Positions 1 to 64,000 of a DNA stretch of 64,000 nucleotides are shown here, piece after piece. The stretch lies in the IMG/VR virus record IMGVR_UViG_2778261087_000003. The stretch is one strand, 5' to 3'. The stretch is from a virus. Its lineage: Duplodnaviria; Heunggongvirae; Uroviricota; Caudoviricetes. The notes beneath the pieces are model-generated. The model did not search any database, was not told the origin of the DNA, and saw only the letters and a program-made list of their open reading frames with translations. The translations under genes were made by a program, and so were the position numbers. Numbering within the stretch: the first letter of the stretch is position 1; each line of letters opens with the position of its first letter.

Positions 1-1485
1 GATATCGTTCGCATTAAGTCGCTGGACTTCGACAGCCAGCGCGCAGACGTGGAGATTATCTTTACCTTCAAAGGTACCAAATCGGGTAACTGGGATGTGA
101 AGACGCTGGATAAACAGGTTGATGTAACTCCCGATGAAGATGCTGTTATGCAGAAAATCAGTGGCGGCGTCTCCATCGCCGGGATTAACGACATCATTTC
201 CTGTGACGATTTCTACCGTTTCCAGCAGCGCGGCATGATCAAAATCACTGACTCATACGGCGTTCAGACTACAGAGTCAGGCTATAGCATTGATTTTGTT
301 GGTACCTATACGGACCCACTGAAGCATGCGGTTTACCCGGATCGCCGTGACGGCGCGCTGAAGTCGTCAATTGCAAAATGGGTGCTTGGTATGATGTCGG
401 AAGGGAATAACCGCCAGATCCGTTCGGCAGAAACATTCCTGGTTGAACTGTTTGGCTCCAATTATGGCGATGTAATCGCGTCATACGGAGATACGCTATC
501 CCCTGAAGCAATTCAGGAGAAAATAGCGGATGCGATCGCCAGAATGCCGGAAAAAACAAGCCAGGGGGCTACTCGTAACGGGGATTCTGAACTTGAAGTC
601 ACCAATGCCATTTTCGGTACCAATGAGTTCCGGGCGTCAGATTATGAGATCACCACAGCACAGTTTGGCACCATTGGCATTTACAGTAATAAAGACGAGA
701 TCAAGCAGGCAATGGACGCAGCAAGTGCGCGCATTGCAGCAGAACGGAAAGCCAATCTGAATCATGCAGTCGCCGCGCTGACTCAATCGTGGGTAACAGC
801 AATCAGGGAGGCCGCCACCACAGGGAAAATCACACCTGCAATAGCGGATGTCGTAAACGACGGCTCTAAATTTATGGATGCCTATCAAATGGATGCGGTG
901 AAGTTGCCATCAGCCTATGGTCAACTCAGCTATCGCATGACCTACAACCTGGTATCAATGTTTTCCGACCTTGCCATCCTTGGGCTGGTGGATCTTAACG
1001 AGGTTACGCCGGAATTGCTCAGCATGCGCAAGAATCATGTGGAGATATTGCAGAGAATTAACACGGTTCTTGCCGGGCGCACCGATGAAGAGAAACAGGC
1101 CGACGCTGATCGGATAAACCTGGCCCTTGGCAACATCACAGAGGAAGAGATTGCCGCCAGAAACGAGAAACAAGAAGAGTTATCATCAATACAGGGTGAT
1201 GCCACCAGCATAGCTCAGTCTCTTGGTCTGAATTATCGCGTATCCACCGCCGACCTGAAGATGATGTACGCACCAAAATTCGCCGCTGGCGAGGTATTTG
1301 GGCTTCAGGAAGCCTCAGGCATGAAAGGCGTTCTTTTCCGTGCGAAAGACGCAATCAAGGCGAAATTCGGCGCTCGCTGGCTGCCAGCGAAGGCGAAGAA
1401 CAGCGATTTCCCGGGTAACTGGTGGATTATCGAGACAAAACACAACGTGGCGGACGTTCTGGCCGTCATCCAACAATACGCATAA
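1..1485 (+). CDS. 3' part of a large CDS that begins upstream of the window; possibly the C-terminus of a DarB-like protein (by position only)
   Basis: Frame 1 is open from nt 1 to the stop at 1483-1485 (ORF track shows it only from the first Met at 49); no catalytic motif recognised; sits upstream of the ulx/lxc-like pair as darB does in P1. Confidence 0.5.
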   Translation, partial: DIVRIKSLDFDSQRADVEIIFTFKGTKSGNWDVKTLDKQVDVTPDEDAVMQKISGGVSIAGINDIISCDDFYRFQQRGMIKITDSYGVQTTESGYSIDFVGTYTDPLKHAVYPDRRDGALKSSIAKWVLGMMSEGNNRQIRSAETFLVELFGSNYGDVIASYGDTLSPEAIQEKIADAIARMPEKTSQGATRNGDSELEVTNAIFGTNEFRASDYEITTAQFGTIGIYSNKDEIKQAMDAASARIAAERKANLNHAVAALTQSWVTAIREAATTGKITPAIADVVNDGSKFMDAYQMDAVKLPSAYGQLSYRMTYNLVSMFSDLAILGLVDLNEVTPELLSMRKNHVEILQRINTVLAGRTDEEKQADADRINLALGNITEEEIAARNEKQEELSSIQGDATSIAQSLGLNYRVSTADLKMMYAPKFAAGEVFGLQEASGMKGVLFRAKDAIKAKFGARWLPAKAKNSDFPGNWWIIETKHNVADVLAVIQQYA

Positions 1486-1518
1486 CAGGAGCGCCCGGTT
1501 CGCCGGGCGTCGCATAAT

Positions 1519-1959
1519 ATGGCCACACTATCTGATACAATAAAACCGAATAAAACATATCTTGAGGCGGTACTCCGTACAGCGTTGTTAGGAAAGACAG
1601 AAGACGAATACGTTGATTTCTTCCTGTCAGGGCTACGCGGGCGATTACTGAAAAATCCCCGCCTGTACCGCAGCTACGGCCCATACTGGCCGGAAATTAA
1701 AAAATTATTACTGGAGCGCGGTTATGGTAATTTCGGTCGTCTCGTTGACCGTGACGTTCGCAAAATTTACCGTTATGACCGCCCGGCGCTGACGCTCATA
1801 GCCGCGACGCTCTACAGCCAGGAGCGTTTTGATAATGGTCAGATATACTCAGCCTGGCATTTACTGCCTGTGCCTGAAGAGGTTGACGACCAGGACTATG
1901 AGTTTGAGTCTTACGATTTGGAAGTTGAAGCCTTAGCACAGGCTGGAGAGAAAACTTGA
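1519..1959 (+). CDS. hypothetical protein, Ulx-like by position
   Basis: 146-aa ORF 33 nt downstream of the preceding stop, same strand; no motif recognised; assignment by synteny only. Confidence 0.5.
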   Translation: MATLSDTIKPNKTYLEAVLRTALLGKTEDEYVDFFLSGLRGRLLKNPRLYRSYGPYWPEIKKLLLERGYGNFGRLVDRDVRKIYRYDRPALTLIAATLYSQERFDNGQIYSAWHLLPVPEEVDDQDYEFESYDLEVEALAQAGEKT

Positions 1960-2204
1960 AAAAGCGATACTACACAGTAAAGCATGGGACGCTACGAGCA
2001 TTACAAGAGTTTGCTGACAAGCATAACGTTGAGGTGCGCAGGGAAGGGGGAAGTAAAGCTCTGCGCATGTACCGCCCGGACGGGAAATGGCGGACGGTCG
2101 TCGATTTCAAAACTAACAGCGTTCCCCAGGGCGTCCGTGACCGGGCATTCGAGGAATGGGAGCAGATCATCATAGATAACGCATTGCTCCTGAATGCTGA
2201 TTAA
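1956..2204 (+). CDS. small basic protein, Lxc/Bof-like by position
   Basis: 82-aa ORF with TTG start overlapping the upstream stop (TTGA), suggesting translational coupling; assignment by synteny and size only. Confidence 0.4.
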   Translation: MKKRYYTVKHGTLRALQEFADKHNVEVRREGGSKALRMYRPDGKWRTVVDFKTNSVPQGVRDRAFEEWEQIIIDNALLLNAD

Positions 2205-2208
2205 GAAC

Positions 2209-2237
2209 TCTCCGGCCTAGGGAGATTAGGCCGGAGA
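2209..2237. terminator. 10-bp perfect inverted repeat between convergent genes (possible bidirectional terminator)
   Basis: tctccggcct...aggccggaga stem with 9-nt loop in the 41-nt gap between the lxc-like gene (+) and the SIR2-like gene (-); no strong U-tract. Confidence 0.4.
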
Positions 2238-2245
2238 TAAATATA

Positions 2246-3550
2246 CTATATAAACTTAGATATAATATCGTGAATCTGTTGTAGCGGGATTTCTTCCATC
2301 TTACTCTTAATAAGAGAGCGGTTAGATGCTGTCAGTGAAGGCCATTTTGTTTTCCAGGCTAGATATGCTCGCCATGAGTAGCCTGTTTCGTAAGGTTTAT
2401 TCATATAAGTCATTGAGTGTTCAACCGCATGTATGTATTTTTTCTCAAAGTTGGTTCCTTTTACTTCAAATAAACTACCGAAATAAATAAGCCATTTTGC
2501 CAGGTGTTCATACTGCTCCCATGCGCCAGACTCTTTAGTAAGATCTATTTTTTTATCTATTATATCACAAAAAACATTTAATACCTTTTCATCATTCCAG
2601 CTATATCCAGATGATGAAATGGAGGAAATGATATGATAAAAAGAATCCTCTAACTTCAAGAACTCTATTTTATACTCTCTTCCGTTTTTTATTACCGATT
2701 TGATTGAGTGCCTCAATTTGTCTTTTATTTTTTTTGCTTCTGGAATTTTCTTGTTAAGTTTTCTAAAGAAATCAGACACCTCTGTTTTATCTATAACCCT
2801 AATCCCAAAGCAGGAAAAATAGTAATCTTTAATAGGTTGCAATAGTTTCCCTCGGGAAATAAGGAAAATATTGGAGGACATTACGTTGTCCCGTGAAAAT
2901 ACCTTATATTCATTTATAATCGCCTTGAGGTTCGCGTCACTTAGAGAATAGCCAAGAATAACAATAGTGTTTTCATGTAGAACTGTGCTTAGTTTATTTG
3001 AAAAGTAAGAATTACCATTTATAAATCTGAAATAATCCTCGCTAGTAACAACCATATCTGATGGGGAGTCTATAGAGCCGTGAACATGGTAGACTTTAAC
3101 CTCACAATTATATTTTGGAATTGGCAGGCCGGGGGTGATTGTACACGTTCGATTCTCTCCAGCCAGTTTTTCTGCTAACTTGTCATAATTTGTCGTAATT
3201 ACTTTAAATGTGTTTTCTTTGAAAAAGTCTTGAATATATTCAATTGATGGATCAAGTTCGATTGAGGCTATGATTTTCTCAATCTCCTGGTAAATATTTT
3301 TCCCCGAAAGTATAAATTTTAGTGCAATAACCTGAGCTGCCTCTTCAAGGCTAAGGTCTTTTGCTTTTCCATCAGGAAATAATTCCTCTTTGAGTGAGTC
3401 ACCATCCTTCAATAAACCGCACAGTTGCTCCAATAAAGATTGCCAACTTGGGGCTTTATCATCAGAAACAGCCTTTGAAAATCCAGTGCCTGTAAGAAAG
3501 CACAGCCTATGTGTAGCTGCTGCATAGGCAATTTCTATATACTCGCTCAT
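2246..3550 (-). CDS. SIR2-like (DHS-like NAD-binding fold) protein with a C-terminal helical domain of unknown function; candidate NAD-consuming defence effector
   Basis: 434 aa; motifs GTGFS (aa ~21), TTNYD (~120), HVHGS (~147), GYSLSD (~200) typical of SIR2-like defence NADases; GGAG RBS 6 nt upstream of ATG; strongly AT-rich compared with flanks. Confidence 0.8.
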   Translation of the reverse strand: MSEYIEIAYAAATHRLCFLTGTGFSKAVSDDKAPSWQSLLEQLCGLLKDGDSLKEELFPDGKAKDLSLEEAAQVIALKFILSGKNIYQEIEKIIASIELDPSIEYIQDFFKENTFKVITTNYDKLAEKLAGENRTCTITPGLPIPKYNCEVKVYHVHGSIDSPSDMVVTSEDYFRFINGNSYFSNKLSTVLHENTIVILGYSLSDANLKAIINEYKVFSRDNVMSSNIFLISRGKLLQPIKDYYFSCFGIRVIDKTEVSDFFRKLNKKIPEAKKIKDKLRHSIKSVIKNGREYKIEFLKLEDSFYHIISSISSSGYSWNDEKVLNVFCDIIDKKIDLTKESGAWEQYEHLAKWLIYFGSLFEVKGTNFEKKYIHAVEHSMTYMNKPYETGYSWRAYLAWKTKWPSLTASNRSLIKSKMEEIPLQQIHDIISKFI

Positions 3551-3606
3551 TACTTACTCCATTTACTTATAGTTCTACGGAGAAGTATACCCTAATGCAT
3601 TGACGT

Positions 3607-4248
3607 TTATAGATAATTTCCTTTTCCTGTTAATACTCCCTTAGGCACCTGTTTTTGTGCCAGCGTTTGGGTTCCGCGAATTATGTTAATCAGAGGGCTT
3701 AGTAACGATGGTTCCTGGCGTGCCTCAACTTCTCCAGCCATTGCCCTGATGTAGTCTGCGCTGGCAACGTTGTTGTATTCCGTCGCAAAGCAACATAGTA
3801 ACGTCAGAACATGCTCTGTCGTTATTTCGCTCCAGTTGATGTTGAAAAATTCATCGCCTTTTTTGTCGTGTTCGGAATCGAAGATGCTTTGGTGGAGGAT
3901 GTATTTGCCGGATTCTTTGCGCGGTAACTTGATCGCTTTCTGGCGTTCCAGCTCCTTGTAAATCTGCATTGCCTCAATTAGTACCGGCCTGCCGTTCATG
4001 AAGGGATCGCGCAACCTTACACGCTGGCCAACTCGTCCAGTAATAAAGCTGTTTTCCTCTTCCACCAGCACGATAAAACCCTTTTCCTCTTTTTCTCGCA
4101 ATTCGCGCAGCAGCTGGAGTTCCATATCGCGGCGGCGTTCAGGGTAGCTGGTCCGCTCAGCCATTATCAGCTCGTTATTGATCCATGCAGCAGTCATTGA
4201 CGCCGGTTTGCCGACGCTCATCGAAACAACGCATATTTTCTTATCCAT
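3607..4248 (-). CDS. Mat-like particle maturation protein (by position between ref and the res/mod slot)
   Basis: ORF track gives 3607..4359; the first 37 codons look like a spurious extension (W/F-rich) and an AGGGGG RBS precedes Met38 (MDKKICVV...), so start placed at 4248. Confidence 0.5.
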   Translation of the reverse strand: MDKKICVVSMSVGKPASMTAAWINNELIMAERTSYPERRRDMELQLLRELREKEEKGFIVLVEEENSFITGRVGQRVRLRDPFMNGRPVLIEAMQIYKELERQKAIKLPRKESGKYILHQSIFDSEHDKKGDEFFNINWSEITTEHVLTLLCCFATEYNNVASADYIRAMAGEVEARQEPSLLSPLINIIRGTQTLAQKQVPKGVLTGKGNYL

Positions 4249-4437
4249 AGCGCCCCCTACAAAAAAGAAAAGCCACCAGCGGCGGCTTAGCAATACAACT
4301 GAAGGTAGCGCCCGGTACTCAGACTGTGCCGTCCATGGAATATTTGAAAAGGGATCCATCCGTACCGGGCGTGTGATGATTCTGACTGAAGTAACTTGTC
4401 AGTTGTCAATCATTTATCATTAAAAATAATATATTTA

Positions 4438-4998
4438 TTAGTGCATGATGTTTGCCATCTCATAGGCGTCAGCCAGCAACTCCATCTCTGACTTGTTCAG
4501 CAAGGTGAATTCTTTCTTGCCTCCAACCACACCATCGGCATGGACAGGGACCAGCCAGGGGTATTTTTCTCTTACTTCAGCCGGTGCTGCATGCTGGTGG
4601 TGCCATCTACAAAGGGGCAATTGCTTTTTGTGACAACCCGGCGCGGTACGACCGGAGATATGGTGCAGAGATACCTCTTCAGATATTACTCCATGCATAT
4701 AGCAGGCAATGCAGGGGAGAGCGCCAAGAGCATTGGCGATGCTCCGTTCCTCCGCTGTCGGTGTTCGCCCCTTCAAGCCACGAGATTTTATCTTTACCGC
4801 ACTTTTCCGCGTTTTGCTGGCTGGTGGGCGCTCTTTCTGTTTAGCGATACGGCGGTCGATAGAATCCCGCATTTTCTGATATTGCGATTCTCGCCAGGCG
4901 GGGTCAGCCAACTTTTCCCGTTGCCGAGCGATAGCTCGTTCTCTGGCTGCCTTCTGCCACTTGCGGCACTGTTCAATTTTTTGTTCGTTTGTTTTCAT
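4438..4998 (-). CDS. ref: Ref recombination enhancement function, HNH-type endonuclease
   Basis: 186 aa, basic N-terminus, Cys/His cluster (CIACYMHG...HHISGR...CRWHH) typical of an HNH fold; P1 order cre-cra-ref. Confidence 0.8.
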   Translation of the reverse strand: MKTNEQKIEQCRKWQKAARERAIARQREKLADPAWRESQYQKMRDSIDRRIAKQKERPPASKTRKSAVKIKSRGLKGRTPTAEERSIANALGALPCIACYMHGVISEEVSLHHISGRTAPGCHKKQLPLCRWHHQHAAPAEVREKYPWLVPVHADGVVGGKKEFTLLNKSEMELLADAYEMANIMH

Positions 4999-5097
4999 AT
5001 GGCAAAAAAAAAGGCGGCCTAATGGCCGCCAATGATGTCAAGGAGTGAAGTAATGGCAACGTCTTCGTAGTTGACAAAAACTGCGGCTCAATTATAG

Positions 5098-5114
5098 CAA
5101 TCAATTAGAGCAAT
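5098..5114. promoter_or_regulatory. C1 repressor operator-like 17-mer upstream of ref
   Basis: Minus-strand reading ATTGCTCTAATTGATTG, close match to the P1 C1 operator consensus ATTGCTCTAATAAATTT. Confidence 0.55.
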
Positions 5115-5245
5115 GATAGATGTTTTGTTAATCGCGAATCACATTTTTTCACTTCAGTACCTGTGTGCTATACTCCTTCTTGATTGATTGGATGCGGAAT
5201 ACAAACCCGCTCTTTTGTGCAGCCTGGCTCCTTGCCAGGCTTTTT

Positions 5246-5557
5246 TTATTTCATCATGGACGCTGTTAACGCTTTGGATCTTGCTGAACTGATTGAAAGG
5301 GCATTGTTTACCTTACCCAGGAGTTCGCCAAATTCCGCCATCACTCTATTAAGCCCGCGCCGCGCTTCCTCCTCCGTTGCATTCATCACAAAATGTTCAG
5401 CACTCCGCATGCTTTTAACGGGGAACGCAACAGATATCGAGTCGATATCTGGCATCCTATCGCTCAATTTTACGGTGACAATGACAGATGGTGACTGAAT
5501 TTGAGAGCTTACAGACAGCACCACATATTTTCCGTCTATTTTGAAATCCTTCCGCAT
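5246..5557 (-). CDS. cra: Cra-like small protein (C1-repressor-controlled function), by position
   Basis: 103-aa ORF immediately downstream of cre, preceded by a C1-operator-like 17-mer; no motif recognised. Confidence 0.45.
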   Translation of the reverse strand: MRKDFKIDGKYVVLSVSSQIQSPSVIVTVKLSDRMPDIDSISVAFPVKSMRSAEHFVMNATEEEARRGLNRVMAEFGELLGKVNNALSISSARSKALTASMMK

Positions 5558-5573
5558 GTGTCACCATAAACAT

Positions 5574-5590
5574 CAAATAATTAGAGCAAT
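5574..5590. promoter_or_regulatory. C1 operator-like 17-mer upstream of the cra-like gene
   Basis: Minus-strand reading ATTGCTCTAATTATTTG. Confidence 0.5.
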
Positions 5591-5607
5591 CAAGCGCAAA
5601 TTGACGG

Positions 5608-6639
5608 CTAATCGCCATCTTCCAGCAGGCGCACCATTGCCCCCGTTTCACTATCCAGGTTACGAATGTAGTTCATGACAATATTTACGTTGGTCCAGCC
5701 ACCAGCTTGCATGATCTCCGGTATTGAAACTCCGGCGCGGGCCATATCTCGCGCGGCACCGACACGGGCACTATGTCCAGACCAGGCCAGGTATCGCTGA
5801 CCAGAGTCATCTTTTGCCCCGTAAATCAATCGGTGAGTTGCTTCAAAAATCCCTTCCAGGGCGCGAGTTGATAGCTGGCTGGTGGATGATGGCGCGGCAA
5901 CACCATTTTTTCTGACGCGGCAAAACAGGTAGTTATTCGGATCATCAGCTACACCAGAGACAGAAATCCATCGCTCAACCAGTTTAGTTACCCCCAGGCT
6001 AAGTGCCTTCTCTACACCAGCGGTGCTAACCAGCGTTTTCGTTCTGCCAATATGGATTAACATCCTCCCACCGTCAGTACGTGAGATATCTTTAACCCTG
6101 ATCCTGGAAATTTCGGCTATACGTAACAGGGTGTTATAAGCAATCCCCAGAAATGCCAGATTACGTATATCCTGGCAGCGATCGCTATTTTCCATGAGTG
6201 AACGAACCTGGTCGAAATCAGTGCGTTCGAACGCCAGCGCCTGTTTTGCACGCTCACCGGCATCAACGTTTTCTTTTCGGATCCGTCGCATGACCAGTGA
6301 AACAGCATTGCTGTCACTTGGTCGTGGCAGACCGGACCGACGATGAAGCATATTTAGCTGGCCCAAATGTTGCTGGATAGTTTTTACTGCCAGACCGCGC
6401 GCCTGAAGATATAGAAGATAATCGCGAACATCTTCAGGTTCTGCGGGAAACCATTTCCGGTTATTCAACTTGCACCATGCCGCCCACGACCGGCAAACGG
6501 ACAGAAGCATTTTCCAGGTATGCTCAGAAAACGCCTGGCGATCCCTGAACATGTCCATCAGGTTCTTGCGAACCTCATCACTCGTTGCATCGACCGGTAA
6601 TGCAGGCAAATTTTGGTGTACGGTCAGTAAATTGGACAT
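5608..6639 (-). CDS. cre: Cre site-specific tyrosine recombinase
   Basis: 343 aa, N-terminus MSNLLTVHQNLPALPVDATSDEVRKNLMDMFRDRQAFSEHTWKMLLSVCRSWAAWCKL and the rest match canonical Cre as I remember it; loxP lies about 420 bp upstream. Confidence 0.98.
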   Translation of the reverse strand: MSNLLTVHQNLPALPVDATSDEVRKNLMDMFRDRQAFSEHTWKMLLSVCRSWAAWCKLNNRKWFPAEPEDVRDYLLYLQARGLAVKTIQQHLGQLNMLHRRSGLPRPSDSNAVSLVMRRIRKENVDAGERAKQALAFERTDFDQVRSLMENSDRCQDIRNLAFLGIAYNTLLRIAEISRIRVKDISRTDGGRMLIHIGRTKTLVSTAGVEKALSLGVTKLVERWISVSGVADDPNNYLFCRVRKNGVAAPSSTSQLSTRALEGIFEATHRLIYGAKDDSGQRYLAWSGHSARVGAARDMARAGVSIPEIMQAGGWTNVNIVMNYIRNLDSETGAMVRLLEDGD

Positions 6640-6646
6640 TTAACAC

Positions 6647-6868
6647 TCAGATAATGGTTTTAAGTAAAGTGTACAGGATCGGCTCTGCCTTTACCTGTTT
6701 ATGGTTCTCGTCATAGAAACGCCAGCGACCGCGCGTGCGTTCTATTTTCTCTTCACCGCGAGATAATGACAGTTGGTAACTATCACGCTCAAACCCTTTT
6801 GCCCGCCAGTAACCACGGTTTTTCTCAAGCTCAAGATGAGTGGACACTTTAGCAGCTGAATATCCCAT
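6647..6868 (-). CDS. small basic hypothetical ORF in the loxP-cre leader
   Basis: 73-aa ORF with GAGGTG RBS; ends 8 nt before the cre start; may be non-coding leader. Confidence 0.25.
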   Translation of the reverse strand: MGYSAAKVSTHLELEKNRGYWRAKGFERDSYQLSLSRGEEKIERTRGRWRFYDENHKQVKAEPILYTLLKTII

Positions 6869-6965
6869 TTTTCACCTCTGATTGATTGGTGGTGCTAAGT
6901 GCGCTACGCGAAATCTGGAGCACTAACACTGCCAACATTTCGCAGATTTTACGTAGCGCAACCTT

Positions 6966-6985
6966 GATCAAATGATCAAGTGATC
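6966..6985. promoter_or_regulatory. cluster of three GATC (Dam) sites in the cre upstream region
   Basis: ttGATCaaatGATCaagtGATCac; P1 cre promoters are known to be Dam-sensitive. Confidence 0.4.
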
Positions 6986-7057
6986 ACTATTTGACCTGAT
7001 AAGGTATTGAACTGTATGGATTTACAGGTAAATTGATCATGTTCAATAACCCTTAAG

Positions 7058-7091
7058 ATAACTTCGTATAATGTATGCTATACGAAGTTAT
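7058..7091 (+). other. loxP recombination site
   Basis: Exact 34-bp ATAACTTCGTATA-ATGTATGC-TATACGAAGTTAT. Confidence 0.98.
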
Positions 7092-7134
7092 TAGGTCTGA
7101 AGAGGAGTTTACGTCCAGCTGCGCATAAAAATCA

Positions 7135-7151
7135 AGAATTATTAGAGCAAT
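7135..7151. promoter_or_regulatory. C1 operator-like 17-mer (immC control region)
   Basis: Minus-strand reading ATTGCTCTAATAATTCT, between loxP and coi. Confidence 0.55.
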
Positions 7152-7217
7152 AAATTTTGAGAGAAAAATCCCACTCCACCAGCCAAAAACTGGATTGTTT
7201 TTCATAGTTGTTTGACA

Positions 7218-7234
7218 ATTGCTCTAATAAATTA
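7218..7234. promoter_or_regulatory. C1 operator (immC control region)
   Basis: Plus-strand ATTGCTCTAATAAATTA. Confidence 0.6.
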
Positions 7235-7472
7235 TAGTTTTGCCGCCGTTTCGTAATACGACTTTGGATTCACTATTTAATGTGTCTTCAGCGTTGTAGA
7301 GCGGCTCAGAAGGAAATGAGCAAACAGGGAAACCTTATACAACGGCATTACAGCTATGCATTGCTCATCTTACACACAGCGCAATGTTGTTAGATTACCC
7401 CAGCATGGATCATGGGTGAAACAGTAGGTCAGAGCTTCAGGCTCTGTGTTGTCAATACAGTGAGGCATAATT

Positions 7473-7682
7473 ATGGCTTTCATTCCACCAACCATCGACG
7501 ACGTTAGACATTGCTCTAACGCTTTATCTGTAGACCCCGCCGAAACCGACGCTGCCCGCGCCATTGCTGAACACTACTCAAAGATATCCAATCAGGAGTA
7601 CCGCATCACCCAAGACGACCTGGATGATCTCACTGACACAATCGAATATCTCATGGCCACTAACCAGCCAGACTCACAATAA
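7473..7682 (+). CDS. coi: Coi, C1 inactivator
   Basis: 69-aa ORF directly upstream of c1 with operators in its promoter region; size and position as in P1. Confidence 0.75.
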   Translation: MAFIPPTIDDVRHCSNALSVDPAETDAARAIAEHYSKISNQEYRITQDDLDDLTDTIEYLMATNQPDSQ

Positions 7683-7792
7683 ATGCACTAATAAATCTAT
7701 TATTTTCGTTGGATCCTTCTATAATGGTGGCCAACAACTCCCAGTGTAATCCGCTGTGAGTTGTTGGCCATGTCAATTCTGGAGGAGGATCA

Positions 7793-8644
7793 ATGATAAA
7801 TTATGTCTACGGCGAACAACTGTACCAGGAGTTCGTCAGCTTCAGGGATCTCTTTCTAAAAAAAGCTGTTGCACGCGCCCAACACGTTGATGCCGCCAGC
7901 GACGGTCGTCCTGTACGCCCGGTTGTCGTTCTGCCGTTCAAAGAAACTGACAGCATTCAGGCTGAAATTGATAAATGGACTTTAATGGCGCGGGAACTGG
8001 AACAGTACCCAGACCTCAATATCCCAAAGACTATTTTATATCCAGTGCCTAACATCCTTCGCGGTGTGCGTAAGGTTACGACTTATCAGACAGAAGCTGT
8101 GAACAGCGTCAACATGACCGCTGGCCGCATTATTCATCTGATTGATAAGGACATTCGCATCCAGAAAAGCGCAGGGATCAATGAGCACAGTGCGAAATAC
8201 ATAGAGAACCTGGAAGCAACAAAAGAGCTAATGAAGCAGTACCCGGAGGATGAAAAATTCCGTATGCGCGTACACGGCTTTAGCGAAACAATGCTGCGCG
8301 TCCATTACATTTCTAGTAGCCCTAACTACAATGATGGTAAATCAGTTAGTTACCATGTGCCGCTATGTGGTGTGTTTATCTGCGATGAAACTCTCCGTGA
8401 TGGAATTATCATCAACGGTGAATTCGAGAAAGCAAAATTTAGCCTTTATGACTCTATAGAACCGATCATCTGCGACCGCTGGCCGCAGGCAAAAATATAT
8501 CGCCTGGCAGATATTGAAAATGTAAAAAAACAAATTGCCATCACTCGCGAAGAGAAAAAGGTCAAATCAGCCGCATCAGTTACGCGCAGCCGTAAAACTA
8601 AGAAGGGGCAGCCAGTAAACGACAACCCCGAAAGCGCGCAATAG
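7793..8644 (+). CDS. c1: C1 repressor of lytic functions
   Basis: 283-aa ORF with strong GGAGGAGG RBS, downstream of coi and next to pacB; length and synteny match P1 C1; its cognate 17-mer operators are scattered through the window. Confidence 0.85.
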   Translation: MINYVYGEQLYQEFVSFRDLFLKKAVARAQHVDAASDGRPVRPVVVLPFKETDSIQAEIDKWTLMARELEQYPDLNIPKTILYPVPNILRGVRKVTTYQTEAVNSVNMTAGRIIHLIDKDIRIQKSAGINEHSAKYIENLEATKELMKQYPEDEKFRMRVHGFSETMLRVHYISSSPNYNDGKSVSYHVPLCGVFICDETLRDGIIINGEFEKAKFSLYDSIEPIICDRWPQAKIYRLADIENVKKQIAITREEKKVKSAASVTRSRKTKKGQPVNDNPESAQ

Positions 8645-8668
8645 TTTCCATCCGGCATGGTCAATGAG

Positions 8669-10153
8669 TTATTCATTAAGCCATGCCAGAGCTTCATCAA
8701 CCTGCGCTTCGTCTTCGACGCTAAGCACTTCATCCTGGGGAACATAATCCGCCAGCATAGCGAAACAATATGTATCCCAATGGTCTGGTGAGTGCAGGTT
8801 GAGTTTTTTCTTCATATCCTCCTTACTCATCACCTTCCATTGACCGGCGGAGTTAATCCCTACAGGGATTTTCGACGCTTCCTCAATAGTTTCATTACCC
8901 TTATCCAGTCTCATACGACCTGATTTTACGGCCTCTGCGGCTTGAACGTTGGCATAAGCACGTTTATCAAAGTACAGGCTCTTATCTTCACGGCTATGCA
9001 TCTTTTTACCCCAGCGTATACGCTGTACGGTAATACCATAATACTCGTACATCAGATCCGCCGTTGCTTTACCCAGCCCATCGCCGTCTATCGCTATGGT
9101 GATATTTGGGAATCGCTCAGGATTACATTCTGCGAAAATTTTGGCGGCAAGCTGCGTTTCTGTAACGTCTGTGTATTCCAGCATTCGATAGTTGATTACA
9201 CGGCGTTTATTTCTCTGGCCGGACACCATCATGATATTGATAACGGACTTATCCCGTCCCGTACCACCAGCAACGTCCACACATGCAAGCCAGCCCCATC
9301 CTTTGGCAATCTTGACTTTCCGCCGCGTCGCACGTTCAACCTCATCACGTCCAAGAAGGAAGCCATCCTGTGATTTAGGGAATAGTCCGCGTACCTTAAT
9401 CATGTACATAGGGTTATCACGCCCGCCGTACTCCGCCAGCTTCATTTTGATAAATGCTGGCGTTACCAGCGGTGATTCCTCACTGTTAAGCGTGATCGCC
9501 GTATAAACGCCATCAGGGTTACCAGGACGCTTGGCCAGTTTATGGTGAGTATCGTAGAAATAGCCGCTTGGGCGTGTAGGCTGTGACAGTAATAAGATGC
9601 GGTTATCCTGTCCGGTAAGAGCACCGGTGATGATACCGAAAGCTCTATCACTGACACCGGAGGCTTCATCGATAATATACAGAAGATGATCTGCGTGTTC
9701 ACCGGCGAGAGCTTCTTCACTTCCCAGACGAAAGCCCTTCGGTACTACAGTCCATACACCTTTACCAGTAACCTCATAGAAAGCGGTTTCTGTCAGAACA
9801 AAATAATCAGCAAGCCATGGAAAACGGCTGGTGGCAGTAGCCCAGTTTATCTTGATGTACTTGAATATACCGGTCATTACCTGCTGAATTTTGTTCGCAA
9901 CGATAATGGCGCGGGCACCGGGATACATGATTATGAACAACATGATCATGATAGAAGTCATGTCTGATTTCCCGGTACCGTGACCAGACGAAACAGATGT
10001 CTTGCTGCCCTGTTCCTGCACAGACTCAATAATCAGATCCTGCTGCCAGGTAGGTGTTTTGCCGAACAAAACATCAGCGGCAGCAATCCAGTCATAACGA
10101 TATAGCGCCACCAGCTCGCGCCAACGTGGATCCGTTACGCAACTTCTGGCCAT
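8669..10153 (-). CDS. pacB: terminase large subunit PacB
   Basis: 494 aa; Walker A GHGTGKS; start overlaps the pacA stop. Confidence 0.9.
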
Positions 10154-11346
10154 TAATCATCATCCCCGTATAGCTTGCGGGTAACTTCTTCGTCTTCCTC
10201 CTCGTCTTCGTCCAGGTCTTGTTCCAGCCATGGGTCGTTTGATACACCTTCAGTATCAACATCTCCATAACCGCCTGTATCAACGATATCGGCGATTTCT
10301 TCCCTACGCTGCTCAATCCACAATGCGGCATCGGCGCGGCGGTTGGCGGCCCGTTCTCGCGCAACTTTGTCCAGATCTTCAAGAGAAGGGCCACCGACGG
10401 CTGTTTGCCTTTCCTCATCATCGGTATTGGTCTTAGGAGCACGCAGATCGGCTTTGATTTGCTCCAGCATCAGGGGCGGCACTTTTCCGCCATGCGCCTC
10501 GATGAATTCAGCTGCTTCCAGCACTGACCAGTTATTTTCACGCTTTCGTTCGTATGCCAGCTTAACAATGCCAGCTTGCCCCATAGATAAAGCGTGCTTT
10601 TCCGCCTCCCGGCTTTCTTTTCGATAGTTATTCCGGATGCTGTAAATGGTGTTGATCAGGCTGCTTATCTGCGCGGAACAGCTGTTTAGCATGCTCGCGA
10701 TACGATATTCAGGCGGAGTCCCTTCATCATCGTCTTTTTGCTGATCGCGCATTTCCTGCACCAGACGAATACACGTATCCCTGGCATTCTCCAGCATAAG
10801 GAGATGAGAAAGAGACTTTTCCAGAAGAGTGGTTTCCAGAACATCGGCCCCGGACCGACGCAACATAGCGCGCGCAGCCTTCCGCGCTTCAACGTTATCT
10901 ATCAGGTAATCGCCAGCTTCGAATTCAAAGCGTTCACCATCATCATCCAGGGTGTCGCGTTCCAGGCGATCACGTAAGGTCCGGTGGGCGCGGGTGATCA
11001 CGTCATGATCATCAGAACGATCATTTATGCGCTTATTTTGGCGCTTCGCATTCTCGACTGCGGCACTGACAACGGCATTAACCCTTTGTTTTTCCGCTAT
11101 TTCAGCCACAATGTGATCACCTGCATGTTGATCATTAGAGTGATCAATGATCATGCTTTTTAGTGGCTTCCTGACTGGCTTATTTGGCTTGCGGCTGTCC
11201 GCTGCCCTGGTGTCTTCTTTGAAGGCACGGAGATAACGACGTGCAGTATTAGGGTTAAGATTAAACTCGGCGGCATACTGTGCGATGGTGTAACCACCAT
11301 CTCGCGCCAGGCGAGCAAAATTCTTCTTGTGATCGTCCCAGGTCAC
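10153..11346 (-). CDS. pacA: terminase small subunit PacA (contains the pac site)
   Basis: 397 aa; N-terminal HTH-like region, acidic C-terminus; pac hexamer clusters lie inside the ORF. Confidence 0.85.
10995..11153. other. pac packaging site
   Basis: Two clusters of Dam-methylatable TGATCA hexamers (10995-11023 and 11114-11153) flanking about 90 bp, as described for P1 pac. Confidence 0.8.
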
Positions 11347-11431
11347 TTATGCTTCCTTTCGTAAAAACTCTTTTTGACGCGAGGGTAACGAAAGTCACAT
11401 GTCAAAAGGCCCGGAACGGGCAAGCAATCAA

Positions 11432-11884
11432 TCAGATACGTGCGGATGTGGCATTACCGTAATGACGGTGCTGACGGGCCACCTTATTGAAAAGTTGACG
11501 CGCCATTACCCAAGGCTGGTGCTCCCGGCGTTCCTTTTCGTCCTGCGTCATATAGAGTTCGTTCTGGAGTTTTTCATCAAACCGGCGCGGAGCGCGGCTA
11601 CGGCGAAAGAATTCAGGATTCAGAGAGTGGATCTGAAATCTACGTGGGCGTGTACTGTCATCAATCAAAACAGACGAATACTTAGACACAGCGATAGCCT
11701 TTAAGCGCAGATAAACATCGCGCTTATCGACATCCAGATGCGGGTATTCCTTTTCAAGAATTGCTGCGAGTTCTTTCGCTGATAGAAGAGATTTAGTGCG
11801 GATCATGTAATCCGCAATCTCGTACGATGTTATTCGTGAGTGATTTATTTCCATGAAGTGGCGTCCCTGCCAGTTAAGTAACAT
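11432..11884 (-). CDS. lpa: Lpa-like late promoter activator
   Basis: 150-aa ORF upstream of pacA with a C1 operator in its promoter region; size and position as P1 lpa. Confidence 0.6.
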   Translation of the reverse strand: MLLNWQGRHFMEINHSRITSYEIADYMIRTKSLLSAKELAAILEKEYPHLDVDKRDVYLRLKAIAVSKYSSVLIDDSTRPRRFQIHSLNPEFFRRSRAPRRFDEKLQNELYMTQDEKERREHQPWVMARQLFNKVARQHRHYGNATSARI

Positions 11885-11954
11885 CCTGTCACCTACTGAT
11901 TAGCCCATGTCAACTAATCAACGTGGAATATAATACCCTCGATTAAAGAAATAG

Positions 11955-11971
11955 CAATACATTAGAGCAAT
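11955..11971. promoter_or_regulatory. C1 operator upstream of the lpa-like gene
   Basis: Minus-strand reading ATTGCTCTAATGTATTG. Confidence 0.55.
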
Positions 11972-11972
11972 T

Positions 11973-13016
11973 TTATCTAACGCTCGACGAGTGACTTGTG
12001 ATAGCGCCGACTCCAAGCGCGTAATCAAAGAACAATCGTTGATGCATCGCCAGCCTACCGTGCGTCTTCTCCCAATTATCGCGGTCACGCTCAATATCAC
12101 GCTGGCATGACTGGCACAGAGGAATTGCGTAAATGTCATGCGCGCATAATCGACTATGACGAACGATATAAGGCGTAATGTGAGCGCCAGCTCCCGCCGC
12201 TCCACACCCACAGCATGGACGGGAAGCAACAAAGTCCATGTACTCAGGTAATTTTAGCGATTGCAGTTTTGGTATTTTGAAATGCGCCATGCCAGGGTCG
12301 GAGTCAACATCCACAGGGCATACTTTTGCACGCATCGGCGCGGCGCGTTCTTCCATCATCTGAACATATGCTGTAGCGCGATCGTCATACGGGCGAATAT
12401 CCGCCTCTTTCAGAGGTCCGCTATCCTGCGTTGCGGCTTTCATCTTATTTATTGATATACGGCAAACTTCTTCCGGCATCAGGTGCATCATGTTGCGCAT
12501 GAAAGCCCACCAGCACAGTTCCTGAATACTTAAATCATGGCCATCTGAAAGCCCCATTTCCTGACGGGCGACATCCAGTATCCAGTTAACGCGATTATTA
12601 TGCAGCGTTTCTTTCAGCTCATTAAAACCACGCATCCGGTAATGGTTATCGTGATGCCAGCACAACAACACCGCGCTATTGTCTCGTTCTGCGTGGACAA
12701 TATGGTTGTCACACCAGCTACGATCTGCGGCCTGGCATTGCCCCTCTTTCCTGCGCAACCACGCCACCAGCGCGTCAATTCCACCAATACGGCGAAACAG
12801 TTCATCGCTGTTAAAAAACGGCTGCAACGCCTCATTTGTTGCCATAGTTTGCTCGGAAACAACGAGGCCGTCGTCCATGTGCTCGATTAACTCACGCGGC
12901 ACCGGCTCCATAATAAATTTACGGCCAGCCTCCACCAGCTTTCTGACTTCCTGATCCACTTTGAATGTGGCGACGCCAAGCTCTTTTTGTACAAAGGGAG
13001 TAATTACGGCTTTCAC
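11973..13016 (-). CDS. PdcB-like protein (post-doc gene) with C-terminal Cys/His cluster
   Basis: 347 aa; CCGCG...H...C...H...CQSCQ cluster near the C-terminus; position downstream of doc. Confidence 0.5.
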
Positions 13017-13043
13017 ATCACACCTTTCATCACTGATTGGGCT

Positions 13044-13244
13044 TTATCTGCTGCCCGGCATTCTCTGTTTAAGCACAACCATTTCCTGACGGCATAACAC
13101 AGCAATAGCAGTCCTGGCTCCAATTTGCTTACCAACCAGGTATTGCTTTACCTCGCGGCGACTCACGCCATCAAGAAGCATCTTTAACGCTTCACGGGAC
13201 AATTTGTTGTATTTGCGTGCCATTAATCTACTCCGCAGAACCAT
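13044..13244 (-). CDS. PdcA-like small basic protein
   Basis: 66-aa ORF downstream of doc, overlapping its 3' end in another frame. Confidence 0.35.
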
Positions 13245-13608
13245 ACAATCTACGTAACGTGTCGGCGACAGAAGATACAGATATCTCGCCAGTCGCAGCG
13301 CCTACAGTAAGGTCTGCCAGTTCAGGTGAATCAAATACCTGCACCCCGTTACGGCGTAGAAATAGCAGCGCGCTGTTTAGCGCGGTACGCTTATTGGCAT
13401 CATTGAATATATGCCCTCTCGCTGTAGCCACCAGGTAGGTGGCGGAGACTTCGAAAAGGTCGGTGATCTCTTCGTAGGCAACTCTGGCCTGAACTCTCCC
13501 GATAATGGCCTCTGCCCTGCCCGGATCTGACATGCCAGGCAGGCCGCCGTAGCGGCTTATATTCGCATCATGAAGCGCAATAAGTTCTTCCGGTGATATA
13601 TGCCTCAT
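13228..13608 (-). CDS. doc: Doc toxin (Fic-fold kinase) of the phd-doc addiction module
   Basis: 126 aa; Fic-type motif HIFNDANKR; start overlaps the phd stop by 1 nt. Confidence 0.95.
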
Positions 13609-13829
13609 TATCGGTTAACCAGTTCCTTGTTGGTGGAGTCCAGGGTGTCAAACAGGGATGCAAATTCAGCATCCAGCGCCGCTTTTTTGTAGGCTTCGAA
13701 AGTAGCCTTGCTGACAATTACTGCTGGCTCACGGCCTCTGCGGGTGATTTCAACCTCTTCCCCGGCTTCAACATTGTTGAGCACTTCAGAAAGGTTGCCA
13801 CGCGCGGTACGGAAGTTAATGGATTGCAT
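13608..13829 (-). CDS. phd: Phd antitoxin
   Basis: 73 aa from [17 protein letters not shown] (ORF track begins two codons earlier); immediately upstream of doc. Confidence 0.9.
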
Positions 13830-13901
13830 AAACACCTCGTGTACTCGTTATGTGTACACGATTATAAACTTCACAGGCATAAAGCACCAGCACTTTGCAG
13901 C

Positions 13902-14291
13902 TTAAATAACCGGACAATCATCAAATTCCCCACTTCGGGCATCATTGATGACATGAGTGATCACACCAAAAACAGCATTACTGCCCGTGTATCCATCGTC
14001 ATCTACTGGTAACGCCTCTTTCTTCCCGGTGCTTAAGTCCTCCAGGTGCTGGCGCGGATACTTCCTGTATCTCTTTATGCGATATTCACCCTCCATAGCG
14101 CACACAAGCAGAGAACCATCAACCGGAGTAAGCGAGGAATCAACCACCAGCAAAGCACCCTGCAATATTCCCTCACGGTGATGGCTATCAGCTGCCCGCA
14201 TGAAGTAGGTCGCTGAAGGATGTCTAATTATCTGCTGATCAAGAGAAATTCGGCTTTCAACATAATCCGCCGCAGGAGAAGGGAAGCCCAT
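13902..14291 (-). CDS. humD: HumD, UmuD-like S24 peptidase (SOS mutagenesis homologue)
   Basis: 129 aa, LexA/UmuD-like C-terminal domain; LexA box 19 nt upstream. Confidence 0.8.
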   Translation of the reverse strand: MGFPSPAADYVESRISLDQQIIRHPSATYFMRAADSHHREGILQGALLVVDSSLTPVDGSLLVCAMEGEYRIKRYRKYPRQHLEDLSTGKKEALPVDDDGYTGSNAVFGVITHVINDARSGEFDDCPVI

Positions 14292-14309
14292 AGCGTTTTA
14301 CCTCAATGA

Positions 14310-14329
14310 TACTGTTTATTCATACAGTA
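14310..14329. promoter_or_regulatory. LexA (SOS) box
   Basis: TACTGTTTATTCATACAGTA, a near-perfect CTGT-N8-ACAG palindrome upstream of humD. Confidence 0.75.
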
Positions 14330-14414
14330 TACATTGAAAAGGCATAGTTTGTGAAAGCGGGGTTTGTAGGCGCGCCACGCTGGGGGCTAATCACATTTCT
14401 CCCCCATCTTGCCG

Positions 14415-14666
14415 TTATTTTTTTGGTGCATCCTCGTTCTGATACACCGGATCGCTCCCTTTTGGCAACTGGAGGCTTAACTGCCGGTAGTGCCGTAGCC
14501 GTTCCATGAAATAGGCGCGCAGGTTTTCCGGTTGCTCACGGGCCACCTGCTCTGCAATCACAGGTATATTCAGCCGTTCTTTGTAAGCAACGCCGCTGGC
14601 GGCAAGGTCTACGTTCACCTTGTCTCGCTCTTCCTGGCTTTTAGCTGCTATATTTCGATCTGACAC
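14415..14666 (-). CDS. hot: Hot, homologue of DNA polymerase III theta subunit
   Basis: 83 aa; [43 protein letters not shown] resembles E. coli HolE theta. Confidence 0.8.
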
Positions 14667-14698
14667 AAGAAACCTCCAGGAGTTAGTGGATCAGGCAC

Positions 14699-15049
14699 AT
14701 GCACAATAACGTTCTCAATGTTAGCCGTTCAATTCAGACAATCAGAGACTGCACCAGTGTGGTGGCATCAATCCCATTGCGGAACAGCATAGACGAACTG
14801 CAAATTCGTGTATTGAATCCGAATCAGGCTAATAAGCAATTGCGCTTTATTTTGACGCTGAAAAGTGAAACAGAGGGGATAAAGCACAGCGTAAAAGTGT
14901 TTTCTGAGGCCATTCTGCTTAATGGGAAGCTCCGGCATCTGGTAAGGCCAGAACGTCAATATCCTGACGTCCTGGCGCGTGAAAAAGACCTTCTTTCTGA
15001 AGTTCAGGATAGGGTGATCGATTTCGTCAAATGCTATCCCCTGCATTGA
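14699..15049 (+). CDS. hypothetical protein
   Basis: 116-aa ORF on the opposite strand to its neighbours; no motif recognised. Confidence 0.4.
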   Translation: MHNNVLNVSRSIQTIRDCTSVVASIPLRNSIDELQIRVLNPNQANKQLRFILTLKSETEGIKHSVKVFSEAILLNGKLRHLVRPERQYPDVLAREKDLLSEVQDRVIDFVKCYPLH

Positions 15050-15318
15050 GGGCAGGTGTTCCCTTCCGCAAAGTAGGGAAAATTGCTATCAAGTTCATCA
15101 CACCATCTGCGATGGTCGTAGCACCAAAACGCCTCCCACGGTGCACGGAAATACTTCATCCACCAGGACACTCGATCAGGTATATCTGCTGGTGGCAGTT
15201 CTTCTGGCAATAATTTGCCTGATAATTCCCTTTCCGCCCGCGACAGCATTTTTTTGAGGCTCGCGTTCTCTTTTTCAAGCTCATCTACGCGCACCTGTAA
15301 TTCAGCTTTCGTTGGCAT
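15034..15318 (-). CDS. hypothetical coiled-coil protein with C-terminal CxxC
   Basis: ORF track 15034..15399; likely start at Met28 (MPTKAELQ...) to avoid overlap with the upstream gene. Confidence 0.4.
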   Translation of the reverse strand: MPTKAELQVRVDELEKENASLKKMLSRAERELSGKLLPEELPPADIPDRVSWWMKYFRAPWEAFWCYDHRRWCDELDSNFPYFAEGNTCPQCRG

Positions 15319-16240
15319 GGTCCACCTCATGCTTTTCAGCCACCAGCGGCAATAAAGCCCTGGCCATCTTATGAACCAATAGTGCATCAATAATGCCAAG
15401 CGTATGCCCCGGCTTAATGTTTAATGCCGCCTCAAGGTGACACCTTTCCAGGTCACTTTTCTCGGCTTGTTTATGATGATCTGGTGTAATAACGTCGCCC
15501 AAAACACGGCTAATTCTTTCTCGTAATTGCTGGGTGCCAGCACACTTGATCGCTGTATCGTGGAGACGGTTAACCAGTTCGCGATAAACATGCGGCTTAA
15601 TGCGGATACGTTCACCGGTGACGCCCTTTCCTGGCGCTGGCACCGAACTATCCGGAATATCCGGATAGTTGCCAGCCTCGTAAGCTACCCACAGCCAGTG
15701 CATGAATGTTTCAGTGGACACACAACCACAGTCCACATCGATTTTCCCGCGTTGCTGTTCCAGCCATTGCCCAAAATCCAACCTGTAAGTCTTACTTTCA
15801 AGTTCATCACCATTGAACTCGACTTTCTGCGACGCTATGAGAGCTGATTCGTATTGTTCGCGAGTGACAACTGACTGGTATTCATCGCTATCAAGGCCAC
15901 CAATTGGAAGCTCAATCTCACAACAAAAATTGCGCCCAAAGAAAGTGTCTTTTTTGTGGTCTGAGCCAAAAGCAAAAGTCGCGCATGGTGCCATTAAATT
16001 GACACTGGGTAGGTAACAATAACTCATTCCATCAGGCCACCCGCCGCACTTAGGCAGCTCCTTCACTAACAAGTCGATAAGCTTCATTTTTTTATCATCT
16101 TTGCAAGCCGCCAAAGCCATTTGGGCAAGTGCCAATACTTCATCTGCCGTATATCCAGCACCGTGACCATACATTTCGATACGGGAAATAATCTCTGATA
16201 TACGCTCTTCAGTGATTCTGGTCATTTCTTTTTGCGCCAT
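15302..16240 (-). CDS. hypothetical protein (early operon)
   Basis: 312-aa ORF in the long leftward operon; no motif recognised. Confidence 0.55.
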   Translation of the reverse strand: MAQKEMTRITEERISEIISRIEMYGHGAGYTADEVLALAQMALAACKDDKKMKLIDLLVKELPKCGGWPDGMSYCYLPSVNLMAPCATFAFGSDHKKDTFFGRNFCCEIELPIGGLDSDEYQSVVTREQYESALIASQKVEFNGDELESKTYRLDFGQWLEQQRGKIDVDCGCVSTETFMHWLWVAYEAGNYPDIPDSSVPAPGKGVTGERIRIKPHVYRELVNRLHDTAIKCAGTQQLRERISRVLGDVITPDHHKQAEKSDLERCHLEAALNIKPGHTLGIIDALLVHKMARALLPLVAEKHEVDHANES

Positions 16241-16596
16241 TTCTTTTCACATTCCTTAGTCCATTTTTCAATGTTCATTTTGGCAATATCGGTCATTCCA
16301 TCACCTAAGAAATACTTTCTCCGGTATGTCTTGCACTTAAACCACACTACAACAGCCACCAGCCAGAAAATAAAAGGCCATACAGCAATACCAACGACTG
16401 CCGCGATAAAGCTCAATATCCATAAATGAAGCTCTCCAACTTCTGTTTCCGGCAATATTCTTAAAGAATTAAACAGTAGGCTGAACGCATGGTCGTATGC
16501 ATTGGCAGTATAAGACATGCAATCCATATAATTAAAGTCATAGCCTGCGGCTGCCGCCCATAATGGGCGGTCAAGAAAATGTTTTAGTGTCATCAT
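16222..16596 (-). CDS. hypothetical membrane protein
   Basis: 124 aa with a hydrophobic stretch WILSFIAAVVGIAVWPFIFWLVAVVVWF. Confidence 0.5.
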   Translation of the reverse strand: MMTLKHFLDRPLWAAAAGYDFNYMDCMSYTANAYDHAFSLLFNSLRILPETEVGELHLWILSFIAAVVGIAVWPFIFWLVAVVVWFKCKTYRRKYFLGDGMTDIAKMNIEKWTKECEKKWRKKK

Positions 16597-16602
16597 ATAA
16601 AT

Positions 16603-16896
16603 TTAAGGTTCAGACCAGTTATCTTCAATAGCAATGCTTAATCTTTGTAGCCATTCTGCTAATTTCAGCATTGCTTCTCTTTCGCTTAAACCACGAGGAA
16701 AATCATCAAGCGAAATTGTTGGCTTGAAGCCCCCGTAATTATCCATTTCAACTGTCAGATTTTGCTCCAGCACGGTATTCCTTACGCGGCTATTGTGCCG
16801 AAGCAAATATACTGAACGTGATTTATTGGTTTTGTGGTCGAACGTATATTCGGTAAGTATCATCTGACTTCCGCCATGATTATTACCGCGCCACAT
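16603..16896 (-). CDS. hypothetical protein
   Basis: 97-aa ORF, operon context. Confidence 0.45.
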   Translation of the reverse strand: MWRGNNHGGSQMILTEYTFDHKTNKSRSVYLLRHNSRVRNTVLEQNLTVEMDNYGGFKPTISLDDFPRGLSEREAMLKLAEWLQRLSIAIEDNWSEP

Positions 16897-16919
16897 AATT
16901 ACTCCGTGTTAATTGAAAT

Positions 16920-17222
16920 TTAGCTATTAATCTTCACTTTTATCGCGAACACCTTTACCGGTTTATCACCGAAGTGTGGATGTGTGATTGTTTTTATTTC
17001 ATATCCGTTATACGGGACGTCAATTCTGCGACTGAAGTCTTCGCGCTTCGGATATCCCTTTGTGATAATCAGGCGGTAATACTTACGGTTAACGAGGCGC
17101 TTATTCCAGTAGTCATTACACAGGCGATACTCTTCCGTTTTCTCCCCGCGAATCATGGCATCGAAGTATTCACCTTTAACGGCAAGTTGCAGGTTAGCCA
17201 TTACCTCACCTCCAGTCTCCAT
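16920..17222 (-). CDS. hypothetical protein, ASCH/PUA-like motif
   Basis: 100 aa; GEYFDAMIRGEKTEEYR resembles the ASCH domain signature. Confidence 0.45.
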   Translation of the reverse strand: METGGEVMANLQLAVKGEYFDAMIRGEKTEEYRLCNDYWNKRLVNRKYYRLIITKGYPKREDFSRRIDVPYNGYEIKTITHPHFGDKPVKVFAIKVKINS

Positions 17223-17533
17223 ACCGCCTGACCAATCCGGCTGGCATAGGTATCTTTGGATACTGTTCCGTCTTTAGCCATCTCCATAAGAATTTTGCGC
17301 AAATCTGCCGAACGCCATTCTTCATCAGGAAATTCCTTCTCCATTGCCAACCGCAGACTCCAGGTTGCCATCCTGAATGGATATTCCCCGCCGAGAACTT
17401 TCTCTTGCAGGGCTGCACGGGAACGCATCACCTGCAAAATCTTCTCTTTCACATCCATCATTTCACCTCCTGCGGCGGTTCCGGTAGCGGCATCCAGTGT
17501 GATGGTATCCACGACGCACCAGGTATTACCCAC
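17201..17533 (-). CDS. hypothetical protein
   Basis: 110-aa ORF; likely true start at the MMDVKEK Met pair, forming an ATGA overlap with the upstream stop. Confidence 0.45.
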   Translation of the reverse strand: MGNTWCVVDTITLDAATGTAAGGEMMDVKEKILQVMRSRAALQEKVLGGEYPFRMATWSLRLAMEKEFPDEEWRSADLRKILMEMAKDGTVSKDTYASRIGQAVWRLEVR

Positions 17534-18018
17534 CCATCATTAGCGTCAGGATGCCCCGGGATGTAAGTCGCCCATTTCATTCGCCAGTCACCTTTCCTGT
17601 CAAACTCCCTGGCAACAAGAACGGCTGTTTTGGTATCCGGCATTCGCTCACTACAGCTTATCCAGCCATCCGGAGTTACCGGAGAGTTGCCATTTACATC
17701 GAAGTTTGGCTCTGCGTCCTGAACCAGGAGGATGTAACCATTCTTGGCTGTATCAAGTTCTAACGCCTCGGTGACGGTGCCGAAATAGCGATTACCTAAA
17801 TCAGCATCACAAGTGCTTACATCAATGGAAACTTCCATGCCTTCGATTAATTCTGGTAAGTTGTAAGTTTGGTTTACAGGCTCTGCTTCCAGCGATGCCA
17901 GAGCAATTCGTGCCAGTTCTTCCGCTTCTTCTGCTGGCAGTACAACGTTGCTACCCGGTCCGTATGTTTCGCGCCACTGCTTGATTGTCAGCAGTCGCTC
18001 TTTGGTAATAGTGATCAT
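17458..18018 (-). CDS. hypothetical protein, paralogue of 18893..19255 (shared N-terminal domain)
   Basis: N-terminus MITITKERL...ELARIALASLEAEPV is shared with the 120-aa ORF at 18893..19255. Confidence 0.55.
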   Translation of the reverse strand: MITITKERLLTIKQWRETYGPGSNVVLPAEEAEELARIALASLEAEPVNQTYNLPELIEGMEVSIDVSTCDADLGNRYFGTVTEALELDTAKNGYILLVQDAEPNFDVNGNSPVTPDGWISCSERMPDTKTAVLVAREFDRKGDWRMKWATYIPGHPDANDGWVIPGASWIPSHWMPLPEPPQEVK

Positions 18019-18602
18019 GCCGCGTTTCCTTCTTTCTTATTAACAATTACACCGTCATATATTTCATTAAGGTGCCCTCTCAACTCCATGCGCCTTAATG
18101 CAGATAACATGTAATCGCATTCAACCTGCTTATTTCCAGTAAATGGCTTATCGTCAGGATTACCCCAACAGCAATTACCCTTGGGCCACCCATGTACTTT
18201 CCGTACTCTTCCGTTAACAACGTGAAGTAATCCCCAGCCAGGTGGTAAATCCTCAACTGAAATAATTCCCGGCTCACTAATAAAGAATCGCCAGTCGCCC
18301 ATTCCAAGAGATGGATTTTTACGAAAACGCTTTTTTCTATCTGCCAACAAGTCAGCACGAGAACACTTCGCCTCTATCAGGCATGATGCTGAATTTCTGA
18401 ATCCCATAGCATCTGGCTGTTCTCCGGTACTGGTTACAGCTATAAAGCGGTCATGAAAACAAACCTTGAACCCGTTGCGCTTAAGGAACTTATACGCAAT
18501 CTGACAGAGTTCGCGGTGTGTTAACGCCATATCACTCTCCTTTAGTGCGCAAGTGGTTTTTCCAGCGGTTTTGCGCCGCGCTGGGCTTTTTGCAAAAACC
18601 AC
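18015..18602 (-). CDS. hypothetical protein, possible PD-(D/E)xK-type nuclease
   Basis: 195-aa ORF (possibly starting at Met25, 18530); D...EAK-like motif (CLIEAKCSRADL); weak assignment. Confidence 0.45.
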   Translation of the reverse strand: MVFAKSPARRKTAGKTTCALKESDMALTHRELCQIAYKFLKRNGFKVCFHDRFIAVTSTGEQPDAMGFRNSASCLIEAKCSRADLLADRKKRFRKNPSLGMGDWRFFISEPGIISVEDLPPGWGLLHVVNGRVRKVHGWPKGNCCWGNPDDKPFTGNKQVECDYMLSALRRMELRGHLNEIYDGVIVNKKEGNAA

Positions 18603-18892
18603 AATCCATCATCCCGTAATATTTCATCAACCCCATCCGTCGGTTGCTGAGTCTCACCCACTGCCAGACGCCAGGAGCGTTTCTACGAACTAACAGAATC
18701 TTTGCTTTACGGTTTTTCATCGCTTTGCTCTCCTGCGTCTCTTTGCTGCTCGTCGTGCCGCTGCAATACCGGTATGGCGGCGCTTTGGTGCCGGGATGAT
18801 GTTGTCAGCCATCAGGACATGTGGCTTTGCAATTAGCGCAGAAGCCCAAAAACGAGTCGGGTACGGTAACAAGCCGAAAAATGCCACACGCA

Positions 18893-19255
18893 TTACTCAT
18901 CTCCCTTACCCTGAAGCATGGCAGCGCGGCAGGCGTTCCAGCCATCAACATAATCAAACGTATTGCTATCGTCTGGCTCGATTTCATCCGGCACTACCGG
19001 CTCTGGTTGGATAGTGACGTTGGCAAAGGCAGCACGCAAACCGGCCTTAATTTCCTCTACTTCATCAGCGCCTAGCGATGAATCTGACAATGCGTGATGG
19101 AATGCGTAAGCCATGTCGTCGTTTACTGCAACCGGTTCGGCTTCCAGTGATGCCAGCGCAATTCGTGCCAGTTCCATTTGTTCGCCACGGGTAAGCCCGT
19201 TATCAAGCGGATTTTTAATGAATAATTCGATACGTTCTTTGGTAATAGTGGTCAT
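18893..19255 (-). CDS. hypothetical protein, paralogue of 17458..18018
   Basis: 120 aa; shares the MxTITKERI...LARIALASLEAEPV N-terminus. Confidence 0.5.
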   Translation of the reverse strand: MTTITKERIELFIKNPLDNGLTRGEQMELARIALASLEAEPVAVNDDMAYAFHHALSDSSLGADEVEEIKAGLRAAFANVTIQPEPVVPDEIEPDDSNTFDYVDGWNACRAAMLQGKGDE

Positions 19256-19494
19256 TTGTTAATCCTCAAAACTTTATGCCCGGGCGCAAAAGCACGTGTT
19301 TTGTCTTTACTTATTCGCCACCCGTCTTTACGGGCCTCTTTTGCACAACCAGACCATGACGTACCGATATACTCACCGAAGTCTGGCACTGGATATACAC
19401 CTTCCGTACACTGGCGGCAGTCACAATAGAGATGCATGGTGTAACTTGCAGCGATAGCCATATCACTCTCCTTTGATGCGAATGCCTGTTGCAA
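19252..19494 (-). CDS. hypothetical Cys-rich small protein
   Basis: 80-aa ORF with a CDCRQC cluster; probably starts at the internal Met (19461). Confidence 0.4.
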   Translation of the reverse strand: MQQAFASKESDMAIAASYTMHLYCDCRQCTEGVYPVPDFGEYIGTSWSGCAKEARKDGWRISKDKTRAFAPGHKVLRINK

Positions 19495-19948
19495 TGCTGT
19501 TTATGATGCTGTCAGTGCATGGGGTAGAAAGCTGGGCATCTCCAGCAATTTTCATGACCTCAACATCTGCATATCGAATACCGAGGTGTATCAGACCGGC
19601 TATACCTGACTTAAGCCGAGCATTTTCCATAAACAGATCCTTTGCCCGCTGTTTTTCTGCCTCAAGCTCAACGCGCAACTTCCCTACCGTTAGCGCAATA
19701 TCCTCGTTCTCCTGGTCGCGGGATTTGATGTATTGCTGGTTTCTTTCCCGTTCATCCAGTAGTGCCAGCACGGTTTCTGGTCCGGCCAGAAATTTGAAGG
19801 CGTTGAGCGCATCAATATCCACACCGTAATCTTTAAGTTCCTGTTCGCTTATCAGATCATCATCAACTGGCAACATTAACAGGCGTTCCATTGCCGGAAT
19901 TGCACGTTCTGCCGCCTCACGCAGTGCCTGATAGTTAATTTTGGTCAT
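19463..19948 (-). CDS. hypothetical coiled-coil protein
   Basis: 161 aa; N-terminus (INYQALREAAERA) resembles that of 21264..21974. Confidence 0.5.
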   Translation of the reverse strand: MTKINYQALREAAERAIPAMERLLMLPVDDDLISEQELKDYGVDIDALNAFKFLAGPETVLALLDERERNQQYIKSRDQENEDIALTVGKLRVELEAEKQRAKDLFMENARLKSGIAGLIHLGIRYADVEVMKIAGDAQLSTPCTDSIINSIATGIRIKGE

Positions 19949-19949
19949 A

Positions 19950-20249
19950 TCACATCACCCTGAAGCCGTTGCATTTACGTAAAAAATCGCAGATATAGCC
20001 CTTCATTTTTTCATGCCAATCTCGATCATTCCCATTGCACCACCCATCAGGTGGAGTCCAGTTTTCTATCAGAGCAGCCATTTTCTTTGCTTTCGCCGGA
20101 GTAGCTGTTGCGGTATCGCAGTAATGACGAGTGTCAACCAACGTATCCATACCATCGATATCAAGTACGCAAAACCATGTGTGATTCGGCATTTCAACAG
20201 ATGGTATTTGTTGCCCACGTCGACGTTTATCAATAAGACATACAGTCAC
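19950..20249 (-). CDS. hypothetical protein
   Basis: 99-aa ORF, tightly packed in the operon. Confidence 0.45.
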   Translation of the reverse strand: MTVCLIDKRRRGQQIPSVEMPNHTWFCVLDIDGMDTLVDTRHYCDTATATPAKAKKMAALIENWTPPDGWCNGNDRDWHEKMKGYICDFLRKCNGFRVM

Positions 20250-20980
20250 TGGTTGCCTCCTTTGCGAAGCTGGGCAGCAAAGTCAACTAACCACTCAGTC
20301 ATTTCAACCTTCCCTACCAGGTCTGAACCAGGGTGCATACAGCAATCACTCTGCGCCGCTTTGAAATCCTTATACTCATATTCTTGGGCCACCAGATTTT
20401 TTGCAGCTTCTATAGCAGCATCCACCCCCTGCGCCCGGACTTCAGCCAAGAAAGCGTCGGTGGCTGACATATTTCCTGTTGCCTTCATGGCCTTCAAAAT
20501 AACCAGAACGCCATCTCGCCCAACCACCTCAGCGATAACCTCGGTGTTGTCGCCAACAACATCGCAGAATGCCTGAAATGCCTTACGAGCCAGCTCATTC
20601 TCCACTGCCAGCGCCGTGCGATTACCCTCCAGCTCTGCAATGCGCTGTTTTGCGGCATCCAGTTCAATCGACAATTTTTCCAACTGCTCTTGATGCTTCT
20701 TGTATTCCTGATATGCGTGCCAAGACTGACCTTTGCGCACACTATCAGTGATATCAGTAATCTGTTCTGGTGTTAGCGTGGTCAGTGGCTGTGATGGGAA
20801 AATAAGCACTTTCCCGGAATCCCAATCAAAACCAGCGTGAATTGACTGAACCTCAACTGAAGGTGTTGAACCAATGCTGCCAGGCGAATGAACAACGATT
20901 GTTACATCCATATCGCGACGATGGCTGTGGTTGTTGGACAAAATACGATTCACCAACTCAGAAAATTTGGAAATTTTCAT
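20246..20980 (-). CDS. hypothetical protein, paralogue of 21264..21974
   Basis: 244 aa; shares the TDAFLAE(V/I)RA... block and the ...LRKGxxQ C-terminus with the 236-aa ORF. Confidence 0.55.
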   Translation of the reverse strand: MKISKFSELVNRILSNNHSHRRDMDVTIVVHSPGSIGSTPSVEVQSIHAGFDWDSGKVLIFPSQPLTTLTPEQITDITDSVRKGQSWHAYQEYKKHQEQLEKLSIELDAAKQRIAELEGNRTALAVENELARKAFQAFCDVVGDNTEVIAEVVGRDGVLVILKAMKATGNMSATDAFLAEVRAQGVDAAIEAAKNLVAQEYEYKDFKAAQSDCCMHPGSDLVGKVEMTEWLVDFAAQLRKGGNQ

Positions 20981-21300
20981 GCTGATTCCCCTTTCTCTGC
21001 TCTCTCCTGTCGGAACATCACTATCATCAGGTCGCCTTTTGTCGCTATCCTGGCTGTTGTACCTGGTTCAATGCGGCTAAGCTCAAATGCGTCATAGAAC
21101 GCTTCTAATGCCTTCTGGCGTAGTTCCTGTTTGCGCCGTTTTTTCCACTGTTTTAGGAAAATGGAACCCAGCCATCGCCATGTGCGGGACATGATGTAAA
21201 GCCAACCGAGAAGTGCCAGACCGGTATTTAGGAGCGTATCGATCGTTATTGTCGTGTCGATATTCACTGGCTGCTTCCTTTGCGAATCTGTTCCGCCCAT
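20977..21300 (-). CDS. hypothetical small membrane protein
   Basis: 107-aa ORF with one hydrophobic segment; overlaps the neighbouring ORF by 37 nt, so uncertain. Confidence 0.35.
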   Translation of the reverse strand: MGGTDSQRKQPVNIDTTITIDTLLNTGLALLGWLYIMSRTWRWLGSIFLKQWKKRRKQELRQKALEAFYDAFELSRIEPGTTARIATKGDLMIVMFRQERAEKGESA

Positions 21301-21974
21301 TCTTCAAGGGATTTCTCCGCATATTCACCAGACAGGCCATCAATCGGATGCGCTTCATTAGCCAACTCTTCTTTCGCTGACAAAATCATGCGTGTAACGT
21401 CGAAAACTTCACGCAAAGACTTATTGATAAATCCGTGATTGAACGCAGCAGCAAGACGGCTGGCGGTATAGTTAATCCCCTCGTTGCGTGCTTCCGCACG
21501 AATTTCAGCCAGAAAAGCATCGGTAGCTGGAGTTTCGCTGTGGTGCAGGGCATCGTTGATAATCATTGCAGCAACTCCGGCCTGCCCTGCATCCGTGACC
21601 GACACATGATCAAGAGTTACAGCCATTGCGAGTTTCAGCCCGGCGTTCTCTGCCACCAGAGCCGCGAGCTTAGTCTCAAGCGGTGCTATTCGGCACATAG
21701 CATCAATATTTGTGTCCTCCAGGCGCTTAATTTCGCCCAGGAGTGCCAGCGCAACTTTTGGTGGGATAGCCGCGATATAACGGGCATTAGCACCAGCATT
21801 CCTTTGCCCATCAATGCCAGGCCAGTCAATAAAGTATCCGCAATGCCTACCCTCAGACGTGCGCGCAGGATAAATGCCGTTATGACCCGGCAAAATATAT
21901 GCTACCCATTCATCTTGCGTTGCCTGTTCCGCCGCCTCGCGCAGTTCTTGATAGTCAATTGTCATTCTCGCCAT
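21264..21974 (-). CDS. hypothetical protein, paralogue of 20246..20980
   Basis: 236 aa; shared internal block and C-terminus. Confidence 0.55.
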   Translation of the reverse strand: MARMTIDYQELREAAEQATQDEWVAYILPGHNGIYPARTSEGRHCGYFIDWPGIDGQRNAGANARYIAAIPPKVALALLGEIKRLEDTNIDAMCRIAPLETKLAALVAENAGLKLAMAVTLDHVSVTDAGQAGVAAMIINDALHHSETPATDAFLAEIRAEARNEGINYTASRLAAAFNHGFINKSLREVFDVTRMILSAKEELANEAHPIDGLSGEYAEKSLEEWAEQIRKGSSQ

Positions 21975-22606
21975 CCTTCACAGTTGTAATCACGACAGCC
22001 TTCAAAATCATATGGGCTGTACTGCCAGGTGATTTTTCCGCAATGCGGACAATTCCAACGCACCTTCCCGCTTCGCGACTTCTTTCTTCTGTTCTGCTTT
22101 TTCAACCAGTCAGGCATGATCAAACCTGCGCCCTGAACCATTGTTCTGCGGTTAAAGTTATTGATATTGAACGTCCGGCGCTTTGCTGCATCAGCAATGG
22201 AAAATGGCAACCAAACTATTCCTGGTTCGTTTTTGTTGGCGACGCTAAAGATGGTCGCTTTACTGAAGTCATCTGTTGGCAATCCACCGTGTTGAAGCCA
22301 GTAAACATCGTTGCCGTTCCAGCTACCTTTTTTGTAGGCCACATACGCAGTGCAATCTGACTCAATCAGGCTTTCTGTAGGGATGTACTGGCAATCAACG
22401 TGCCACACAGCCATTGCATCCACACTATCGGCACAAACAGGCTGATCGATATCTCGCCCACAATTCCAGGCTTTTTGGGCTTCTTCCAGCGTGTAAACAT
22501 GAGCGCGATCGATATCAGAACTGTAACCATTGCCGTTATGGCAATGGAATGAGGCGTTATTACCCACAGTTTCACGCAAGCACATCATGTAAAAACGGTT
22601 ACTCAC
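21962..22606 (-). CDS. hypothetical Cys-rich protein
   Basis: 214 aa; C-terminal CPHCG...C...C cluster. Confidence 0.5.
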   Translation of the reverse strand: MSNRFYMMCLRETVGNNASFHCHNGNGYSSDIDRAHVYTLEEAQKAWNCGRDIDQPVCADSVDAMAVWHVDCQYIPTESLIESDCTAYVAYKKGSWNGNDVYWLQHGGLPTDDFSKATIFSVANKNEPGIVWLPFSIADAAKRRTFNINNFNRRTMVQGAGLIMPDWLKKQNRRKKSRSGKVRWNCPHCGKITWQYSPYDFEGCRDYNCEGWRE

Positions 22607-22814
22607 TGGATGCCTCCCAGCAAATTTGTCTTATATAAGAACTGTTAACGCGCTTTACTTTCCCGTCGAACTCCAGTTTCTTTAGACGACGCAAAACGTA
22701 TGCCGTTTTGAGTGTGCGATATTTATCCCTAAGCCAGTTGGTCACGACGTAAGTCATACAGCGCCCGTGTTCTTCCAACACCCGAACTATTTCTTCGTCG
22801 GTTGGCTTGCTCAT
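22599..22814 (-). CDS. hypothetical small protein, possible winged-helix DNA-binding
   Basis: 71 aa, basic, operon context. Confidence 0.4.
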   Translation of the reverse strand: MSKPTDEEIVRVLEEHGRCMTYVVTNWLRDKYRTLKTAYVLRRLKKLEFDGKVKRVNSSYIRQICWEASSE

Positions 22815-23032
22815 TTTGTCGCTCCTTCAGCTTTCTCTACTTTCGCTGCCATGATTTCCAGCTTTTGTGCTGCCGATGCCGCTAACCTGTGAAATTCTTC
22901 ATCTGTTTCAACTGGAATTGGTACAAACCTGACACCAATTTGAGCAAGGCTATGCGCCATTTCGAGACTTGCTCTTAACTCTGCTGGGGATGCTTTATTC
23001 AGGCCGACTTCCTCACAAATAACTGATTGCAT
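22811..23032 (-). CDS. hypothetical small protein
   Basis: 73-aa ORF with 4-nt overlap to the downstream gene. Confidence 0.4.
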   Translation of the reverse strand: MQSVICEEVGLNKASPAELRASLEMAHSLAQIGVRFVPIPVETDEEFHRLAASAAQKLEIMAAKVEKAEGATK

Positions 23033-23041
23033 ACGCTCGCC

Positions 23042-23767
23042 CTACTGAATACGCTCAAACTCGATTACCCAAACCCAGGGATTAGCGCTCCAGCTTTCTT
23101 CGCCGTAGATGGATTCCCACAGGCGCTGGAACGCAACCTTGGCCATTGCGAAATCCCCCTTGGGAGTAAGGAATGTTCCCGGGTGATCAGGAAGCAAACT
23201 TCCAGCAGGCGGAACACCCTCATCCCTTGCATCGCATTCGCTGATATCGTTCAACCGCTCAACGCGCACGTTGGTAATTTCCACCAGGATGCGTGATGCC
23301 CATCGCGGCATGTGAATTGATGGACGCCACCCACCATCAAACTTTTCATTCACAGTGTGAGGTTTCCAGTCGGCATCATCGGGTATCGACCATAAACCGT
23401 AATCACCAGGCTTTTGCTCACAACTGGCCCGATAAATCCTTGCTGCGTTCTTCTCATCGCCACGACAAAGGTTGTCGTTCCAGTCCACACTGCAACCATC
23501 TTCATTGCCTAATATCGCCCATGTTTCACGAACCCAAATTCGATCGCCGACGATACCAAAGGGGCAATTGAAAACACTGCTTACACCATCAGCCCCGTAC
23601 CACTGAAAACCTGCACCAATTTTTCTAACCATCACTGGTGCTTCTGGACCAACTTCCGCAGGCTGATTTTTCATTATCCGCCGCGTCTGCGTTTTCCTTC
23701 CTTCGAGGATGGCCCGGACCATCTCATCGTTAAAAATCATGCCGCGCTCTTTCACTTCGCCTTTCAT
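23042..23767 (-). CDS. hypothetical protein with N-terminal ASCH-like motif
   Basis: 241 aa; MVRAILEGRKTQTRR motif; first gene after a C1 operator. Confidence 0.5.
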   Translation of the reverse strand: MKGEVKERGMIFNDEMVRAILEGRKTQTRRIMKNQPAEVGPEAPVMVRKIGAGFQWYGADGVSSVFNCPFGIVGDRIWVRETWAILGNEDGCSVDWNDNLCRGDEKNAARIYRASCEQKPGDYGLWSIPDDADWKPHTVNEKFDGGWRPSIHMPRWASRILVEITNVRVERLNDISECDARDEGVPPAGSLLPDHPGTFLTPKGDFAMAKVAFQRLWESIYGEESWSANPWVWVIEFERIQ

Positions 23768-23945
23768 GCATCCCCCTTACCCATGTGCGACGATGCCGCC
23801 AAAAGTGATAGAGAACAGCCAGAAATAGATCGCGGCCATAATGATTTTGAATGCCGTGTTCATATTTTCAGCTCCTGTGATTGATTGGATACATGCCGCG
23901 CCTTGCGGCATGTTTTTATTTTCACTTTCTCTGTTTTAAAAATCA

Positions 23946-23962
23946 ATATTTATTAGAGCAAT
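23946..23962. promoter_or_regulatory. C1 operator
   Basis: Minus-strand reading ATTGCTCTAATAAATAT, upstream of the gene starting at 23767. Confidence 0.55.
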
Positions 23963-24468
23963 TATTGTTGATGGAGAAGCGCGTTTTCATACTCCCTGAC
24001 CATTAACGTAAGCACGCCGTGCCTCCTGAAAACACGCGCCACTTCAATCTTATCTTCCAGCGCGAACGCAATTTTACTTAGACCAATTTTCTTCAGGAGA
24101 TCAATCTTTGCTGGGCCGTCATTTCTGTCATCGGTGGCAGGACGCATAGATAGCAAAGGCTCAGCCCCATTTGTTACGTGCTTACGCAACCAAGCTCGTG
24201 TTTTATCCCTGGCTATCTCACAGCGCCCGGTTACAAACCAGAGCGTGTAAATGCTGGACAACTGGCGCACCATATCAATAACTGGAGTGATGGGAGCATC
24301 AGTGTCACAGGCAAGGTTAAACTCGTTCCAGTGCTCTGTTAATGCACCTTTGCCAGGTGGTGGAAGTAAATGCAGCCTGTCTTCCGTTGCCTCTGATATC
24401 GTTCCATCAATATCTACTATGACGATGTACGGACGTTCCTGGTGTGCGTGTTTATTGAAAATACTCAA
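23962..24468 (-). CDS. HAD-superfamily phosphatase-like protein
   Basis: 168 aa; N-terminal DIDGT motif typical of HAD hydrolases. Confidence 0.6.
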   Translation of the reverse strand: MSIFNKHAHQERPYIVIVDIDGTISEATEDRLHLLPPPGKGALTEHWNEFNLACDTDAPITPVIDMVRQLSSIYTLWFVTGRCEIARDKTRAWLRKHVTNGAEPLLSMRPATDDRNDGPAKIDLLKKIGLSKIAFALEDKIEVARVFRRHGVLTLMVREYENALLHQQ

Positions 24469-24540
24469 ATGCCCTCCTCATTGGACGAAAAAAATGCTGG
24501 TGGGCGCACTCCACCAGCATTAAAAGTGACACTGTAACTA

Positions 24541-25803
24541 TCAGCGAACGTAAATAGTGCCGCCGTTCTCTTTTTCCCATGCATCGCTACGTGCATAGCA
24601 AACATCGAGAAGTCTTCTTGCCGCAGTTTCCTCTAAACCCAATTCGACAACCAACTGCTCATGACGGCGGGTAACCACATCAAACAGGGTATGCAGCCCT
24701 TTAGTTGCCAGATCATCAATGAATTCCGGTTCGAACGGCAGCTCTGCATCTGCCAACATAACCTCTTGCGCCCACTCAACTCGACGGACCAGTTCCGGGC
24801 GGCGGCTTTCCATCTCTTTACAGATCAATTCATGGAAGAACTCTACCCAACCTTCCGGCTGGAACTCGCGGAAAATTGCCAACGGCTGGAAGTTTGGCAT
24901 CAACCATTCGTTGATTCGGATATCAATGGCATAGCCCATGTCGCAGCAGAACTGATAAGCAAAGTCCAGCTTAGAAACGATATAAGGACGCTCGTTATTG
25001 AACTCTTTAGGCGATGAGATCCCATAAGCCAGGAGGCGCGGGAAGAAGGAGATTTGCCCTAACGTCGGATGAAGTTTGCTTGCAGGGAAACGGCGCTCAG
25101 TAATGCCATACATTTCCTTCTTGAGCGTCGCAAATTTGGCATTCTCATTAACCAGCGCGGTAACCTCTGCTTTTTTATTAGCAAATGCCACGCGCGCCTC
25201 GCTTGCATCTTTAATAGTTTTTTTGAGCTGTTGGTTAAGGTCGGCGACCTGCTTACGCAGTTCCTGTCGCTCGCTTTTAGCTTTGTTATAGCGTTTCTCA
25301 AGGTTAAAAGGATCAAGTTTCATGATCTCTTTATATTGAGATTTTAGCGTTGAAATCTGTGAGTTCCGCAGTTCAACCATCGCGGTCATTTCATTGAGTT
25401 TTGTTTCCAGCTCAATGCTTATACGTTCGGCATTATCAGCACGCTGGTTGGCGTCATGCGTCGCATCGTCGATCGCGTCCTGTTGCTGGCGTTTCAAATG
25501 TTCAATTTGCAGCTGAAGCTCTTCAATTTCTTTACCCTTCAGACCAAGATCCAACTGCATATTTTCAGCTGCATCTACCAGGGAGTTATGGCTATCAGCT
25601 TCTGCGTTATAAACATCAATAAGCTGTGCGTGAAGCATCTCCGCTGACTGAACCGCATTATCAAAAAAACGCGCTGTGAGGTCATCACAACTAACGCGGC
25701 GTTGCGCGGCCCGGATGTTCTGGATAATGGCCGGGATACCGGCATTCAGGACGTCAGGGATAGATACATTTTCGATTGATTGGTTTTGTGCTGAAGTGCT
25801 CAT
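24541..25803 (-). CDS. hypothetical protein with N-terminal coiled coil
   Basis: 420-aa ORF; extended heptad-rich region aa ~80-220; no catalytic motif recognised. Confidence 0.55.
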   Translation of the reverse strand: MSTSAQNQSIENVSIPDVLNAGIPAIIQNIRAAQRRVSCDDLTARFFDNAVQSAEMLHAQLIDVYNAEADSHNSLVDAAENMQLDLGLKGKEIEELQLQIEHLKRQQQDAIDDATHDANQRADNAERISIELETKLNEMTAMVELRNSQISTLKSQYKEIMKLDPFNLEKRYNKAKSERQELRKQVADLNQQLKKTIKDASEARVAFANKKAEVTALVNENAKFATLKKEMYGITERRFPASKLHPTLGQISFFPRLLAYGISSPKEFNNERPYIVSKLDFAYQFCCDMGYAIDIRINEWLMPNFQPLAIFREFQPEGWVEFFHELICKEMESRRPELVRRVEWAQEVMLADAELPFEPEFIDDLATKGLHTLFDVVTRRHEQLVVELGLEETAARRLLDVCYARSDAWEKENGGTIYVR

Positions 25804-25804
25804 T

Positions 25805-26023
25805 TCAAAGTTCCGTATTAGCTTGTGCTTCGGTCATTTTTCCTAAGTATGAAGGAGGAAGGACTACGCAATTTGTATCCAGTCCCTCACCTATGGCAGC
25901 CTGTAAAATTCTGGCTAAGGTGAGTCTCTTGTTGCGATACCTGGTGATGACATGCCTGATACCGCCGGTCGGCGTAACAAAGGCGATCAGCCAGTAGTGA
26001 TATTTCCGTCGGAATGGCCACAT
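25805..26023 (-). CDS. hypothetical small protein
   Basis: 72-aa ORF directly downstream of paired C1 operators. Confidence 0.4.
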   Translation of the reverse strand: MWPFRRKYHYWLIAFVTPTGGIRHVITRYRNKRLTLARILQAAIGEGLDTNCVVLPPSYLGKMTEAQANTEL

Positions 26024-26037
26024 AGCGCACCTTGTAG

Positions 26038-26103
26038 ATTGCTCTAATAAAAAACGTGATGAGTGTACATCACGTTTTAAAAATATGGAATTATTAGAGC
26101 AAT
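26038..26103. promoter_or_regulatory. pair of C1 operator 17-mers flanking a short inverted repeat
   Basis: ATTGCTCTAATAAAAAA (plus, 26038-26054) and ATTGCTCTAATAATTCC (minus, 26087-26103) either side of cgtgatg...atcacg. Confidence 0.55.
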
Positions 26104-26104
26104 A

Positions 26105-26806
26105 TTATTCTGATTCTCGCTCAAAAAATGAGCTGATAAGGGGAAGCCAATCCTCTGACACTTCGCGAGGTCGCGGTTTGCCGTGGAAAAAGATTATTCG
26201 GCAGTCTTTTGGTAATGCCCCATTCCCCCTGGAGTAACGCGCGCTCGCATATTTTGAACCAGGTTCCACAACATCGGCCTTGTAACTTACAAACCATCCT
26301 GGATACAGATCCTGAAATGCTGGTGTATCATCGCCCATAACCTTTCGTAAGAACCCCTGGTCACCCCAACACTCAGTAGTGACACAACGAGAAATCCAAC
26401 CTTCCGGATCTTGCCAGAATGAACTCCAGATATGCGCTTTAACACTATTTGGTATCCACAGGGCACCGCTGCCACGATATTGTGGATGGTAAAAATCCCT
26501 AAGCATGGTGAAGCTGGTTGGTGGATGCTCTAGGATTGGGCGTATATCACCGGCAATAACCGTGTCCAAATCCAGATAGAACAGATCATCGGTTATATCC
26601 GGTCGGAACAACTCGATTTTCGCCCACCAGCCACGGCACTTTTGCCACTGGTTGATCAATGGGACAACTTTGACGCCAGGTACATGTAAACGCTTCAGGT
26701 CTGTCAGGCAAATAATTTCATAGCCTTTTGGCAGTTGATTAACCAGCCACTGCACATCGGAAGCGTTATAGTCACCACCAGAGCGAAAAACTAAAGCAAT
26801 CTTCAT
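26105..26806 (-). CDS. putative glycosyltransferase-like protein (DxD motif)
   Basis: 233 aa; YLDLDTV motif in a predicted GT-A-like context; weak, motif-based. Confidence 0.45.
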
Positions 26807-27495
26807 GCTGCACCATCACCTTTCACTTTCATCAATGTCAGGTTTCCGCAAAATACGGCACCAGTGTCGATATACTGCTGATTCCAGAATGTCTTCGGGC
26901 TTTTCACCGGAGTGTGACCAAAGATAAAACGATCTGCGCCCGAAATTTCGCCACCAATATCATCCATCGAATCACTGATACGCTCGCGCGCCCAGACAAC
27001 GTTGAAAAGCGGCACCTCCTTACCGAATTGGTATTCATTATCCGGATAGTCGGCATGGGCTATAACGATAGTTTCTTGCCCGGTGTTCAACTCAATGATA
27101 TAGGGCAGACGCTTTACCAGCTCCACCAGCGCCCTGGCTAATATTTCCTGATCAGTGTCCAGCATGAAGAACCATTGTCCGCCATTCATTAGCCAGTTAT
27201 TCACGTTGCCATCAGGACTTAACGCATCGAGCATCAACCGCTCATGGTTCCCCATCACTGCCCTGAACCAGGGCATCTGCAATAGTTCCAGACATTCGAC
27301 ATTTTCAGTACCGCGATCGATAAGGTCGCCGACCGATATCAGTAAATCCTGCGCCGGGTCAAAATCCACACGATGGAGTTCGGACATCAGTCTGGTGTAG
27401 CAACCATGCAGATCACCAACAACCCAGACATTCCTGTATTTGGTACCGTCGATACGGTGATAAATTGTGGGTGCCATCATGTATTCTTCAGCCAT
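26803..27495 (-). CDS. ppp: Ser/Thr protein phosphatase (lambda-phosphatase-like metallophosphoesterase)
   Basis: 230 aa; GDLHG, GDLIDRG and GNHE motifs. Confidence 0.85.
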
Positions 27496-28103
27496 TCTTT
27501 AAGAGTCATCTGCGGAATACCTCCCATTTTCCCGCATGAAACAACGTCAATCTGTTCACGCGCAGACTGGAATAACAAAGGCAGGTGACTTAGATTTTTT
27601 GGCGTGCCGCCGGAGTGAACGCGTAGTTCTTGCGTAGCGTCAACGCCCACCAGAGCTACATGTTTGAATCCGATATGGAAAGCCAGGTTCAGAGCACCAT
27701 ATGCACTATTGCCGCTGGCAATTTCATTCTCATCTTCGCAAAGGCCGAAATGTGCGGACCAGCGCCACGCCCACCACTCGGGAGAATTCGTATTTTTTGG
27801 CTCCATGCCGCGTTCAGCCACACGACGGAAGCACAGAACGCCATCTCTGACTTCACGTTCTTTAACATCGGGTAGTGCCATGCAATAACAAACACCACGG
27901 CGACGGCGGCCACGACCAACGCGCCGCATATTGTCTGGCGATGGATCAAGTGTGAAAAAATAAGAAGCGCGGTTAAGCCAGTCGATGGCCCCATTGACCG
28001 CTATAATCGGCACTCCGCGCGGCGCAACAAAGTTTGCGGCGCTTGGGCCACTGCCGACGATAATAACGCGATCACTGCCTCTAAATTTATTCTTGGGAAA
28101 CAT
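27477..28103 (-). CDS. hypothetical protein with Rossmann-like GSGPS loop (MptE/DUF115-like?), paralogue of 28001..28663
   Basis: 208 aa; [10 protein letters not shown]...IIAVNGA pattern shared with the upstream ORF. Confidence 0.5.
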
Positions 28104-28663
28104 TGAATTGCACTGTTCCTACTTGCATTCAAAATATGTAAATCTGCGTGTTTTTTGCGGGTATCCAGGAACTGCTGTTGCCATTTTGAAATAGACACCT
28201 GCGTTGGATTCCGTAGGGCTTGAGGATGCGCGCCATGCCAATGAAGGCCGTTTTGCAGAGAACAGTCATAGCCGACTAATACAACTACTTCAGCCCCTGA
28301 TTCAGCAGCCAGACTGATAGCCTGCGCGCCGCTATTTACCCCTTCCGCCGGTCCACAATATCGCCTGTACTCCAACGAAAATGATTTCGCCGCCGCCAGG
28401 TTGGCTGTCACTTTGCGGAATCTCCCTCCCGGTATGGTGGATCCGTATTGCTTCCACCATGACGAATCACCGGCGTATAAGGCATAAATGTCATCGAACA
28501 TCTGCCAGGAATTGTTAACCGCGATGATTGAACAGCCAGTTTTTTCTATAGCAGCACAGTCCTCACGAGTGAGTGACGGACCGCTACCGACACAAAAAAC
28601 AGTCCTAGTCGCCCTGGGTGGTATGTTCATTCTCAGCTGCAAATTCAGCCTCCAGGCGAGCAT
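28001..28663 (-). CDS. hypothetical protein with Rossmann-like GSGPS loop, paralogue of 27477..28103
   Basis: 220 aa; FCVGSGPS...IIAVNNS; overlaps the downstream paralogue by 103 nt. Confidence 0.5.
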   Translation of the reverse strand: MLAWRLNLQLRMNIPPRATRTVFCVGSGPSLTREDCAAIEKTGCSIIAVNNSWQMFDDIYALYAGDSSWWKQYGSTIPGGRFRKVTANLAAAKSFSLEYRRYCGPAEGVNSGAQAISLAAESGAEVVVLVGYDCSLQNGLHWHGAHPQALRNPTQVSISKWQQQFLDTRKKHADLHILNASRNSAIQCFPRINLEAVIALLSSAVAQAPQTLLRRAECRL

Positions 28664-28826
28664 TCATTTCAGCGATTACCGGGTCCACTACAGCATCTGC
28701 TTCCTGTTCATTACGCGGCATGATCGATGCCAGCGATTCATAATTAGCCTTGGATGACACGATTATTCTCCCGATGTTAATGTGCGCTGTATCAAAGAAT
28801 ACATATGCACTAATTAATTTATTATT

Positions 28827-29405
28827 TCACGTAGCGTACAACCACTTGTCACCGTTCAATACATGCTCAATAGCCTCACCCTTTTTAAGGCTCATGTATT
28901 CCAGGATGGCGGTTATCGCTTGTTCTGCACCATACGCAAGAACGACGTAGTAACCTTCCTCTCTAAGCCTGCGCATCCAGGCGATCTGCTCTTGCGTCGG
29001 GGCTTTACCATTTGGTTCTTTAAGCTCAATTCGCATGCCGTGATAAATACCGCATGCTTTATCGAGACTCATGTCCGGATAACCTTTTTTCTGCCCTTCA
29101 GCCTTCATTTTCCCGGCGGTTGCTTTTGAACGTTTCCCTCCGTTAGGCGTTGCATGCAACAGCTCATAGATGTCAGGGTGCTTGCGTTCGAAGTAATCAA
29201 AAATGAAAACCTGCTCGAAGTGCTCGCAATTTCCGTCGCGCAGGTCTGGGTTCTTTGCCAGTGCTGCAAGTGCCTTCGCATGTGGAGAAACTTCTTTTAC
29301 CGGCGCAAGCGATAAGAATGGATCCTTTTTGGTTTTTGGCCTGGACCGCCCCTTATTTCGACGCTCACTAAAAGCCTGAAACTCTTCCTCAGTAAAGCGC
29401 AACAT
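28827..29405 (-). CDS. VRR-NUC domain nuclease-like protein
   Basis: 192 aa; GYPDMSL...RIELKEP matches the VRR-NUC PD...ExK arrangement. Confidence 0.55.
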   Translation of the reverse strand: MLRFTEEEFQAFSERRNKGRSRPKTKKDPFLSLAPVKEVSPHAKALAALAKNPDLRDGNCEHFEQVFIFDYFERKHPDIYELLHATPNGGKRSKATAGKMKAEGQKKGYPDMSLDKACGIYHGMRIELKEPNGKAPTQEQIAWMRRLREEGYYVVLAYGAEQAITAILEYMSLKKGEAIEHVLNGDKWLYAT

Positions 29406-29407
29406 AA

Positions 29408-29653
29408 TCAGTCAAATCCTGCCGGTCGCATGCCATATTTACGCTGTTTTGCGGCCTGCTCTTCCCTGTGCCATTGCGCACATTCAGCGTCACAATAAAT
29501 GCCTGATTCAATCGATTCATTGCAGTAACGACACTTCCCTGTAAATACCTGGCTCACGACCTGTGCCTGCTTTCTGATGTTATCGATGGCCATGTCTTTG
29601 AGAGCTTCTAACTGATTCATGCTCAGCTCTGCATCATCAACACGTTCTGCCAA
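29408..29653 (-). CDS. TraR/DksA-type C4 zinc-finger protein
   Basis: 81 aa; CRYC-x12-CDAEC; first gene of the leftward operon. Confidence 0.55.
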   Translation of the reverse strand: MAERVDDAELSMNQLEALKDMAIDNIRKQAQVVSQVFTGKCRYCNESIESGIYCDAECAQWHREEQAAKQRKYGMRPAGFD

Positions 29654-29710
29654 TTTTGTTTCCTCGTGAAGAACCTACTTAAGGGCAGAATGATACATTT
29701 CACAATCAAA

Positions 29711-53765: not shown

Positions 53766-54581
53766 ATGAGCAAAAACTTTTTTCAATCCGGGGCATTTTT
53801 GGGGAATGGACTGTCCCGTTTCGCTTTGAACTCTGATCCTGTGCAGCTGATGGAGTCTGCCCGAGCAAGCGCTGAACCGCCAACAGATCCGGTTATTAAT
53901 AATAATCCGGAACCGGCGGCACAGACTAACGATAACGTTCCATCTGCCCCGGCTCCTGAGCAAATCCTGGAAGGGAAAGACGGTAAAGAATGGACCGTCG
54001 AACAGGCGCACCAGATGATTCTGGAAGCTGCAAATCGAAGTGCTATGCAGAATGCGTTGAGTGATGCGGCCGACGCCGTTTTCGCCTGGGCTGATAGCGG
54101 TGATCTGACTTTCGACTCCCTTGATGGTTTCGTTCAGGCTATCGCTGGTATCTCTGATGACGACGACTCCGAAGTTACAGAAGAACAGGACGATGCCTAT
54201 AACGAAGCATGGGCAAATGTTGCTGACTTCCTCGCAGCATGCGGTGTAGATGATGACCTGATCGAAGCACTGGCTGACGATGAAGACGACGACGCAGCTG
54301 CTGATGTTGGTGCCTCTATCGCTGGTTTAGATAGCGACGACCGCGACGAACTGGAAGCGGCGTTTGTTGTTGCTGGCACTTCTGATGAAATGCTGACTGA
54401 AGCATTTAAGAAGGTTGTTCGTAATGGTGAGATCAAACTCATCCGTAAACGCCTGCGTAAAAAACGTCTGACTGCGGCTCAAAAATCGGCGCTGAAAAAA
54501 GCGCGTCGAAAAGCCCAGACCGGCGCGGCAAAACTTGCCCGCAAAAAGTCAATGAAACTGCGCCGTAAGCGCCTTGGCTAA
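53766..54581 (+). CDS. hypothetical protein with extremely acidic core and Lys/Arg-rich C-terminal tail
   Basis: 271 aa; Asp/Glu-rich stretch (DDDDSEVTEEQDD...ADDEDDDAAAD) and a basic C-terminus (RKRLRKKRL...RKKSMKLRRKRLG). Confidence 0.5.
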   Translation: MSKNFFQSGAFLGNGLSRFALNSDPVQLMESARASAEPPTDPVINNNPEPAAQTNDNVPSAPAPEQILEGKDGKEWTVEQAHQMILEAANRSAMQNALSDAADAVFAWADSGDLTFDSLDGFVQAIAGISDDDDSEVTEEQDDAYNEAWANVADFLAACGVDDDLIEALADDEDDDAAADVGASIAGLDSDDRDELEAAFVVAGTSDEMLTEAFKKVVRNGEIKLIRKRLRKKRLTAAQKSALKKARRKAQTGAAKLARKKSMKLRRKRLG

Positions 54582-54616
54582 AGGAGGAGGCCGGAGAACT
54601 CCGGCCTTTAACTTGA

Positions 54617-55198
54617 ATGGCACCTATACCTTATGGGGTTTACAGCCAGGCTGACGGTGTATCGCCATTTCTGAAAGTTACTTTAACGAACTCTCAGTAC
54701 CAGGTTACCGGATATATCAGCCAGGGGGCAGCAATGAACATGGCCCAGAATTGGGAAGCGCCGTTTACCGGTATGTCCATGGGGTCTGTTGCTGGTGCTT
54801 TCAGTGGTTTTGCGCAGGTTGGTACTGAAACAACGTCGGTGGCCCGTTGGAACAGCTTAATGGTTTGGGAGGGGGGAACACCGCCGACTTTCACGCTGCC
54901 AGTAACTTTCATCGCTTTGTTTGACCCATTCACGGAGGTTTCAGGAGCTATCGCCGCATTGTCAGCGATGATTAGCCCGGAACTTAAAGATGCCAGCATT
55001 GGTGGTCGAATCCCGGAGCGTGTGACGCTAAACATTGGTCGCCGGATCAACATCATTGATGTCGCTATCCAGGACATAAGTTTCGATCTCGATGCGCCCA
55101 GGGACAGCAATGGGCATTTCCTGAAAAACACCGTCAACCTCCAGTTGACCGGTTCTTCGATATATAACAGCTCCGATATTGTTCGGGCGTTCCAGTAA
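54617..55198 (+). CDS. hypothetical structural protein (tail region)
   Basis: 193-aa ORF in the tail gene cluster. Confidence 0.45.
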   Translation: MAPIPYGVYSQADGVSPFLKVTLTNSQYQVTGYISQGAAMNMAQNWEAPFTGMSMGSVAGAFSGFAQVGTETTSVARWNSLMVWEGGTPPTFTLPVTFIALFDPFTEVSGAIAALSAMISPELKDASIGGRIPERVTLNIGRRINIIDVAIQDISFDLDAPRDSNGHFLKNTVNLQLTGSSIYNSSDIVRAFQ

Positions 55199-55209
55199 AA
55201 GGATTTTAT

Positions 55210-55719
55210 ATGGGGCACAATAACACTAAGGGAAACCGTAAATTTATTAAGGGCCGCTATACTGCCAACGCGGCCAAAGGCGAACGACTGGTATCTTCTG
55301 AATTCCAGCTCACTTTTGCAGGCCATGAAGATATCAGCGTACTGGTTCGCACGTCGCAAATTCCTGAAATGACCCGCGAGGATGTGGAGGACTATGGTCC
55401 GAATGGTGTGAAGTTCAACCAGCACGGTCCAATTCGAAACTCTGGGGAAATCCAGGTCCAGTGCGTGGAGACTATCGAAGGCGATATTCTTCAGTTCATT
55501 AAAGATCGCATTGCGGCGAAGGACTATGTTGATATCACGATGGCTGCGACCCCTGAATCCAAATCTTCCGGGGTTAACGCTGTGACAAAAGCTGCTACAA
55601 CAATTGAAATGTTGGACTGCAAAATCTACAGTGATGCAATCGACTTTAGTACCGAAGATGTGACTGCCGCTGTGCGCCCGTCACTTCGTATCGTCTACAA
55701 CTGGATTGAGTGGGATTAA
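55210..55719 (+). CDS. hypothetical structural protein (possibly tail tube-like)
   Basis: 169-aa ORF, last gene before a terminator. Confidence 0.45.
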   Translation: MGHNNTKGNRKFIKGRYTANAAKGERLVSSEFQLTFAGHEDISVLVRTSQIPEMTREDVEDYGPNGVKFNQHGPIRNSGEIQVQCVETIEGDILQFIKDRIAAKDYVDITMAATPESKSSGVNAVTKAATTIEMLDCKIYSDAIDFSTEDVTAAVRPSLRIVYNWIEWD

Positions 55720-55738
55720 GAGTCATCCCTTGTATTTT

Positions 55739-55763
55739 AAAGCTCCTTCGGGAGCTTTTTTAT
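55739..55763. terminator. rho-independent terminator
   Basis: agctcc-ttcg-ggagct hairpin followed by TTTTTTATTT. Confidence 0.65.
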
Positions 55764-55835
55764 TTGGAGAGGAAAGGGTGCATTGAGGATACCTGACACA
55801 CGAAGAGTGGCGAGGATCTCTCCCCGCTAGGTCTC

Positions 55836-55991
55836 TTACCTTTCAGATTCGTAGGCTGTGAAGACAGTGACCTCCGTCTGGCCGGTTCGGATTCGTACCT
55901 CGCAGAGGTCTTTCCTCGTTACCAGTGCCGTCACAATGACGGTTAAACAGATGACGATCAGAGCGATTAACATCGCTTTTTGCTGCTTCAT
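55836..55991 (-). CDS. Hok/Gef-family type I toxin
   Basis: 51-aa ORF MKQQKAMLIALIVICLTVIVTALVTRKDLCEVRIRTGQTEVTVFTAYESER, closely resembling Hok (TM helix, conserved RKxLCE and AYES motifs); below the ORF-track size cut-off. Confidence 0.75.
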   Translation of the reverse strand: MKQQKAMLIALIVICLTVIVTALVTRKDLCEVRIRTGQTEVTVFTAYESER

Positions 55992-56172
55992 AGCCTGCTT
56001 CTCCTTGACCTTTTGGTCGGTAAGAGGCTAATCTACGTATGCTAAGCATAGATATGGCCTCAGATTAATGTTAAGCGTCTTGCAGGACGCGTAATGTTAT
56101 CTGGGGCTTTCTTCTATCTGCTTTTCGGGTAATGCCTGAAGCAGATAGCCTCAAGCACCCGCAACGATTGTA

Positions 56173-56418
56173 TCAATGTCTGGCTTTTTTTCTATAGAAA
56201 TCACCTGGAAGGGTGAATATCCACATCAGAAGAAATGTTGCAGCAAACATGATCCCTAATGGCCAGACCGCGCCAAAGAAAATCCATACTAAGATCTCCT
56301 CTGCTCGTTCTTTGCGGTCGATATCGACAAGCATTTTTCGGCTGATCATGTATACACAGAAGCCAATACAAACATATCCTGCAAAAGCGATCGCTAACTG
56401 TAAAAAATCAGATTGCAT
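56173..56418 (-). CDS. small membrane protein
   Basis: ORF track 56173..56499; GAGGT RBS precedes Met28 (MQSDFLQ...); two hydrophobic helices. Confidence 0.4.
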   Translation of the reverse strand: MQSDFLQLAIAFAGYVCIGFCVYMISRKMLVDIDRKERAEEILVWIFFGAVWPLGIMFAATFLLMWIFTLPGDFYRKKARH

Positions 56419-56448
56419 CTCCGACCTCAAACTGAAAACGCCAGGTGA

Positions 56449-56465
56449 CTCCAGATTAGAGCAAT
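56449..56465. promoter_or_regulatory. C1 operator-like sequence
   Basis: Minus-strand reading ATTGCTCTAATCTGGAG (11/17 to consensus) at the 3' end of repL. Confidence 0.3.
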
Positions 56466-56468
56466 CTA

Positions 56469-57314
56469 TCACCCTCTGAATCCTGCCGATATACCCCATT
56501 GTTCGTTATCTTTATTTTTGGCTAAAACCGCATTAAGAGCTTCGTTTACCGTCATGCAATGCGGCAGATTATCGAAGTTTGATACCCCGCCAATATCAGG
56601 AGAACGCTTGTTCTTCAGGTAAGCATATTTCCGCGCTGCCGCCTCTACTTTCTGCTTGAACTCATGTTTTTGAGCGCGTTTTTTGGATAACCGCAGATTG
56701 TCAGCCTTTGCTTTTGCCTCAGCGATCCAGGAAGTCAAATTTTTGAGCCTGGTCGTTCCGGCACCGCCGGAAACTGATCTTTCTGTTTTTTTAACTTGTG
56801 ACTTCTTATTCTTTATTGCCACGTCATCCTGACAGGGGGAGGGGGTATCATTTTGACATGGGGGTGTGGATAAAAAATTAAATAAAGCCAATGTCTTAGC
56901 GAGAACAGCTTTAACCTTGGTTGCCGCTGAAGAGATCTTTAATTTGCTTTCAATCAGCGCATTTTTGGCTTGTTGTGCGAAGGCCAAAAATGATGGTGTA
57001 AACCGGTACAGGTTAGCGCGACGTTCACGGTGATCGCCGATAACAATCTCTACAGACAGAATTCCTTTGTTTACAGCTTCACGGAATGCACGAACGACGG
57101 TTGATTGGCTATAACCAGTTTCTGCCGCGATCAGGCGGTGAGGCTTGTGAATGAAGTATTCACTGGTTGTTGCCGCGAGATTTGCACATTGCGACAGGAT
57201 ATGCCCGGCGCTACGGGATAGACCGGAGTGTGTTACAAAGCAGGCCAATTCATAGCCAGAAAAAGTAAAATCGCTCATCGTTATACAGCTCAGGAAAGTG
57301 ACTTTAGCCAGCAT
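56469..57314 (-). CDS. repL: RepL lytic replication initiator
   Basis: 281-aa ORF immediately downstream of kilA in a C1-operator-controlled operon, as P1 repL; N-terminal HTH-like region. Confidence 0.65.
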   Translation of the reverse strand: MLAKVTFLSCITMSDFTFSGYELACFVTHSGLSRSAGHILSQCANLAATTSEYFIHKPHRLIAAETGYSQSTVVRAFREAVNKGILSVEIVIGDHRERRANLYRFTPSFLAFAQQAKNALIESKLKISSAATKVKAVLAKTLALFNFLSTPPCQNDTPSPCQDDVAIKNKKSQVKKTERSVSGGAGTTRLKNLTSWIAEAKAKADNLRLSKKRAQKHEFKQKVEAAARKYAYLKNKRSPDIGGVSNFDNLPHCMTVNEALNAVLAKNKDNEQWGISAGFRG

Positions 57315-57343
57315 TACAATGCTGGTGGTTCTTACTACGTCTG

Positions 57344-58144
57344 TTAGCGCGTTGCCGCGACAGGTACCAGCACACCAGCATCAAGCAATCGCTTCATCAG
57401 CCACTGCTGACCTTTGCCGGTTATACGAGTCGTGAAAGAAATCCTGCTTCCATTGCTTGTATCGATCACGGTTTCTTTAAGGGTGAAATACCCACGGGAT
57501 ATGTATTCTTGTTTGGGGACGTTCCTGCGTTCACCGGTTGCGATCAGAATTCCGTTATCACGCAACCAGGTGAAGAGATAGTTTTGGCCCAGGCCGAGCA
57601 CTTTGGCATAGTTGCCGATTAGAACCCCGCTGGCGGTAGCAACGCGTTCGGCGAATTCGACTTTAGGTGCATCCATCAGCATTTTTTGCTCCAGCCGTTG
57701 CTTTTGCTCTGCAAGGTCAGCAGCCAAACGGAGAGCTTCTGGGAGGCTCTTCGGAATAGCAGGTTGTAATCTTCCCGCTCGATAGTCGATAAATGTCTGG
57801 TTTACCTTCAGCCGAAACGCGGGAGAAATCCAACCAGCGTACTCCACTGCGAGCAATTCATGGGCAAAAGTGCCGCCGCCACGGCCTTCGAACGAAACTA
57901 TGCAATTCTGCATAGTTTCTTTTTCAAGCTCTTCGATGAGCTGTTTGGCTGACAGCGTTCTTAGCCATTGAGCTGGCGCTTTATGGGCACCGAGTCCGCT
58001 CGCTCTGTGTAGAGCATTAAGGTTGTAACGGCCAGCGCGGTCGGTCGTAATTTCAACACCACAAATAACAGGCAGAGTGGTTGAAGGATCGACATTTTGA
58101 TGAAGGTTTGATATATTCATATCCGCATTGAATGTTTGTTGCAT
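57344..58144 (-). CDS. kilA: KilA (KilA-N domain plus antirepressor-type C-terminal domain)
   Basis: 266 aa; C-terminal ~110 aa (LPEALRLAADLAEQK...TGKGQQWL) is shared with the Ant ORF upstream. Confidence 0.8.
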   Translation of the reverse strand: MQQTFNADMNISNLHQNVDPSTTLPVICGVEITTDRAGRYNLNALHRASGLGAHKAPAQWLRTLSAKQLIEELEKETMQNCIVSFEGRGGGTFAHELLAVEYAGWISPAFRLKVNQTFIDYRAGRLQPAIPKSLPEALRLAADLAEQKQRLEQKMLMDAPKVEFAERVATASGVLIGNYAKVLGLGQNYLFTWLRDNGILIATGERRNVPKQEYISRGYFTLKETVIDTSNGSRISFTTRITGKGQQWLMKRLLDAGVLVPVAATR

Positions 58145-58213
58145 TTTTTCTCCAAATTTGCATCAACCTTCAATCACCAGCTCGAAATGGTGATTCTTTG
58201 CACTTAGAAAACG

Positions 58214-58230
58214 AAATTTATTAGAGCAAA
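58214..58230. promoter_or_regulatory. C1 operator controlling the kilA-repL operon
   Basis: Minus-strand reading TTTGCTCTAATAAATTT. Confidence 0.65.
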
Positions 58231-58307
58231 TTTTTCTGACTCGATCCAGATCGGGTTGGTCGATCTGCTCAGAAACCTGCCAGTTTGCTGGCAGGTTTTT
58301 TCTTTTG

Positions 58308-59351
58308 TTAACCTATTGCTACTGGTTTTAACAAACCAGCATCAAGTAGCTTGCGAGTTAACCACTGCTGGCCTTTACCCGTTAATTGGGGCGTCAGCCG
58401 TATCTGGTAGCCATTTTCATCATCCAGCACCACTTCTTTCACCGTGAAATACCCGGCGTTAATGTACTGCTGGCGCGGTACGTTTTTGCGCGCACCAAAA
58501 GCCATGAGAATGCCGTTCTGGCGCAACCATGAGAAAAGGGCGTTTTGCTTAAGTCCAACGACCTTTGCAAAGTTCCCGATCAGGATTCCATTAGCCACTG
58601 ATACCCGGTCGGCAAAATCGACTTTAGGGGCTGCGGCCACCAGCTGTTGTTCCAGCTGCAATTTCTGTTCTGCCAACTCGGCAGCCAGGCGTAGGGCTTC
58701 TGGTAATGTTTGGGGGATCGATGGGGTAGGGGAGTTTGCCTGCTGCAATTCTTCCAGTTTGTCGATCAGCGAACGGCGGACCGCTTTCGATTCGCGCGCG
58801 GCGACTCGCAGGGCTTGTTTGTAGGTCATGGTTATGACAACCATAGGCGTACCGCCACCTGGCGGCACGGTTGCACTTTTTGTGTAACCGTCCTCACCTT
58901 CTAATTCGTCGAGTATTTTTTCGATGAATTTGTTGTTCCGAACCTCTGGTTCCCCACATAACTTACGCGCTTCATTGACCATCTTTAACAGTGTCAGGCT
59001 GTCGATTGTGTCTCCGGTGGTGGGGATGACATTCACGGCTGGTGCTGGCGTTGCTGAAGCAACAGGTGCTGGTTTTTTAACATTCAAATTATTACTGGTC
59101 ATTCTATGTGCCTCCTTTCTCATTTCTGCTGCCACCGTTGCGTAACGTAGACGTCCTTGTTCAATCAAATAATCCCTGATCTCGGCTATCAGTAGCCTGT
59201 TGATCACAGCCTTATCTGTTCGGGTATAAAAACGCCTGGTTATCATGAAATAGTTGGCAATTGCGCCGGGGATCTCCCGTGTCGGTATACAGGCAGTATG
59301 CAGGGCGATCGCTTCGGCTATGTCATTACGGGTGACGAGAGGTTTTTTCAT
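58308..59351 (-). CDS. ant1: Ant1 antirepressor (Ant2 would be an in-frame internal start)
   Basis: 347 aa; C-terminal antirepressor domain shared with KilA; downstream of the icd-like ORF. Confidence 0.8.
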   Translation of the reverse strand: MKKPLVTRNDIAEAIALHTACIPTREIPGAIANYFMITRRFYTRTDKAVINRLLIAEIRDYLIEQGRLRYATVAAEMRKEAHRMTSNNLNVKKPAPVASATPAPAVNVIPTTGDTIDSLTLLKMVNEARKLCGEPEVRNNKFIEKILDELEGEDGYTKSATVPPGGGTPMVVITMTYKQALRVAARESKAVRRSLIDKLEELQQANSPTPSIPQTLPEALRLAAELAEQKLQLEQQLVAAAPKVDFADRVSVANGILIGNFAKVVGLKQNALFSWLRQNGILMAFGARKNVPRQQYINAGYFTVKEVVLDDENGYQIRLTPQLTGKGQQWLTRKLLDAGLLKPVAIG

Positions 59352-59569
59352 AAACCCCCCTGAACGTCGGCAGAGAAGGGGAGGCTCCAGTAACTAAGTG
59401 AATTGCGCGAGTTAGTTGAAAAACGGGCAGTAAAAATGCAGGGGCCATCAGGCAATTGAGAGCGTGCTTCGTCTTCAGTTGCTGCGATAACGAAGTGATA
59501 GTGGTGTTTTTTACAGGAATAGAAACGCCAGATGAATTCTGGGCGTGCGCAAGGATTGGCATTAACCAT
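59348..59569 (-). CDS. icd: Icd-like small protein overlapping the ant start
   Basis: 73-aa ORF with 4-nt overlap onto ant1, as in the P1 c4-icd-ant operon. Confidence 0.55.
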   Translation of the reverse strand: MVNANPCARPEFIWRFYSCKKHHYHFVIAATEDEARSQLPDGPCIFTARFSTNSRNSLSYWSLPFSADVQGGL

Positions 59570-59883
59570 AGTTACGGCCTCACAATCAGGTTTAACAACC
59601 TGCTACCCGCTGCTAAACAGGTGGCAGGACGTGACGGGGTTAGCAGACTGGCGATTGTGAAACCAGCAGGCCGAAGCCTCCCCATCACGCCCCACCATAA
59701 TTTGGGCGTAACGCGGTTTTACGGACACAAAAATACCGCAATATCGGATATCTGCGGCTGTCCGCACAATCATTCAGGCTGCTAAACCCGGTCGCAGAAT
59801 TTGCTACGACGGCGGAACTATAAGCCTGAACGATTAAAAGGTCAATATGATGCGAAAAGATAGCATTCGTGACTTAAAAATAC

Positions 59884-59900
59884 AAATTTATTAGAGCATT
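59884..59900. promoter_or_regulatory. C1 operator controlling the immI (c4-icd-ant) operon
   Basis: Minus-strand reading AATGCTCTAATAAATTT. Confidence 0.65.
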
Positions 59901-59996
59901 ATCTGCTTAATAAATACACAATTGGATCTAATAACCTCTTTTTTTTAAAGGCGAAAATATGTACCCTAAATGGGTTATAAGGCAGGTGAGGTTATA

Positions 59997-60128
59997 ATGA
60001 GAAAACTATTACTATCGTTATTATTTATGGCTGGGACTGTTAATGCAGCATCAAGCGTAAAGGAGATTTGTACCGATTATACGAAATACCTTTGGCAAGT
60101 TTACGCCTTTGCGATCAATGACTATTAA
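59997..60128 (+). CDS. possible 43-aa secreted peptide
   Basis: MRKLLLSLLFMAGTVNAAS signal-peptide-like N-terminus; GGTGAGG RBS; below the ORF-track cut-off. Confidence 0.4.
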   Translation: MRKLLLSLLFMAGTVNAASSVKEICTDYTKYLWQVYAFAINDY

Positions 60129-60149
60129 TCCATGCGTAGGAGTGGATTT

Positions 60150-60467
60150 ATGCTGATTCGTTTGTTTTTAGTGCTTTCCTTTTTAACATTTAATGTTTTT
60201 GCTGATGAAGTTGACTTTTCGAAGGTAGATTGTAATTCAGTGGAAACAAGAAAAGCTCTTATTGAAGAATATAACGAAATATTATCGTCATATGGAATAA
60301 CAGTGGTTGATTCTTATAATCAAAAAACTATTCAGAAAGGAATAAATAAACTGGTCTGTTATGGGGTTTACCAATATTCAGATGGCTCTTCGGAGTATGT
60401 TATTTATAAAGCATACCCAAATAGTCTTGGTGAATTAATTAGTGAGTTTAAACCGATTAATGAGTGA
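60150..60467 (+). CDS. small secreted protein (sim-like region)
   Basis: Start at MLIRLFLVLSFLTFNVFA with AGGAG RBS; signal peptide; very AT-rich. Confidence 0.5.
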   Translation: MLIRLFLVLSFLTFNVFADEVDFSKVDCNSVETRKALIEEYNEILSSYGITVVDSYNQKTIQKGINKLVCYGVYQYSDGSSEYVIYKAYPNSLGELISEFKPINE

Positions 60468-60474
60468 ATGGAAA

Positions 60475-61254
60475 ATGAAATTATTTAATGTAATAACATT
60501 TTGTTGTGCTGTTTTTGCTGGAAGCGCGATAGCTGATAATAAATTGCCAGATTGGCTTTCTACCTCAAAGAAAGATTATGATTTAGTAAGGGCATTCTAT
60601 TTGTCTGGATTTGCTTCGAAAGCAATGAACAATCAATTTGGTTATCATTTGCCATCTGAGTTGGTTAATGATTTTAAAGATAATGAATTTGCTGCTCAGG
60701 AAAAATGGAACACAATTCCAATTGTGTATGGTGAAATAAAATCCATAAGAATGGTGAATAATAAACCAATTGTAGAGTTATTTACTCCAGGGGAAAATGC
60801 AACGCCACTAAATTATATCAAATTGAAAATATTGGATTCAAAGCAAGACTCTCTGTTAAAACTAAAAAAAGGGGATGATATATATGCAGTGTGCTCAGGT
60901 GCTAATTTTAGCTTAGTGCCAATTCTGAGCAACTGCACTCCAGCAACAGACGTCATTGATGCTGCACTCTCTTTTTCTGGTGAATATATGTTCCCTGCTT
61001 TTGATTCTTTTTCACCTACTAAGCAAAACGTCAAATATATATTCACAAATCAAGATCCTGTTCAGATGATGAATTTTATAGGGTACCTATCCTTAGTCGA
61101 TACAACGAAGGATAAGAAAAAAATGGATATGGTTCGTAAGTGTACGCCTTGGAAGCCGGAATGTTCACAACAATTCGTTGATGTAATGGAAGGATTTGAT
61201 AGCATCATGTATAAATATGAGGGAGAATTTAAAAATTACATAGAATTAAAATAG
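60475..61254 (+). CDS. secreted protein (possible superinfection-exclusion, SimC-like by position)
   Basis: Start at MKLFNVITFCCAVFAGSAIA (signal peptide); 259 aa; very AT-rich. Confidence 0.5.
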   Translation: MKLFNVITFCCAVFAGSAIADNKLPDWLSTSKKDYDLVRAFYLSGFASKAMNNQFGYHLPSELVNDFKDNEFAAQEKWNTIPIVYGEIKSIRMVNNKPIVELFTPGENATPLNYIKLKILDSKQDSLLKLKKGDDIYAVCSGANFSLVPILSNCTPATDVIDAALSFSGEYMFPAFDSFSPTKQNVKYIFTNQDPVQMMNFIGYLSLVDTTKDKKKMDMVRKCTPWKPECSQQFVDVMEGFDSIMYKYEGEFKNYIELK

Positions 61255-61291
61255 TATTTGAAAGGATAGTCAATTTAAGTTTTAAAAAAAA

Positions 61292-61320
61292 ACGCCCATT
61301 AAAGGGCGTTTTATTGTTTT
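61292..61320. terminator. rho-independent terminator
   Basis: acgccc-attaaa-gggcgt hairpin followed by TTTTATTGTTTT. Confidence 0.65.
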
Positions 61321-61442
61321 ACTCAAAACAACCTGATTATGTGATAACCATATCATATCCCTCATTCCACCTACACTGATTACCCCCCCAGACAACAATA
61401 TTCCTACTCAATGAACAAATGACTACTCGTAGAATCGGTTAA

Positions 61443-62033
<591 letters not shown>

Positions 62034-62043
62034 GAGGGCTGAT

Positions 62044-62655
62044 ATGGGGTTTAATGTTGCTTCAGTAAAGTCTTATGTATCTTCGGCATTAACGACGACA
62101 TTATTTGGCTCCGGCGTTGGTGAACGGGAAGTTGGTAAGCTGACGTCAATCATCATGAACAAAATGCTGTTCGCGCAAGGATGGCAGTTCTCTGTCGAAG
62201 TTGATGGACTGGAGGGGGCAGACTTCTTTGCCAAAGACATTACCTACCACGATTACAGCATCGAATATGAAACGATTAAAATCGGCGGAGGGAATATCCT
62301 TCAACCAACGGAGCGTTCGCCTGGGCAGATAACAATGATGGTCAGGGATACCGTTGATGGCCTCGTTTTGGACTGGTTTAAGACGGCAAAAAGTCGGGTG
62401 ATCAATCCGGACGGTACCGGGAATATACCGTCTAAATATTTGCTCAATGTGCGTATTTATCGGTTGCTGTCTTCCGGCTTAACCAAACTGGAAAATGAGA
62501 TGACGGTATTCCCGGTCACTACCGGCGATGTCACCTATGCACGAGATCAGGTTACTGAATTTAAGTCATTCCCAATGACCTTCGCATTGCACAGCACGTT
62601 TAACCAATCCTCAAGTTCTTTGGCTTCCCTTCTGGGCTTTAGCTTTTCTCTTTGA
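62044..62655 (+). CDS. hypothetical structural protein
   Basis: 203-aa ORF; GAGGG RBS. Confidence 0.5.
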   Translation: MGFNVASVKSYVSSALTTTLFGSGVGEREVGKLTSIIMNKMLFAQGWQFSVEVDGLEGADFFAKDITYHDYSIEYETIKIGGGNILQPTERSPGQITMMVRDTVDGLVLDWFKTAKSRVINPDGTGNIPSKYLLNVRIYRLLSSGLTKLENEMTVFPVTTGDVTYARDQVTEFKSFPMTFALHSTFNQSSSSLASLLGFSFSL

Positions 62656-62669
62656 ATTAAGGAGCAAGG

Positions 62670-63551
62670 ATGCTTTTACCTCTTTTCCCGCTACCATCGC
62701 GGCCAACTGAATTGATCCAGTTCCGTCAGCCAAATATTGCTGATGCGATGCGTTTCAACTCGATAACACCGGAGGAACAAGAACAACAGACAACGGCGTA
62801 TTTAAAAGCCTTGCTGGCTGAACCCGCGAAACATGATCCCCTGACATGGACGGCGCAGGACCGGATTACCGCGTTATGGTGGATATTTACCGGCTCCCGT
62901 GAAACACCGGTCGAGACATTCACCTACACCTGTAAACATTGCGGTAAAGAGCATTATTACGATTGCGATATGAATGCTCTGGCTGAAGATATCCAGGTCC
63001 TGGAAGTGGAACCTTTCATTGACGATATTGAGGTGTCTGTAGAGGGAGTACCTTATCAATGGCGTATCGTGCCGCTTGATGGTTGGGCAATGGAAATGCT
63101 GGAGATGCGCCGTGCAGCATTGCCACCTGAAGACGACGCGGAATTCAAAGAAGCGATCGTTGATTTGCGTTTTTGGGAATTCGCTTATCAGTGTGAGCTT
63201 TATAACGATGTTAGCGGTACTCGTGAAGATCAGGCCGAGCGTCGTTATGAAACGATTAAACGGATGGCCATTGATACTGAATTTATGAAGCTGGCGGCAC
63301 ACATCCGACTGGCTCATGAAAAGCTCGAACATGGTTTACCGTGCTACATCGATAAAGGTGAAATGCGTCTTCGTCTCCCGCCGCATAAATGCCCAAACCA
63401 AGATAAAAAGGAGTCCACAGAGGGTGCGTATACCCGTCTGTGGGTGCCCTTTCGGGCTACCGACTTCATTCCACAGGTGGGGATTGAAAAGCTATCAGAC
63501 CTTAGTGTCCAACCTGGTTTTGTATGGGGGTATACCGATTCAGGACGCTGA
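62670..63551 (+). CDS. hypothetical protein
   Basis: 293-aa ORF; AAGGAG RBS; CxxC pair (CKHCG). Confidence 0.5.
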   Translation: MLLPLFPLPSRPTELIQFRQPNIADAMRFNSITPEEQEQQTTAYLKALLAEPAKHDPLTWTAQDRITALWWIFTGSRETPVETFTYTCKHCGKEHYYDCDMNALAEDIQVLEVEPFIDDIEVSVEGVPYQWRIVPLDGWAMEMLEMRRAALPPEDDAEFKEAIVDLRFWEFAYQCELYNDVSGTREDQAERRYETIKRMAIDTEFMKLAAHIRLAHEKLEHGLPCYIDKGEMRLRLPPHKCPNQDKKESTEGAYTRLWVPFRATDFIPQVGIEKLSDLSVQPGFVWGYTDSGR

Positions 63552-63632
63552 AAGGCTCACTGAATCCTATGCGTTTTTCCTGTTGGAGAAGCTGGAAGAA
63601 AAACTTAAACCGAAACGGTAGGCGATAAGATC

Positions 63633-63902
63633 ATGGAAAGAAAAAACGCCAACATTGACGATGTTATAAGGACAGTTGAAACCGCCAGCGCAAAAGAGCT
63701 GGAAGAGCTTGCAGGTATCCGGGAAGCTGTTGAAGATTTGAAAGGGGGACGCGTTGCAACTGTTGATCCTGTCTCTCGCAGTGTGTCGGCATTAAATCGC
63801 ACAATCGAAAATTCCCGGCCAGACTTTGTGGCCAATGCGCCATCAGTGGACCCTATTGTTGACGCAATGAAACGGCTTAATTTAGGGGACGTTTCTCGTT
63901 GA
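63633..63902 (+). CDS. hypothetical small protein
   Basis: 89-aa ORF near the window end. Confidence 0.4.
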   Translation: MERKNANIDDVIRTVETASAKELEELAGIREAVEDLKGGRVATVDPVSRSVSALNRTIENSRPDFVANAPSVDPIVDAMKRLNLGDVSR

Positions 63903-64000
63903 TGCGCCGCGCGATAAACGTACCTATTTCCGTGAGATAAATTACATCGCCGCGGCATTTCAATATCAGAAAAAGAATTACAACTCAGCTTGAGTTTGAA

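What the first reader, a model, noticed from the sequence alone, without database searches (positions are those of the whole stretch)
1519..3606. Accessory-gene slot: type III R-M and IS1 absent, replaced by one AT-rich gene
The backbone order (darB-like, ulx-like, lxc-like on one side; mat, ref, cra, cre on the other) is intact, but the interval between the lxc-like and mat-like genes holds only the SIR2-like gene plus a 10-bp inverted repeat. I found no res/mod-like helicase or methyltransferase ORFs and no IS1-like inverted ends. This suggests the interval is a swappable defence-cargo hotspot in P1-like elements.
Basis: inference. Interest (0 to 1): 0.55.

Follow-up and report, generated by a model that had tools for sequence, protein, structure and literature searches.

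The report
P1 phage cargo slot carrying SIR2
In this P1-like phage-plasmid, the already-known variable site between the mat and lxc genes carries a single AT-rich SIR2 gene instead of P1's restriction system; it is one of at least ten interchangeable cargos and most likely an untested NAD-destroying anti-phage protein.

Summary
The window is a P1-like phage-plasmid with the order darB, ulx, lxc, [slot], mat, ref, c8, cre, cra. The 1,402 bp between the lxc and mat stop codons (2205-3606) hold one gene (2246-3550, minus strand, 434 aa, GC 0.35 against about 0.50) and an 11-bp-arm hairpin.

There is no res/mod. The IS1 remark is misplaced: P1's IS1 lies at another locus, outside this window.

The slot really is swappable. 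In 72 related viral contigs I found 12 content classes. PLSDB plasmids confirm several of them. One plasmid carries SIR2 and res-mod together in the slot.

This site was already published as hot-spot "RD-1" (Venturini 2019). Not every cargo looks defensive.

The protein has an immune-type SIR2 NADase domain, with the catalytic Asn and His invariant and no zinc module. Its closest folds are KomC, ThsA and DSR2. It also has a helical C-terminal domain found only in this family. Homologues are stand-alone genes, seen at a prophage end and beside defence genes.

Best reading: a single-gene NAD-depleting defence that protects the lysogen. That function is inferred, not shown. It is a new member of a known kind, of moderate interest.

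The parts
49..1485 (+). 3' part of darB (anti-restriction methyltransferase/helicase). Conserved backbone flank.
   Evidence: Megablast to P1, RCS47 and SJ46 with darB annotated under the match. P1 map.
1519..1959 (+). ulx (Ulx-like anti-restriction). Backbone.
   Evidence: 99-100% aa identity in nearly all related loci that carry it (87% in L078). phrog_1629 'Ulx-like anti-restriction', 4.5e-66.
1956..2204 (+). lxc (modulator of C1 repressor). Backbone; its stop codon is the left edge of the slot.
   Evidence: 98-99% aa identity in every locus that has it. P1 lxc annotation. Homology to other phages ends at 2200-2218.
2205..3606 (.). The variable cassette (P1 'RD-1' slot), SIR2 class: 1,402 bp, GC about 0.35.
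   Evidence: Class 1 of 12 content classes. No phage record covers it. 65 PLSDB plasmids carry it at about 99.9%. 70 of 5,426 complete E. coli genomes carry it, 71 of 72 places on plasmids.
2209..2237 (.). Hairpin between the convergent lxc and SIR2 genes: 11-nt perfect arms, 7-nt loop. Cassette-specific, probably the terminator of the SIR2 transcript.
   Evidence: energy -22.2/-20.8 kcal/mol, z about -4.8. The 59%-identity SIR2 allele and the other cargos each have a different hairpin here.
2246..3550 (-). SIR2-family gene, 434 aa. Predicted stand-alone NAD+ hydrolase of the immune ('SIRim') type.
2780..3550 (-). Codons 1-257: SIR2 Rossmann-type catalytic domain with GTGFS (21-25), TTNYD (119-123) and HVHGS (155-159).
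   Evidence: These motifs are invariant in 35 homologues. N121 and H157 align with DSR2 catalytic N133 and H171; H171A chains score 4 bits lower. No CxxC motif.
2249..2779 (-). Codons 258-434: all-helical C-terminal domain private to this family. Putative sensor or assembly domain.
3551..3606 (-). 56-nt leader between the mat stop and the SIR2 start, with a Shine-Dalgarno GGAG at 3560-3557.
   Evidence: Sequence. The leader is nearly identical (1 substitution) in loci carrying the 59%-identical SIR2 allele.
3606..3633 (-). Candidate sigma-70 promoter for SIR2: TTAACA, 16 nt, TATAAA (10 of 12), overlapping the last mat codons and stop. Unproven.
   Evidence: Relaxed scan. The stricter tool scan did not list it. 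The TTAACA also encodes conserved Mat residues.
3607..4359 (-). mat (maturation control), directly upstream of SIR2 on the same strand. Its last 70-150 nt co-vary with the cargo class.
   Evidence: P1 annotation. In the last 150 nt of mat, identity to the window is 99% within the SIR2 class and 50-90% in other classes. It is 93-100% further in.
4438..4998 (-). ref (RecA-dependent nuclease). Backbone flank.
   Evidence: Pfam RecA_dep_nuc 4.8e-50.

Best explanation
The interval is the mat-lxc accessory slot of P1-like phage-plasmids, published as RD-1. The conserved backbone here accepts alternative AT-rich cassettes. These are exchanged most likely by homologous recombination in the flanks, with breakpoints at the lxc stop codon and inside the last 70-150 nt of mat.

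In this element the cassette is one gene with its own leader and its own hairpin. Its product is a stand-alone immune-type SIR2 enzyme. An N-terminal NAD+ hydrolase domain is joined to a helical C-terminal domain found only in this family.

I propose that the protein is kept inactive in the lysogen. It would be switched on when the C-terminal domain senses a component of a superinfecting phage, probably with oligomer or filament formation as in its structural relatives. It would then deplete NAD+ and abort the infection, protecting the P1-carrying population.

Shown: the slot, its variability, the domain make-up, the intact catalytic residues, the stand-alone status, and the genomic contexts of four sampled homologues.

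Inferred: NADase activity, defence function, the trigger, expression in the lysogen, and the recombination mechanism.
For: Slot:
- Synteny with P1.
- 12 content classes in 73 loci, including 29-39 bp empty sites.
- Independent confirmation in PLSDB.
- All cargos have GC 0.32-0.43 against about 0.50 for the backbone.
- Divergence is confined to the 3' end of mat.
- No IS ends, recombinase or flanking direct repeats.

Defence flavour of the slot:
- EcoP1 type III R-M in P1.
- The RelA-like cargo matches PDC-S33 at 7e-86. JukA matches at 3e-66. DUF2971 matches PDC-S31 and PIN matches PDC-S34.
- The slot adjoins the darB-ulx anti-restriction operon.

Protein:
- SIR2_2 well above the Pfam cut-off.
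- GTGFS, TTNYD and HVHGS are invariant in 35 homologues of 52-60% identity.
- N121 and H157 align to DSR2 N133 and H171.
- No zinc-ribbon cysteines.
- Confident model. Its nearest structures are all immune SIR2 NADases: KomC, ThsA, Avs5, FAM118B, DSR2.

Context:
- No conserved neighbour.
- Homologues sit at a prophage end next to an integrase in E. coli, and beside DUF4297-HerA, PD-T7-4-like, PDC-S26-like and LmuB-like genes in two other genomes.
- Bonhomme et al. (10.1101/2024.09.18.613514) place all known antiphage SIR2 proteins in one clade, which is 12-fold enriched near defence systems.
Against: - No experiment exists for this family. PHROGs lists it as unknown function.
- It fails the full-length models of every named system: Dsr2 30.6 bits against a 1400 cut-off, and PDC-S25 matched only over profile positions 127-283 of 517.
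- The trigger and the role of the C-terminal domain are unknown.
- The gene lies directly downstream of mat with no predicted terminator between them. P1's mat is under C1 and late-promoter control. Expression in the lysogen therefore depends on an unproven weak promoter.
- Some cargos of the same slot show no defence signature (GNAT, EAL+AraC), so position alone does not prove defence.
- The IMG/VR sample was chosen by similarity to this window's Mat, so the class frequencies are biased.
Confidence: 0.62

Rival explanations
1. The SIR2 protein works for the phage during lytic growth. It would be co-transcribed with mat from the C1-controlled and late promoters. It would consume NAD+ or ADP-ribosylate host or rival proteins, as a host-takeover or counter-defence function rather than as a defence of the lysogen.
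Against: The nearest structures are defence NADases, not SirTM. Homologues sit in chromosomal defence-island-like settings and at prophage ends with no phage late operon. Other cargos in the slot are oriented either way. The slot holds a bona fide host-protecting R-M system in P1 itself.
Confidence: 0.12
2. The gene is a plasmid-maintenance or host-physiology module. It would act in post-segregational killing or growth modulation, much as EcoP1 R-M contributes to P1 plasmid stability and the RelA-like cargo alters host fitness.
For: Venturini 2019 lists res-mod among P1's addiction functions. The RelA/SpoT cargo of the same slot changes the cost of a beta-lactamase without a known phage phenotype (PMC10865808). 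The gene is almost exclusively plasmid-borne in E. coli.
Against: There is no antitoxin-like partner and no conserved neighbour. A lone constitutive NADase would be toxic rather than addictive. Chromosomal homologues exist in many genera.
Confidence: 0.08
3. It is an ordinary NAD-dependent protein deacylase (sirtuin), as RefSeq/PGAP now names it.
Confidence: 0.03
4. The cassettes move by a dedicated mobile-element mechanism (IS, transposon or integron-like site-specific recombination) rather than by homologous recombination in the flanks.
For: A GCCCGG-N7-CCGGGC hairpin recurs at the lxc edge of six of the twelve classes, including the two empty sites, and could be read as a boundary element. 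Pfeifer and Rocha 2024 find that transposable elements drive many phage-plasmid exchanges.
Against: No transposase, integrase, inverted ends or target duplications flank this cassette. The hairpin differs or is absent in the SIR2, PIN, DUF2971, EcoP1 and EAL classes. The flanks are 95-100% identical over kilobases, and the breakpoints lie inside mat coding sequence.
Confidence: 0.07

Closest known systems
P1 res-mod region, 'RD-1' of P1-like plasmids (Lobocka 2004; Venturini 2019, PMC6906374)
   Same: Exactly the same locus: between mat and lxc, AT-rich, differs between elements, and res-mod is missing from many relatives.
   Different: That paper compared three plasmids and listed unnamed ORFs. 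Here the slot is tabulated in 73 loci plus PLSDB. The SIR2 cargo, its alleles, the stacked SIR2 + R-M form and the mat 3'-end breakpoints are described.
[quoted passage not shown]
   Same: A fixed position in a temperate element, flanked by conserved core genes, holding alternative compact anti-phage systems. (The comparison rests on my knowledge of that paper; it appeared in the search.)
   Different: A different phage family and different flanking genes. The P1 slot also holds cargos with no defence signature. None of the P1 cargos except EcoP1 has been tested.
DSR2 (defence-associated sirtuin 2, Bacillus subtilis)
   Same: A single polypeptide with an N-terminal SIR2 NADase and a helical C-terminal region. 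The catalytic Asn and His align. The SIR2 domain superposes at TM about 0.70.
   Different: 434 aa against about 1,000 aa. The NCBIfam Dsr2 model gives 30.6 bits against a 1400 cut-off. The C-terminal domain shows no detectable similarity. The tail-tube trigger of DSR2 cannot be assumed.
ThsA of type I Thoeris, and KomC of Kongming
   Different: No SLOG/STALD ligand-binding domain and no ThsB/TIR or KomA/B partner genes nearby. Those effectors are switched on by small-molecule signals made by partner proteins.
PADLOC candidate PDC-S25
   Same: Best PADLOC hit, 5.3e-24. A single-gene SIR2-containing candidate.
   Different: Only profile positions 127-283 of 517 are matched, which is the SIR2 core. 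The rest of the protein is unrelated. PDC-S25 is itself only a candidate.

Membership tests
P1-like (Punavirus) phage-plasmid backbone | Collinear darB-ulx-lxc / mat-ref-c8-cre-cra genes with high nucleotide identity to P1 | tested here: met
   95-98% identity over the flanks to P1, RCS47, SJ46 and P7. Gene-by-gene match to AF234172.
P1 RD-1 variable slot | Located between the mat stop and the lxc stop; content differs among related elements; low G+C | tested here: met
   12 content classes in 73 loci, GC 0.32-0.43. Definition taken from PMC6906374.
Type III restriction-modification (EcoP1I) | res helicase-nuclease and mod methyltransferase genes | tested here: not met
   The only sizeable ORF in 2205-3606 is the SIR2 gene. 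There is no homology to P1 3544-9749.
IS1 insertion | IS1 terminal inverted repeats and insA/insB | tested here: not met
   No match to the IS1 end with up to 3 mismatches anywhere in the window. In P1, IS1 lies at a different locus, RD-2.
SIR2_2 / immune SIR2 ('SIRim') domain family | Pfam PF13289 above the gathering score; Rossmann GxGxS motif; catalytic Asn and His; no zinc-ribbon module | tested here: met
SIR2_2 / immune SIR2 ('SIRim') domain family | NAD+ hydrolase activity and phage protection | not testable with these tools
   Needs biochemistry and infection assays.
DSR2 | Full-length match to the Dsr2 equivalog (about 1,000-1,200 aa) | tested here: not met
   NCBIfam NF041819: 30.6 bits against a 1400 cut-off, residues 117-212 only. 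PADLOC Dsr2 3.3e-8, domain only.
Thoeris (ThsA/ThsB) | SIR2 fused to a SLOG/STALD sensor, plus an adjacent TIR-domain ThsB gene | tested here: not met
   ThsA models match only residues 117-236. The C-terminus is all-helical. No second gene is in the cassette.
SIR2-HerA (Nezha) and Lamassu LmuA-SIR2 | An adjacent HerA ATPase or LmuB SMC-like partner | tested here: not met
   The cassette holds a single gene. No conserved neighbour is found in five homologue contexts.
PADLOC PDC-S25 | Match over most of the 517-528-position profile | tested here: not met
   Profile positions 127-283 of 517 only.
Classical sirtuin deacylases | Zinc-binding Cys4 module and a substrate-peptide cleft | tested here: not met
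   No CxxC motif; six scattered cysteines, of which only C17 and C44 are invariant.

The most novel reading that the evidence does not exclude
The 434-aa protein founds an uncharacterised single-gene defence family: an immune SIR2 NADase with a private helical sensor domain and a new, unknown phage trigger. The P1 mat-lxc slot would then be a compact, easily mined catalogue of further untested systems (GNAT, YaaC + deoxyribosyltransferase-like, DUF2971, PIN, RelA-like). These would be exchanged among phage-plasmids by recombination that carries along the 3' end of mat.
Probability: 0.45. Interest if true: 0.55.

Novelty: new member of a known kind. Interest (0 to 1): 0.38.

Why it matters
P1-like phage-plasmids are common in E. 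coli and Salmonella. They move resistance genes and are the basis of P1 transduction and Cre-lox tools.

A single, sharply bounded slot with ten or more alternative cargos could partly determine which other phages can infect a P1 lysogen. It is also a convenient natural 'library' for finding small defence genes.

The SIR2 cargo occurs in about 1.3% of complete E. coli genomes, almost always on such plasmids. It is currently labelled a deacylase, which is probably wrong. If it is shown to deplete NAD+, it would add a minimal SIR2 sensor-effector to a family that reaches up to human FAM118 proteins.

The hot-spot concept, and this very locus, are already in the literature. The advance is therefore incremental.

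Tried and rejected
- IS1: looked for its ends in the window and found none. The P1 map shows IS1 belongs to another locus.
- Flanking direct repeats, transposase or integrase at the cassette ends: only short chance repeats.
- A partner gene: the upstream small ORFs in Pseudoalteromonas and Halomonas are unrelated to each other. Neighbours differ in all five contexts.
- Membership in DSR2, DSR1, ThsA, LmuA, SIR2-HerA or PDC-S25: all are domain-level hits only.
- Whether the C-terminal domain is shuffled onto other effectors: an exhaustive phmmer found it almost only in proteins of this architecture or in fragments. The exception is one weak hit in a 3,302-aa protein.
- Foldseek matches to full-length DSR2 add nothing beyond the SIR2 domain. 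The query-normalised TM-score is about 0.47 whether or not the DSR2 C-terminus is present.
- Literature: no open-access paper links P1-like elements with SIR2. The iLund4u hotspot preprint mentions neither P1 nor SIR2. PDC-S25 appears once, in a list of strain defence systems. The Sir2 homologue of Vassallo 2022 is not this one, since no PD-* model matched.
- The strict promoter scan found nothing upstream of the gene. A relaxed scan gave one 10-of-12 candidate, which I treat as unproven.
- and one search failed on term length and gave no data.
Full report
**1. What is in the sequence**

ORF listing and family scans give this layout:
- darB 3' part, 49-1485 (+)
- ulx, 1519-1959 (+)
- lxc, 1956-2204 (+)
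- a hairpin, 2209-2237
- a 434-aa SIR2_2 gene, 2246-3550 (-)
- mat, 3607-4359 (-)
- ref, 4438-4998 (-)
- c8, 5246-5557 (-)
- cre, 5608-6639 (-)
- cra, 6647-6868 (-)

Megablast of 1-7000 finds 23 phage records: P1, P7, RCS47, SJ46, JL22 and others. Identity is 95-98% over the flanks, but none covers 2219-3606. The annotated P1 record has mat (2716-3468), res, mod (interrupted by IS5 in that laboratory mutant), lxc, ulx and darB.

The gene is compositionally foreign. Its GC is 0.354 and its GC3 is 0.331. Eight backbone genes have GC 0.45-0.52 and GC3 0.45-0.59. The gene falls in the lowest 1.3% of equally long windows in the 64 kb.

The inverted repeat is real, with 11-nt perfect arms and a 7-nt loop. 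Its folding energy is -22.2 and -20.8 kcal/mol on the two strands, z about -4.8, and no shuffle out of 200 folds as well.

**2.

IS1 does not belong to this slot. In P1 it lies at 21.5-24.2 kb ('RD-2'), which is beyond the left end of this window. No IS1 end occurs anywhere in the window.

The variable segment is 2205-3606 plus the 3' end of mat. It does not include ulx or lxc.

**3. Is the slot swappable?**

I fetched 80 IMG/VR loci encoding Mat. I located mat, lxc, ulx and ref in each by tblastn, extracted the interval between the two stop codons in 72 of them plus the window, and clustered the intervals. Twelve classes emerged.

| Class | Cargo | Loci |
|---|---|---|
| 1 | SIR2, 1.40 kb | 15 + window |
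| 2 | RelA/SpoT-like, 378 aa (PADLOC PDC-S33, 7e-86) | 11 |
| 3 | EcoP1 type III res-mod | 8 + the P1 reference |
| 4 and 12 | empty, 39 bp or 29 bp, just a hairpin | 9 + 1 |
| 5 and 7 | GNAT acetyltransferase | 5 + 4 |
| 6 | PIN_12 protein (C-terminus matches PDC-S34) | 5 |
| 8 | YaaC-family protein + nucleoside-deoxyribosyltransferase-like protein | 4 |
| 9 | DUF2971 (PDC-S31) | 3 |
| 10 | EAL + AraC-type regulator | 3 |
| 11 | 3.6-kb block with an HTH protein, JukA (3e-66) and a 372-aa ORF that was not family-scanned | 3 |

Every non-empty cargo has GC 0.32-0.43.

The sample was chosen by similarity to this window's Mat. The frequencies are therefore biased towards the SIR2 class.

As an independent check I probed PLSDB with 500-nt tags of ten cargos.
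- 611 plasmids matched. Most are 85-140 kb and non-mobilizable, from Escherichia and Salmonella.
- An evenly spaced sample of 60 contained every class, with product names that agree with my annotation.
- An 86%-identity EAL allele was the commonest in that sample. It sits in the same slot in pB1W1-p1.
- In pE2865-1 the order is mat-SIR2-res-mod-lxc, so cassettes can stack.

The SIR2 cassette itself is in 65 PLSDB plasmids at about 99.9% identity. It is in 70 of 5,426 complete E. coli genomes, and 71 of 72 places are on plasmids.

**4. How the cassettes are bounded**

Flank-identity profiles and junction alignments show two things.
- The lxc side is conserved up to the stop codon.
- On the other side, the last 70-150 nt of mat differ between cargo classes (50-90% identity to the window) but are 99% identical within the SIR2 class.

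Each cassette brings its own hairpin at the lxc edge. A GCCCGG-N7-CCGGGC hairpin recurs in six classes, including both empty sites, and is probably the ancestral lxc-proximal hairpin.

There are no transposase genes, inverted ends or target duplications. The simplest reading is exchange by homologous recombination between co-resident P1-like elements, with the mat 3' end hitch-hiking. This is inferred, not shown.

At least five SIR2 alleles occupy the slot:
- the window type
- a type about 96% identical at the protein level
- a type about 92% identical at the nucleotide level
- a type 59% identical at the protein level (P0005)
- a variant 84% identical to P0005

The 59% allele keeps the same 56-nt leader and the same mat 3' end. 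It diverges from the first codons onward and has a different hairpin.

**5. The protein**

Family and sequence relatives:
- Pfam SIR2_2 matches residues 117-245.
- PADLOC gives only domain-level hits: PDC-S25, ThsA, LmuA, Dsr2.
- NCBIfam Dsr2 and Dsr1 score far below their cut-offs.
- PHROGs has a full-length family, phrog_7567, of unknown function.
- Sequence search of the PDB finds SeThsA (3e-9), DSR2 (1e-8), other ThsA proteins and KomC.
- In the printed DSR2 alignment, query N121 and H157 pair with DSR2 N133 and H171. The deposited H171A chains score 4 bits lower than wild type.

Homologues:
- The listed relatives (the best 120 of 665 below E 0.001) are almost all full-length, 55-61% identical, and come from Vibrio, Halomonas, Xenorhabdus, Pseudoalteromonas, Marinobacter, Klebsiella, Pantoea, Pseudomonas, Delftia and Paracidovorax.
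- In an alignment of 35 of them, G21-T-G-F-S25, T119-T-N-Y-D123 and H155-x-H157-G-S159 are invariant.
- There is no CxxC zinc motif.

Structure:
- AlphaFold2 with this alignment gives pLDDT 85.9 and pTM 0.83. The model has a Rossmann-type SIR2 domain (1-257) and eight or nine helices (258-432).
- Foldseek puts DSR2's SIR2 domain first, at target-normalised TM about 0.70.
- In an exhaustive phmmer of 1.84 billion representatives, the C-terminal domain hits 75 proteins. Those near full length (about 420-480 aa) carry it at the same position. One weak hit lies in a 3,302-aa protein. The domain is therefore private to this small family.

**6. Context of homologues**

- The E. coli chromosomal homologue P0083 sits at the end of an integrated prophage, next to a 392-aa gene whose only family hit is a faint integrase arm-type DNA-binding domain, and beside host ccm genes.
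- The Halomonas homologue lies beside DUF4297-HerA (HerA 2.8e-172), a PD-T7-4-like gene and a PtuB-like gene.
- The Paracidovorax homologue lies beside PDC-S26-like and LmuB-like genes.
- No neighbour is conserved.
- The SIRim preprint reports that all known antiphage SIR2 proteins fall in one clade, whose members are 12-fold enriched near defence systems.

**7. Mechanism I commit to**

I read the product as a stand-alone sensor-effector. The helical C-terminus would recognise a component of a superinfecting phage. The SIR2 domain, probably after oligomerisation as in ThsA, KomC, Avs5, DSR2 or FAM118B, would hydrolyse NAD+ and abort the infection. The result would be protection of the P1-carrying population. 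I put this at about 0.6.

Expression is the weak point. The gene follows mat on the same strand with no predicted terminator between them. P1's mat is controlled by C1 and a late promoter. A 10-of-12 sigma-70-like site (TTAACA, 16 nt, TATAAA, 3633-3606) overlaps the end of mat, and a good Shine-Dalgarno precedes the ATG. Neither is proven.

The rivals are a lytic-cycle or counter-defence role, plasmid maintenance or host physiology, a true deacylase, and mobile-element-driven exchange. They are listed with their evidence in the rival explanations.

**8. Comparison with what is known, and novelty**

The locus is the published RD-1 hot-spot of P1-like plasmids (PMC6906374). Pfeifer and Rocha showed that phage-plasmids exchange defence genes (PMC10879196). 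P2 and P4 hotspots are the conceptual precedent (PMC9122126). The RelA-like cargo has been studied for its fitness effects (PMC10865808).

I found no paper that treats the SIR2 cargo or tabulates this slot.

The finding is thus a correct reading of a known kind of feature. It comes with an untested but well-formed candidate defence gene. I class it as a new member of a known kind, of moderate interest.

Noticed in passing
window 59300-61300: This is the only other strongly AT-rich stretch of the window; 1305-nt windows fall to GC 0.33. It lies between an antirepressor gene (58308-59351) and pmgC (61467-62033). It holds ORFs 60132-60467 and 60442-61254, which match only PHROGs of unknown function. 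From memory of the P1 map, this position corresponds to the sim region, so it is probably a second accessory slot.
   Followed up: partly
L090 (NZ_AP018809.1, pE2865-1) 3994-11433: This P1-like plasmid has mat, SIR2, res, mod and lxc in a row. The slot holds the SIR2 gene and a type III R-M system together. ulx and darB appear to be missing on the far side of lxc.
   Followed up: partly
L010, L051, L054 (slot, about 10751-12170): A SIR2 allele only 59% identical in protein occupies the same slot. It has an almost identical 56-nt leader and mat 3' end, but a different coding body and a different terminal hairpin. This suggests replacement of the gene body inside an existing cassette.
   Followed up: partly
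slot edges in L005, L013, L018, L012, L021, L055: A GCCCGG-N7-CCGGGC hairpin with a variable loop recurs next to the lxc stop in six content classes, including both 'empty' sites. It is probably the ancestral hairpin, and cargos insert between it and mat.
   Followed up: no
L013 slot (RelA/SpoT-like 378-aa cargo): The second commonest cargo matches the PADLOC candidate PDC-S33 over its full length (7e-86). By its position in the slot and its product name, it looks like the relAP1 gene. That gene was shown to make blaTEM-116 costly in E. coli M114 (PMC10865808). Its role for the phage is unknown.
   Followed up: partly
RefSeq plasmids: PGAP now names this gene 'SIR2 family NAD-dependent protein deacylase'. 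The protein lacks the zinc module and resembles immune NADases, so the name is probably misleading.
   Followed up: partly
L082-L085 (E. coli chromosomes) 6001-7311: A homologue 54-56% identical (P0083) is a lone gene at the end of an integrated prophage. It lies between a 392-aa gene whose only family hit is a faint integrase arm-type DNA-binding domain and the host response-regulator/ccm genes. In one strain an autotransporter gene lies next to it.
   Followed up: partly
window 3607-4359 and loci L039-L080: In about half of the related loci the tblastn match to Mat starts only at residue 31. The PHROG model for Mat starts at residue 38 of the 250-aa ORF. The first 30-37 codons of mat may be variable, or not translated in many relatives.
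   Followed up: no
window 6900-7350: A short GC dip to about 0.37 lies just beyond cra, near where P1 has lox and the cre regulatory region. It was not examined.
   Followed up: no

Follow-up and report, generated by a model that had tools for sequence, protein, structure and literature searches.

The stretch analyzed here (the window, 64,000 nucleotides) is of a P1-type phage or phage-plasmid, and the genes under study form its pmgN-pmgO-pmgP-ppp-pmgQ operon. Over 3.7 kb, the region shares 98.8-99% nucleotide identity with P1, P7 and RCS47, in which pmgQ, ppp, pmgP, pmgO and dbn are annotated with the same overlap. The PmgP proteins of P1 and the window are 100% identical, and the gene order is that of Punavirus P1 (pmgM / pmgN-pmgO-pmgP-ppp-pmgQ / pmgR-pmgS). 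The open reading frames listed in the first-pass annotation at 26105-26806, 27477-28103, 28001-28663 and 34597-35571, with ppp between the first two, were recovered at exactly these coordinates, all on the minus strand. Using an offset that equates position 8001 of the P1 annotation (L001) with window position 25800, we placed the C1 repressor operator Oppp (Op83; L001 11005-11021) between pmgM and pmgN at 28804-28820 on the plus strand. Its sequence in the window, TATGCACTAATTAATTT, has four mismatches to the consensus operator and was missed for this reason by our operator scan, which allowed up to three. With the same offset, the predicted sigma-70 promoter PpmgN (L001 11034-11060) falls at 28833-28859 on the minus strand, within the 3' end of pmgM. 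Because this annotated, predicted promoter is controlled by C1, the P1 operon is probably expressed early rather than strictly late.

The first gene of the operon, pmgN (28605-28760, minus strand), has a GTG start preceded by a GGGAG Shine-Dalgarno sequence, encodes an acidic protein of 51 aa (phrog_2350, unknown function) and overlaps pmgO by 59 nt. On the same strand lie pmgO (28001-28663, 220 aa) and pmgP (27477-28103, 208 aa), which encode paralogs with a predicted minimal Maf/CstII/MptE (DUF115) fold and, for PmgO, a predicted glycosyltransferase function; ppp (26803-27495, 230 aa), which encodes a lambda NinI-like Ser/Thr phosphatase (Metallophos, E 8.7e-16; phrog_246); and pmgQ (26105-26806, 233 aa), which encodes a predicted GT8-like retaining GT-A glycosyltransferase (phrog_1962 'glycosyltransferase', E 2.5e-128). 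A fifth gene, dbn (34597-35571, minus strand, 324 aa), encodes a predicted GT4/GT-B-like glycosyltransferase and is linked to the module by synteny. None of the proteins has a transmembrane segment (maximum 19-residue Kyte-Doolittle score 1.55). All four of pmgO, pmgP, pmgQ and dbn are already known and already annotated as glycosyltransferase-like; our literature search, which also covered capsid glycosylation, phage DUF115 proteins, a phiNP sialyltransferase and phage WaaZ, found no functional study of pmgO, pmgP or pmgQ. By CRISPRi, these genes are dispensable for plaque formation (PMC10695390, where a study of pmgO, pmgP, ppp and pmgQ knock-outs is also cited), and 24 of the 29 mutants in the knock-out library had no defect (PMC9024508).

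PmgO and PmgP had been described as paralogs carrying a Rossmann-type loop, which agrees with their sequences (FCVGSGPSL...IIAVNNS in PmgO and IIVGSGPSA...IIAVNGA in PmgP). Pairwise comparison of the two proteins gave a weak match (BLASTP E 0.003), and hhalign comparison of their family profiles, from which an O-P fusion protein was left out, aligned 165 columns with a probability of 98.1% (E 7.4e-14). Their suggested likeness to the MptE/DUF115 family was borne out as well: 42 of 47 family members matched PF01973 at E <= 0.01 (best 3.1e-8), and some homologs carry a precomputed PF01973 match, with the window proteins scoring below the curated gathering threshold of 34.6 bits (23.4 bits for PmgO and 20.9 bits for PmgP). 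By these profile scores, both proteins appear to be divergent outliers of the DUF115 superfamily. Structure prediction, named earlier as a check, yielded a DUF115-domain fold for P1 PmgO and PmgP, modeled individually (pLDDT 86.8 and 94.4, respectively). The best structural match of both models was Maf, with the longest alignments (163-164 residues), and a Foldseek search of a viral structure library returned only uncharacterized, DUF115 or sialyltransferase-named proteins. Searching the PDB with a joint PmgO+PmgP profile, we found that each of the nine best matches was Maf or a CstI/CstII sialyltransferase (E-values of only 0.03-0.3), that the GPS and SG...GxD motifs lined up in these matches, and that the MptE kinase 8sd5 gave no sequence-level match. 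The PmgP family profile retrieved nothing from the PDB, and PmgO as a single sequence gave only chance matches to solved structures.

Several invariant or nearly invariant motifs align to those of CstII, namely G28-P29-S30, N50, S111-G112 and G131-x-D133 in PmgO and G19-P20-S21, N37, S133 and G153-x-D155 in PmgP. The GxD motif is followed in PmgO by an invariant H-W-H-G-x-H cluster and in PmgP by R...GG...NLSH; across phages, PmgP is far more conserved than PmgO. PmgO and PmgP are two diverged, soluble, minimal predicted enzymes of ~200 aa with a predicted Maf/CstII/MptE nucleotide-binding fold.

The two genes share 103 nt (28001-28103, minus strand), as originally reported, with PmgP in the -1 frame relative to PmgO; this dual-coding segment comprises the C-terminal 33 codons and stop codon of pmgO and the first 34 codons of pmgP. 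A sequencing error, one of the origins first suggested for it, is excluded, because 78 of 82 independent P1-like contigs carry the overlap with both reading frames uninterrupted (77 have an identical sequence). A mis-called start is likewise set aside, the ATG at 28103 being the sole usable start that retains the conserved VIIVGSGPS strand. This ATG is embedded in the conserved Cys-Phe-Pro motif of PmgO (caATGTTTCCC), and within the overlap the conserved part of each protein faces the non-conserved part of the other. The third suggestion, a programmed -1 ribosomal frameshift producing a PmgO-PmgP fusion, would suit the relative frame of pmgP and the two X XXY YYZ heptamers (T TTC CCA and A AAT TTA) found in the PmgO frame inside the overlap, and a natural in-frame O-P fusion is known from one metagenomic contig. 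A one-base assembly error could also account for that lone fusion. However, A AAT TTA is confined to P1-type sequences and missing in the closest diverged relatives (L114, L086 and L104), a shift at this site would remove the invariant Leu194 helix of PmgO, and T TTC CCA merely represents the codons of the conserved Phe-Pro. Moreover, the overlap ranges from 4 to 148 nt across relatives, and in L088-L092, L102, L117 and L122, pmgO and pmgP either are not neighbors or lie on opposite strands. With heptamer, overlap length and gene arrangement all not conserved, we rejected a conserved programmed frameshift, and we regard frameshifting or a sequencing or annotation artifact as a highly improbable origin of the overlap. 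The 103-nt overlap is a genuine compact gene junction, and it probably serves coupled translation.

The 233-aa protein with a DxD motif, originally typed as GT-A-like, can be placed more precisely as GT8-like, with its motif in FYLDLDTVI. As a single sequence, PmgQ gave a weak GT8 match among solved structures (E 0.086), and its family profile matched AgtA (6mw5, E 4.5e-7), a GT8 structure (5gvv, E 0.003) and glycogenin (E 0.006). None of the 27 family members matched any Pfam model, Glyco_transf_8 included. Across these 27 sequences, the conserved residues are D79-L-D81, G148-D149 and H208-G209-x-P211-R212-P213, of which D79-L-D81, G148-D149, H208-G209 and P213 are invariant, and Q150 is nearly so. 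The resulting DLD, GDQ and FHGxPRP motifs align to the metal-binding and catalytic motifs of GT8 enzymes (AgtA and glycogenin), and PmgQ is accordingly predicted to be a divergent GT8-like retaining GT-A enzyme with both kinds of motif intact.

The gene at 34597-35571, first flagged as GT-B-like, is GT4/GT-B-like at the motif level and does travel with the other three. Dbn matched the Pfam model Glycos_transf_1 at E 2.2e-5 (24.5 bits, under the 26.4 cut-off), and only 4 of 43 family members matched this model. Residues H238, E240 and E248 are invariant in the 43 sequences, and E240-x7-E248 corresponds to the E-x7-E motif of GT4 type. The sole match to a solved glycosyltransferase (8xsg, E 0.0023) lies at this motif, and RefSeq names the RCS47 ortholog a 'glycosyltransferase family 4 protein'. 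In the window, dbn lies 6 kb from the module; in EP_H11, it sits between P and Q in a contiguous O-P-Dbn-Q arrangement, and in three further loci it is found within 3-5 kb. Homologs lie inside or adjoin the O/P/Q module in L125, L098, L102 and L110.

The genes pmgO, pmgP and pmgQ occur together in almost every locus with enough flanking sequence. Scanning viral contigs with the PmgP alignment returned only near-identical P1 copies, and divergent single queries were used instead. The hosts and carriers of the module include Pantoea, Pseudescherichia, Serratia, Pseudomonas, Zhongshania, Brevundimonas, Sinomicrobium, prophages of E. coli, and the phages phiNP, EP_H11 and XacN1, a jumbo phage of Xanthomonas. 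O, P and Q are thus a conserved mobile core that extends from Enterobacteria to Bacteroidota in many phages of Gram-negative bacteria. Depending on the lineage, the core is joined by Dbn, another small DxD protein, a GT2-like protein, methyltransferases or a sulfotransferase; the accessory genes inside the module encode SAM and FkbM methyltransferases, a GT2-like protein and a Sulfotransfer_2 protein. PADLOC defense models gave zero matches to the module.

In HK97-like prophages, the module often follows the major capsid gene. Some of them, such as a Pseudomonas D3-like phage, encode a small Ser/Thr/Pro-rich protein between the capsid gene and PmgO, which is a candidate acceptor beside the capsid protein itself. 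At least six loci place it between the genes for the major head protein and the head-tail connector (L094, L103/L107, L116, L117, L122 and L128), and in L117 and L122 it is interleaved with the connector genes. Since the capsids of all these capsid-adjacent loci belong to phrog_10, common descent may explain part of the shared synteny, in place of independent origins. Elsewhere, the module occupies lysis-terminase junctions (L003, L104 and phiNP), adjoins lysis or tail-fiber genes in several loci, lies inside an island of invasin-like adhesin genes (L127) or stands among small genes that look early (EP_H11); in P1, the capsid gene lies at a great distance from it.

The first-pass annotation had grouped these genes around ppp, and this association proved incidental. 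Among the loci compared, a ppp gene located between P and Q is a feature of the window, L086 and L114 alone. Distant P1-like elements lack it and read pmgM-O-P-Q-pmgS, and in phage D6 ppp has a different context, with none of O, P and Q as neighbors. We therefore rejected a functional unit that includes ppp: loci without it keep O, P and Q, and the D6 gene stands apart. The phosphatase gene is an unrelated insertion into the module, specific to the P1 lineage.

The earlier proposal of a glycosylation module acting on the host surface, DNA or protein survives in part: we favor a protein target in the virion, judge a DNA target unlikely and keep the host surface as a rival. The explanation that fits best is a glycosylation pathway of the cytoplasm whose target is most likely a virion protein; we hold it with evenly balanced confidence. 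Glycosyltransferase activity of the predicted enzymes is probable in itself, and a virion protein as acceptor is plausible at somewhat short of even confidence. During lytic growth, the four enzymes would build a short glycan in the cytoplasm, with PmgQ and Dbn adding hexoses from UDP-sugars and PmgO and PmgP each adding a CMP-activated ulosonic acid; the acceptor would most likely be a head protein of the phage particle. In E. coli K-12, CMP-Kdo is to our knowledge the only CMP-activated ulosonic acid donor, and Kdo as the donor is a guess that we consider rather doubtful. In its fullest version, the scheme would apply to P1 and to numerous further phages of Gram-negative hosts: a head protein would be covered with a short, acidic glycan, to which PmgO and PmgP would contribute a ulosonic acid (Kdo or another) drawn from the CMP-Kdo of the host, and PmgQ and Dbn would contribute hexoses. 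This version is quite unlikely to hold in every part. Placement between the capsid and connector genes in at least six loci speaks for a virion acceptor, as does XacN1, which carries the O-P-Q trio and has at least two virion glycoproteins (PMC5852040); the P1 virion proteomics paper mentions no glycan. Three further observations count against a virion acceptor. The position of the module varies and is not always structural, the C1-controlled promoter points to early rather than strictly late expression of the P1 operon, and PmgO and PmgP are without the extra domains of Maf (632 residues in the Maf target, ~164 aligned), which bind the protein acceptor.

P1 itself uses the LPS core as its receptor, and this core would be a different acceptor. 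Like the host Waa enzymes, the four proteins would then modify lipid A-core on the inner side of the cytoplasmic membrane, with PmgP or PmgO resembling the Kdo transferase WaaZ, PmgQ resembling WaaO/WaaJ (GT8) and Dbn resembling WaaG (GT4); an altered or truncated core would exclude superinfecting phage or reduce the loss of progeny on debris. Counterparts of all four enzyme classes do exist in the E. coli waa locus, and PmgQ aligns with low probability to WaaJ over the DxD and HxxGxxKPW motifs. The matches to WaaZ (TIGR04437 at E 0.1, a precomputed PF27901 match on P0038 marked 'faint' and an hhalign alignment at the correct motif) are non-significant, however, with hhalign probabilities of 13-21%. 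PmgP is strikingly conserved across differing hosts, for which we know of no common glycolipid element other than Kdo-lipid A, and the proteins are small and without protein-recognition domains, like the LOS sialyltransferases; yet O, P and Q are kept together despite very different host core structures, and the module has no flippase, ligase or membrane protein. Overexpression of WaaZ reportedly leads to a truncated outer core, which we count for this alternative, as we do the lysis and tail-fiber neighbors of several loci, a frequent place of surface-modifying accessory genes. Recurrent placement between capsid and connector genes, interleaved in L117 and L122, is by contrast unexpected for a surface-conversion gene; in addition, C1 represses the operon in the lysogen, and LPS made only late in lytic growth would presumably contribute little to the outer membrane as a whole. 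Weighing both sides, we consider LPS or receptor remodeling unlikely.

PmgO and PmgP might also not be glycosyltransferases at all, in which case they would use ATP to pyrophosphorylate or nucleotidylate a small molecule in the manner of MptE or thiamine pyrophosphokinases, for example a cofactor precursor or a signaling or anti-defense metabolite, with PmgQ and Dbn acting separately. Their sole Pfam family match is indeed named after the MptE kinase, and the sialyltransferase sequence matches are below significance. This possibility is nevertheless improbable, given that Maf is the best structural match for both proteins, that 8sd5 is never among the nine best PDB sequence matches, that known defense models give no match, that on unsystematic inspection no genes of pterin or thiamine pathways were noticed in the vicinity, and that the strict partner is a GT8-like enzyme and the frequent partners are glycosyltransferases, sugar-type methyltransferases and a carbohydrate sulfotransferase. 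Glycosylation of phage DNA against restriction, as by the T-even glucosyltransferases, is barely credible. Common restriction enzymes cut P1 virion DNA normally, and its methylation is, as far as is known, of the Dam/Dcm type only; it is on this normal restriction that our negative judgment of the earlier DNA proposal rests. No hydroxymethylase or TET-like gene was noticed in passing. Phage glycosyltransferases of GT-A and GT-B type are known to modify DNA (PMC13326640; 10.1101/2023.12.21.572611), and the module of EP_H11 lies amid early-looking genes; against this, anti-restriction in P1 is handled by packaged Dar proteins, and knock-outs of dispensable genes, taken in aggregate, left it unchanged (PMC9024508). 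The capsid-connector placement in many prophages does not fit a DNA target either, and on these grounds we rejected it.

P1 is among the most used phages in genetics, and its pmgO, pmgP, pmgQ and dbn still have placeholder names and no phenotype. Our analysis groups these four genes in one predicted glycosylation pathway, leaves ppp outside it, and finds the same three-gene core beside the capsid gene in many prophages. If a virion protein is the target, phages of Gram-negative bacteria would join the mycobacteriophages in having glycosylated particles, which matters for phage therapy because immune recognition and particle stability are involved; if it is not, the annotation of a model genome is still cleaner. 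Should the head carry a Kdo-containing glycan, P1 would be the first coliphage with a system for glycosylating its virion, and an LPS-like sugar on the capsid could affect particle stability, aggregation, sticking to envelopes, and recognition by the host and by animal immune systems.

Among characterized enzymes, the closest in fold to PmgO and PmgP is the Maf flagellin glycosyltransferase of Magnetospirillum magneticum (PDB 5mu5, PF01973/DUF115), whose chain is ~3 times larger and shares 16-17% identity with them; the PmgO and PmgP families mostly score under the cut-off of the Maf family PF01973. The Campylobacter LOS sialyltransferases CstI and CstII (CAZy GT42; 2p56 and 1ro7) share G-x-G-P-S, an Asn after strand 2, S-G and G-x-D with them, at non-significant E-values of 0.03-0.6. 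They differ after GxD from the H-W-H-G-x-H of PmgO and the R...GG...NLSH of PmgP. Archaeal MptE (6-hydroxymethyl-7,8-dihydropterin pyrophosphokinase, 8sd5) and the thiamine pyrophosphokinases are ATP-dependent cofactor kinases, whereas PmgO and PmgP have glycosyltransferases and enzymes of glycan tailoring as genomic partners. E. coli WaaZ (KdoIII transferase) is small, soluble and thought to use CMP-Kdo, and its SG...GxD-like motif aligns with PmgO and PmgP, a likeness that is statistically unsupported at the scores given above; Acinetobacter KdoT is an unrelated GT-B enzyme. In the GT8 family (the Skp1 alpha-galactosyltransferase AgtA, 6mw5; glycogenin; streptococcal 5gvv; WaaO/WaaJ), the DxD, (G)DQ and H-x-x-G-x-x-(K/R)-P motifs align with PmgQ, which is shorter (~200-240 aa) and without a Pfam match.

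At the level of whole systems, mycobacteriophage virions are reportedly glycosylated by phage-encoded glycosyltransferases. Those systems differ in having Actinobacteria as hosts and in their enzyme families. Capsid glycosylation has also been suggested elsewhere from two putative glycosyltransferase genes (PMC11256854). The concept proposed for P1 is nonetheless the same as in the mycobacteriophages: the phage would decorate its capsid or tail proteins by means of cytoplasmic glycosyltransferases of its own, whose genes lie near structural genes and are not needed for growth.

Positions 25800–29500 of the window aligned over their full length with phages RCS47, P1 and P7 at 98.8–99.0% identity, and the window is a P1-type phage-plasmid. 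The open reading frames that the first-pass annotation had cited as a sugar/nucleotide-transfer cluster were all recovered, all on the minus strand, and match genes of the P1 annotation, in which the region comprises pmgQ (26105–26806, 233 aa), ppp (26803–27495, 230 aa), pmgP (27477–28103, 208 aa), pmgO (28001–28663, 220 aa) and pmgN (28605–28760, 51 aa), with dbn lying apart (34597–35571, minus strand, 324 aa). The operon is tightly packed, with overlaps of 59 nt (pmgN/pmgO), 103 nt (pmgO/pmgP), 19 nt (pmgP/ppp) and 4 nt (ppp/pmgQ); in P7 its genes are named hdmD, ppp, hdmC, hdmB and hdmA (“head morphogenesis”).

According to the P1 annotation, a C1 operator (Op83) and a predicted sigma-70 promoter precede the operon, and a late promoter lies farther upstream, ahead of pmgL. 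The Op83 counterpart is present in the window at the matching position (28804–28820). This operator before pmgN has four mismatches to the C1 consensus and hence falls outside a scan allowing up to three, which returned 15 sites against 0.3 expected by chance (among them 7218–7234, 23946–23962, 26038–26054, 26087–26103, 29711–29727 and 40043–40059), in keeping with the way the C1 regulon is dispersed in P1. By CRISPRi, pmgN came out as essential-like (EOP 1.4e-2), whereas knock-out reported it as non-essential (PMC10695390); polarity or promoter blocking at the operon head may account for the score. Nearby, pmgM (28827–29405, minus strand), annotated in P1 with a “putative morphogenetic function”, resembles VRR-NUC/Holliday-junction-resolvase-type nucleases (PF08774, E 4e-4; phrog_5702, E 1e-26), and pap (23962–24468, minus strand) is a PNKP-type HAD phosphatase (PF25109, E 8.6e-12); neither looks morphogenetic.

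PmgO and PmgP, proposed earlier to be paralogues, show faint pairwise similarity (E 0.003), but comparing the two family profiles gives a full-length match (hhalign probability 98.1%, E 7.4e-14), which bears out that proposal. Both, like 42 of 47 family members, match PF01973 (MptE-like/DUF115) below threshold. The confident AlphaFold models (PmgO, pLDDT 86.8 and pTM 0.83; PmgP, pLDDT 94.4 and pTM 0.92) matched the Maf flagellin glycosyltransferase 5mu5 (scores of 14.2 and 13.5 for the two proteins), the MptE-type pterin pyrophosphokinase 8sd5 (11.3 and 12.6) and Campylobacter CstI 2p56 (10.6 and 10.6), followed by SteA, thiamine pyrophosphokinases and animal sialyltransferases. The nine best PDB matches of a joint PmgO–PmgP profile were all CstI/CstII or Maf, with E values of only 0.03–0.3, and their alignments fall at the G-x-G-P-S loop and the S-G...G-x-D motif. 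The fold is securely assigned; whether the two proteins are read as glycosyltransferases or as pyrophosphokinases depends on genomic context.

For PmgQ, a Pfam search gave no match for the protein or any of 27 family members. Its family profile, searched against solved structures, matched the Skp1 alpha-galactosyltransferase AgtA (E 4.5e-7), a streptococcal GT8 enzyme (E 0.003) and glycogenin (E 0.006), and D79-L-D81, G148-D149-Q150 and F-H208-G-x-P-R-P align with the DxD, DQ and H-x-x-G-x-x-K-P-W motifs of GT8; the previous “DxD GT-A-like” call was thus correct, and GT8-like is the more precise assignment. Dbn matches Glycos_transf_1 slightly under threshold. Across 43 representatives, H238, E240 and E248 are invariant, the two glutamates forming the E-x7-E motif of GT4 type, with which its sole match to a solved glycosyltransferase coincides.

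The 103-nt overlap of pmgO and pmgP is genuine. It is annotated in the GenBank records of both P1 and P7, and both frames are intact with an overlap of identical length in 78 of 82 independent P1-like contigs, 77 of which are also sequence-identical across it. PmgP is read in the −1 frame relative to PmgO, its ATG lying within the codons (caATGTTTCCC) of a Cys-Phe-Pro motif that is conserved close to the C-terminus of PmgO. A variable 11-residue PmgP leader is overlain by the 15-residue conserved end of PmgO, and the non-conserved PmgO tail by PmgP's first strand and GSGPS loop, both conserved; the conserved parts of the two proteins scarcely compete for sequence. A start downstream of 28103 would cost PmgP its conserved strand, and the start is therefore not mis-called. 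The PmgO frame contains two X XXY YYZ heptamers: A AAT TTA is confined to P1-type sequences, and a shift there would remove the invariant Leu194 helix, while T TTC CCA represents merely the codons of Phe-Pro. Because the overlap varies from 4 to 148 nt in relatives, and several lineages have the two genes apart from each other or on opposite strands, we rejected a conserved programmed frameshift; none of the explanations offered before (frameshift, sequencing error or mis-called start) holds. An ordinary compact junction, probably with coupled translation, is the best reading of the overlap. In one metagenomic contig, a single case in which assembly error is possible, the two genes are fused in frame (P0038), a hint that PmgO and PmgP may work together.

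Profile HMMs of the PmgO, PmgP and PmgQ families, run on loci from genomes, viral contigs and annotated phages, detected all three together in nearly every locus with sufficient flank. These include P1-like elements of Pantoea and others, chromosomal islands of Pseudescherichia, Serratia and Buttiauxella, prophages of Pseudomonas, Zhongshania, Microbulbifer, Gilvimarinus, Brevundimonas and Methylophilaceae, a Bacteroidota genome (Sinomicrobium), a Longimicrobiales MAG, E. coli and Citrobacter prophages (phiNP), the 111-kb coliphage EP_H11 and the 385-kb Xanthomonas jumbo phage XacN1 (ORF375-373; locus L126, 6303–8946). In XacN1 the PmgQ domain lies inside a larger product of 438 aa, with two very large ORFs after it. 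By this distribution, O-P-Q constitutes a conserved, mobile module. The cluster had been described as flanking ppp, and this grouping did not hold: ppp lies between pmgP and pmgQ solely in the P1 lineage proper (the window and loci L086 and L114), farther P1-like elements read pmgM-O-P-Q-pmgS without it (L108–L111, L115, L120), and in phage D6 it occupies another neighbourhood, which places it, on synteny, outside the module.

The earlier guess that the remote GT-B-like gene joins the cluster gained support. In EP_H11, Dbn forms part of an uninterrupted O-P-Dbn-Q run, and it lies within 3–5 kb of the module in three further loci (L098, L102, L110), an arrangement that supports its belonging with O-P-Q. 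In P1, ban and dbn directly abut. The window carries between ban (35870–37240) and dbn a stretch of ~280 nt, with a 101-aa ORF (35568–35873, minus strand; phrog_12809), that is absent from 18 of 18 P1-like records of the phage collection (query 34500–36000 covered 81%, in two pieces).

In other lineages the module includes class I SAM and FkbM-type methyltransferases, a GT2-like protein, a carbohydrate sulfotransferase (PF03567) and, in at least five loci, an unclassified DxD protein of ~192 aa. Variable accessory genes lie at L128:10579–11193, L116:6640–7269, L117:8572–9195, L094:8570–9139, L119:9102–9752 and L003:11757–12335. An E. coli prophage (L104, 10588–11342) has PmgQ split between two ORFs, and in phage phi456 an IS element (InsB) is annotated in the matched region beside pmgP and pmgM, with pmgO not listed there; both are signs of module decay and fit a dispensable function.

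In six independent HK97-like structural operons (L094, L103/L107, L116, L117, L122, L128), the module directly follows the major head protein gene (phrog_10 or PF05065; E 1e-61 to 1e-81 where scored against PHROGs) and precedes the head–tail connector genes, which are interleaved with it in L117 and L122. Elsewhere it occupies the junction of lysis and packaging or tail genes (L003, L104/L105, phiNP) or, in the degraded element L102, lies beside lysis genes. In Pseudescherichia it stands amid invasin/intimin-like Big_1 adhesin genes. In the Pseudescherichia and Serratia chromosomes (L127, the same element as L088–L092, 2236–18532; L102, 2674–5115), O, P and Q are interleaved with Big_1/Invasin_D3/IAT_beta adhesin genes in place of phage structural genes, a hint at secreted adhesins as a possible further glycosylation target of the module.

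The module partners are all soluble, none of the module or operon proteins has a transmembrane segment, and neither a flippase nor a ligase nor any lipid-carrier enzyme is encoded in the module, so the acceptor has to be accessible from the cytoplasm. Because the head-gene neighbourhood recurs, we predict that the acceptor is most likely a virion (head) protein. This prediction is further favoured by the similarity to Maf, which glycosylates flagellin, and by the at least two glycoproteins reported in XacN1 virions, ascribed there to other glycosyltransferases (PMC5852040). The HK97-like loci also encode, between the capsid gene and PmgO, a small protein of 84–133 aa (L094:7280–7564, L112:4357–4656, L116:5258–5599, L117:5648–5935, L122:5613–5867, L128:9154–9555) with a conserved N-terminal domain of ~45 aa (weak DUF7210), a Ser/Thr/Pro/Ala-rich linker (PTEPTEPTE repeats in L128) and a basic tail, which we speculate could be a glycan acceptor or head decoration protein.

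Remodelling of the LPS core would suit the strong conservation of PmgP, and the enzyme classes mirror WaaZ, WaaO/WaaJ and WaaG, but we consider it doubtful: the similarity to WaaZ is not significant, the operon is repressed in the lysogen, and the capsid-side synteny would be left unexplained. A kinase role for PmgO and PmgP, compatible with the fold alone, appears quite improbable given that their companions are glycan enzymes, which is the main reason for taking them as glycosyltransferases. Glycosylation of P1 DNA is unlikely, given what is generally known of that DNA. Known defence models gave no match. For glycosylation of a virion protein, our guess for the donor is CMP-Kdo, because the glycosyltransferases among the fold relatives use CMP-activated ulosonic acids, Gram-negative bacteria make CMP-Kdo for LPS, the hosts seen with the module are all Gram-negative, and no CMP-sugar synthesis genes were noticed in its annotated neighbourhoods.

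We found no paper on the function of pmgO, pmgP, pmgQ or dbn. CRISPRi knock-down of these genes and ppp left plaque formation unaffected, and the same report's table cites a knock-out study for their non-essentiality (PMC10695390); in the knock-out library, 24 of 29 single-gene mutants plaqued normally and were unchanged in antirestriction activity, these genes being unnamed in the main text (PMC9024508). The genes themselves are already known: the Lobocka P1 annotation gives them a “putative morphogenetic function”, and PHROG/RefSeq-derived names are “glycosyltransferase” (pmgQ), “alpha-2,3-sialyltransferase” (pmgO) and “glycosyltransferase family 4” (dbn; “glycosyltransferase family 4 protein” for the RCS47 orthologue), with PmgP listed as of unknown function (phrog_2111). 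What is new is computational: PmgP as a PmgO paralogue of shared fold, O, P, Q and Dbn as one module excluding ppp, an explanation of the pmgO/pmgP overlap, and head-gene synteny that suggests virion glycosylation. The significance would grow substantially only if a virion glycan were demonstrated; we rate PmgO, PmgP, PmgQ and Dbn as probable divergent members of known enzyme kinds.

What the first reader, a model, noticed from the sequence alone, without database searches (positions are those of the whole stretch)
55764..56170. Hok-like type I toxin gene in a convergent intergenic gap, missed by the ORF track
A 51-codon minus-strand ORF (55836-55991) encodes MKQQKAMLIALIVICLTVIVTALVTRKDLCEVRIRTGQTEVTVFTAYESER, which closely resembles Hok/Gef toxins. 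It lies between a tail-gene terminator and the repL-side small membrane gene, where P1 is expected to carry rlf-type genes. A hok/sok-type locus would add a second post-segregational killing system to phd-doc. The upstream ~180 bp (55992-56170) should then encode the mok leader and the antisense Sok RNA.
Basis: partly seen in the sequence, partly recalled or inferred. Interest (0 to 1): 0.6.

Follow-up and report, generated by a model that had tools for sequence, protein, structure and literature searches.

The report
Hok/Sok toxin-antitoxin on P1-like prophage
The small gene is a real, intact copy of the well-known hok/mok/sok RNA-controlled toxin-antitoxin cassette, sitting where reference phage P1 carries rlfA-rlfB-pmgF; it is correctly spotted but ordinary, because the identical cassette is already annotated (as hokD) in hundreds of P1-like plasmids.

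Summary
Observation confirmed. The 51-codon minus-strand ORF 55836-55991 exists and translates as stated. It matches Pfam HOK_GEF over the full profile (78.7 bits, cutoff 22). Its leader matches Rfam RF01794 (114.9 bits, cutoff 59). All RNA elements of a hok/mok/sok locus are present and intact: hok promoter, tac, ucb, mok, dcb, hok, terminal hairpin, fbi, and a plus-strand Sok promoter and RNA (~56041-56111). The 385-nt transcript closes 5' on 3' (z = -8). All 26 homologs from seven genera do the same, with compensatory changes. The window is a P1-like phage-plasmid. A 693-bp cassette (55762-56454: hok/sok plus an 81-aa membrane ORF) replaces 1,826 bp of P1 (rlfA, rlfB, pmgF), a known variable region. 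phd-doc is also present (13231-13829). Not novel: the Hok protein is identical to RefSeq WP_001313475.1 (HokD). The layout recurs in 262 PLSDB plasmids, and homologs occur in 4,739 of 5,426 complete E. coli genomes. The closest characterised relative, hokW-sokW (87.8% nt identity), is a proven type I TA that aids phage release on induction. Small differences here: mok is in the +1 frame and the Sok promoter spacer is 18 nt. Expression, toxicity and biological role remain untested.

The parts
56167..56194 (-). Predicted hok/mok promoter: -35 TAGAAA (56189-56194), 16-nt spacer, TG-extended -10 TACAAT (56167-56172). The TG is part of the TGA stop codon of the upstream 81-aa ORF.
   Evidence: Consensus scan, 9/12 matches with TG; sequence verified; the -10 aligns with TAGAAT in 933W at the same distance from the conserved +1. 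The scan is not significant on its own (2 sites found, 1.4 expected).
55776..56160 (-). Full-length hok/mok mRNA (385 nt), from +1 G at 56160 to the end of fbi at 55776. Transcription may continue to the bidirectional terminator at 55739-55758.
   Evidence: Homology to hokW/sokW of 933W and other loci begins and ends exactly here; the Rfam model starts at 56160; MFE -149 kcal/mol, z = -8.04.
56149..56160 (-). tac (translational activator element), GGGUGCUUGAGG, at the 5' end of the mRNA.
   Evidence: Pairs with fbi in the MFE; does so in all 26 homologs; covariation at position 4, U-A to C-G in 9 sequences. Element definitions from PMC9841398.
56127..56143 (-). Local partner of tac, forming the 5' hairpin seen when fbi is absent (corresponds to the metastable hairpin of nascent hok mRNA).
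   Evidence: Folds of the 3'-trimmed RNA; concept from PMC9841398.
56103..56109 (-). ucb / anti-SD (AAGCCCC), which sequesters the mok Shine-Dalgarno in the full-length RNA.
   Evidence: MFE and base-pair probabilities: mok SD P(unpaired) about 0 for 3 of 4 nt; RNAalifold helix at columns 56-66/95-107 with three covarying pairs.
55843..56049 (-). mok reading frame: 68 codons, SD GAGG at 56058-56061, ATG at 56047-56049. It overlaps all of hok in the +1 frame.
   Evidence: the ORF listing; the aligned ATG is conserved in 24 of 26 loci, in frame with hok in 17 and +1 here because of one extra T in GGTCAAGG; matches phrog_37205.
56020..56028 (-). dcb-type box GCCUCUUAC. It pairs with GUAAGAG at the hok stop codon (55833-55839) in the full-length RNA and can pair with the mok SD after trimming.
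   Evidence: Invariant long-range helix at columns 141-147/328-336 in RNAalifold; tac/ucb-enforced fold. No covariation, so it is consistent with the model but not proven.
55836..55991 (-). hok toxin gene (51 aa), SD AAGGAG at 56001-56006.
   Evidence: phrog_251, 110.7 bits; identical to WP_001313475.1 HokD.
55810..55827 (-). Terminal 3' hairpin of the processed (truncated) mRNA, GCGGGGAGAGAUCCUCGC. It is also the IS421/IS186 target in related plasmids.
   Evidence: Folds; conserved helix at columns 342-349/361-368; role of the last stem-loop per PMC9841398; IS insertion with 11-bp duplication of 55814-55824 in L005.
55776..55788 (-). fbi (fold-back inhibitory element), CCUCAAUGCACCC, complementary to tac.
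   Evidence: tac/fbi duplex -20.7 kcal/mol.
56005..56034 (+). Predicted Sok promoter: -35 TTGACC (56005-56010), 18-nt spacer, -10 TAATCT (56029-56034). The -35 overlaps the hok SD on the other strand.
   Evidence: Read from the sequence; homologous to TTGCCT-17-TAACCT in 933W and TTGCGC-17-TATCCT in the R1-type locus. The generic promoter scan did not call it.
56041..56111 (+). Predicted Sok antisense RNA (~71 nt): 15-nt single-stranded 5' tail complementary to the mok start region, a long hairpin, and a U-rich tail (UUUCUUCU continues to ~56117).
   Evidence: Coordinates transferred from the sokW misc_RNA of 933W; fold -29.1 kcal/mol, z = -4.8; same shape in all 26 loci. Expression not shown.
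55739..55758 (.). Bidirectional hairpin terminator shared by bplB (+) and, probably, hok (-).
   Evidence: Terminator scan; fold. The U-tract on the minus strand is weak (UUUAAAAU).
56173..56418 (-). 81-aa two-TM membrane ORF of unknown function (context). It is part of the same 693-bp replacement cassette, and the hok promoter overlaps its 3' end.
   Evidence: Identical to WP_001426344.1; phrog_3772, 181 bits, unknown function; no significant Pfam, NCBIfam or PADLOC hit.
55762..56454 (.). Replacement cassette relative to reference P1. It substitutes P1 51586-53411 (distal part of the Orlf operator, rlfA, rlfB, pmgF).
   Evidence: blastn breakpoints; P1 annotation; known variable region 5 of P1-like phage-plasmids (PMC9603915).

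Best explanation
This is an intact hok/mok/sok type I toxin-antitoxin module carried by a P1-like plasmid prophage, and it should work as in plasmid R1. A weak constitutive promoter (56167-56194) makes a stable 385-nt mRNA. Its 5' end (tac) pairs with its 3' end (fbi), and its mok ribosome-binding site is hidden by ucb, so the full-length RNA is neither translated nor bound by Sok. Slow 3' trimming back to the terminal hairpin (55810-55827) removes fbi. tac can then pair with ucb, exposing the mok start region. While the element is present, the short-lived Sok RNA (~56041-56111, plus strand) pairs with that region, blocks mok and therefore hok translation, and marks the duplex for RNase III. 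If Sok supply stops, mok is translated, hok translation follows, and the 51-aa Hok peptide depolarises the inner membrane. Sok supply would stop after loss of the plasmid prophage, and possibly on induction. The most likely main role is post-segregational killing, which would back up phd-doc. SHOWN here: gene, family membership, all sequence elements, predicted folds and their evolutionary conservation. INFERRED: transcription, RNA half-lives, processing, toxicity, and the stabilisation phenotype.
For: Pfam HOK_GEF 78.7 bits, full profile; phrog_251 110.7 bits; Rfam RF01794 114.9 bits against GA 59 over the leader. Protein identical to RefSeq HokD, 92% identical to HokW of 933W (4 differences in 51, sequences), 42% to R1-type Hok. 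Full-length fold has 5'-3' closure, z = -8.04. All 26 homologs from Escherichia, Shigella, Kluyvera, Citrobacter, Photorhabdus, Pantoea and an unclassified enterobacterium close their ends with 11-12 pairs. Compensatory changes occur in tac/fbi and in the ucb/mok-SD hairpin. The mok SD is sequestered in the full-length RNA. The mok ATG is conserved in 24 of 26 loci. The Sok promoter and the tail-hairpin-U-tract shape are conserved in all loci, and the R1-type locus has the same architecture. hokW-sokW, 87.8% identical over the module, was shown experimentally to be a type I TA with membrane-located toxin (PMC8621323). Translation of mok, not the Mok product, is what matters (PMC9841398), so the +1 frame is compatible with function. 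The module is 98-100% conserved in 262 P1-like plasmids. phd-doc is co-resident.
Against: There are no expression or phenotype data for this copy. The Sok promoter has a suboptimal 18-nt spacer and a weak -10 (TAATCT), and the generic scan did not call it. The hok promoter call is not significant on its own. mok is in the +1 frame, unlike 17 of 26 relatives. Thermodynamic folding of the trimmed RNA does not open the mok SD, although the same is true of the R1-type positive control. Related P1-like plasmids tolerate loss or disruption of the module (IS insertion, hok deletion), so it is dispensable. For the closest characterised relative the demonstrated role is not plasmid stabilisation. NCBIfam Hok HMMs score below their cutoffs.
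Confidence: 0.8

Rival explanations
1. Same molecular machine, but its main role is in the lytic cycle. On prophage induction Sok is lost, Hok is made and weakens the membrane early, which advances lysis and increases phage release, as shown for hokW-sokW in Stx2 phage Sp5. Here the wiring could be direct: the cassette lies at the distal end of the C1-repressed kilA-repL(-orf81) operon. Read-through transcripts would carry the Sok target and collide with Sok transcription. This reading is not exclusive with post-segregational killing.
For: hokW-sokW: mitomycin C removes sokW RNA, HokW appears about 1 h before the endolysin, and phage yield halves in the deletion mutant (PMC8621323). That locus is 87.8% identical to this one. 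An intact C1 operator-like site (TTTGCTCTAATAAATTT, 58214-58230) lies upstream of kilA. No convincing terminator lies between repL/orf81 and hok, only a 5-bp stem inside orf81. The hok promoter overlaps the orf81 stop codon.
Against: The element is a plasmid prophage, for which an addiction role has a direct rationale. P1 induction depends on C1 inactivation rather than LexA/RecA cleavage of a lambda-type CI, so the Sp5 result may not transfer. Read-through and Sok depletion are untested. 5'-extended transcripts would still contain tac and fbi and might stay closed.
Confidence: 0.3
2. The module acts mainly as an abortive-infection or exclusion system against other phages. Host transcription shut-off by an invading phage stops Sok synthesis and releases Hok.
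For: From my own knowledge, R1 hok/sok was reported to partly exclude T4 (Pecota and Wood 1996; not checked here). TA systems on prophages are often defensive, as discussed in PMC8621323.
Against: Neither Hok nor the 81-aa neighbour hits any PADLOC defence model. No defence genes lie adjacent. No data exist for this copy.
Confidence: 0.1
3. The locus is a selfish or decaying passenger with no phenotype, like most chromosomal hok loci of E. coli K-12. It was merely carried in with the cassette that replaced rlfA-rlfB-pmgF.
For: The region is a recombination hotspot (PMC9603915). Relatives carry an IS421/IS186 in the 3' UTR or have lost the hok CDS and the Sok -35. K-12 hokD retains only the 3' 58% of the module. 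This copy has a frame-shifted mok and an 18-nt Sok spacer.
Against: Every functional element is intact in this copy. The ORF has no lesions and gives a full-length Pfam match. Identity is 98-100% across hundreds of plasmids.
Confidence: 0.07
4. It is a chance small ORF in an intergenic gap.
For: None beyond its small size.
Against: E-values of 2.4e-22 (Pfam) and 6.3e-27 (Rfam); conservation across genera.
Confidence: 0.01

Closest known systems
hokW-mokW-sokW of Stx2 phages 933W / VT2-Sakai (Sp5)
   Same: 87.8% nucleotide identity over exactly the transcript (window 55776-56163); Hok 47/51 residues identical; same tac, fbi, ucb, mok ATG, Sok hairpin and promoter positions; phage-borne; experimentally a type I TA (PMC8621323).
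   Different: Here mok is in the +1 frame (68 aa), whereas mokW is in frame (70 aa), because of one extra T. The Sok promoter is TTGACC-18-TAATCT here and TTGCCT-17-TAACCT there. The sequence upstream of the -10 and all flanks differ. The host element is a plasmid prophage rather than an integrated lambdoid phage.
hokD (relF) of E. coli, the PGAP naming target
   Same: The window protein is identical to WP_001313475.1, which PGAP names HokD. Chromosomal and prophage copies are 87-91% identical in DNA and occur in 4,739 of 5,426 complete genomes.
   Different: The K-12-type hokD covers only the 3' 58% of the module (3' UTR, CDS and SD) and lacks the leader, mok and sok. The window copy is complete.
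hok/sok (parB) of plasmid R1 and F-like plasmids, the reference example
   Same: Same architecture in an R1-type locus: 391-nt RNA with 5'-3' closure, ucb/mok-SD hairpin, mok overlapping hok, and a Sok promoter inside the leader (TTGCGC-17-TATCCT). Mechanism as in PMC9841398.
   Different: Only 42% protein identity. DNA is too diverged for blastn. R1-type mok is in frame (71 aa). It is carried on conjugative plasmids rather than a phage-plasmid.
hokC/gef-mokC-sokC type chromosomal loci
   Same: About 74% DNA identity and 80-82% protein identity; same element order.
   Different: Shorter Sok-target hairpin (an 18-nt deletion in the alignment) and a different 3' UTR.
phd-doc of P1 (type II addiction module)
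   Same: Co-resident on the same element (13231-13829), with the same presumed purpose of killing or arresting cells that lose the prophage.
   Different: It has a protein antitoxin and a kinase/Fic-type toxin, with no sequence or mechanistic relation to hok/sok. It belongs to the conserved P1 core (PMC9603915), whereas hok/sok lies in a variable region.

Membership tests
hok/sok type I toxin-antitoxin (Hok/Gef, Pfam PF01848; leader RNA Rfam RF01794) | A ~50-aa hydrophobic toxin with the Hok/Gef domain | tested here: met
   PF01848 78.7 bits (cutoff 22), residues 6-47 on profile 1-42/42; phrog_251 110.7 bits.
hok/sok type I toxin-antitoxin | Conserved structured 5' leader of hok mRNA | tested here: met
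   RF01794 114.9 bits (GA 59), model 1-157/157, at 55986-56160 on the minus strand. The model is in hok sense, so it does not test the antisense RNA.
hok/sok type I toxin-antitoxin | Upstream overlapping mok frame with its own SD, to which hok translation is coupled | tested here: met
   ORF 55843-56049, SD GAGG 8 nt upstream; ATG conserved in 24 of 26 loci. The frame is +1 rather than in frame, which is acceptable because mok translation, not its product, is required (PMC9841398). Coupling itself was not tested.
hok/sok type I toxin-antitoxin | cis-encoded antisense Sok RNA with its promoter inside the leader, a single-stranded 5' tail complementary to the mok start region, a hairpin and a U-tail | tested here: met
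   In silico only: promoter TTGACC-18-TAATCT; RNA 56041-56111 fold z = -4.8; homologous to the annotated sokW; same shape in 26 loci. Expression is not testable with these tools.
hok/sok type I toxin-antitoxin | tac/fbi 5'-3' end pairing that closes the full-length mRNA | tested here: met
   12 pairs in the MFE, z = -8.04; 11-12 pairs in every one of 26 homologs; compensatory U-A to C-G in 9 sequences, plus G-C to A-U and G.U intermediates in the outer arm.
hok/sok type I toxin-antitoxin | mok SD sequestered by ucb (anti-SD) in the full-length RNA | tested here: met
   P(unpaired) about 0 for 3 of 4 SD nucleotides; helix with 3 covarying pairs.
hok/sok type I toxin-antitoxin | Refolding after 3' trimming (tac/ucb stem, mok SD released for translation and Sok binding) | tested here: inconclusive
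   The MFE of the trimmed RNA keeps the SD paired. The tac/ucb-enforced conformer is +2.7 kcal/mol, compared with +1.5 kcal/mol in the R1-type positive control, which also fails to switch in silico. This is a limit of the method, not evidence against.
hok/sok type I toxin-antitoxin | Metastable 5' hairpin preventing co-transcriptional translation | tested here: met
   tac pairs with 56127-56143 when fbi is absent. In silico only.
hok/sok type I toxin-antitoxin | Toxicity by membrane depolarisation; unstable Sok against stable hok mRNA; RNase III cleavage; post-segregational killing | not testable with these tools
   Shown for R1 hok/sok and hokW-sokW in the literature (PMC9841398, PMC8621323), not for this copy.
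NCBIfam Hok family HMMs (NF007279 subfamily; NF007290 HokA equivalog) | Score above the curated cutoff | tested here: not met
   49.5 bits against 73, and 38.1 bits against 89. PGAP nevertheless names the identical protein HokD, presumably by another rule. This does not affect Pfam membership.
P1-like phage-plasmid (Punavirus), variable region 5 (rlfA-rlfB-pmgF) | Flanked by bplB and repL-kilA with P1-level identity; content differs from reference P1 | tested here: met
   Flanks are 96.3% and 98.0% identical to P1, with breakpoints at 55761/55762 and 56454/56455; P1 annotation; region listed as highly variable (PMC9603915).

The most novel reading that the evidence does not exclude
The cassette's position is functional rather than incidental. 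It sits at the distal end of the C1-repressed kilA-repL-orf81 transcription unit, with Sok transcribed head-on against it, so Hok release would be hard-wired to prophage derepression. Read-through transcripts would titrate Sok and/or occlude its promoter. That would give a mechanistic basis for the unexplained Sok disappearance seen with hokW-sokW, and would make one module serve both as plasmid addiction in lysogeny and as a lysis accelerator in lytic growth.
Probability: 0.12. Interest if true: 0.45.

Novelty: already known. Interest (0 to 1): 0.14.

Why it matters
It matters little as a discovery. hok/sok is one of the best-studied toxin-antitoxin systems. This exact protein is in RefSeq as HokD, and the same cassette sits at the same place in hundreds of sequenced P1-like plasmids. 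It is useful for annotation. Public records annotate only the toxin ORF (sometimes under the wrong name), never mok, Sok or the RNA elements mapped here. It also shows that many natural P1-like phage-plasmids carry two unrelated killing modules (phd-doc and hok/sok). That is relevant to their persistence as carriers of resistance genes, and to using P1 derivatives as vectors. A modest open question is whether, on a phage-plasmid, the module serves plasmid maintenance, lysis timing, or both.

Tried and rejected
1. Unrestricted RNAduplex between 85-nt upstream and 95-nt downstream flanks, with shuffle z-scores, was too noisy to be informative. I replaced it with motif-anchored transcript extraction, per-sequence MFEs and RNAalifold.
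2. My first dinucleotide shuffler hung and the script timed out.
3. My first truncation, at 55815, cut inside the terminal hairpin. I redid it ending after the hairpin.
4. My first mok detector excluded in-frame ORFs and wrongly reported 'none' for most loci. I corrected it using the aligned ATG.
5. MAFFT misregisters the variable 3' UTR and the bulged fbi arm, so helices there (mok start region with 3' UTR) were assessed per sequence and not by column counts. I did not run the count of structure pairs or build a covariance model, because a 385-nt model would exceed the calibration limit.
6. A blastn 'distant' search did not reach R1-type hok/sok.
7. Literature searches found no paper describing hok/sok specifically in the P1 rlf region. 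One search failed on a term that was too short, and one read failed on a disallowed character.
8. Pfam, NCBIfam and PADLOC gave nothing for the 81-aa ORF or the Mok frame.
9. The weak Rfam hits (CRISPR-DR46, ceN48, sbrA, plus-strand 'sok' at 21 bits) are all far below their gathering scores, and I dismissed them.
Full report
OBSERVATION. It lies between the convergent bplB gene (55210-55719, plus strand) with its hairpin terminator (55739-55758) and a small membrane ORF next to repL (56469-57314, minus strand).

WHAT THE REPLICON IS AND WHAT WAS SWAPPED. The surrounding genes are those of a P1-like plasmid prophage: pmgG, bplB, repL and kilA. They are 99% identical to several Punavirus records. 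Against reference P1 (NC_005856), the flanks align at 96.3% (window 54001-55761) and 98.0% (56455-58040). Between them, window 55762-56454 (693 bp) replaces P1 51586-53411 (1,826 bp). That P1 segment holds the distal part of the C1 operator Orlf plus rlfA, rlfB and pmgF. It is one of eight 'highly variable regions' already described for P1-like phage-plasmids (PMC9603915). phd and doc are present elsewhere in the window (13231-13829).

FAMILY MEMBERSHIP.
- The protein matches Pfam HOK_GEF over the whole profile (78.7 bits against a cutoff of 22, E = 2.4e-22) and PHROG 251 'MokW-like host killing' (110.7 bits).
- It is identical to RefSeq WP_001313475.1, which PGAP names 'type I toxin-antitoxin system toxin HokD'.
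- It differs at 4 of 51 residues from HokW of phage 933W and is 42% identical to R1-type Hok.
- Two NCBIfam Hok HMMs hit below their cutoffs.
- The leader matches Rfam RF01794 end to end (114.9 bits, gathering score 59). That model starts at the tac sequence and ends at the hok AUG, so it is in hok sense. It supports the leader but not the antisense RNA.

ELEMENT MAP (all sequences verified).
- hok promoter: TAGAAA (56189-56194), 16-nt spacer, TG-extended TACAAT (56167-56172), with +1 at G 56160.
- tac: GGGUGCUUGAGG (56149-56160).
- ucb / anti-SD: AAGCCCC (56103-56109).
- mok: SD GAGG (56058-56061), ATG at 56047-56049, 68 codons ending at 55843.
- dcb-type box: GCCUCUUAC (56020-56028).
- hok: SD AAGGAG (56001-56006), CDS 55836-55991.
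- Terminal hairpin: GCGGGGAGAGAUCCUCGC (55810-55827).
- fbi: CCUCAAUGCACCC (55776-55788).
- Sok promoter (plus strand): TTGACC (56005-56010), 18-nt spacer, TAATCT (56029-56034).
- Sok RNA (plus strand): about 56041-56111, by transfer of the sokW annotation of 933W.
Homology to lambdoid hokW/sokW loci (87.8%) starts and stops exactly at the two ends of the transcript. The mobile unit is therefore the transcript itself. Sequence upstream of the -10 is specific to the P1-like context and lies inside the 3' end of the neighbouring 81-aa ORF. The TG of that ORF's TGA stop codon is the TG of the extended -10.

FOLDING.
- The 385-nt RNA folds to -149 kcal/mol (shuffles average -106, z = -8.04). tac pairs with fbi, and the mok SD is buried in a hairpin with ucb.
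- When the 33 nt after the terminal hairpin are removed, tac folds back on 56127-56143. This corresponds to the metastable 5' hairpin described for nascent hok mRNA (PMC9841398).
- Equilibrium folding does not open the mok SD in the trimmed RNA. It also fails to do so in an R1-type locus used as a positive control. The tac/ucb-enforced conformer lies only 2.7 kcal/mol (window) and 1.5 kcal/mol (R1-type) above the MFE. I score this step as inconclusive for methodological reasons.
- The predicted Sok RNA has a 15-nt single-stranded tail complementary to the mok start region, a long hairpin and a U-rich tail (-29.1 kcal/mol, z = -4.8).

COMPARATIVE SUPPORT. A scan of one genome per species returned 47 hok loci. 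I cut 26 non-redundant transcripts from the tac motif to the fbi motif and aligned them. They share 67-99% DNA identity and come from Escherichia, Shigella, Kluyvera, Citrobacter, Photorhabdus, Pantoea and an unclassified enterobacterium.
- Every one closes its 5' end on its 3' end with 11-12 pairs in its own MFE.
- The arms covary. GGGUGC/GCACCC becomes GGGCGC/GCGCCC in 9 sequences, and GAGG/CCUC becomes GAGA/UCUC or GAAG/CUUC, with G.U intermediates.
- RNAalifold also recovers the ucb/mok-SD hairpin with three covarying pairs, the terminal hairpin, and an invariant long-range helix between the dcb box and GUAAGAG at the hok stop codon.
- The mok ATG is conserved in 24 of 26 loci, and its start region pairs with the 3' UTR in 23 of 26 MFEs.
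- A -35/-10 pair and a tail-hairpin-U-tract Sok are present at the homologous place in all 26 loci.
- The R1-type locus has the same layout, with Sok promoter TTGCGC-17-TATCCT.

HOW IT MOST LIKELY WORKS. By homology with R1 hok/sok (mechanism summarised in PMC9841398), the steps are as follows.
1. The full-length RNA is a stable, closed and silent reservoir.
2. 3' exonucleolytic trimming removes fbi.
3. tac switches to ucb, and the mok start region becomes available.
4. Abundant but unstable Sok pairs there, blocks mok and hence hok, and triggers RNase III cleavage.
5. When Sok is no longer made, Hok is translated and depolarises the membrane.
Shown here are the sequence elements, their predicted pairings and their conservation. 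Transcription, half-lives, processing, toxicity and phenotype are inferred.

WHICH BIOLOGICAL ROLE. Three readings remain open.
- **Lysis aid on induction.** The closest characterised relative, hokW-sokW of Sp5, is a proven type I TA. Its Sok disappears on mitomycin C induction, its toxin appears about 1 h before the endolysin, and its deletion halves phage release (PMC8621323). In the window the cassette lies directly downstream of kilA-repL-orf81. An intact C1 operator-like site lies upstream of kilA (58214-58230), and no convincing terminator precedes hok. Read-through on derepression, running head-on against Sok transcription, is therefore plausible but untested.
- **Defence.** A role against other phages is possible but has no support here; PADLOC gives no hit.

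DIFFERENCES FROM THE CANONICAL LOCUS.
- mok is in the +1 frame (68 codons, stopping 7 nt before the hok stop), because of one extra T in GGTCAAGG. It is in frame in 17 of 26 relatives and in the R1-type locus.
- The same extra base makes the Sok -35 TTGACC (5/6 match to consensus) but lengthens the spacer to 18 nt.
- The region upstream of the hok -10 is provided by the neighbouring ORF.
None of these differences is expected to abolish function, because it is mok translation, not the Mok product, that is required.

NOVELTY. The finding is not novel.
- The 821-bp stretch 55700-56520 is present at 80% coverage or more in 262 PLSDB plasmids, mostly at 98-100% identity, with hokD annotated.
- The 397-bp module has homologs in 4,739 of 5,426 complete E. 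coli genomes, with a median of two copies each.
- hokW/mokW/sokW is annotated in the 933W record.
- What public records lack is annotation of mok, Sok and the RNA elements in the P1-like context. One record also misnames the toxin ORF 'MokW'.
- I found no paper discussing hok/sok as the occupant of the P1 rlf variable region, but that is a gap in commentary rather than in knowledge.

VERDICT. This is an intact, ordinary member of a thoroughly known family. Interest is low (0.14). The only mildly open question is whether, on a phage-plasmid, the module serves maintenance, lysis timing, or both.

Noticed in passing
window 55814-55824; L005 (NZ_CP034590.1) 1161-2500: In many related P1-like plasmids a 1,340-bp IS4-family IS421/IS186-type element is inserted in the terminal hairpin of the hok 3' UTR. 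It carries an 11-bp target duplication (GGGAGAGATCC in the window) and separates fbi from the rest of the mRNA. From memory, IS186/IS150 insertions just downstream of hok also inactivate chromosomal hok loci in K-12. The window copy is uninterrupted.
   Followed up: partly
window 55762-56028; L053 (NZ_CP104510.1) and L055 (phage RCS47): Another variant of the same gap has lost fbi, the hok CDS, the hok SD and the Sok -35. They are replaced by about 760 bp carrying a 198-aa ORF of unknown function, and identity resumes exactly at the Sok -10 (TAATCT). These elements keep the hok promoter, the leader and most of sok as an orphan remnant. RCS47 additionally carries an IS605-family transposase there.
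   Followed up: partly
window 56449-56465 (-): The right-hand swap breakpoint falls inside the C1 operator Orlf. The window keeps ATTGCTCTAAT (11 of 17 nt) followed by unrelated CTGGAG, whereas P1 has ATTGCTCTAATTATAAC. Whether C1 still binds is unknown.
   Followed up: no
window 58214-58230 (-): An intact C1 operator-like site, TTTGCTCTAATAAATTT (1 mismatch to the consensus as I recall it), lies upstream of kilA. This is consistent with the C1-controlled P53 kilA-repL operon of P1.
   Followed up: no
window 56173-56418 (-): An 81-aa ORF with two predicted transmembrane segments, identical to WP_001426344.1, belongs to PHROG 3772 (unknown function, 181 bits) and has no significant Pfam, NCBIfam or PADLOC hit. 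It travels with hok/sok in the cassette but persists in variants that lost hok. The longer 108-aa reading (ATG 56499) starts inside repL and is probably not the real start.
   Followed up: partly
window 55986-56160 (Rfam RF01794): The Rfam family called 'sok antitoxin' is modelled on the hok-sense strand. It begins with tac and ends with the hok AUG, so its hits mark the hok leader and give the wrong strand for the Sok RNA.
   Followed up: yes
L001 (MH422554.1) 2637-2792; L054 (NZ_CP128973.1) 508-609: Annotation slips in public records. The 51-aa Hok ORF is labelled 'MokW' in MH422554.1. PGAP calls only a 33-codon fragment of the R1-type hok in pMTY1886_IncFII, although the full 52-codon ORF is intact.
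   Followed up: partly
L015 (JQCU01000506.1, 275 bp) and L027 (NZ_JPLE01000323.1, 431 bp): Tiny contigs in assemblies labelled Acinetobacter idrijaensis and Xanthomonas pisi carry this hok locus (99.5% and 88% identity to the window). They most likely reflect enterobacterial or P1-like contamination of those assemblies.
   Followed up: no
L007 (Kluyvera cryocrescens NBRC 102467, 16.7-kb contig): A Kluyvera contig carries the module at 98% identity, including the +1-frame mok. This suggests the same P1-like cassette occurs outside Escherichia and Salmonella.
   Followed up: no

What the first reader, a model, noticed from the sequence alone, without database searches (positions are those of the whole stretch)
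59997..61254. AT-rich trio of secreted proteins upstream of immI (sim-like)
Three co-directional ORFs (43, 105 and 259 aa), each with an N-terminal signal-peptide-like segment, lie in a markedly AT-rich block bounded by the immI operator and a strong terminator. Position matches the P1 sim (superimmunity) region, but the sequences are unrecognisable to me and the composition suggests separate acquisition. They are candidates for superinfection exclusion acting in the envelope.
Basis: partly seen in the sequence, partly recalled or inferred. Interest (0 to 1): 0.45.

Follow-up and report, generated by a model that had tools for sequence, protein, structure and literature searches.

The report
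Phage P1 sim superinfection-exclusion operon
The three AT-rich secreted-protein genes are the already described simA-simB-simC superinfection-exclusion genes of phage P1 (98.7% DNA identity), so the finding is ordinary, apart from signs that simA is only the stump of a longer gene.

Summary
Three co-directional ORFs of 43, 105 and 259 aa lie at 59997-61254. Each has a signal-peptide-like N-terminus. The block has 33% GC against 47.6% for the window, and it sits between the C1 operator Oc4 and a strong hairpin terminator.

It is not unrecognisable. The block is 98.7% identical over its full length to P1 simA/simB/simC (SimB 111/111 aa, SimC 262/264, SimA 48/52).

The window is a P1-like phage-plasmid. 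The genes run divergently from c4-icd-ant, as in P1. The literature names sim/simC as the P1 superinfection-exclusion gene, lists simABC as non-essential, and describes it as a low-GC variable region.

Small additions:
- The slot between Oc4 and the late promoter LPsit holds different secreted-protein cassettes in P7 and Ro157c2YLVW.
- SimA equals the first ~45 residues of a 179-215-aa secreted protein that is full-length in relatives, so it is probably a remnant.
- A diverged simB/simC pair (59% and 43% identity) keeps its order in a distant P1-like plasmid.
- SimC has very few relatives and probably contains a divergent OB fold.

Verdict: already known, low interest.

The parts
59884..59900 (-). 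C1 repressor operator Oc4 (AATGCTCTAATAAATTT). It marks the left edge of the variable slot. The immI operon (c4-icd-ant) is transcribed leftwards from here.
   Evidence: One mismatch to the C1 operator consensus. The window has 9 such sites against 0.03 expected. Position corresponds to the Oc4 feature annotated in P1.
59617..59823 (-). Context: c4 antisense RNA (59617-59702) and its a1/b1 target sites (59771-59823) of the immI operon, divergent from sim.
   Evidence: Rfam RF01695 at 69.6 bits and RF03163 at 55.5 bits, both above their gathering scores.
59906..59932 (+). Predicted sigma-70 promoter PsimA. The position is transferred from the P1 annotation and was not detected by the consensus scan here.
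   Evidence: The P1 record annotates PsimA at the homologous position. The window differs from P1 at 59906, which lies in the -35 hexamer. The scan found no match there.
59997..60128 (+). simA: a 43-aa ORF (52 aa from 59970 in the GenBank P1 annotation), made of a signal peptide plus 26 residues. It is probably the 5' stump of a 179-215-aa secreted-protein gene.
   Evidence: 48/52 identical to P1 SimA. It matches only positions 1-41 of the 213-position profile phrog_3933. The DNA is near-identical to the full-length gene of Ro157c2YLVW up to about 60105, similarity is patchy to about 60142, and TAA replaces GAA at 60126-60128. A strong Shine-Dalgarno sequence (AGGTGAGG) precedes 59997.
60150..60467 (+). 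simB: a 105-aa secreted protein (111 aa from 60132 in the P1 annotation). It has two conserved cysteines and its function is untested ('accessory').
   Evidence: 111/111 identical to P1 SimB. phrog_14329 covers residues 7-111, which supports the 105-aa start. Signal peptide cleavage VFA|DE. Homologues: a 52%-identical domain in D6 orf79 and a 59%-identical protein in L006.
60475..61254 (+). simC (the classical sim gene): a 259-aa precursor (264 aa from 60460 in the P1 annotation). Predicted signal peptide of 20 residues (AIA|DN), a probable OB-fold domain at about residues 55-155, and a C-terminal domain. Two conserved cysteine pairs.
   Evidence: 262/264 identical to P1 SimC. Signal peptide. 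PF12869 at 19.1 bits, below the 23.5 cut-off, but 4 of 9 family members hit it with a best E of 2e-14. The conserved MK(L/I)(F/V)N start in L005 and L006 supports the 259-aa start. C140 and C154 are invariant. C223 and C230 are conserved in full-length relatives.
61289..61312 (.). Bidirectional intrinsic terminator hairpin after simC.
   Evidence: 9-bp stem with 5 G-C pairs, A-run upstream and T-run downstream. Free energy -14.6 kcal/mol, z = -4.6, and 0 of 200 shuffles fold as well.
59901..61412 (+). Low-GC replaceable cassette slot between Oc4 and the late promoter LPsit. Homology with P7 is lost at about 59898 and regained at about 61413. Homology with Ro157c2YLVW is lost at about 60106-60142 and regained at about 61413.
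   Evidence: GC 0.331 against 0.476 for the window. Junctions come from the alignments.
61417..61435 (+). Late promoter LPsit (position transferred from the P1 annotation). It marks the right edge, where the conserved pmgC-tub-pmgB-sit operon begins.
   Evidence: P1 annotation. The region is invariant among the window, P1, P7 and Ro157c2YLVW.

Best explanation
Window 59997-61254 is the simA-simB-simC operon of a P1-like phage-plasmid, essentially identical to that of phage P1.

Shown here:
- Identity to P1 sim.
- The divergent position next to the C1 operator Oc4 of the immI operon.
- Sec-type signal peptides without a lipobox or further membrane segments.
- Low GC, and the cassette nature of the locus.

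Established in the literature: sim (simC) is the P1 superinfection-exclusion gene, its product was purified as a processed protein, and it is thought to keep DNA of superinfecting phages out of the cytoplasm. The genes are dispensable for lytic growth.

Inferred mechanism:
- SimC is exported by Sec and its 20-residue leader is removed after AIA.
- Its two conserved cysteine pairs are oxidised in the periplasm.
- As a soluble periplasmic protein built around a divergent tRNA_anti-like OB fold plus a C-terminal domain, it binds a component of the incoming P1 injection apparatus. Candidates are the tail-tube tip or the Sit transglycosylase/tape-measure protein, or the inner-membrane entry site.
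- Ejected DNA therefore fails to cross the inner membrane although adsorption is normal.

SimB is also periplasmic, with one conserved cysteine pair. It stays adjacent to SimC even in a relative where the two proteins are only 59% and 43% identical, so it most likely works with SimC as a partner or stabiliser.

SimA is most likely a non-functional stump. It is the signal peptide plus 26 residues of a 179-215-aa secreted protein that is intact in relatives. What it still contributes is the promoter, the ribosome-binding region and the reading frame that leads into simB.
For: Identity:
- 100% coverage and 98.7% identity to P1 NC_005856 46593-48240, annotated simC/simB/simA.
- SimB 111/111, SimC 262/264, SimA 48/52.
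- 136 PLSDB plasmids cover at least 80% of the query, and most records listed are 99.5% identical or more.

Context:
- c4 RNA and its a1b1 targets on the opposite strand.
- Oc4 at 59884-59900.
- ant, kilA and repL to the left, and pmgC, tub, pmgB and sit to the right.
- The last 25 kb of the window is 98.1% identical to P1.

Export:
- Signal-peptide features, no lipobox and no extra TM segment. The clustering of such N-termini is well beyond chance.
- Conserved cysteine pairs.

OB fold:
- PF12869 hit at residues 62-154 (E 0.001, below the cut-off). Four of 9 family members hit it, with a best E of 2e-14.
- The low-confidence AF2 model has pLDDT 50-69 only in residues 55-140, with a helix followed by beta strands.
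- Its weak Foldseek hits are nearly all OB folds: Mop/ModG, the LysRS anticodon domain, and the lipoprotein 3f1z.

B-C linkage:
- L006 carries a full-length A homologue, then a simB-like gene (59%), then a simC-like gene (43% for P0009, a fragment sharing its N-terminus with the L006 product), in the same slot.
- L005 carries simB next to a simC that is 83% identical.

SimA as a stump.

Literature:
- PMC8546580: Sim may prevent superinfecting phages from injecting DNA into the cytoplasm, citing Devlin 1982 and Kliem & Dreiseikelmann 1989.
- PMC9177967: superinfection exclusion is conferred by sim in P1.
- PMC10695390: simA, simB and simC are non-essential by CRISPRi.
- PMC9603915: simABC is a low-GC variable region.
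Against: - The molecular target of SimC is not known, and nothing here identifies it.
- The OB-fold assignment for SimC itself is below Pfam's gathering score (19.1 against 23.5 bits).
- The structure models are poor (mean pLDDT 31 and 45.6), and no Foldseek hit reaches E <= 0.001.
- No formal signal-peptide predictor could be run.
- The role of SimB rests on synteny alone.
- All sim-bearing elements examined keep the simA ORF open with the same stop codon, so a function for the 43-aa product is not excluded.
- PADLOC and NCBIfam have no model for any of the three proteins.
Confidence: 0.9

Rival explanations
1. The trio is a new, previously unrecognised set of secreted exclusion proteins that merely occupies the sim position.
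For: No curated family matches any of the three proteins. Pfam, NCBIfam and PADLOC give nothing above threshold, and PHROGs labels the matching families 'unknown function'. RefSeq plasmid records call the genes 'hypothetical protein'.
Against: 98.7% DNA identity and 92-100% protein identity to the annotated P1 simA, simB and simC. The 1990 sim sequence M34382 also matches at 97.9%.
Confidence: 0.01
2. All three products are functional. SimA is a genuine small secreted accessory peptide of a three-component system, as the P1 annotation 'putative superimmunity accessory function' implies.
For: The simA ORF, its strong Shine-Dalgarno sequence and its signal peptide are intact in the window, P1, 813R1 and 673R5. 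An A-type gene precedes simB-simC in the distant relative L006 as well, which suggests that A, B and C form one module.
Against: SimA covers only positions 1-41 of a 213-position family profile. It stops at a TAA where relatives read GAA and continue for another 130-170 residues. It keeps one cysteine of a protein that has two in full-length relatives. All 3 differences from P1 within the 43-aa ORF change the amino acid (a fourth lies upstream, in the 52-aa annotated form), against 2 of 6 in simB+simC. That contrast is not significant by my own hypergeometric estimate (p about 0.12). L005 has simB-simC with no A stump directly upstream.
Confidence: 0.2
3. The natural role of the cassette is something other than excluding P1. 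For example, it may protect against unrelated phages or colicins, or alter envelope properties of the lysogen. In that case exclusion of P1 would be a side effect of overexpression.
For: The same slot carries unrelated envelope-protein cassettes in other P1-like phages: an outer-membrane lipoprotein plus DUF5384 in P7, and a 215-aa secreted protein plus a YfjT-like protein in Ro157c2YLVW. This is typical of lysogenic-conversion 'moron' loci. Only about 28% of matching plasmids carry sim. From my own recollection, not checked here, the Sim phenotype was defined with multicopy clones.
Against: Papers consistently describe sim as the P1 superinfection-exclusion gene (PMC2409434, PMC9177967, PMC8546580). 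No data here point to another target.
Confidence: 0.12

Closest known systems
Phage P1 simABC (SimC = Sim superimmunity / superinfection-exclusion protein; Devlin et al. 1982, Kliem & Dreiseikelmann 1989, Maillou & Dreiseikelmann 1990)
   Same: It has the same genes, order, position and regulatory surroundings. DNA identity is 98.7%. SimB is identical, SimC differs at 2 residues (V13I and K215N in 259-aa numbering) and SimA at 4 of 52.
   Different: There are only point differences, plus 3 extra bases in non-coding DNA. The start codons best supported by relatives (43, 105 and 259 aa) are shorter than the GenBank P1 annotation (52, 111 and 264 aa).
Alternative cassettes in the same Oc4-LPsit slot: P7 upf50.5/upf50.0, and Ro157c2YLVW gp35/gp34
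   Same: They occupy the same insertion slot and orientation, and they also encode signal-peptide-bearing envelope proteins. Ro157c2YLVW gp35 shares its promoter region and first ~45 codons with simA.
   Different: The proteins are unrelated: an outer-membrane lipoprotein, DUF5384, a 215-aa secreted protein and a YfjT-like protein. The P7 cassette has higher GC (0.42-0.44) than sim (0.33). Their function is unknown.
Periplasm- or envelope-acting superinfection-exclusion proteins of other phages (T4 Sp and Imm, T5 Llp, phi80/N15 Cor, Streptococcus phage TP-J34 Ltp). This comparison is from general knowledge.
   Same: The logic is the same: a phage-encoded protein is exported to the envelope and blocks a step between adsorption and DNA arrival in the cytoplasm.
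   Different: No sequence relationship was detected. SimB and SimC have no lipobox, unlike Llp, Cor and Ltp, and no membrane-spanning segment beyond the leader, unlike Imm.
Pfam PF12869 tRNA_anti-like OB-fold domain
   Same: SimC residues 62-154 align to profile positions 52-144 of 146. More distant SimC relatives hit the family with E down to 2e-14. The secondary-structure pattern and the weak fold matches are consistent with an OB fold.
   Different: SimC itself scores below the curated cut-off. It also has an extra N-terminal helical segment and a C-terminal domain of about 100 residues with no detectable relatives.

Membership tests
P1 sim (simABC) operon | Sequence identity to P1 SimA, SimB and SimC | tested here: met
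   98.7% DNA identity over 1651 nt. SimA 48/52, SimB 111/111, SimC 262/264.
P1 sim (simABC) operon | Location between the C1 operator Oc4 / immI operon (c4-icd-ant) and the late operon LPsit-pmgC-tub-pmgB-sit, transcribed divergently from c4 | tested here: met
   Oc4 at 59884-59900. c4 RNA and its a1b1 targets on the - strand. ant to the left and pmgC, tub and pmgB to the right.
P1 sim (simABC) operon | SimC made as a precursor with a cleavable N-terminal signal peptide (the 'processed protein' of Maillou & Dreiseikelmann 1990) | tested here: inconclusive
   A rule-based check gives a typical Sec leader with AIA|DN cleavage at residue 20. SignalP was not available and processing cannot be shown by computation.
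P1 sim (simABC) operon | Confers exclusion of superinfecting P1 after adsorption | not testable with these tools
   Phenotype known only from the literature for the near-identical P1 genes (PMC8546580, PMC9177967, PMC2409434).
Pfam PF12869 tRNA_anti-like (OB fold) | Score at or above the gathering threshold (23.5 bits) | tested here: inconclusive
   SimC scores 19.1 bits, E 0.001. Four of 9 members of the SimC family alignment match, best E 2e-14. The weak Foldseek hits are OB folds, but none reaches E <= 0.001 and the model is of low confidence.
Lipoprotein-type exclusion proteins (Llp, Cor, Ltp) | Lipobox [LVI][ASTVI][GAS]C at the end of the signal peptide | tested here: not met
   No lipobox in any of the three proteins.
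Inner-membrane exclusion proteins (T4 Imm, P22 SieA type) | Membrane-spanning segment(s) in the mature protein | tested here: not met
   No 19-residue window with mean hydropathy above 1.6 beyond residue 25 in SimA, SimB or SimC.
Catalogued anti-phage defence systems (PADLOC-DB 2.0) | Match to any PADLOC protein model | tested here: not met
   No families at E <= 0.1 for any of the three proteins.

The most novel reading that the evidence does not exclude
The P1 'trio' may be a decayed version of an older three-gene secreted module, A-B-C. A full-length A protein (179-215 aa) still precedes simB-like and simC-like genes in a distant P1-like plasmid (L006). In P1 and in this window, A has been cut down to a 43-aa stump, so the working exclusion unit would be the SimB-SimC pair. 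SimC would be a very rare periplasmic OB-fold protein, with only about 15 relatives among 1.84 billion representative proteins. It would block the injection machinery or the DNA in the periplasm. This would correct the standard P1 annotation (simA as an 'accessory function', and the start codons of all three genes) and give a concrete two-protein target for working out how Sim blocks P1 DNA entry.
Probability: 0.55. Interest if true: 0.2.

Novelty: already known. Interest (0 to 1): 0.08.

Why it matters
It matters little for discovery, because this is textbook P1 backbone. Sim was defined genetically in 1982 and sequenced in 1990, and the low-GC, variable character of simABC among P1-like phage-plasmids is published. 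The modest value is for annotation and mechanism:
- RefSeq plasmid records still label these genes 'hypothetical protein'.
- simA looks like a gene remnant.
- The simB-simC pair is the conserved unit.
- SimC probably contains an OB fold with two disulfides.

These points narrow the experiments needed to find out how Sim stops P1 DNA entry, which is still unknown at the molecular level.

Tried and rejected
- Single-sequence AlphaFold2 of SimC gave mean pLDDT 31 and is unusable.
Only the OB region reaches 50-69. A Foldseek search of the PDB with that model gave no hit at E <= 0.001, only weak OB-fold matches. I treat this as consistent with an OB fold, not as proof.
- A profile search of PDB sequences with the SimC family found nothing meaningful (best hit E 0.15, glutaredoxin-related).
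- PADLOC and NCBIfam gave no relevant hits.
- The Pfam hit of SimB to TcpS (E 0.068) covers the signal-peptide region only, so I rejected it.
- Word-indexed homologue searches for SimC (single sequence and profile) and for SimB returned almost only near-identical copies and fragments.
- An exhaustive phmmer search found only 15 SimC relatives.
- The 39%-identical full-length relative P0005 was not returned by the profile search, so under the tool's input rule it was not eligible for the structure alignment.
- The Lobocka et al. 2004 P1 genome paper (PMC523184) is not held in the library. Details of the original Sim papers therefore rest on their titles and on citing papers.
- The consensus promoter scan did not find the PsimA promoter annotated in P1.
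- I compared substitutions in simA with those in simB+simC as a test for relaxed constraint. All 3 in simA change the amino acid, against 2 of 6 in simB+simC. The numbers are too small to decide (p about 0.12, my own hypergeometric estimate).

Full report
**1. The observation**

The + strand of 59997-61254 carries three consecutive ORFs of 43, 105 and 259 aa, at 59997-60128, 60150-60467 and 60475-61254.

Each begins with a short basic n-region, a strongly hydrophobic core and a small-x-small cleavage motif. The predicted sites are VNA|AS at residue 17, VFA|DE at 18 and AIA|DN at 20. None has a lipobox or a later membrane-like segment.

Only 11 of 778 possible Met starts in the whole window pass a crude signal-peptide filter. 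Four of these, representing the three genes, lie within 480 bp here.

The block 59901-61412 has 33.1% GC, against 47.6% for the window and 47-50% for the neighbouring genes. It is the lowest-GC 1.5-kb stretch in the window (profile).

On the left lies a C1 operator at 59884-59900 with 1 mismatch. The window has nine such sites against 0.03 expected. On the right lies a 9-bp G+C-rich hairpin at 61289-61312 with an A-run and a T-run, folding at -14.6 kcal/mol with z = -4.6.

One correction: the genes are transcribed away from immI, not into it. The c4 RNA (59617-59702) and its a1/b1 targets (59771-59823) are on the opposite strand.

**2. What it is**

Megablast of 59800-61450 against phage records gives full-length matches at 98.7% identity to phage P1 (NC_005856 46593-48240). 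The features annotated there are simC, simB and simA. The 1990 'sim region' entry M34382 matches at 97.9%.

The P1 annotation shows the same layout as the window. To the left, leftward-transcribed, lie repL, kilA, ant1/2, icd, c4 and Oc4. Then, rightward, come PsimA, simA, simB, simC, LPsit, pmgC, tub, pmgB and sit.

Protein identities to P1 are SimA 48/52, SimB 111/111 and SimC 262/264. There are 21 nucleotide differences in 1651 positions.

The rest of the window is P1-like too. Its last 25 kb is 98.1% identical to P1 over 93% of its length.

Among PLSDB plasmids, 486 match the query and 136 carry at least 80% of it. Most records listed are 99.5% identical or more, and they usually label the genes 'hypothetical protein'.

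**3. What the literature says**

[quoted passage not shown] It cites Devlin et al. [quoted passage not shown]
- PMC2409434 calls simC the superinfection exclusion gene. [quoted passage not shown]
- PMC9177967 says superinfection exclusion is conferred by sim in P1.
- A genome-wide CRISPRi screen scores simA, simB and simC as non-essential (PMC10695390).

Both the genes and the compositional anomaly are therefore already published.

**4. Cassette structure (a small addition)**

Homology between the window and P7 stops immediately after Oc4, at about 59898. It resumes at about 61413, just before LPsit.

In P7 the slot holds an outer-membrane lipoprotein gene and a DUF5384 gene, both with annotated signal peptides. 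In phage Ro157c2YLVW it holds a 215-aa (224-aa ORF) and a 158-aa secreted protein.

Separate acquisition of the AT-rich block is therefore supported. The locus behaves as a swap-in slot for envelope-protein genes.

**5. SimA looks like a stump**

- SimA matches only positions 1-41 of the 213-position profile phrog_3933.
- Its DNA is almost identical to the 5' end of the Ro157c2YLVW 215-aa gene up to about window 60105. Similarity is then patchy to about 60142 and is lost a few bases before the simB start codon.
- The simA stop codon TAA (60126-60128) aligns with GAA in the full-length gene.
- Reading through that stop gives '...SMRR', which aligns with '...SMRK' of the full-length proteins. 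This is also where the GenBank simB annotation starts (MRRSGF...).
- Full-length A homologues exist in L005 (215 aa) and L006 (179 aa).
- The same truncated simA is present in P1, 813R1 and 673R5.

The most economical reading is that a recombination or deletion fused the first ~130 nt of an A-type gene to simB-simC. That left the promoter, the Shine-Dalgarno sequence and the signal-peptide coding part in place. A function for the 43-aa peptide is not excluded.

**6. simB and simC form the conserved unit**

L006 comes from a 92-kb P1-like contig. Its slot reads ant, icd, an IS605-family tnpB, a full-length A gene, a simB-like gene (59% identity), a simC-like gene and then pmgC. The simC-like product itself was not aligned with SimC. 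P0009, an 89-aa fragment that shares its N-terminus, is 43% identical, and the full-length relative P0005 is 39% identical.

L005 has a 107-aa membrane protein, then simB, simC (83% identity), a full-length A gene, a YfjT-like gene and pmgC.

Phage D6 has a SimB-like domain (52% identity) fused to an unrelated C-terminal extension, with no SimC.

The starts conserved across these relatives are MRKLLL/MKKLAL for A and MK(L/I)(F/V)N for C. phrog_14329 begins at residue 7 of the annotated SimB.

**7. What SimC looks like**

SimC has very few relatives. An exhaustive phmmer search of 1.84 billion representative proteins finds 15 hits. Most are fragments of SimC itself, and only three are clearly full-length relatives, at 83%, 39% and 28% identity.

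Residues 62-154 match Pfam PF12869 (tRNA_anti-like OB fold) at 19.1 bits, below the 23.5-bit cut-off. Four of nine family members hit the same family, with a best E of 2e-14.

The family alignment shows the NDFxxNExAAxxK motif. C140 and C154 are invariant, and a second pair, C223 and C230, is conserved in full-length members. SimB also keeps two cysteines in all its homologues. This fits disulfide-bonded periplasmic proteins.

Structure prediction was poor, with mean pLDDT of 31 and 45.6. Only the OB region reaches 50-69, with a helix followed by beta strands. Foldseek against the PDB gave only weak hits, almost all OB folds.

**8. Mechanism**

Shown here: the identity of the genes, their export signals and their domain hints.

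From the literature: exclusion of superinfecting P1, thought to act by keeping its DNA out of the cytoplasm, and a processed protein.

Inferred:
- Sec export and leader cleavage after AIA.
- Disulfide formation in the periplasm.
- Soluble periplasmic SimC, probably together with SimB, binds part of the incoming injection apparatus or the inner-membrane entry site and stops DNA translocation.

The target is unknown.

**9. Verdict**

This is the known P1 sim operon in a P1-like phage-plasmid. Novelty: already known. Interest is low. The additions are minor annotation points: simA as a stump, corrected start codons, the simB-simC pairing, and the OB-fold hint in SimC.

Noticed in passing
window 55836-56160 (- strand): A hok/sok-type toxin-antitoxin module lies a few hundred bases beyond repL. 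It consists of a 51-aa Hok-like ORF (MKQQKAMLIALIVICLTVIVTALVTRKDLCEV..., 55836-55991) and an Rfam sok match (RF01794, 114.9 bits, 55986-56160). In P1 the gene next to repL is rlfA, and rlfA/rlfB is another published variable region.
   Followed up: partly
window 59970, 60132, 60460 against 59997, 60150, 60475: The GenBank P1 start codons for simA, simB and simC (52, 111 and 264 aa) are probably too far upstream. Conserved N-termini in relatives, the PHROG profile and the Shine-Dalgarno sequence support 43, 105 and 259 aa.
   Followed up: yes
L008 (phage 813R1) 875-1653; L009 (phage 673R5) 875-1652: In these two deposited P1-like phage genomes simC is annotated as two separate pieces, so the frame is interrupted. 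This could be real pseudogenisation or sequencing error.
   Followed up: partly
L004 (phage D6) 3348-4244: D6 orf79 (298 aa) has a SimB-like domain (52% identity) fused to a C-terminal extension of about 160 residues with no similarity to SimC. D6 has no SimC homologue.
   Followed up: partly
L006 3108-4238: An IS605-family OrfB/TnpB (Cas12f-like) gene is inserted between icd/c4 and the A-simB-simC module of a distant P1-like plasmid.
   Followed up: no
window 1-25000: No phage record covers more than 72% of the first 25 kb, so this part of the element carries non-P1 or mosaic cargo. A second, milder low-GC stretch lies at 1720-4143 (GC 0.415).
   Followed up: no
window 37524-37596, 39227-39299, 39305-39377 (- strand): Three tRNA genes (Rfam RF00005). 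P1-like phages are known to carry tRNA genes (general knowledge), but their identity was not checked here.
   Followed up: no
window 7135-7234, 23946, 29711, 40032-40059, 43565, 58214, 59884: Nine matches to the C1 operator consensus with 2 or fewer mismatches, against 0.03 expected. They include paired or overlapping sites at 7135/7218 and 40032/40043.
   Followed up: no
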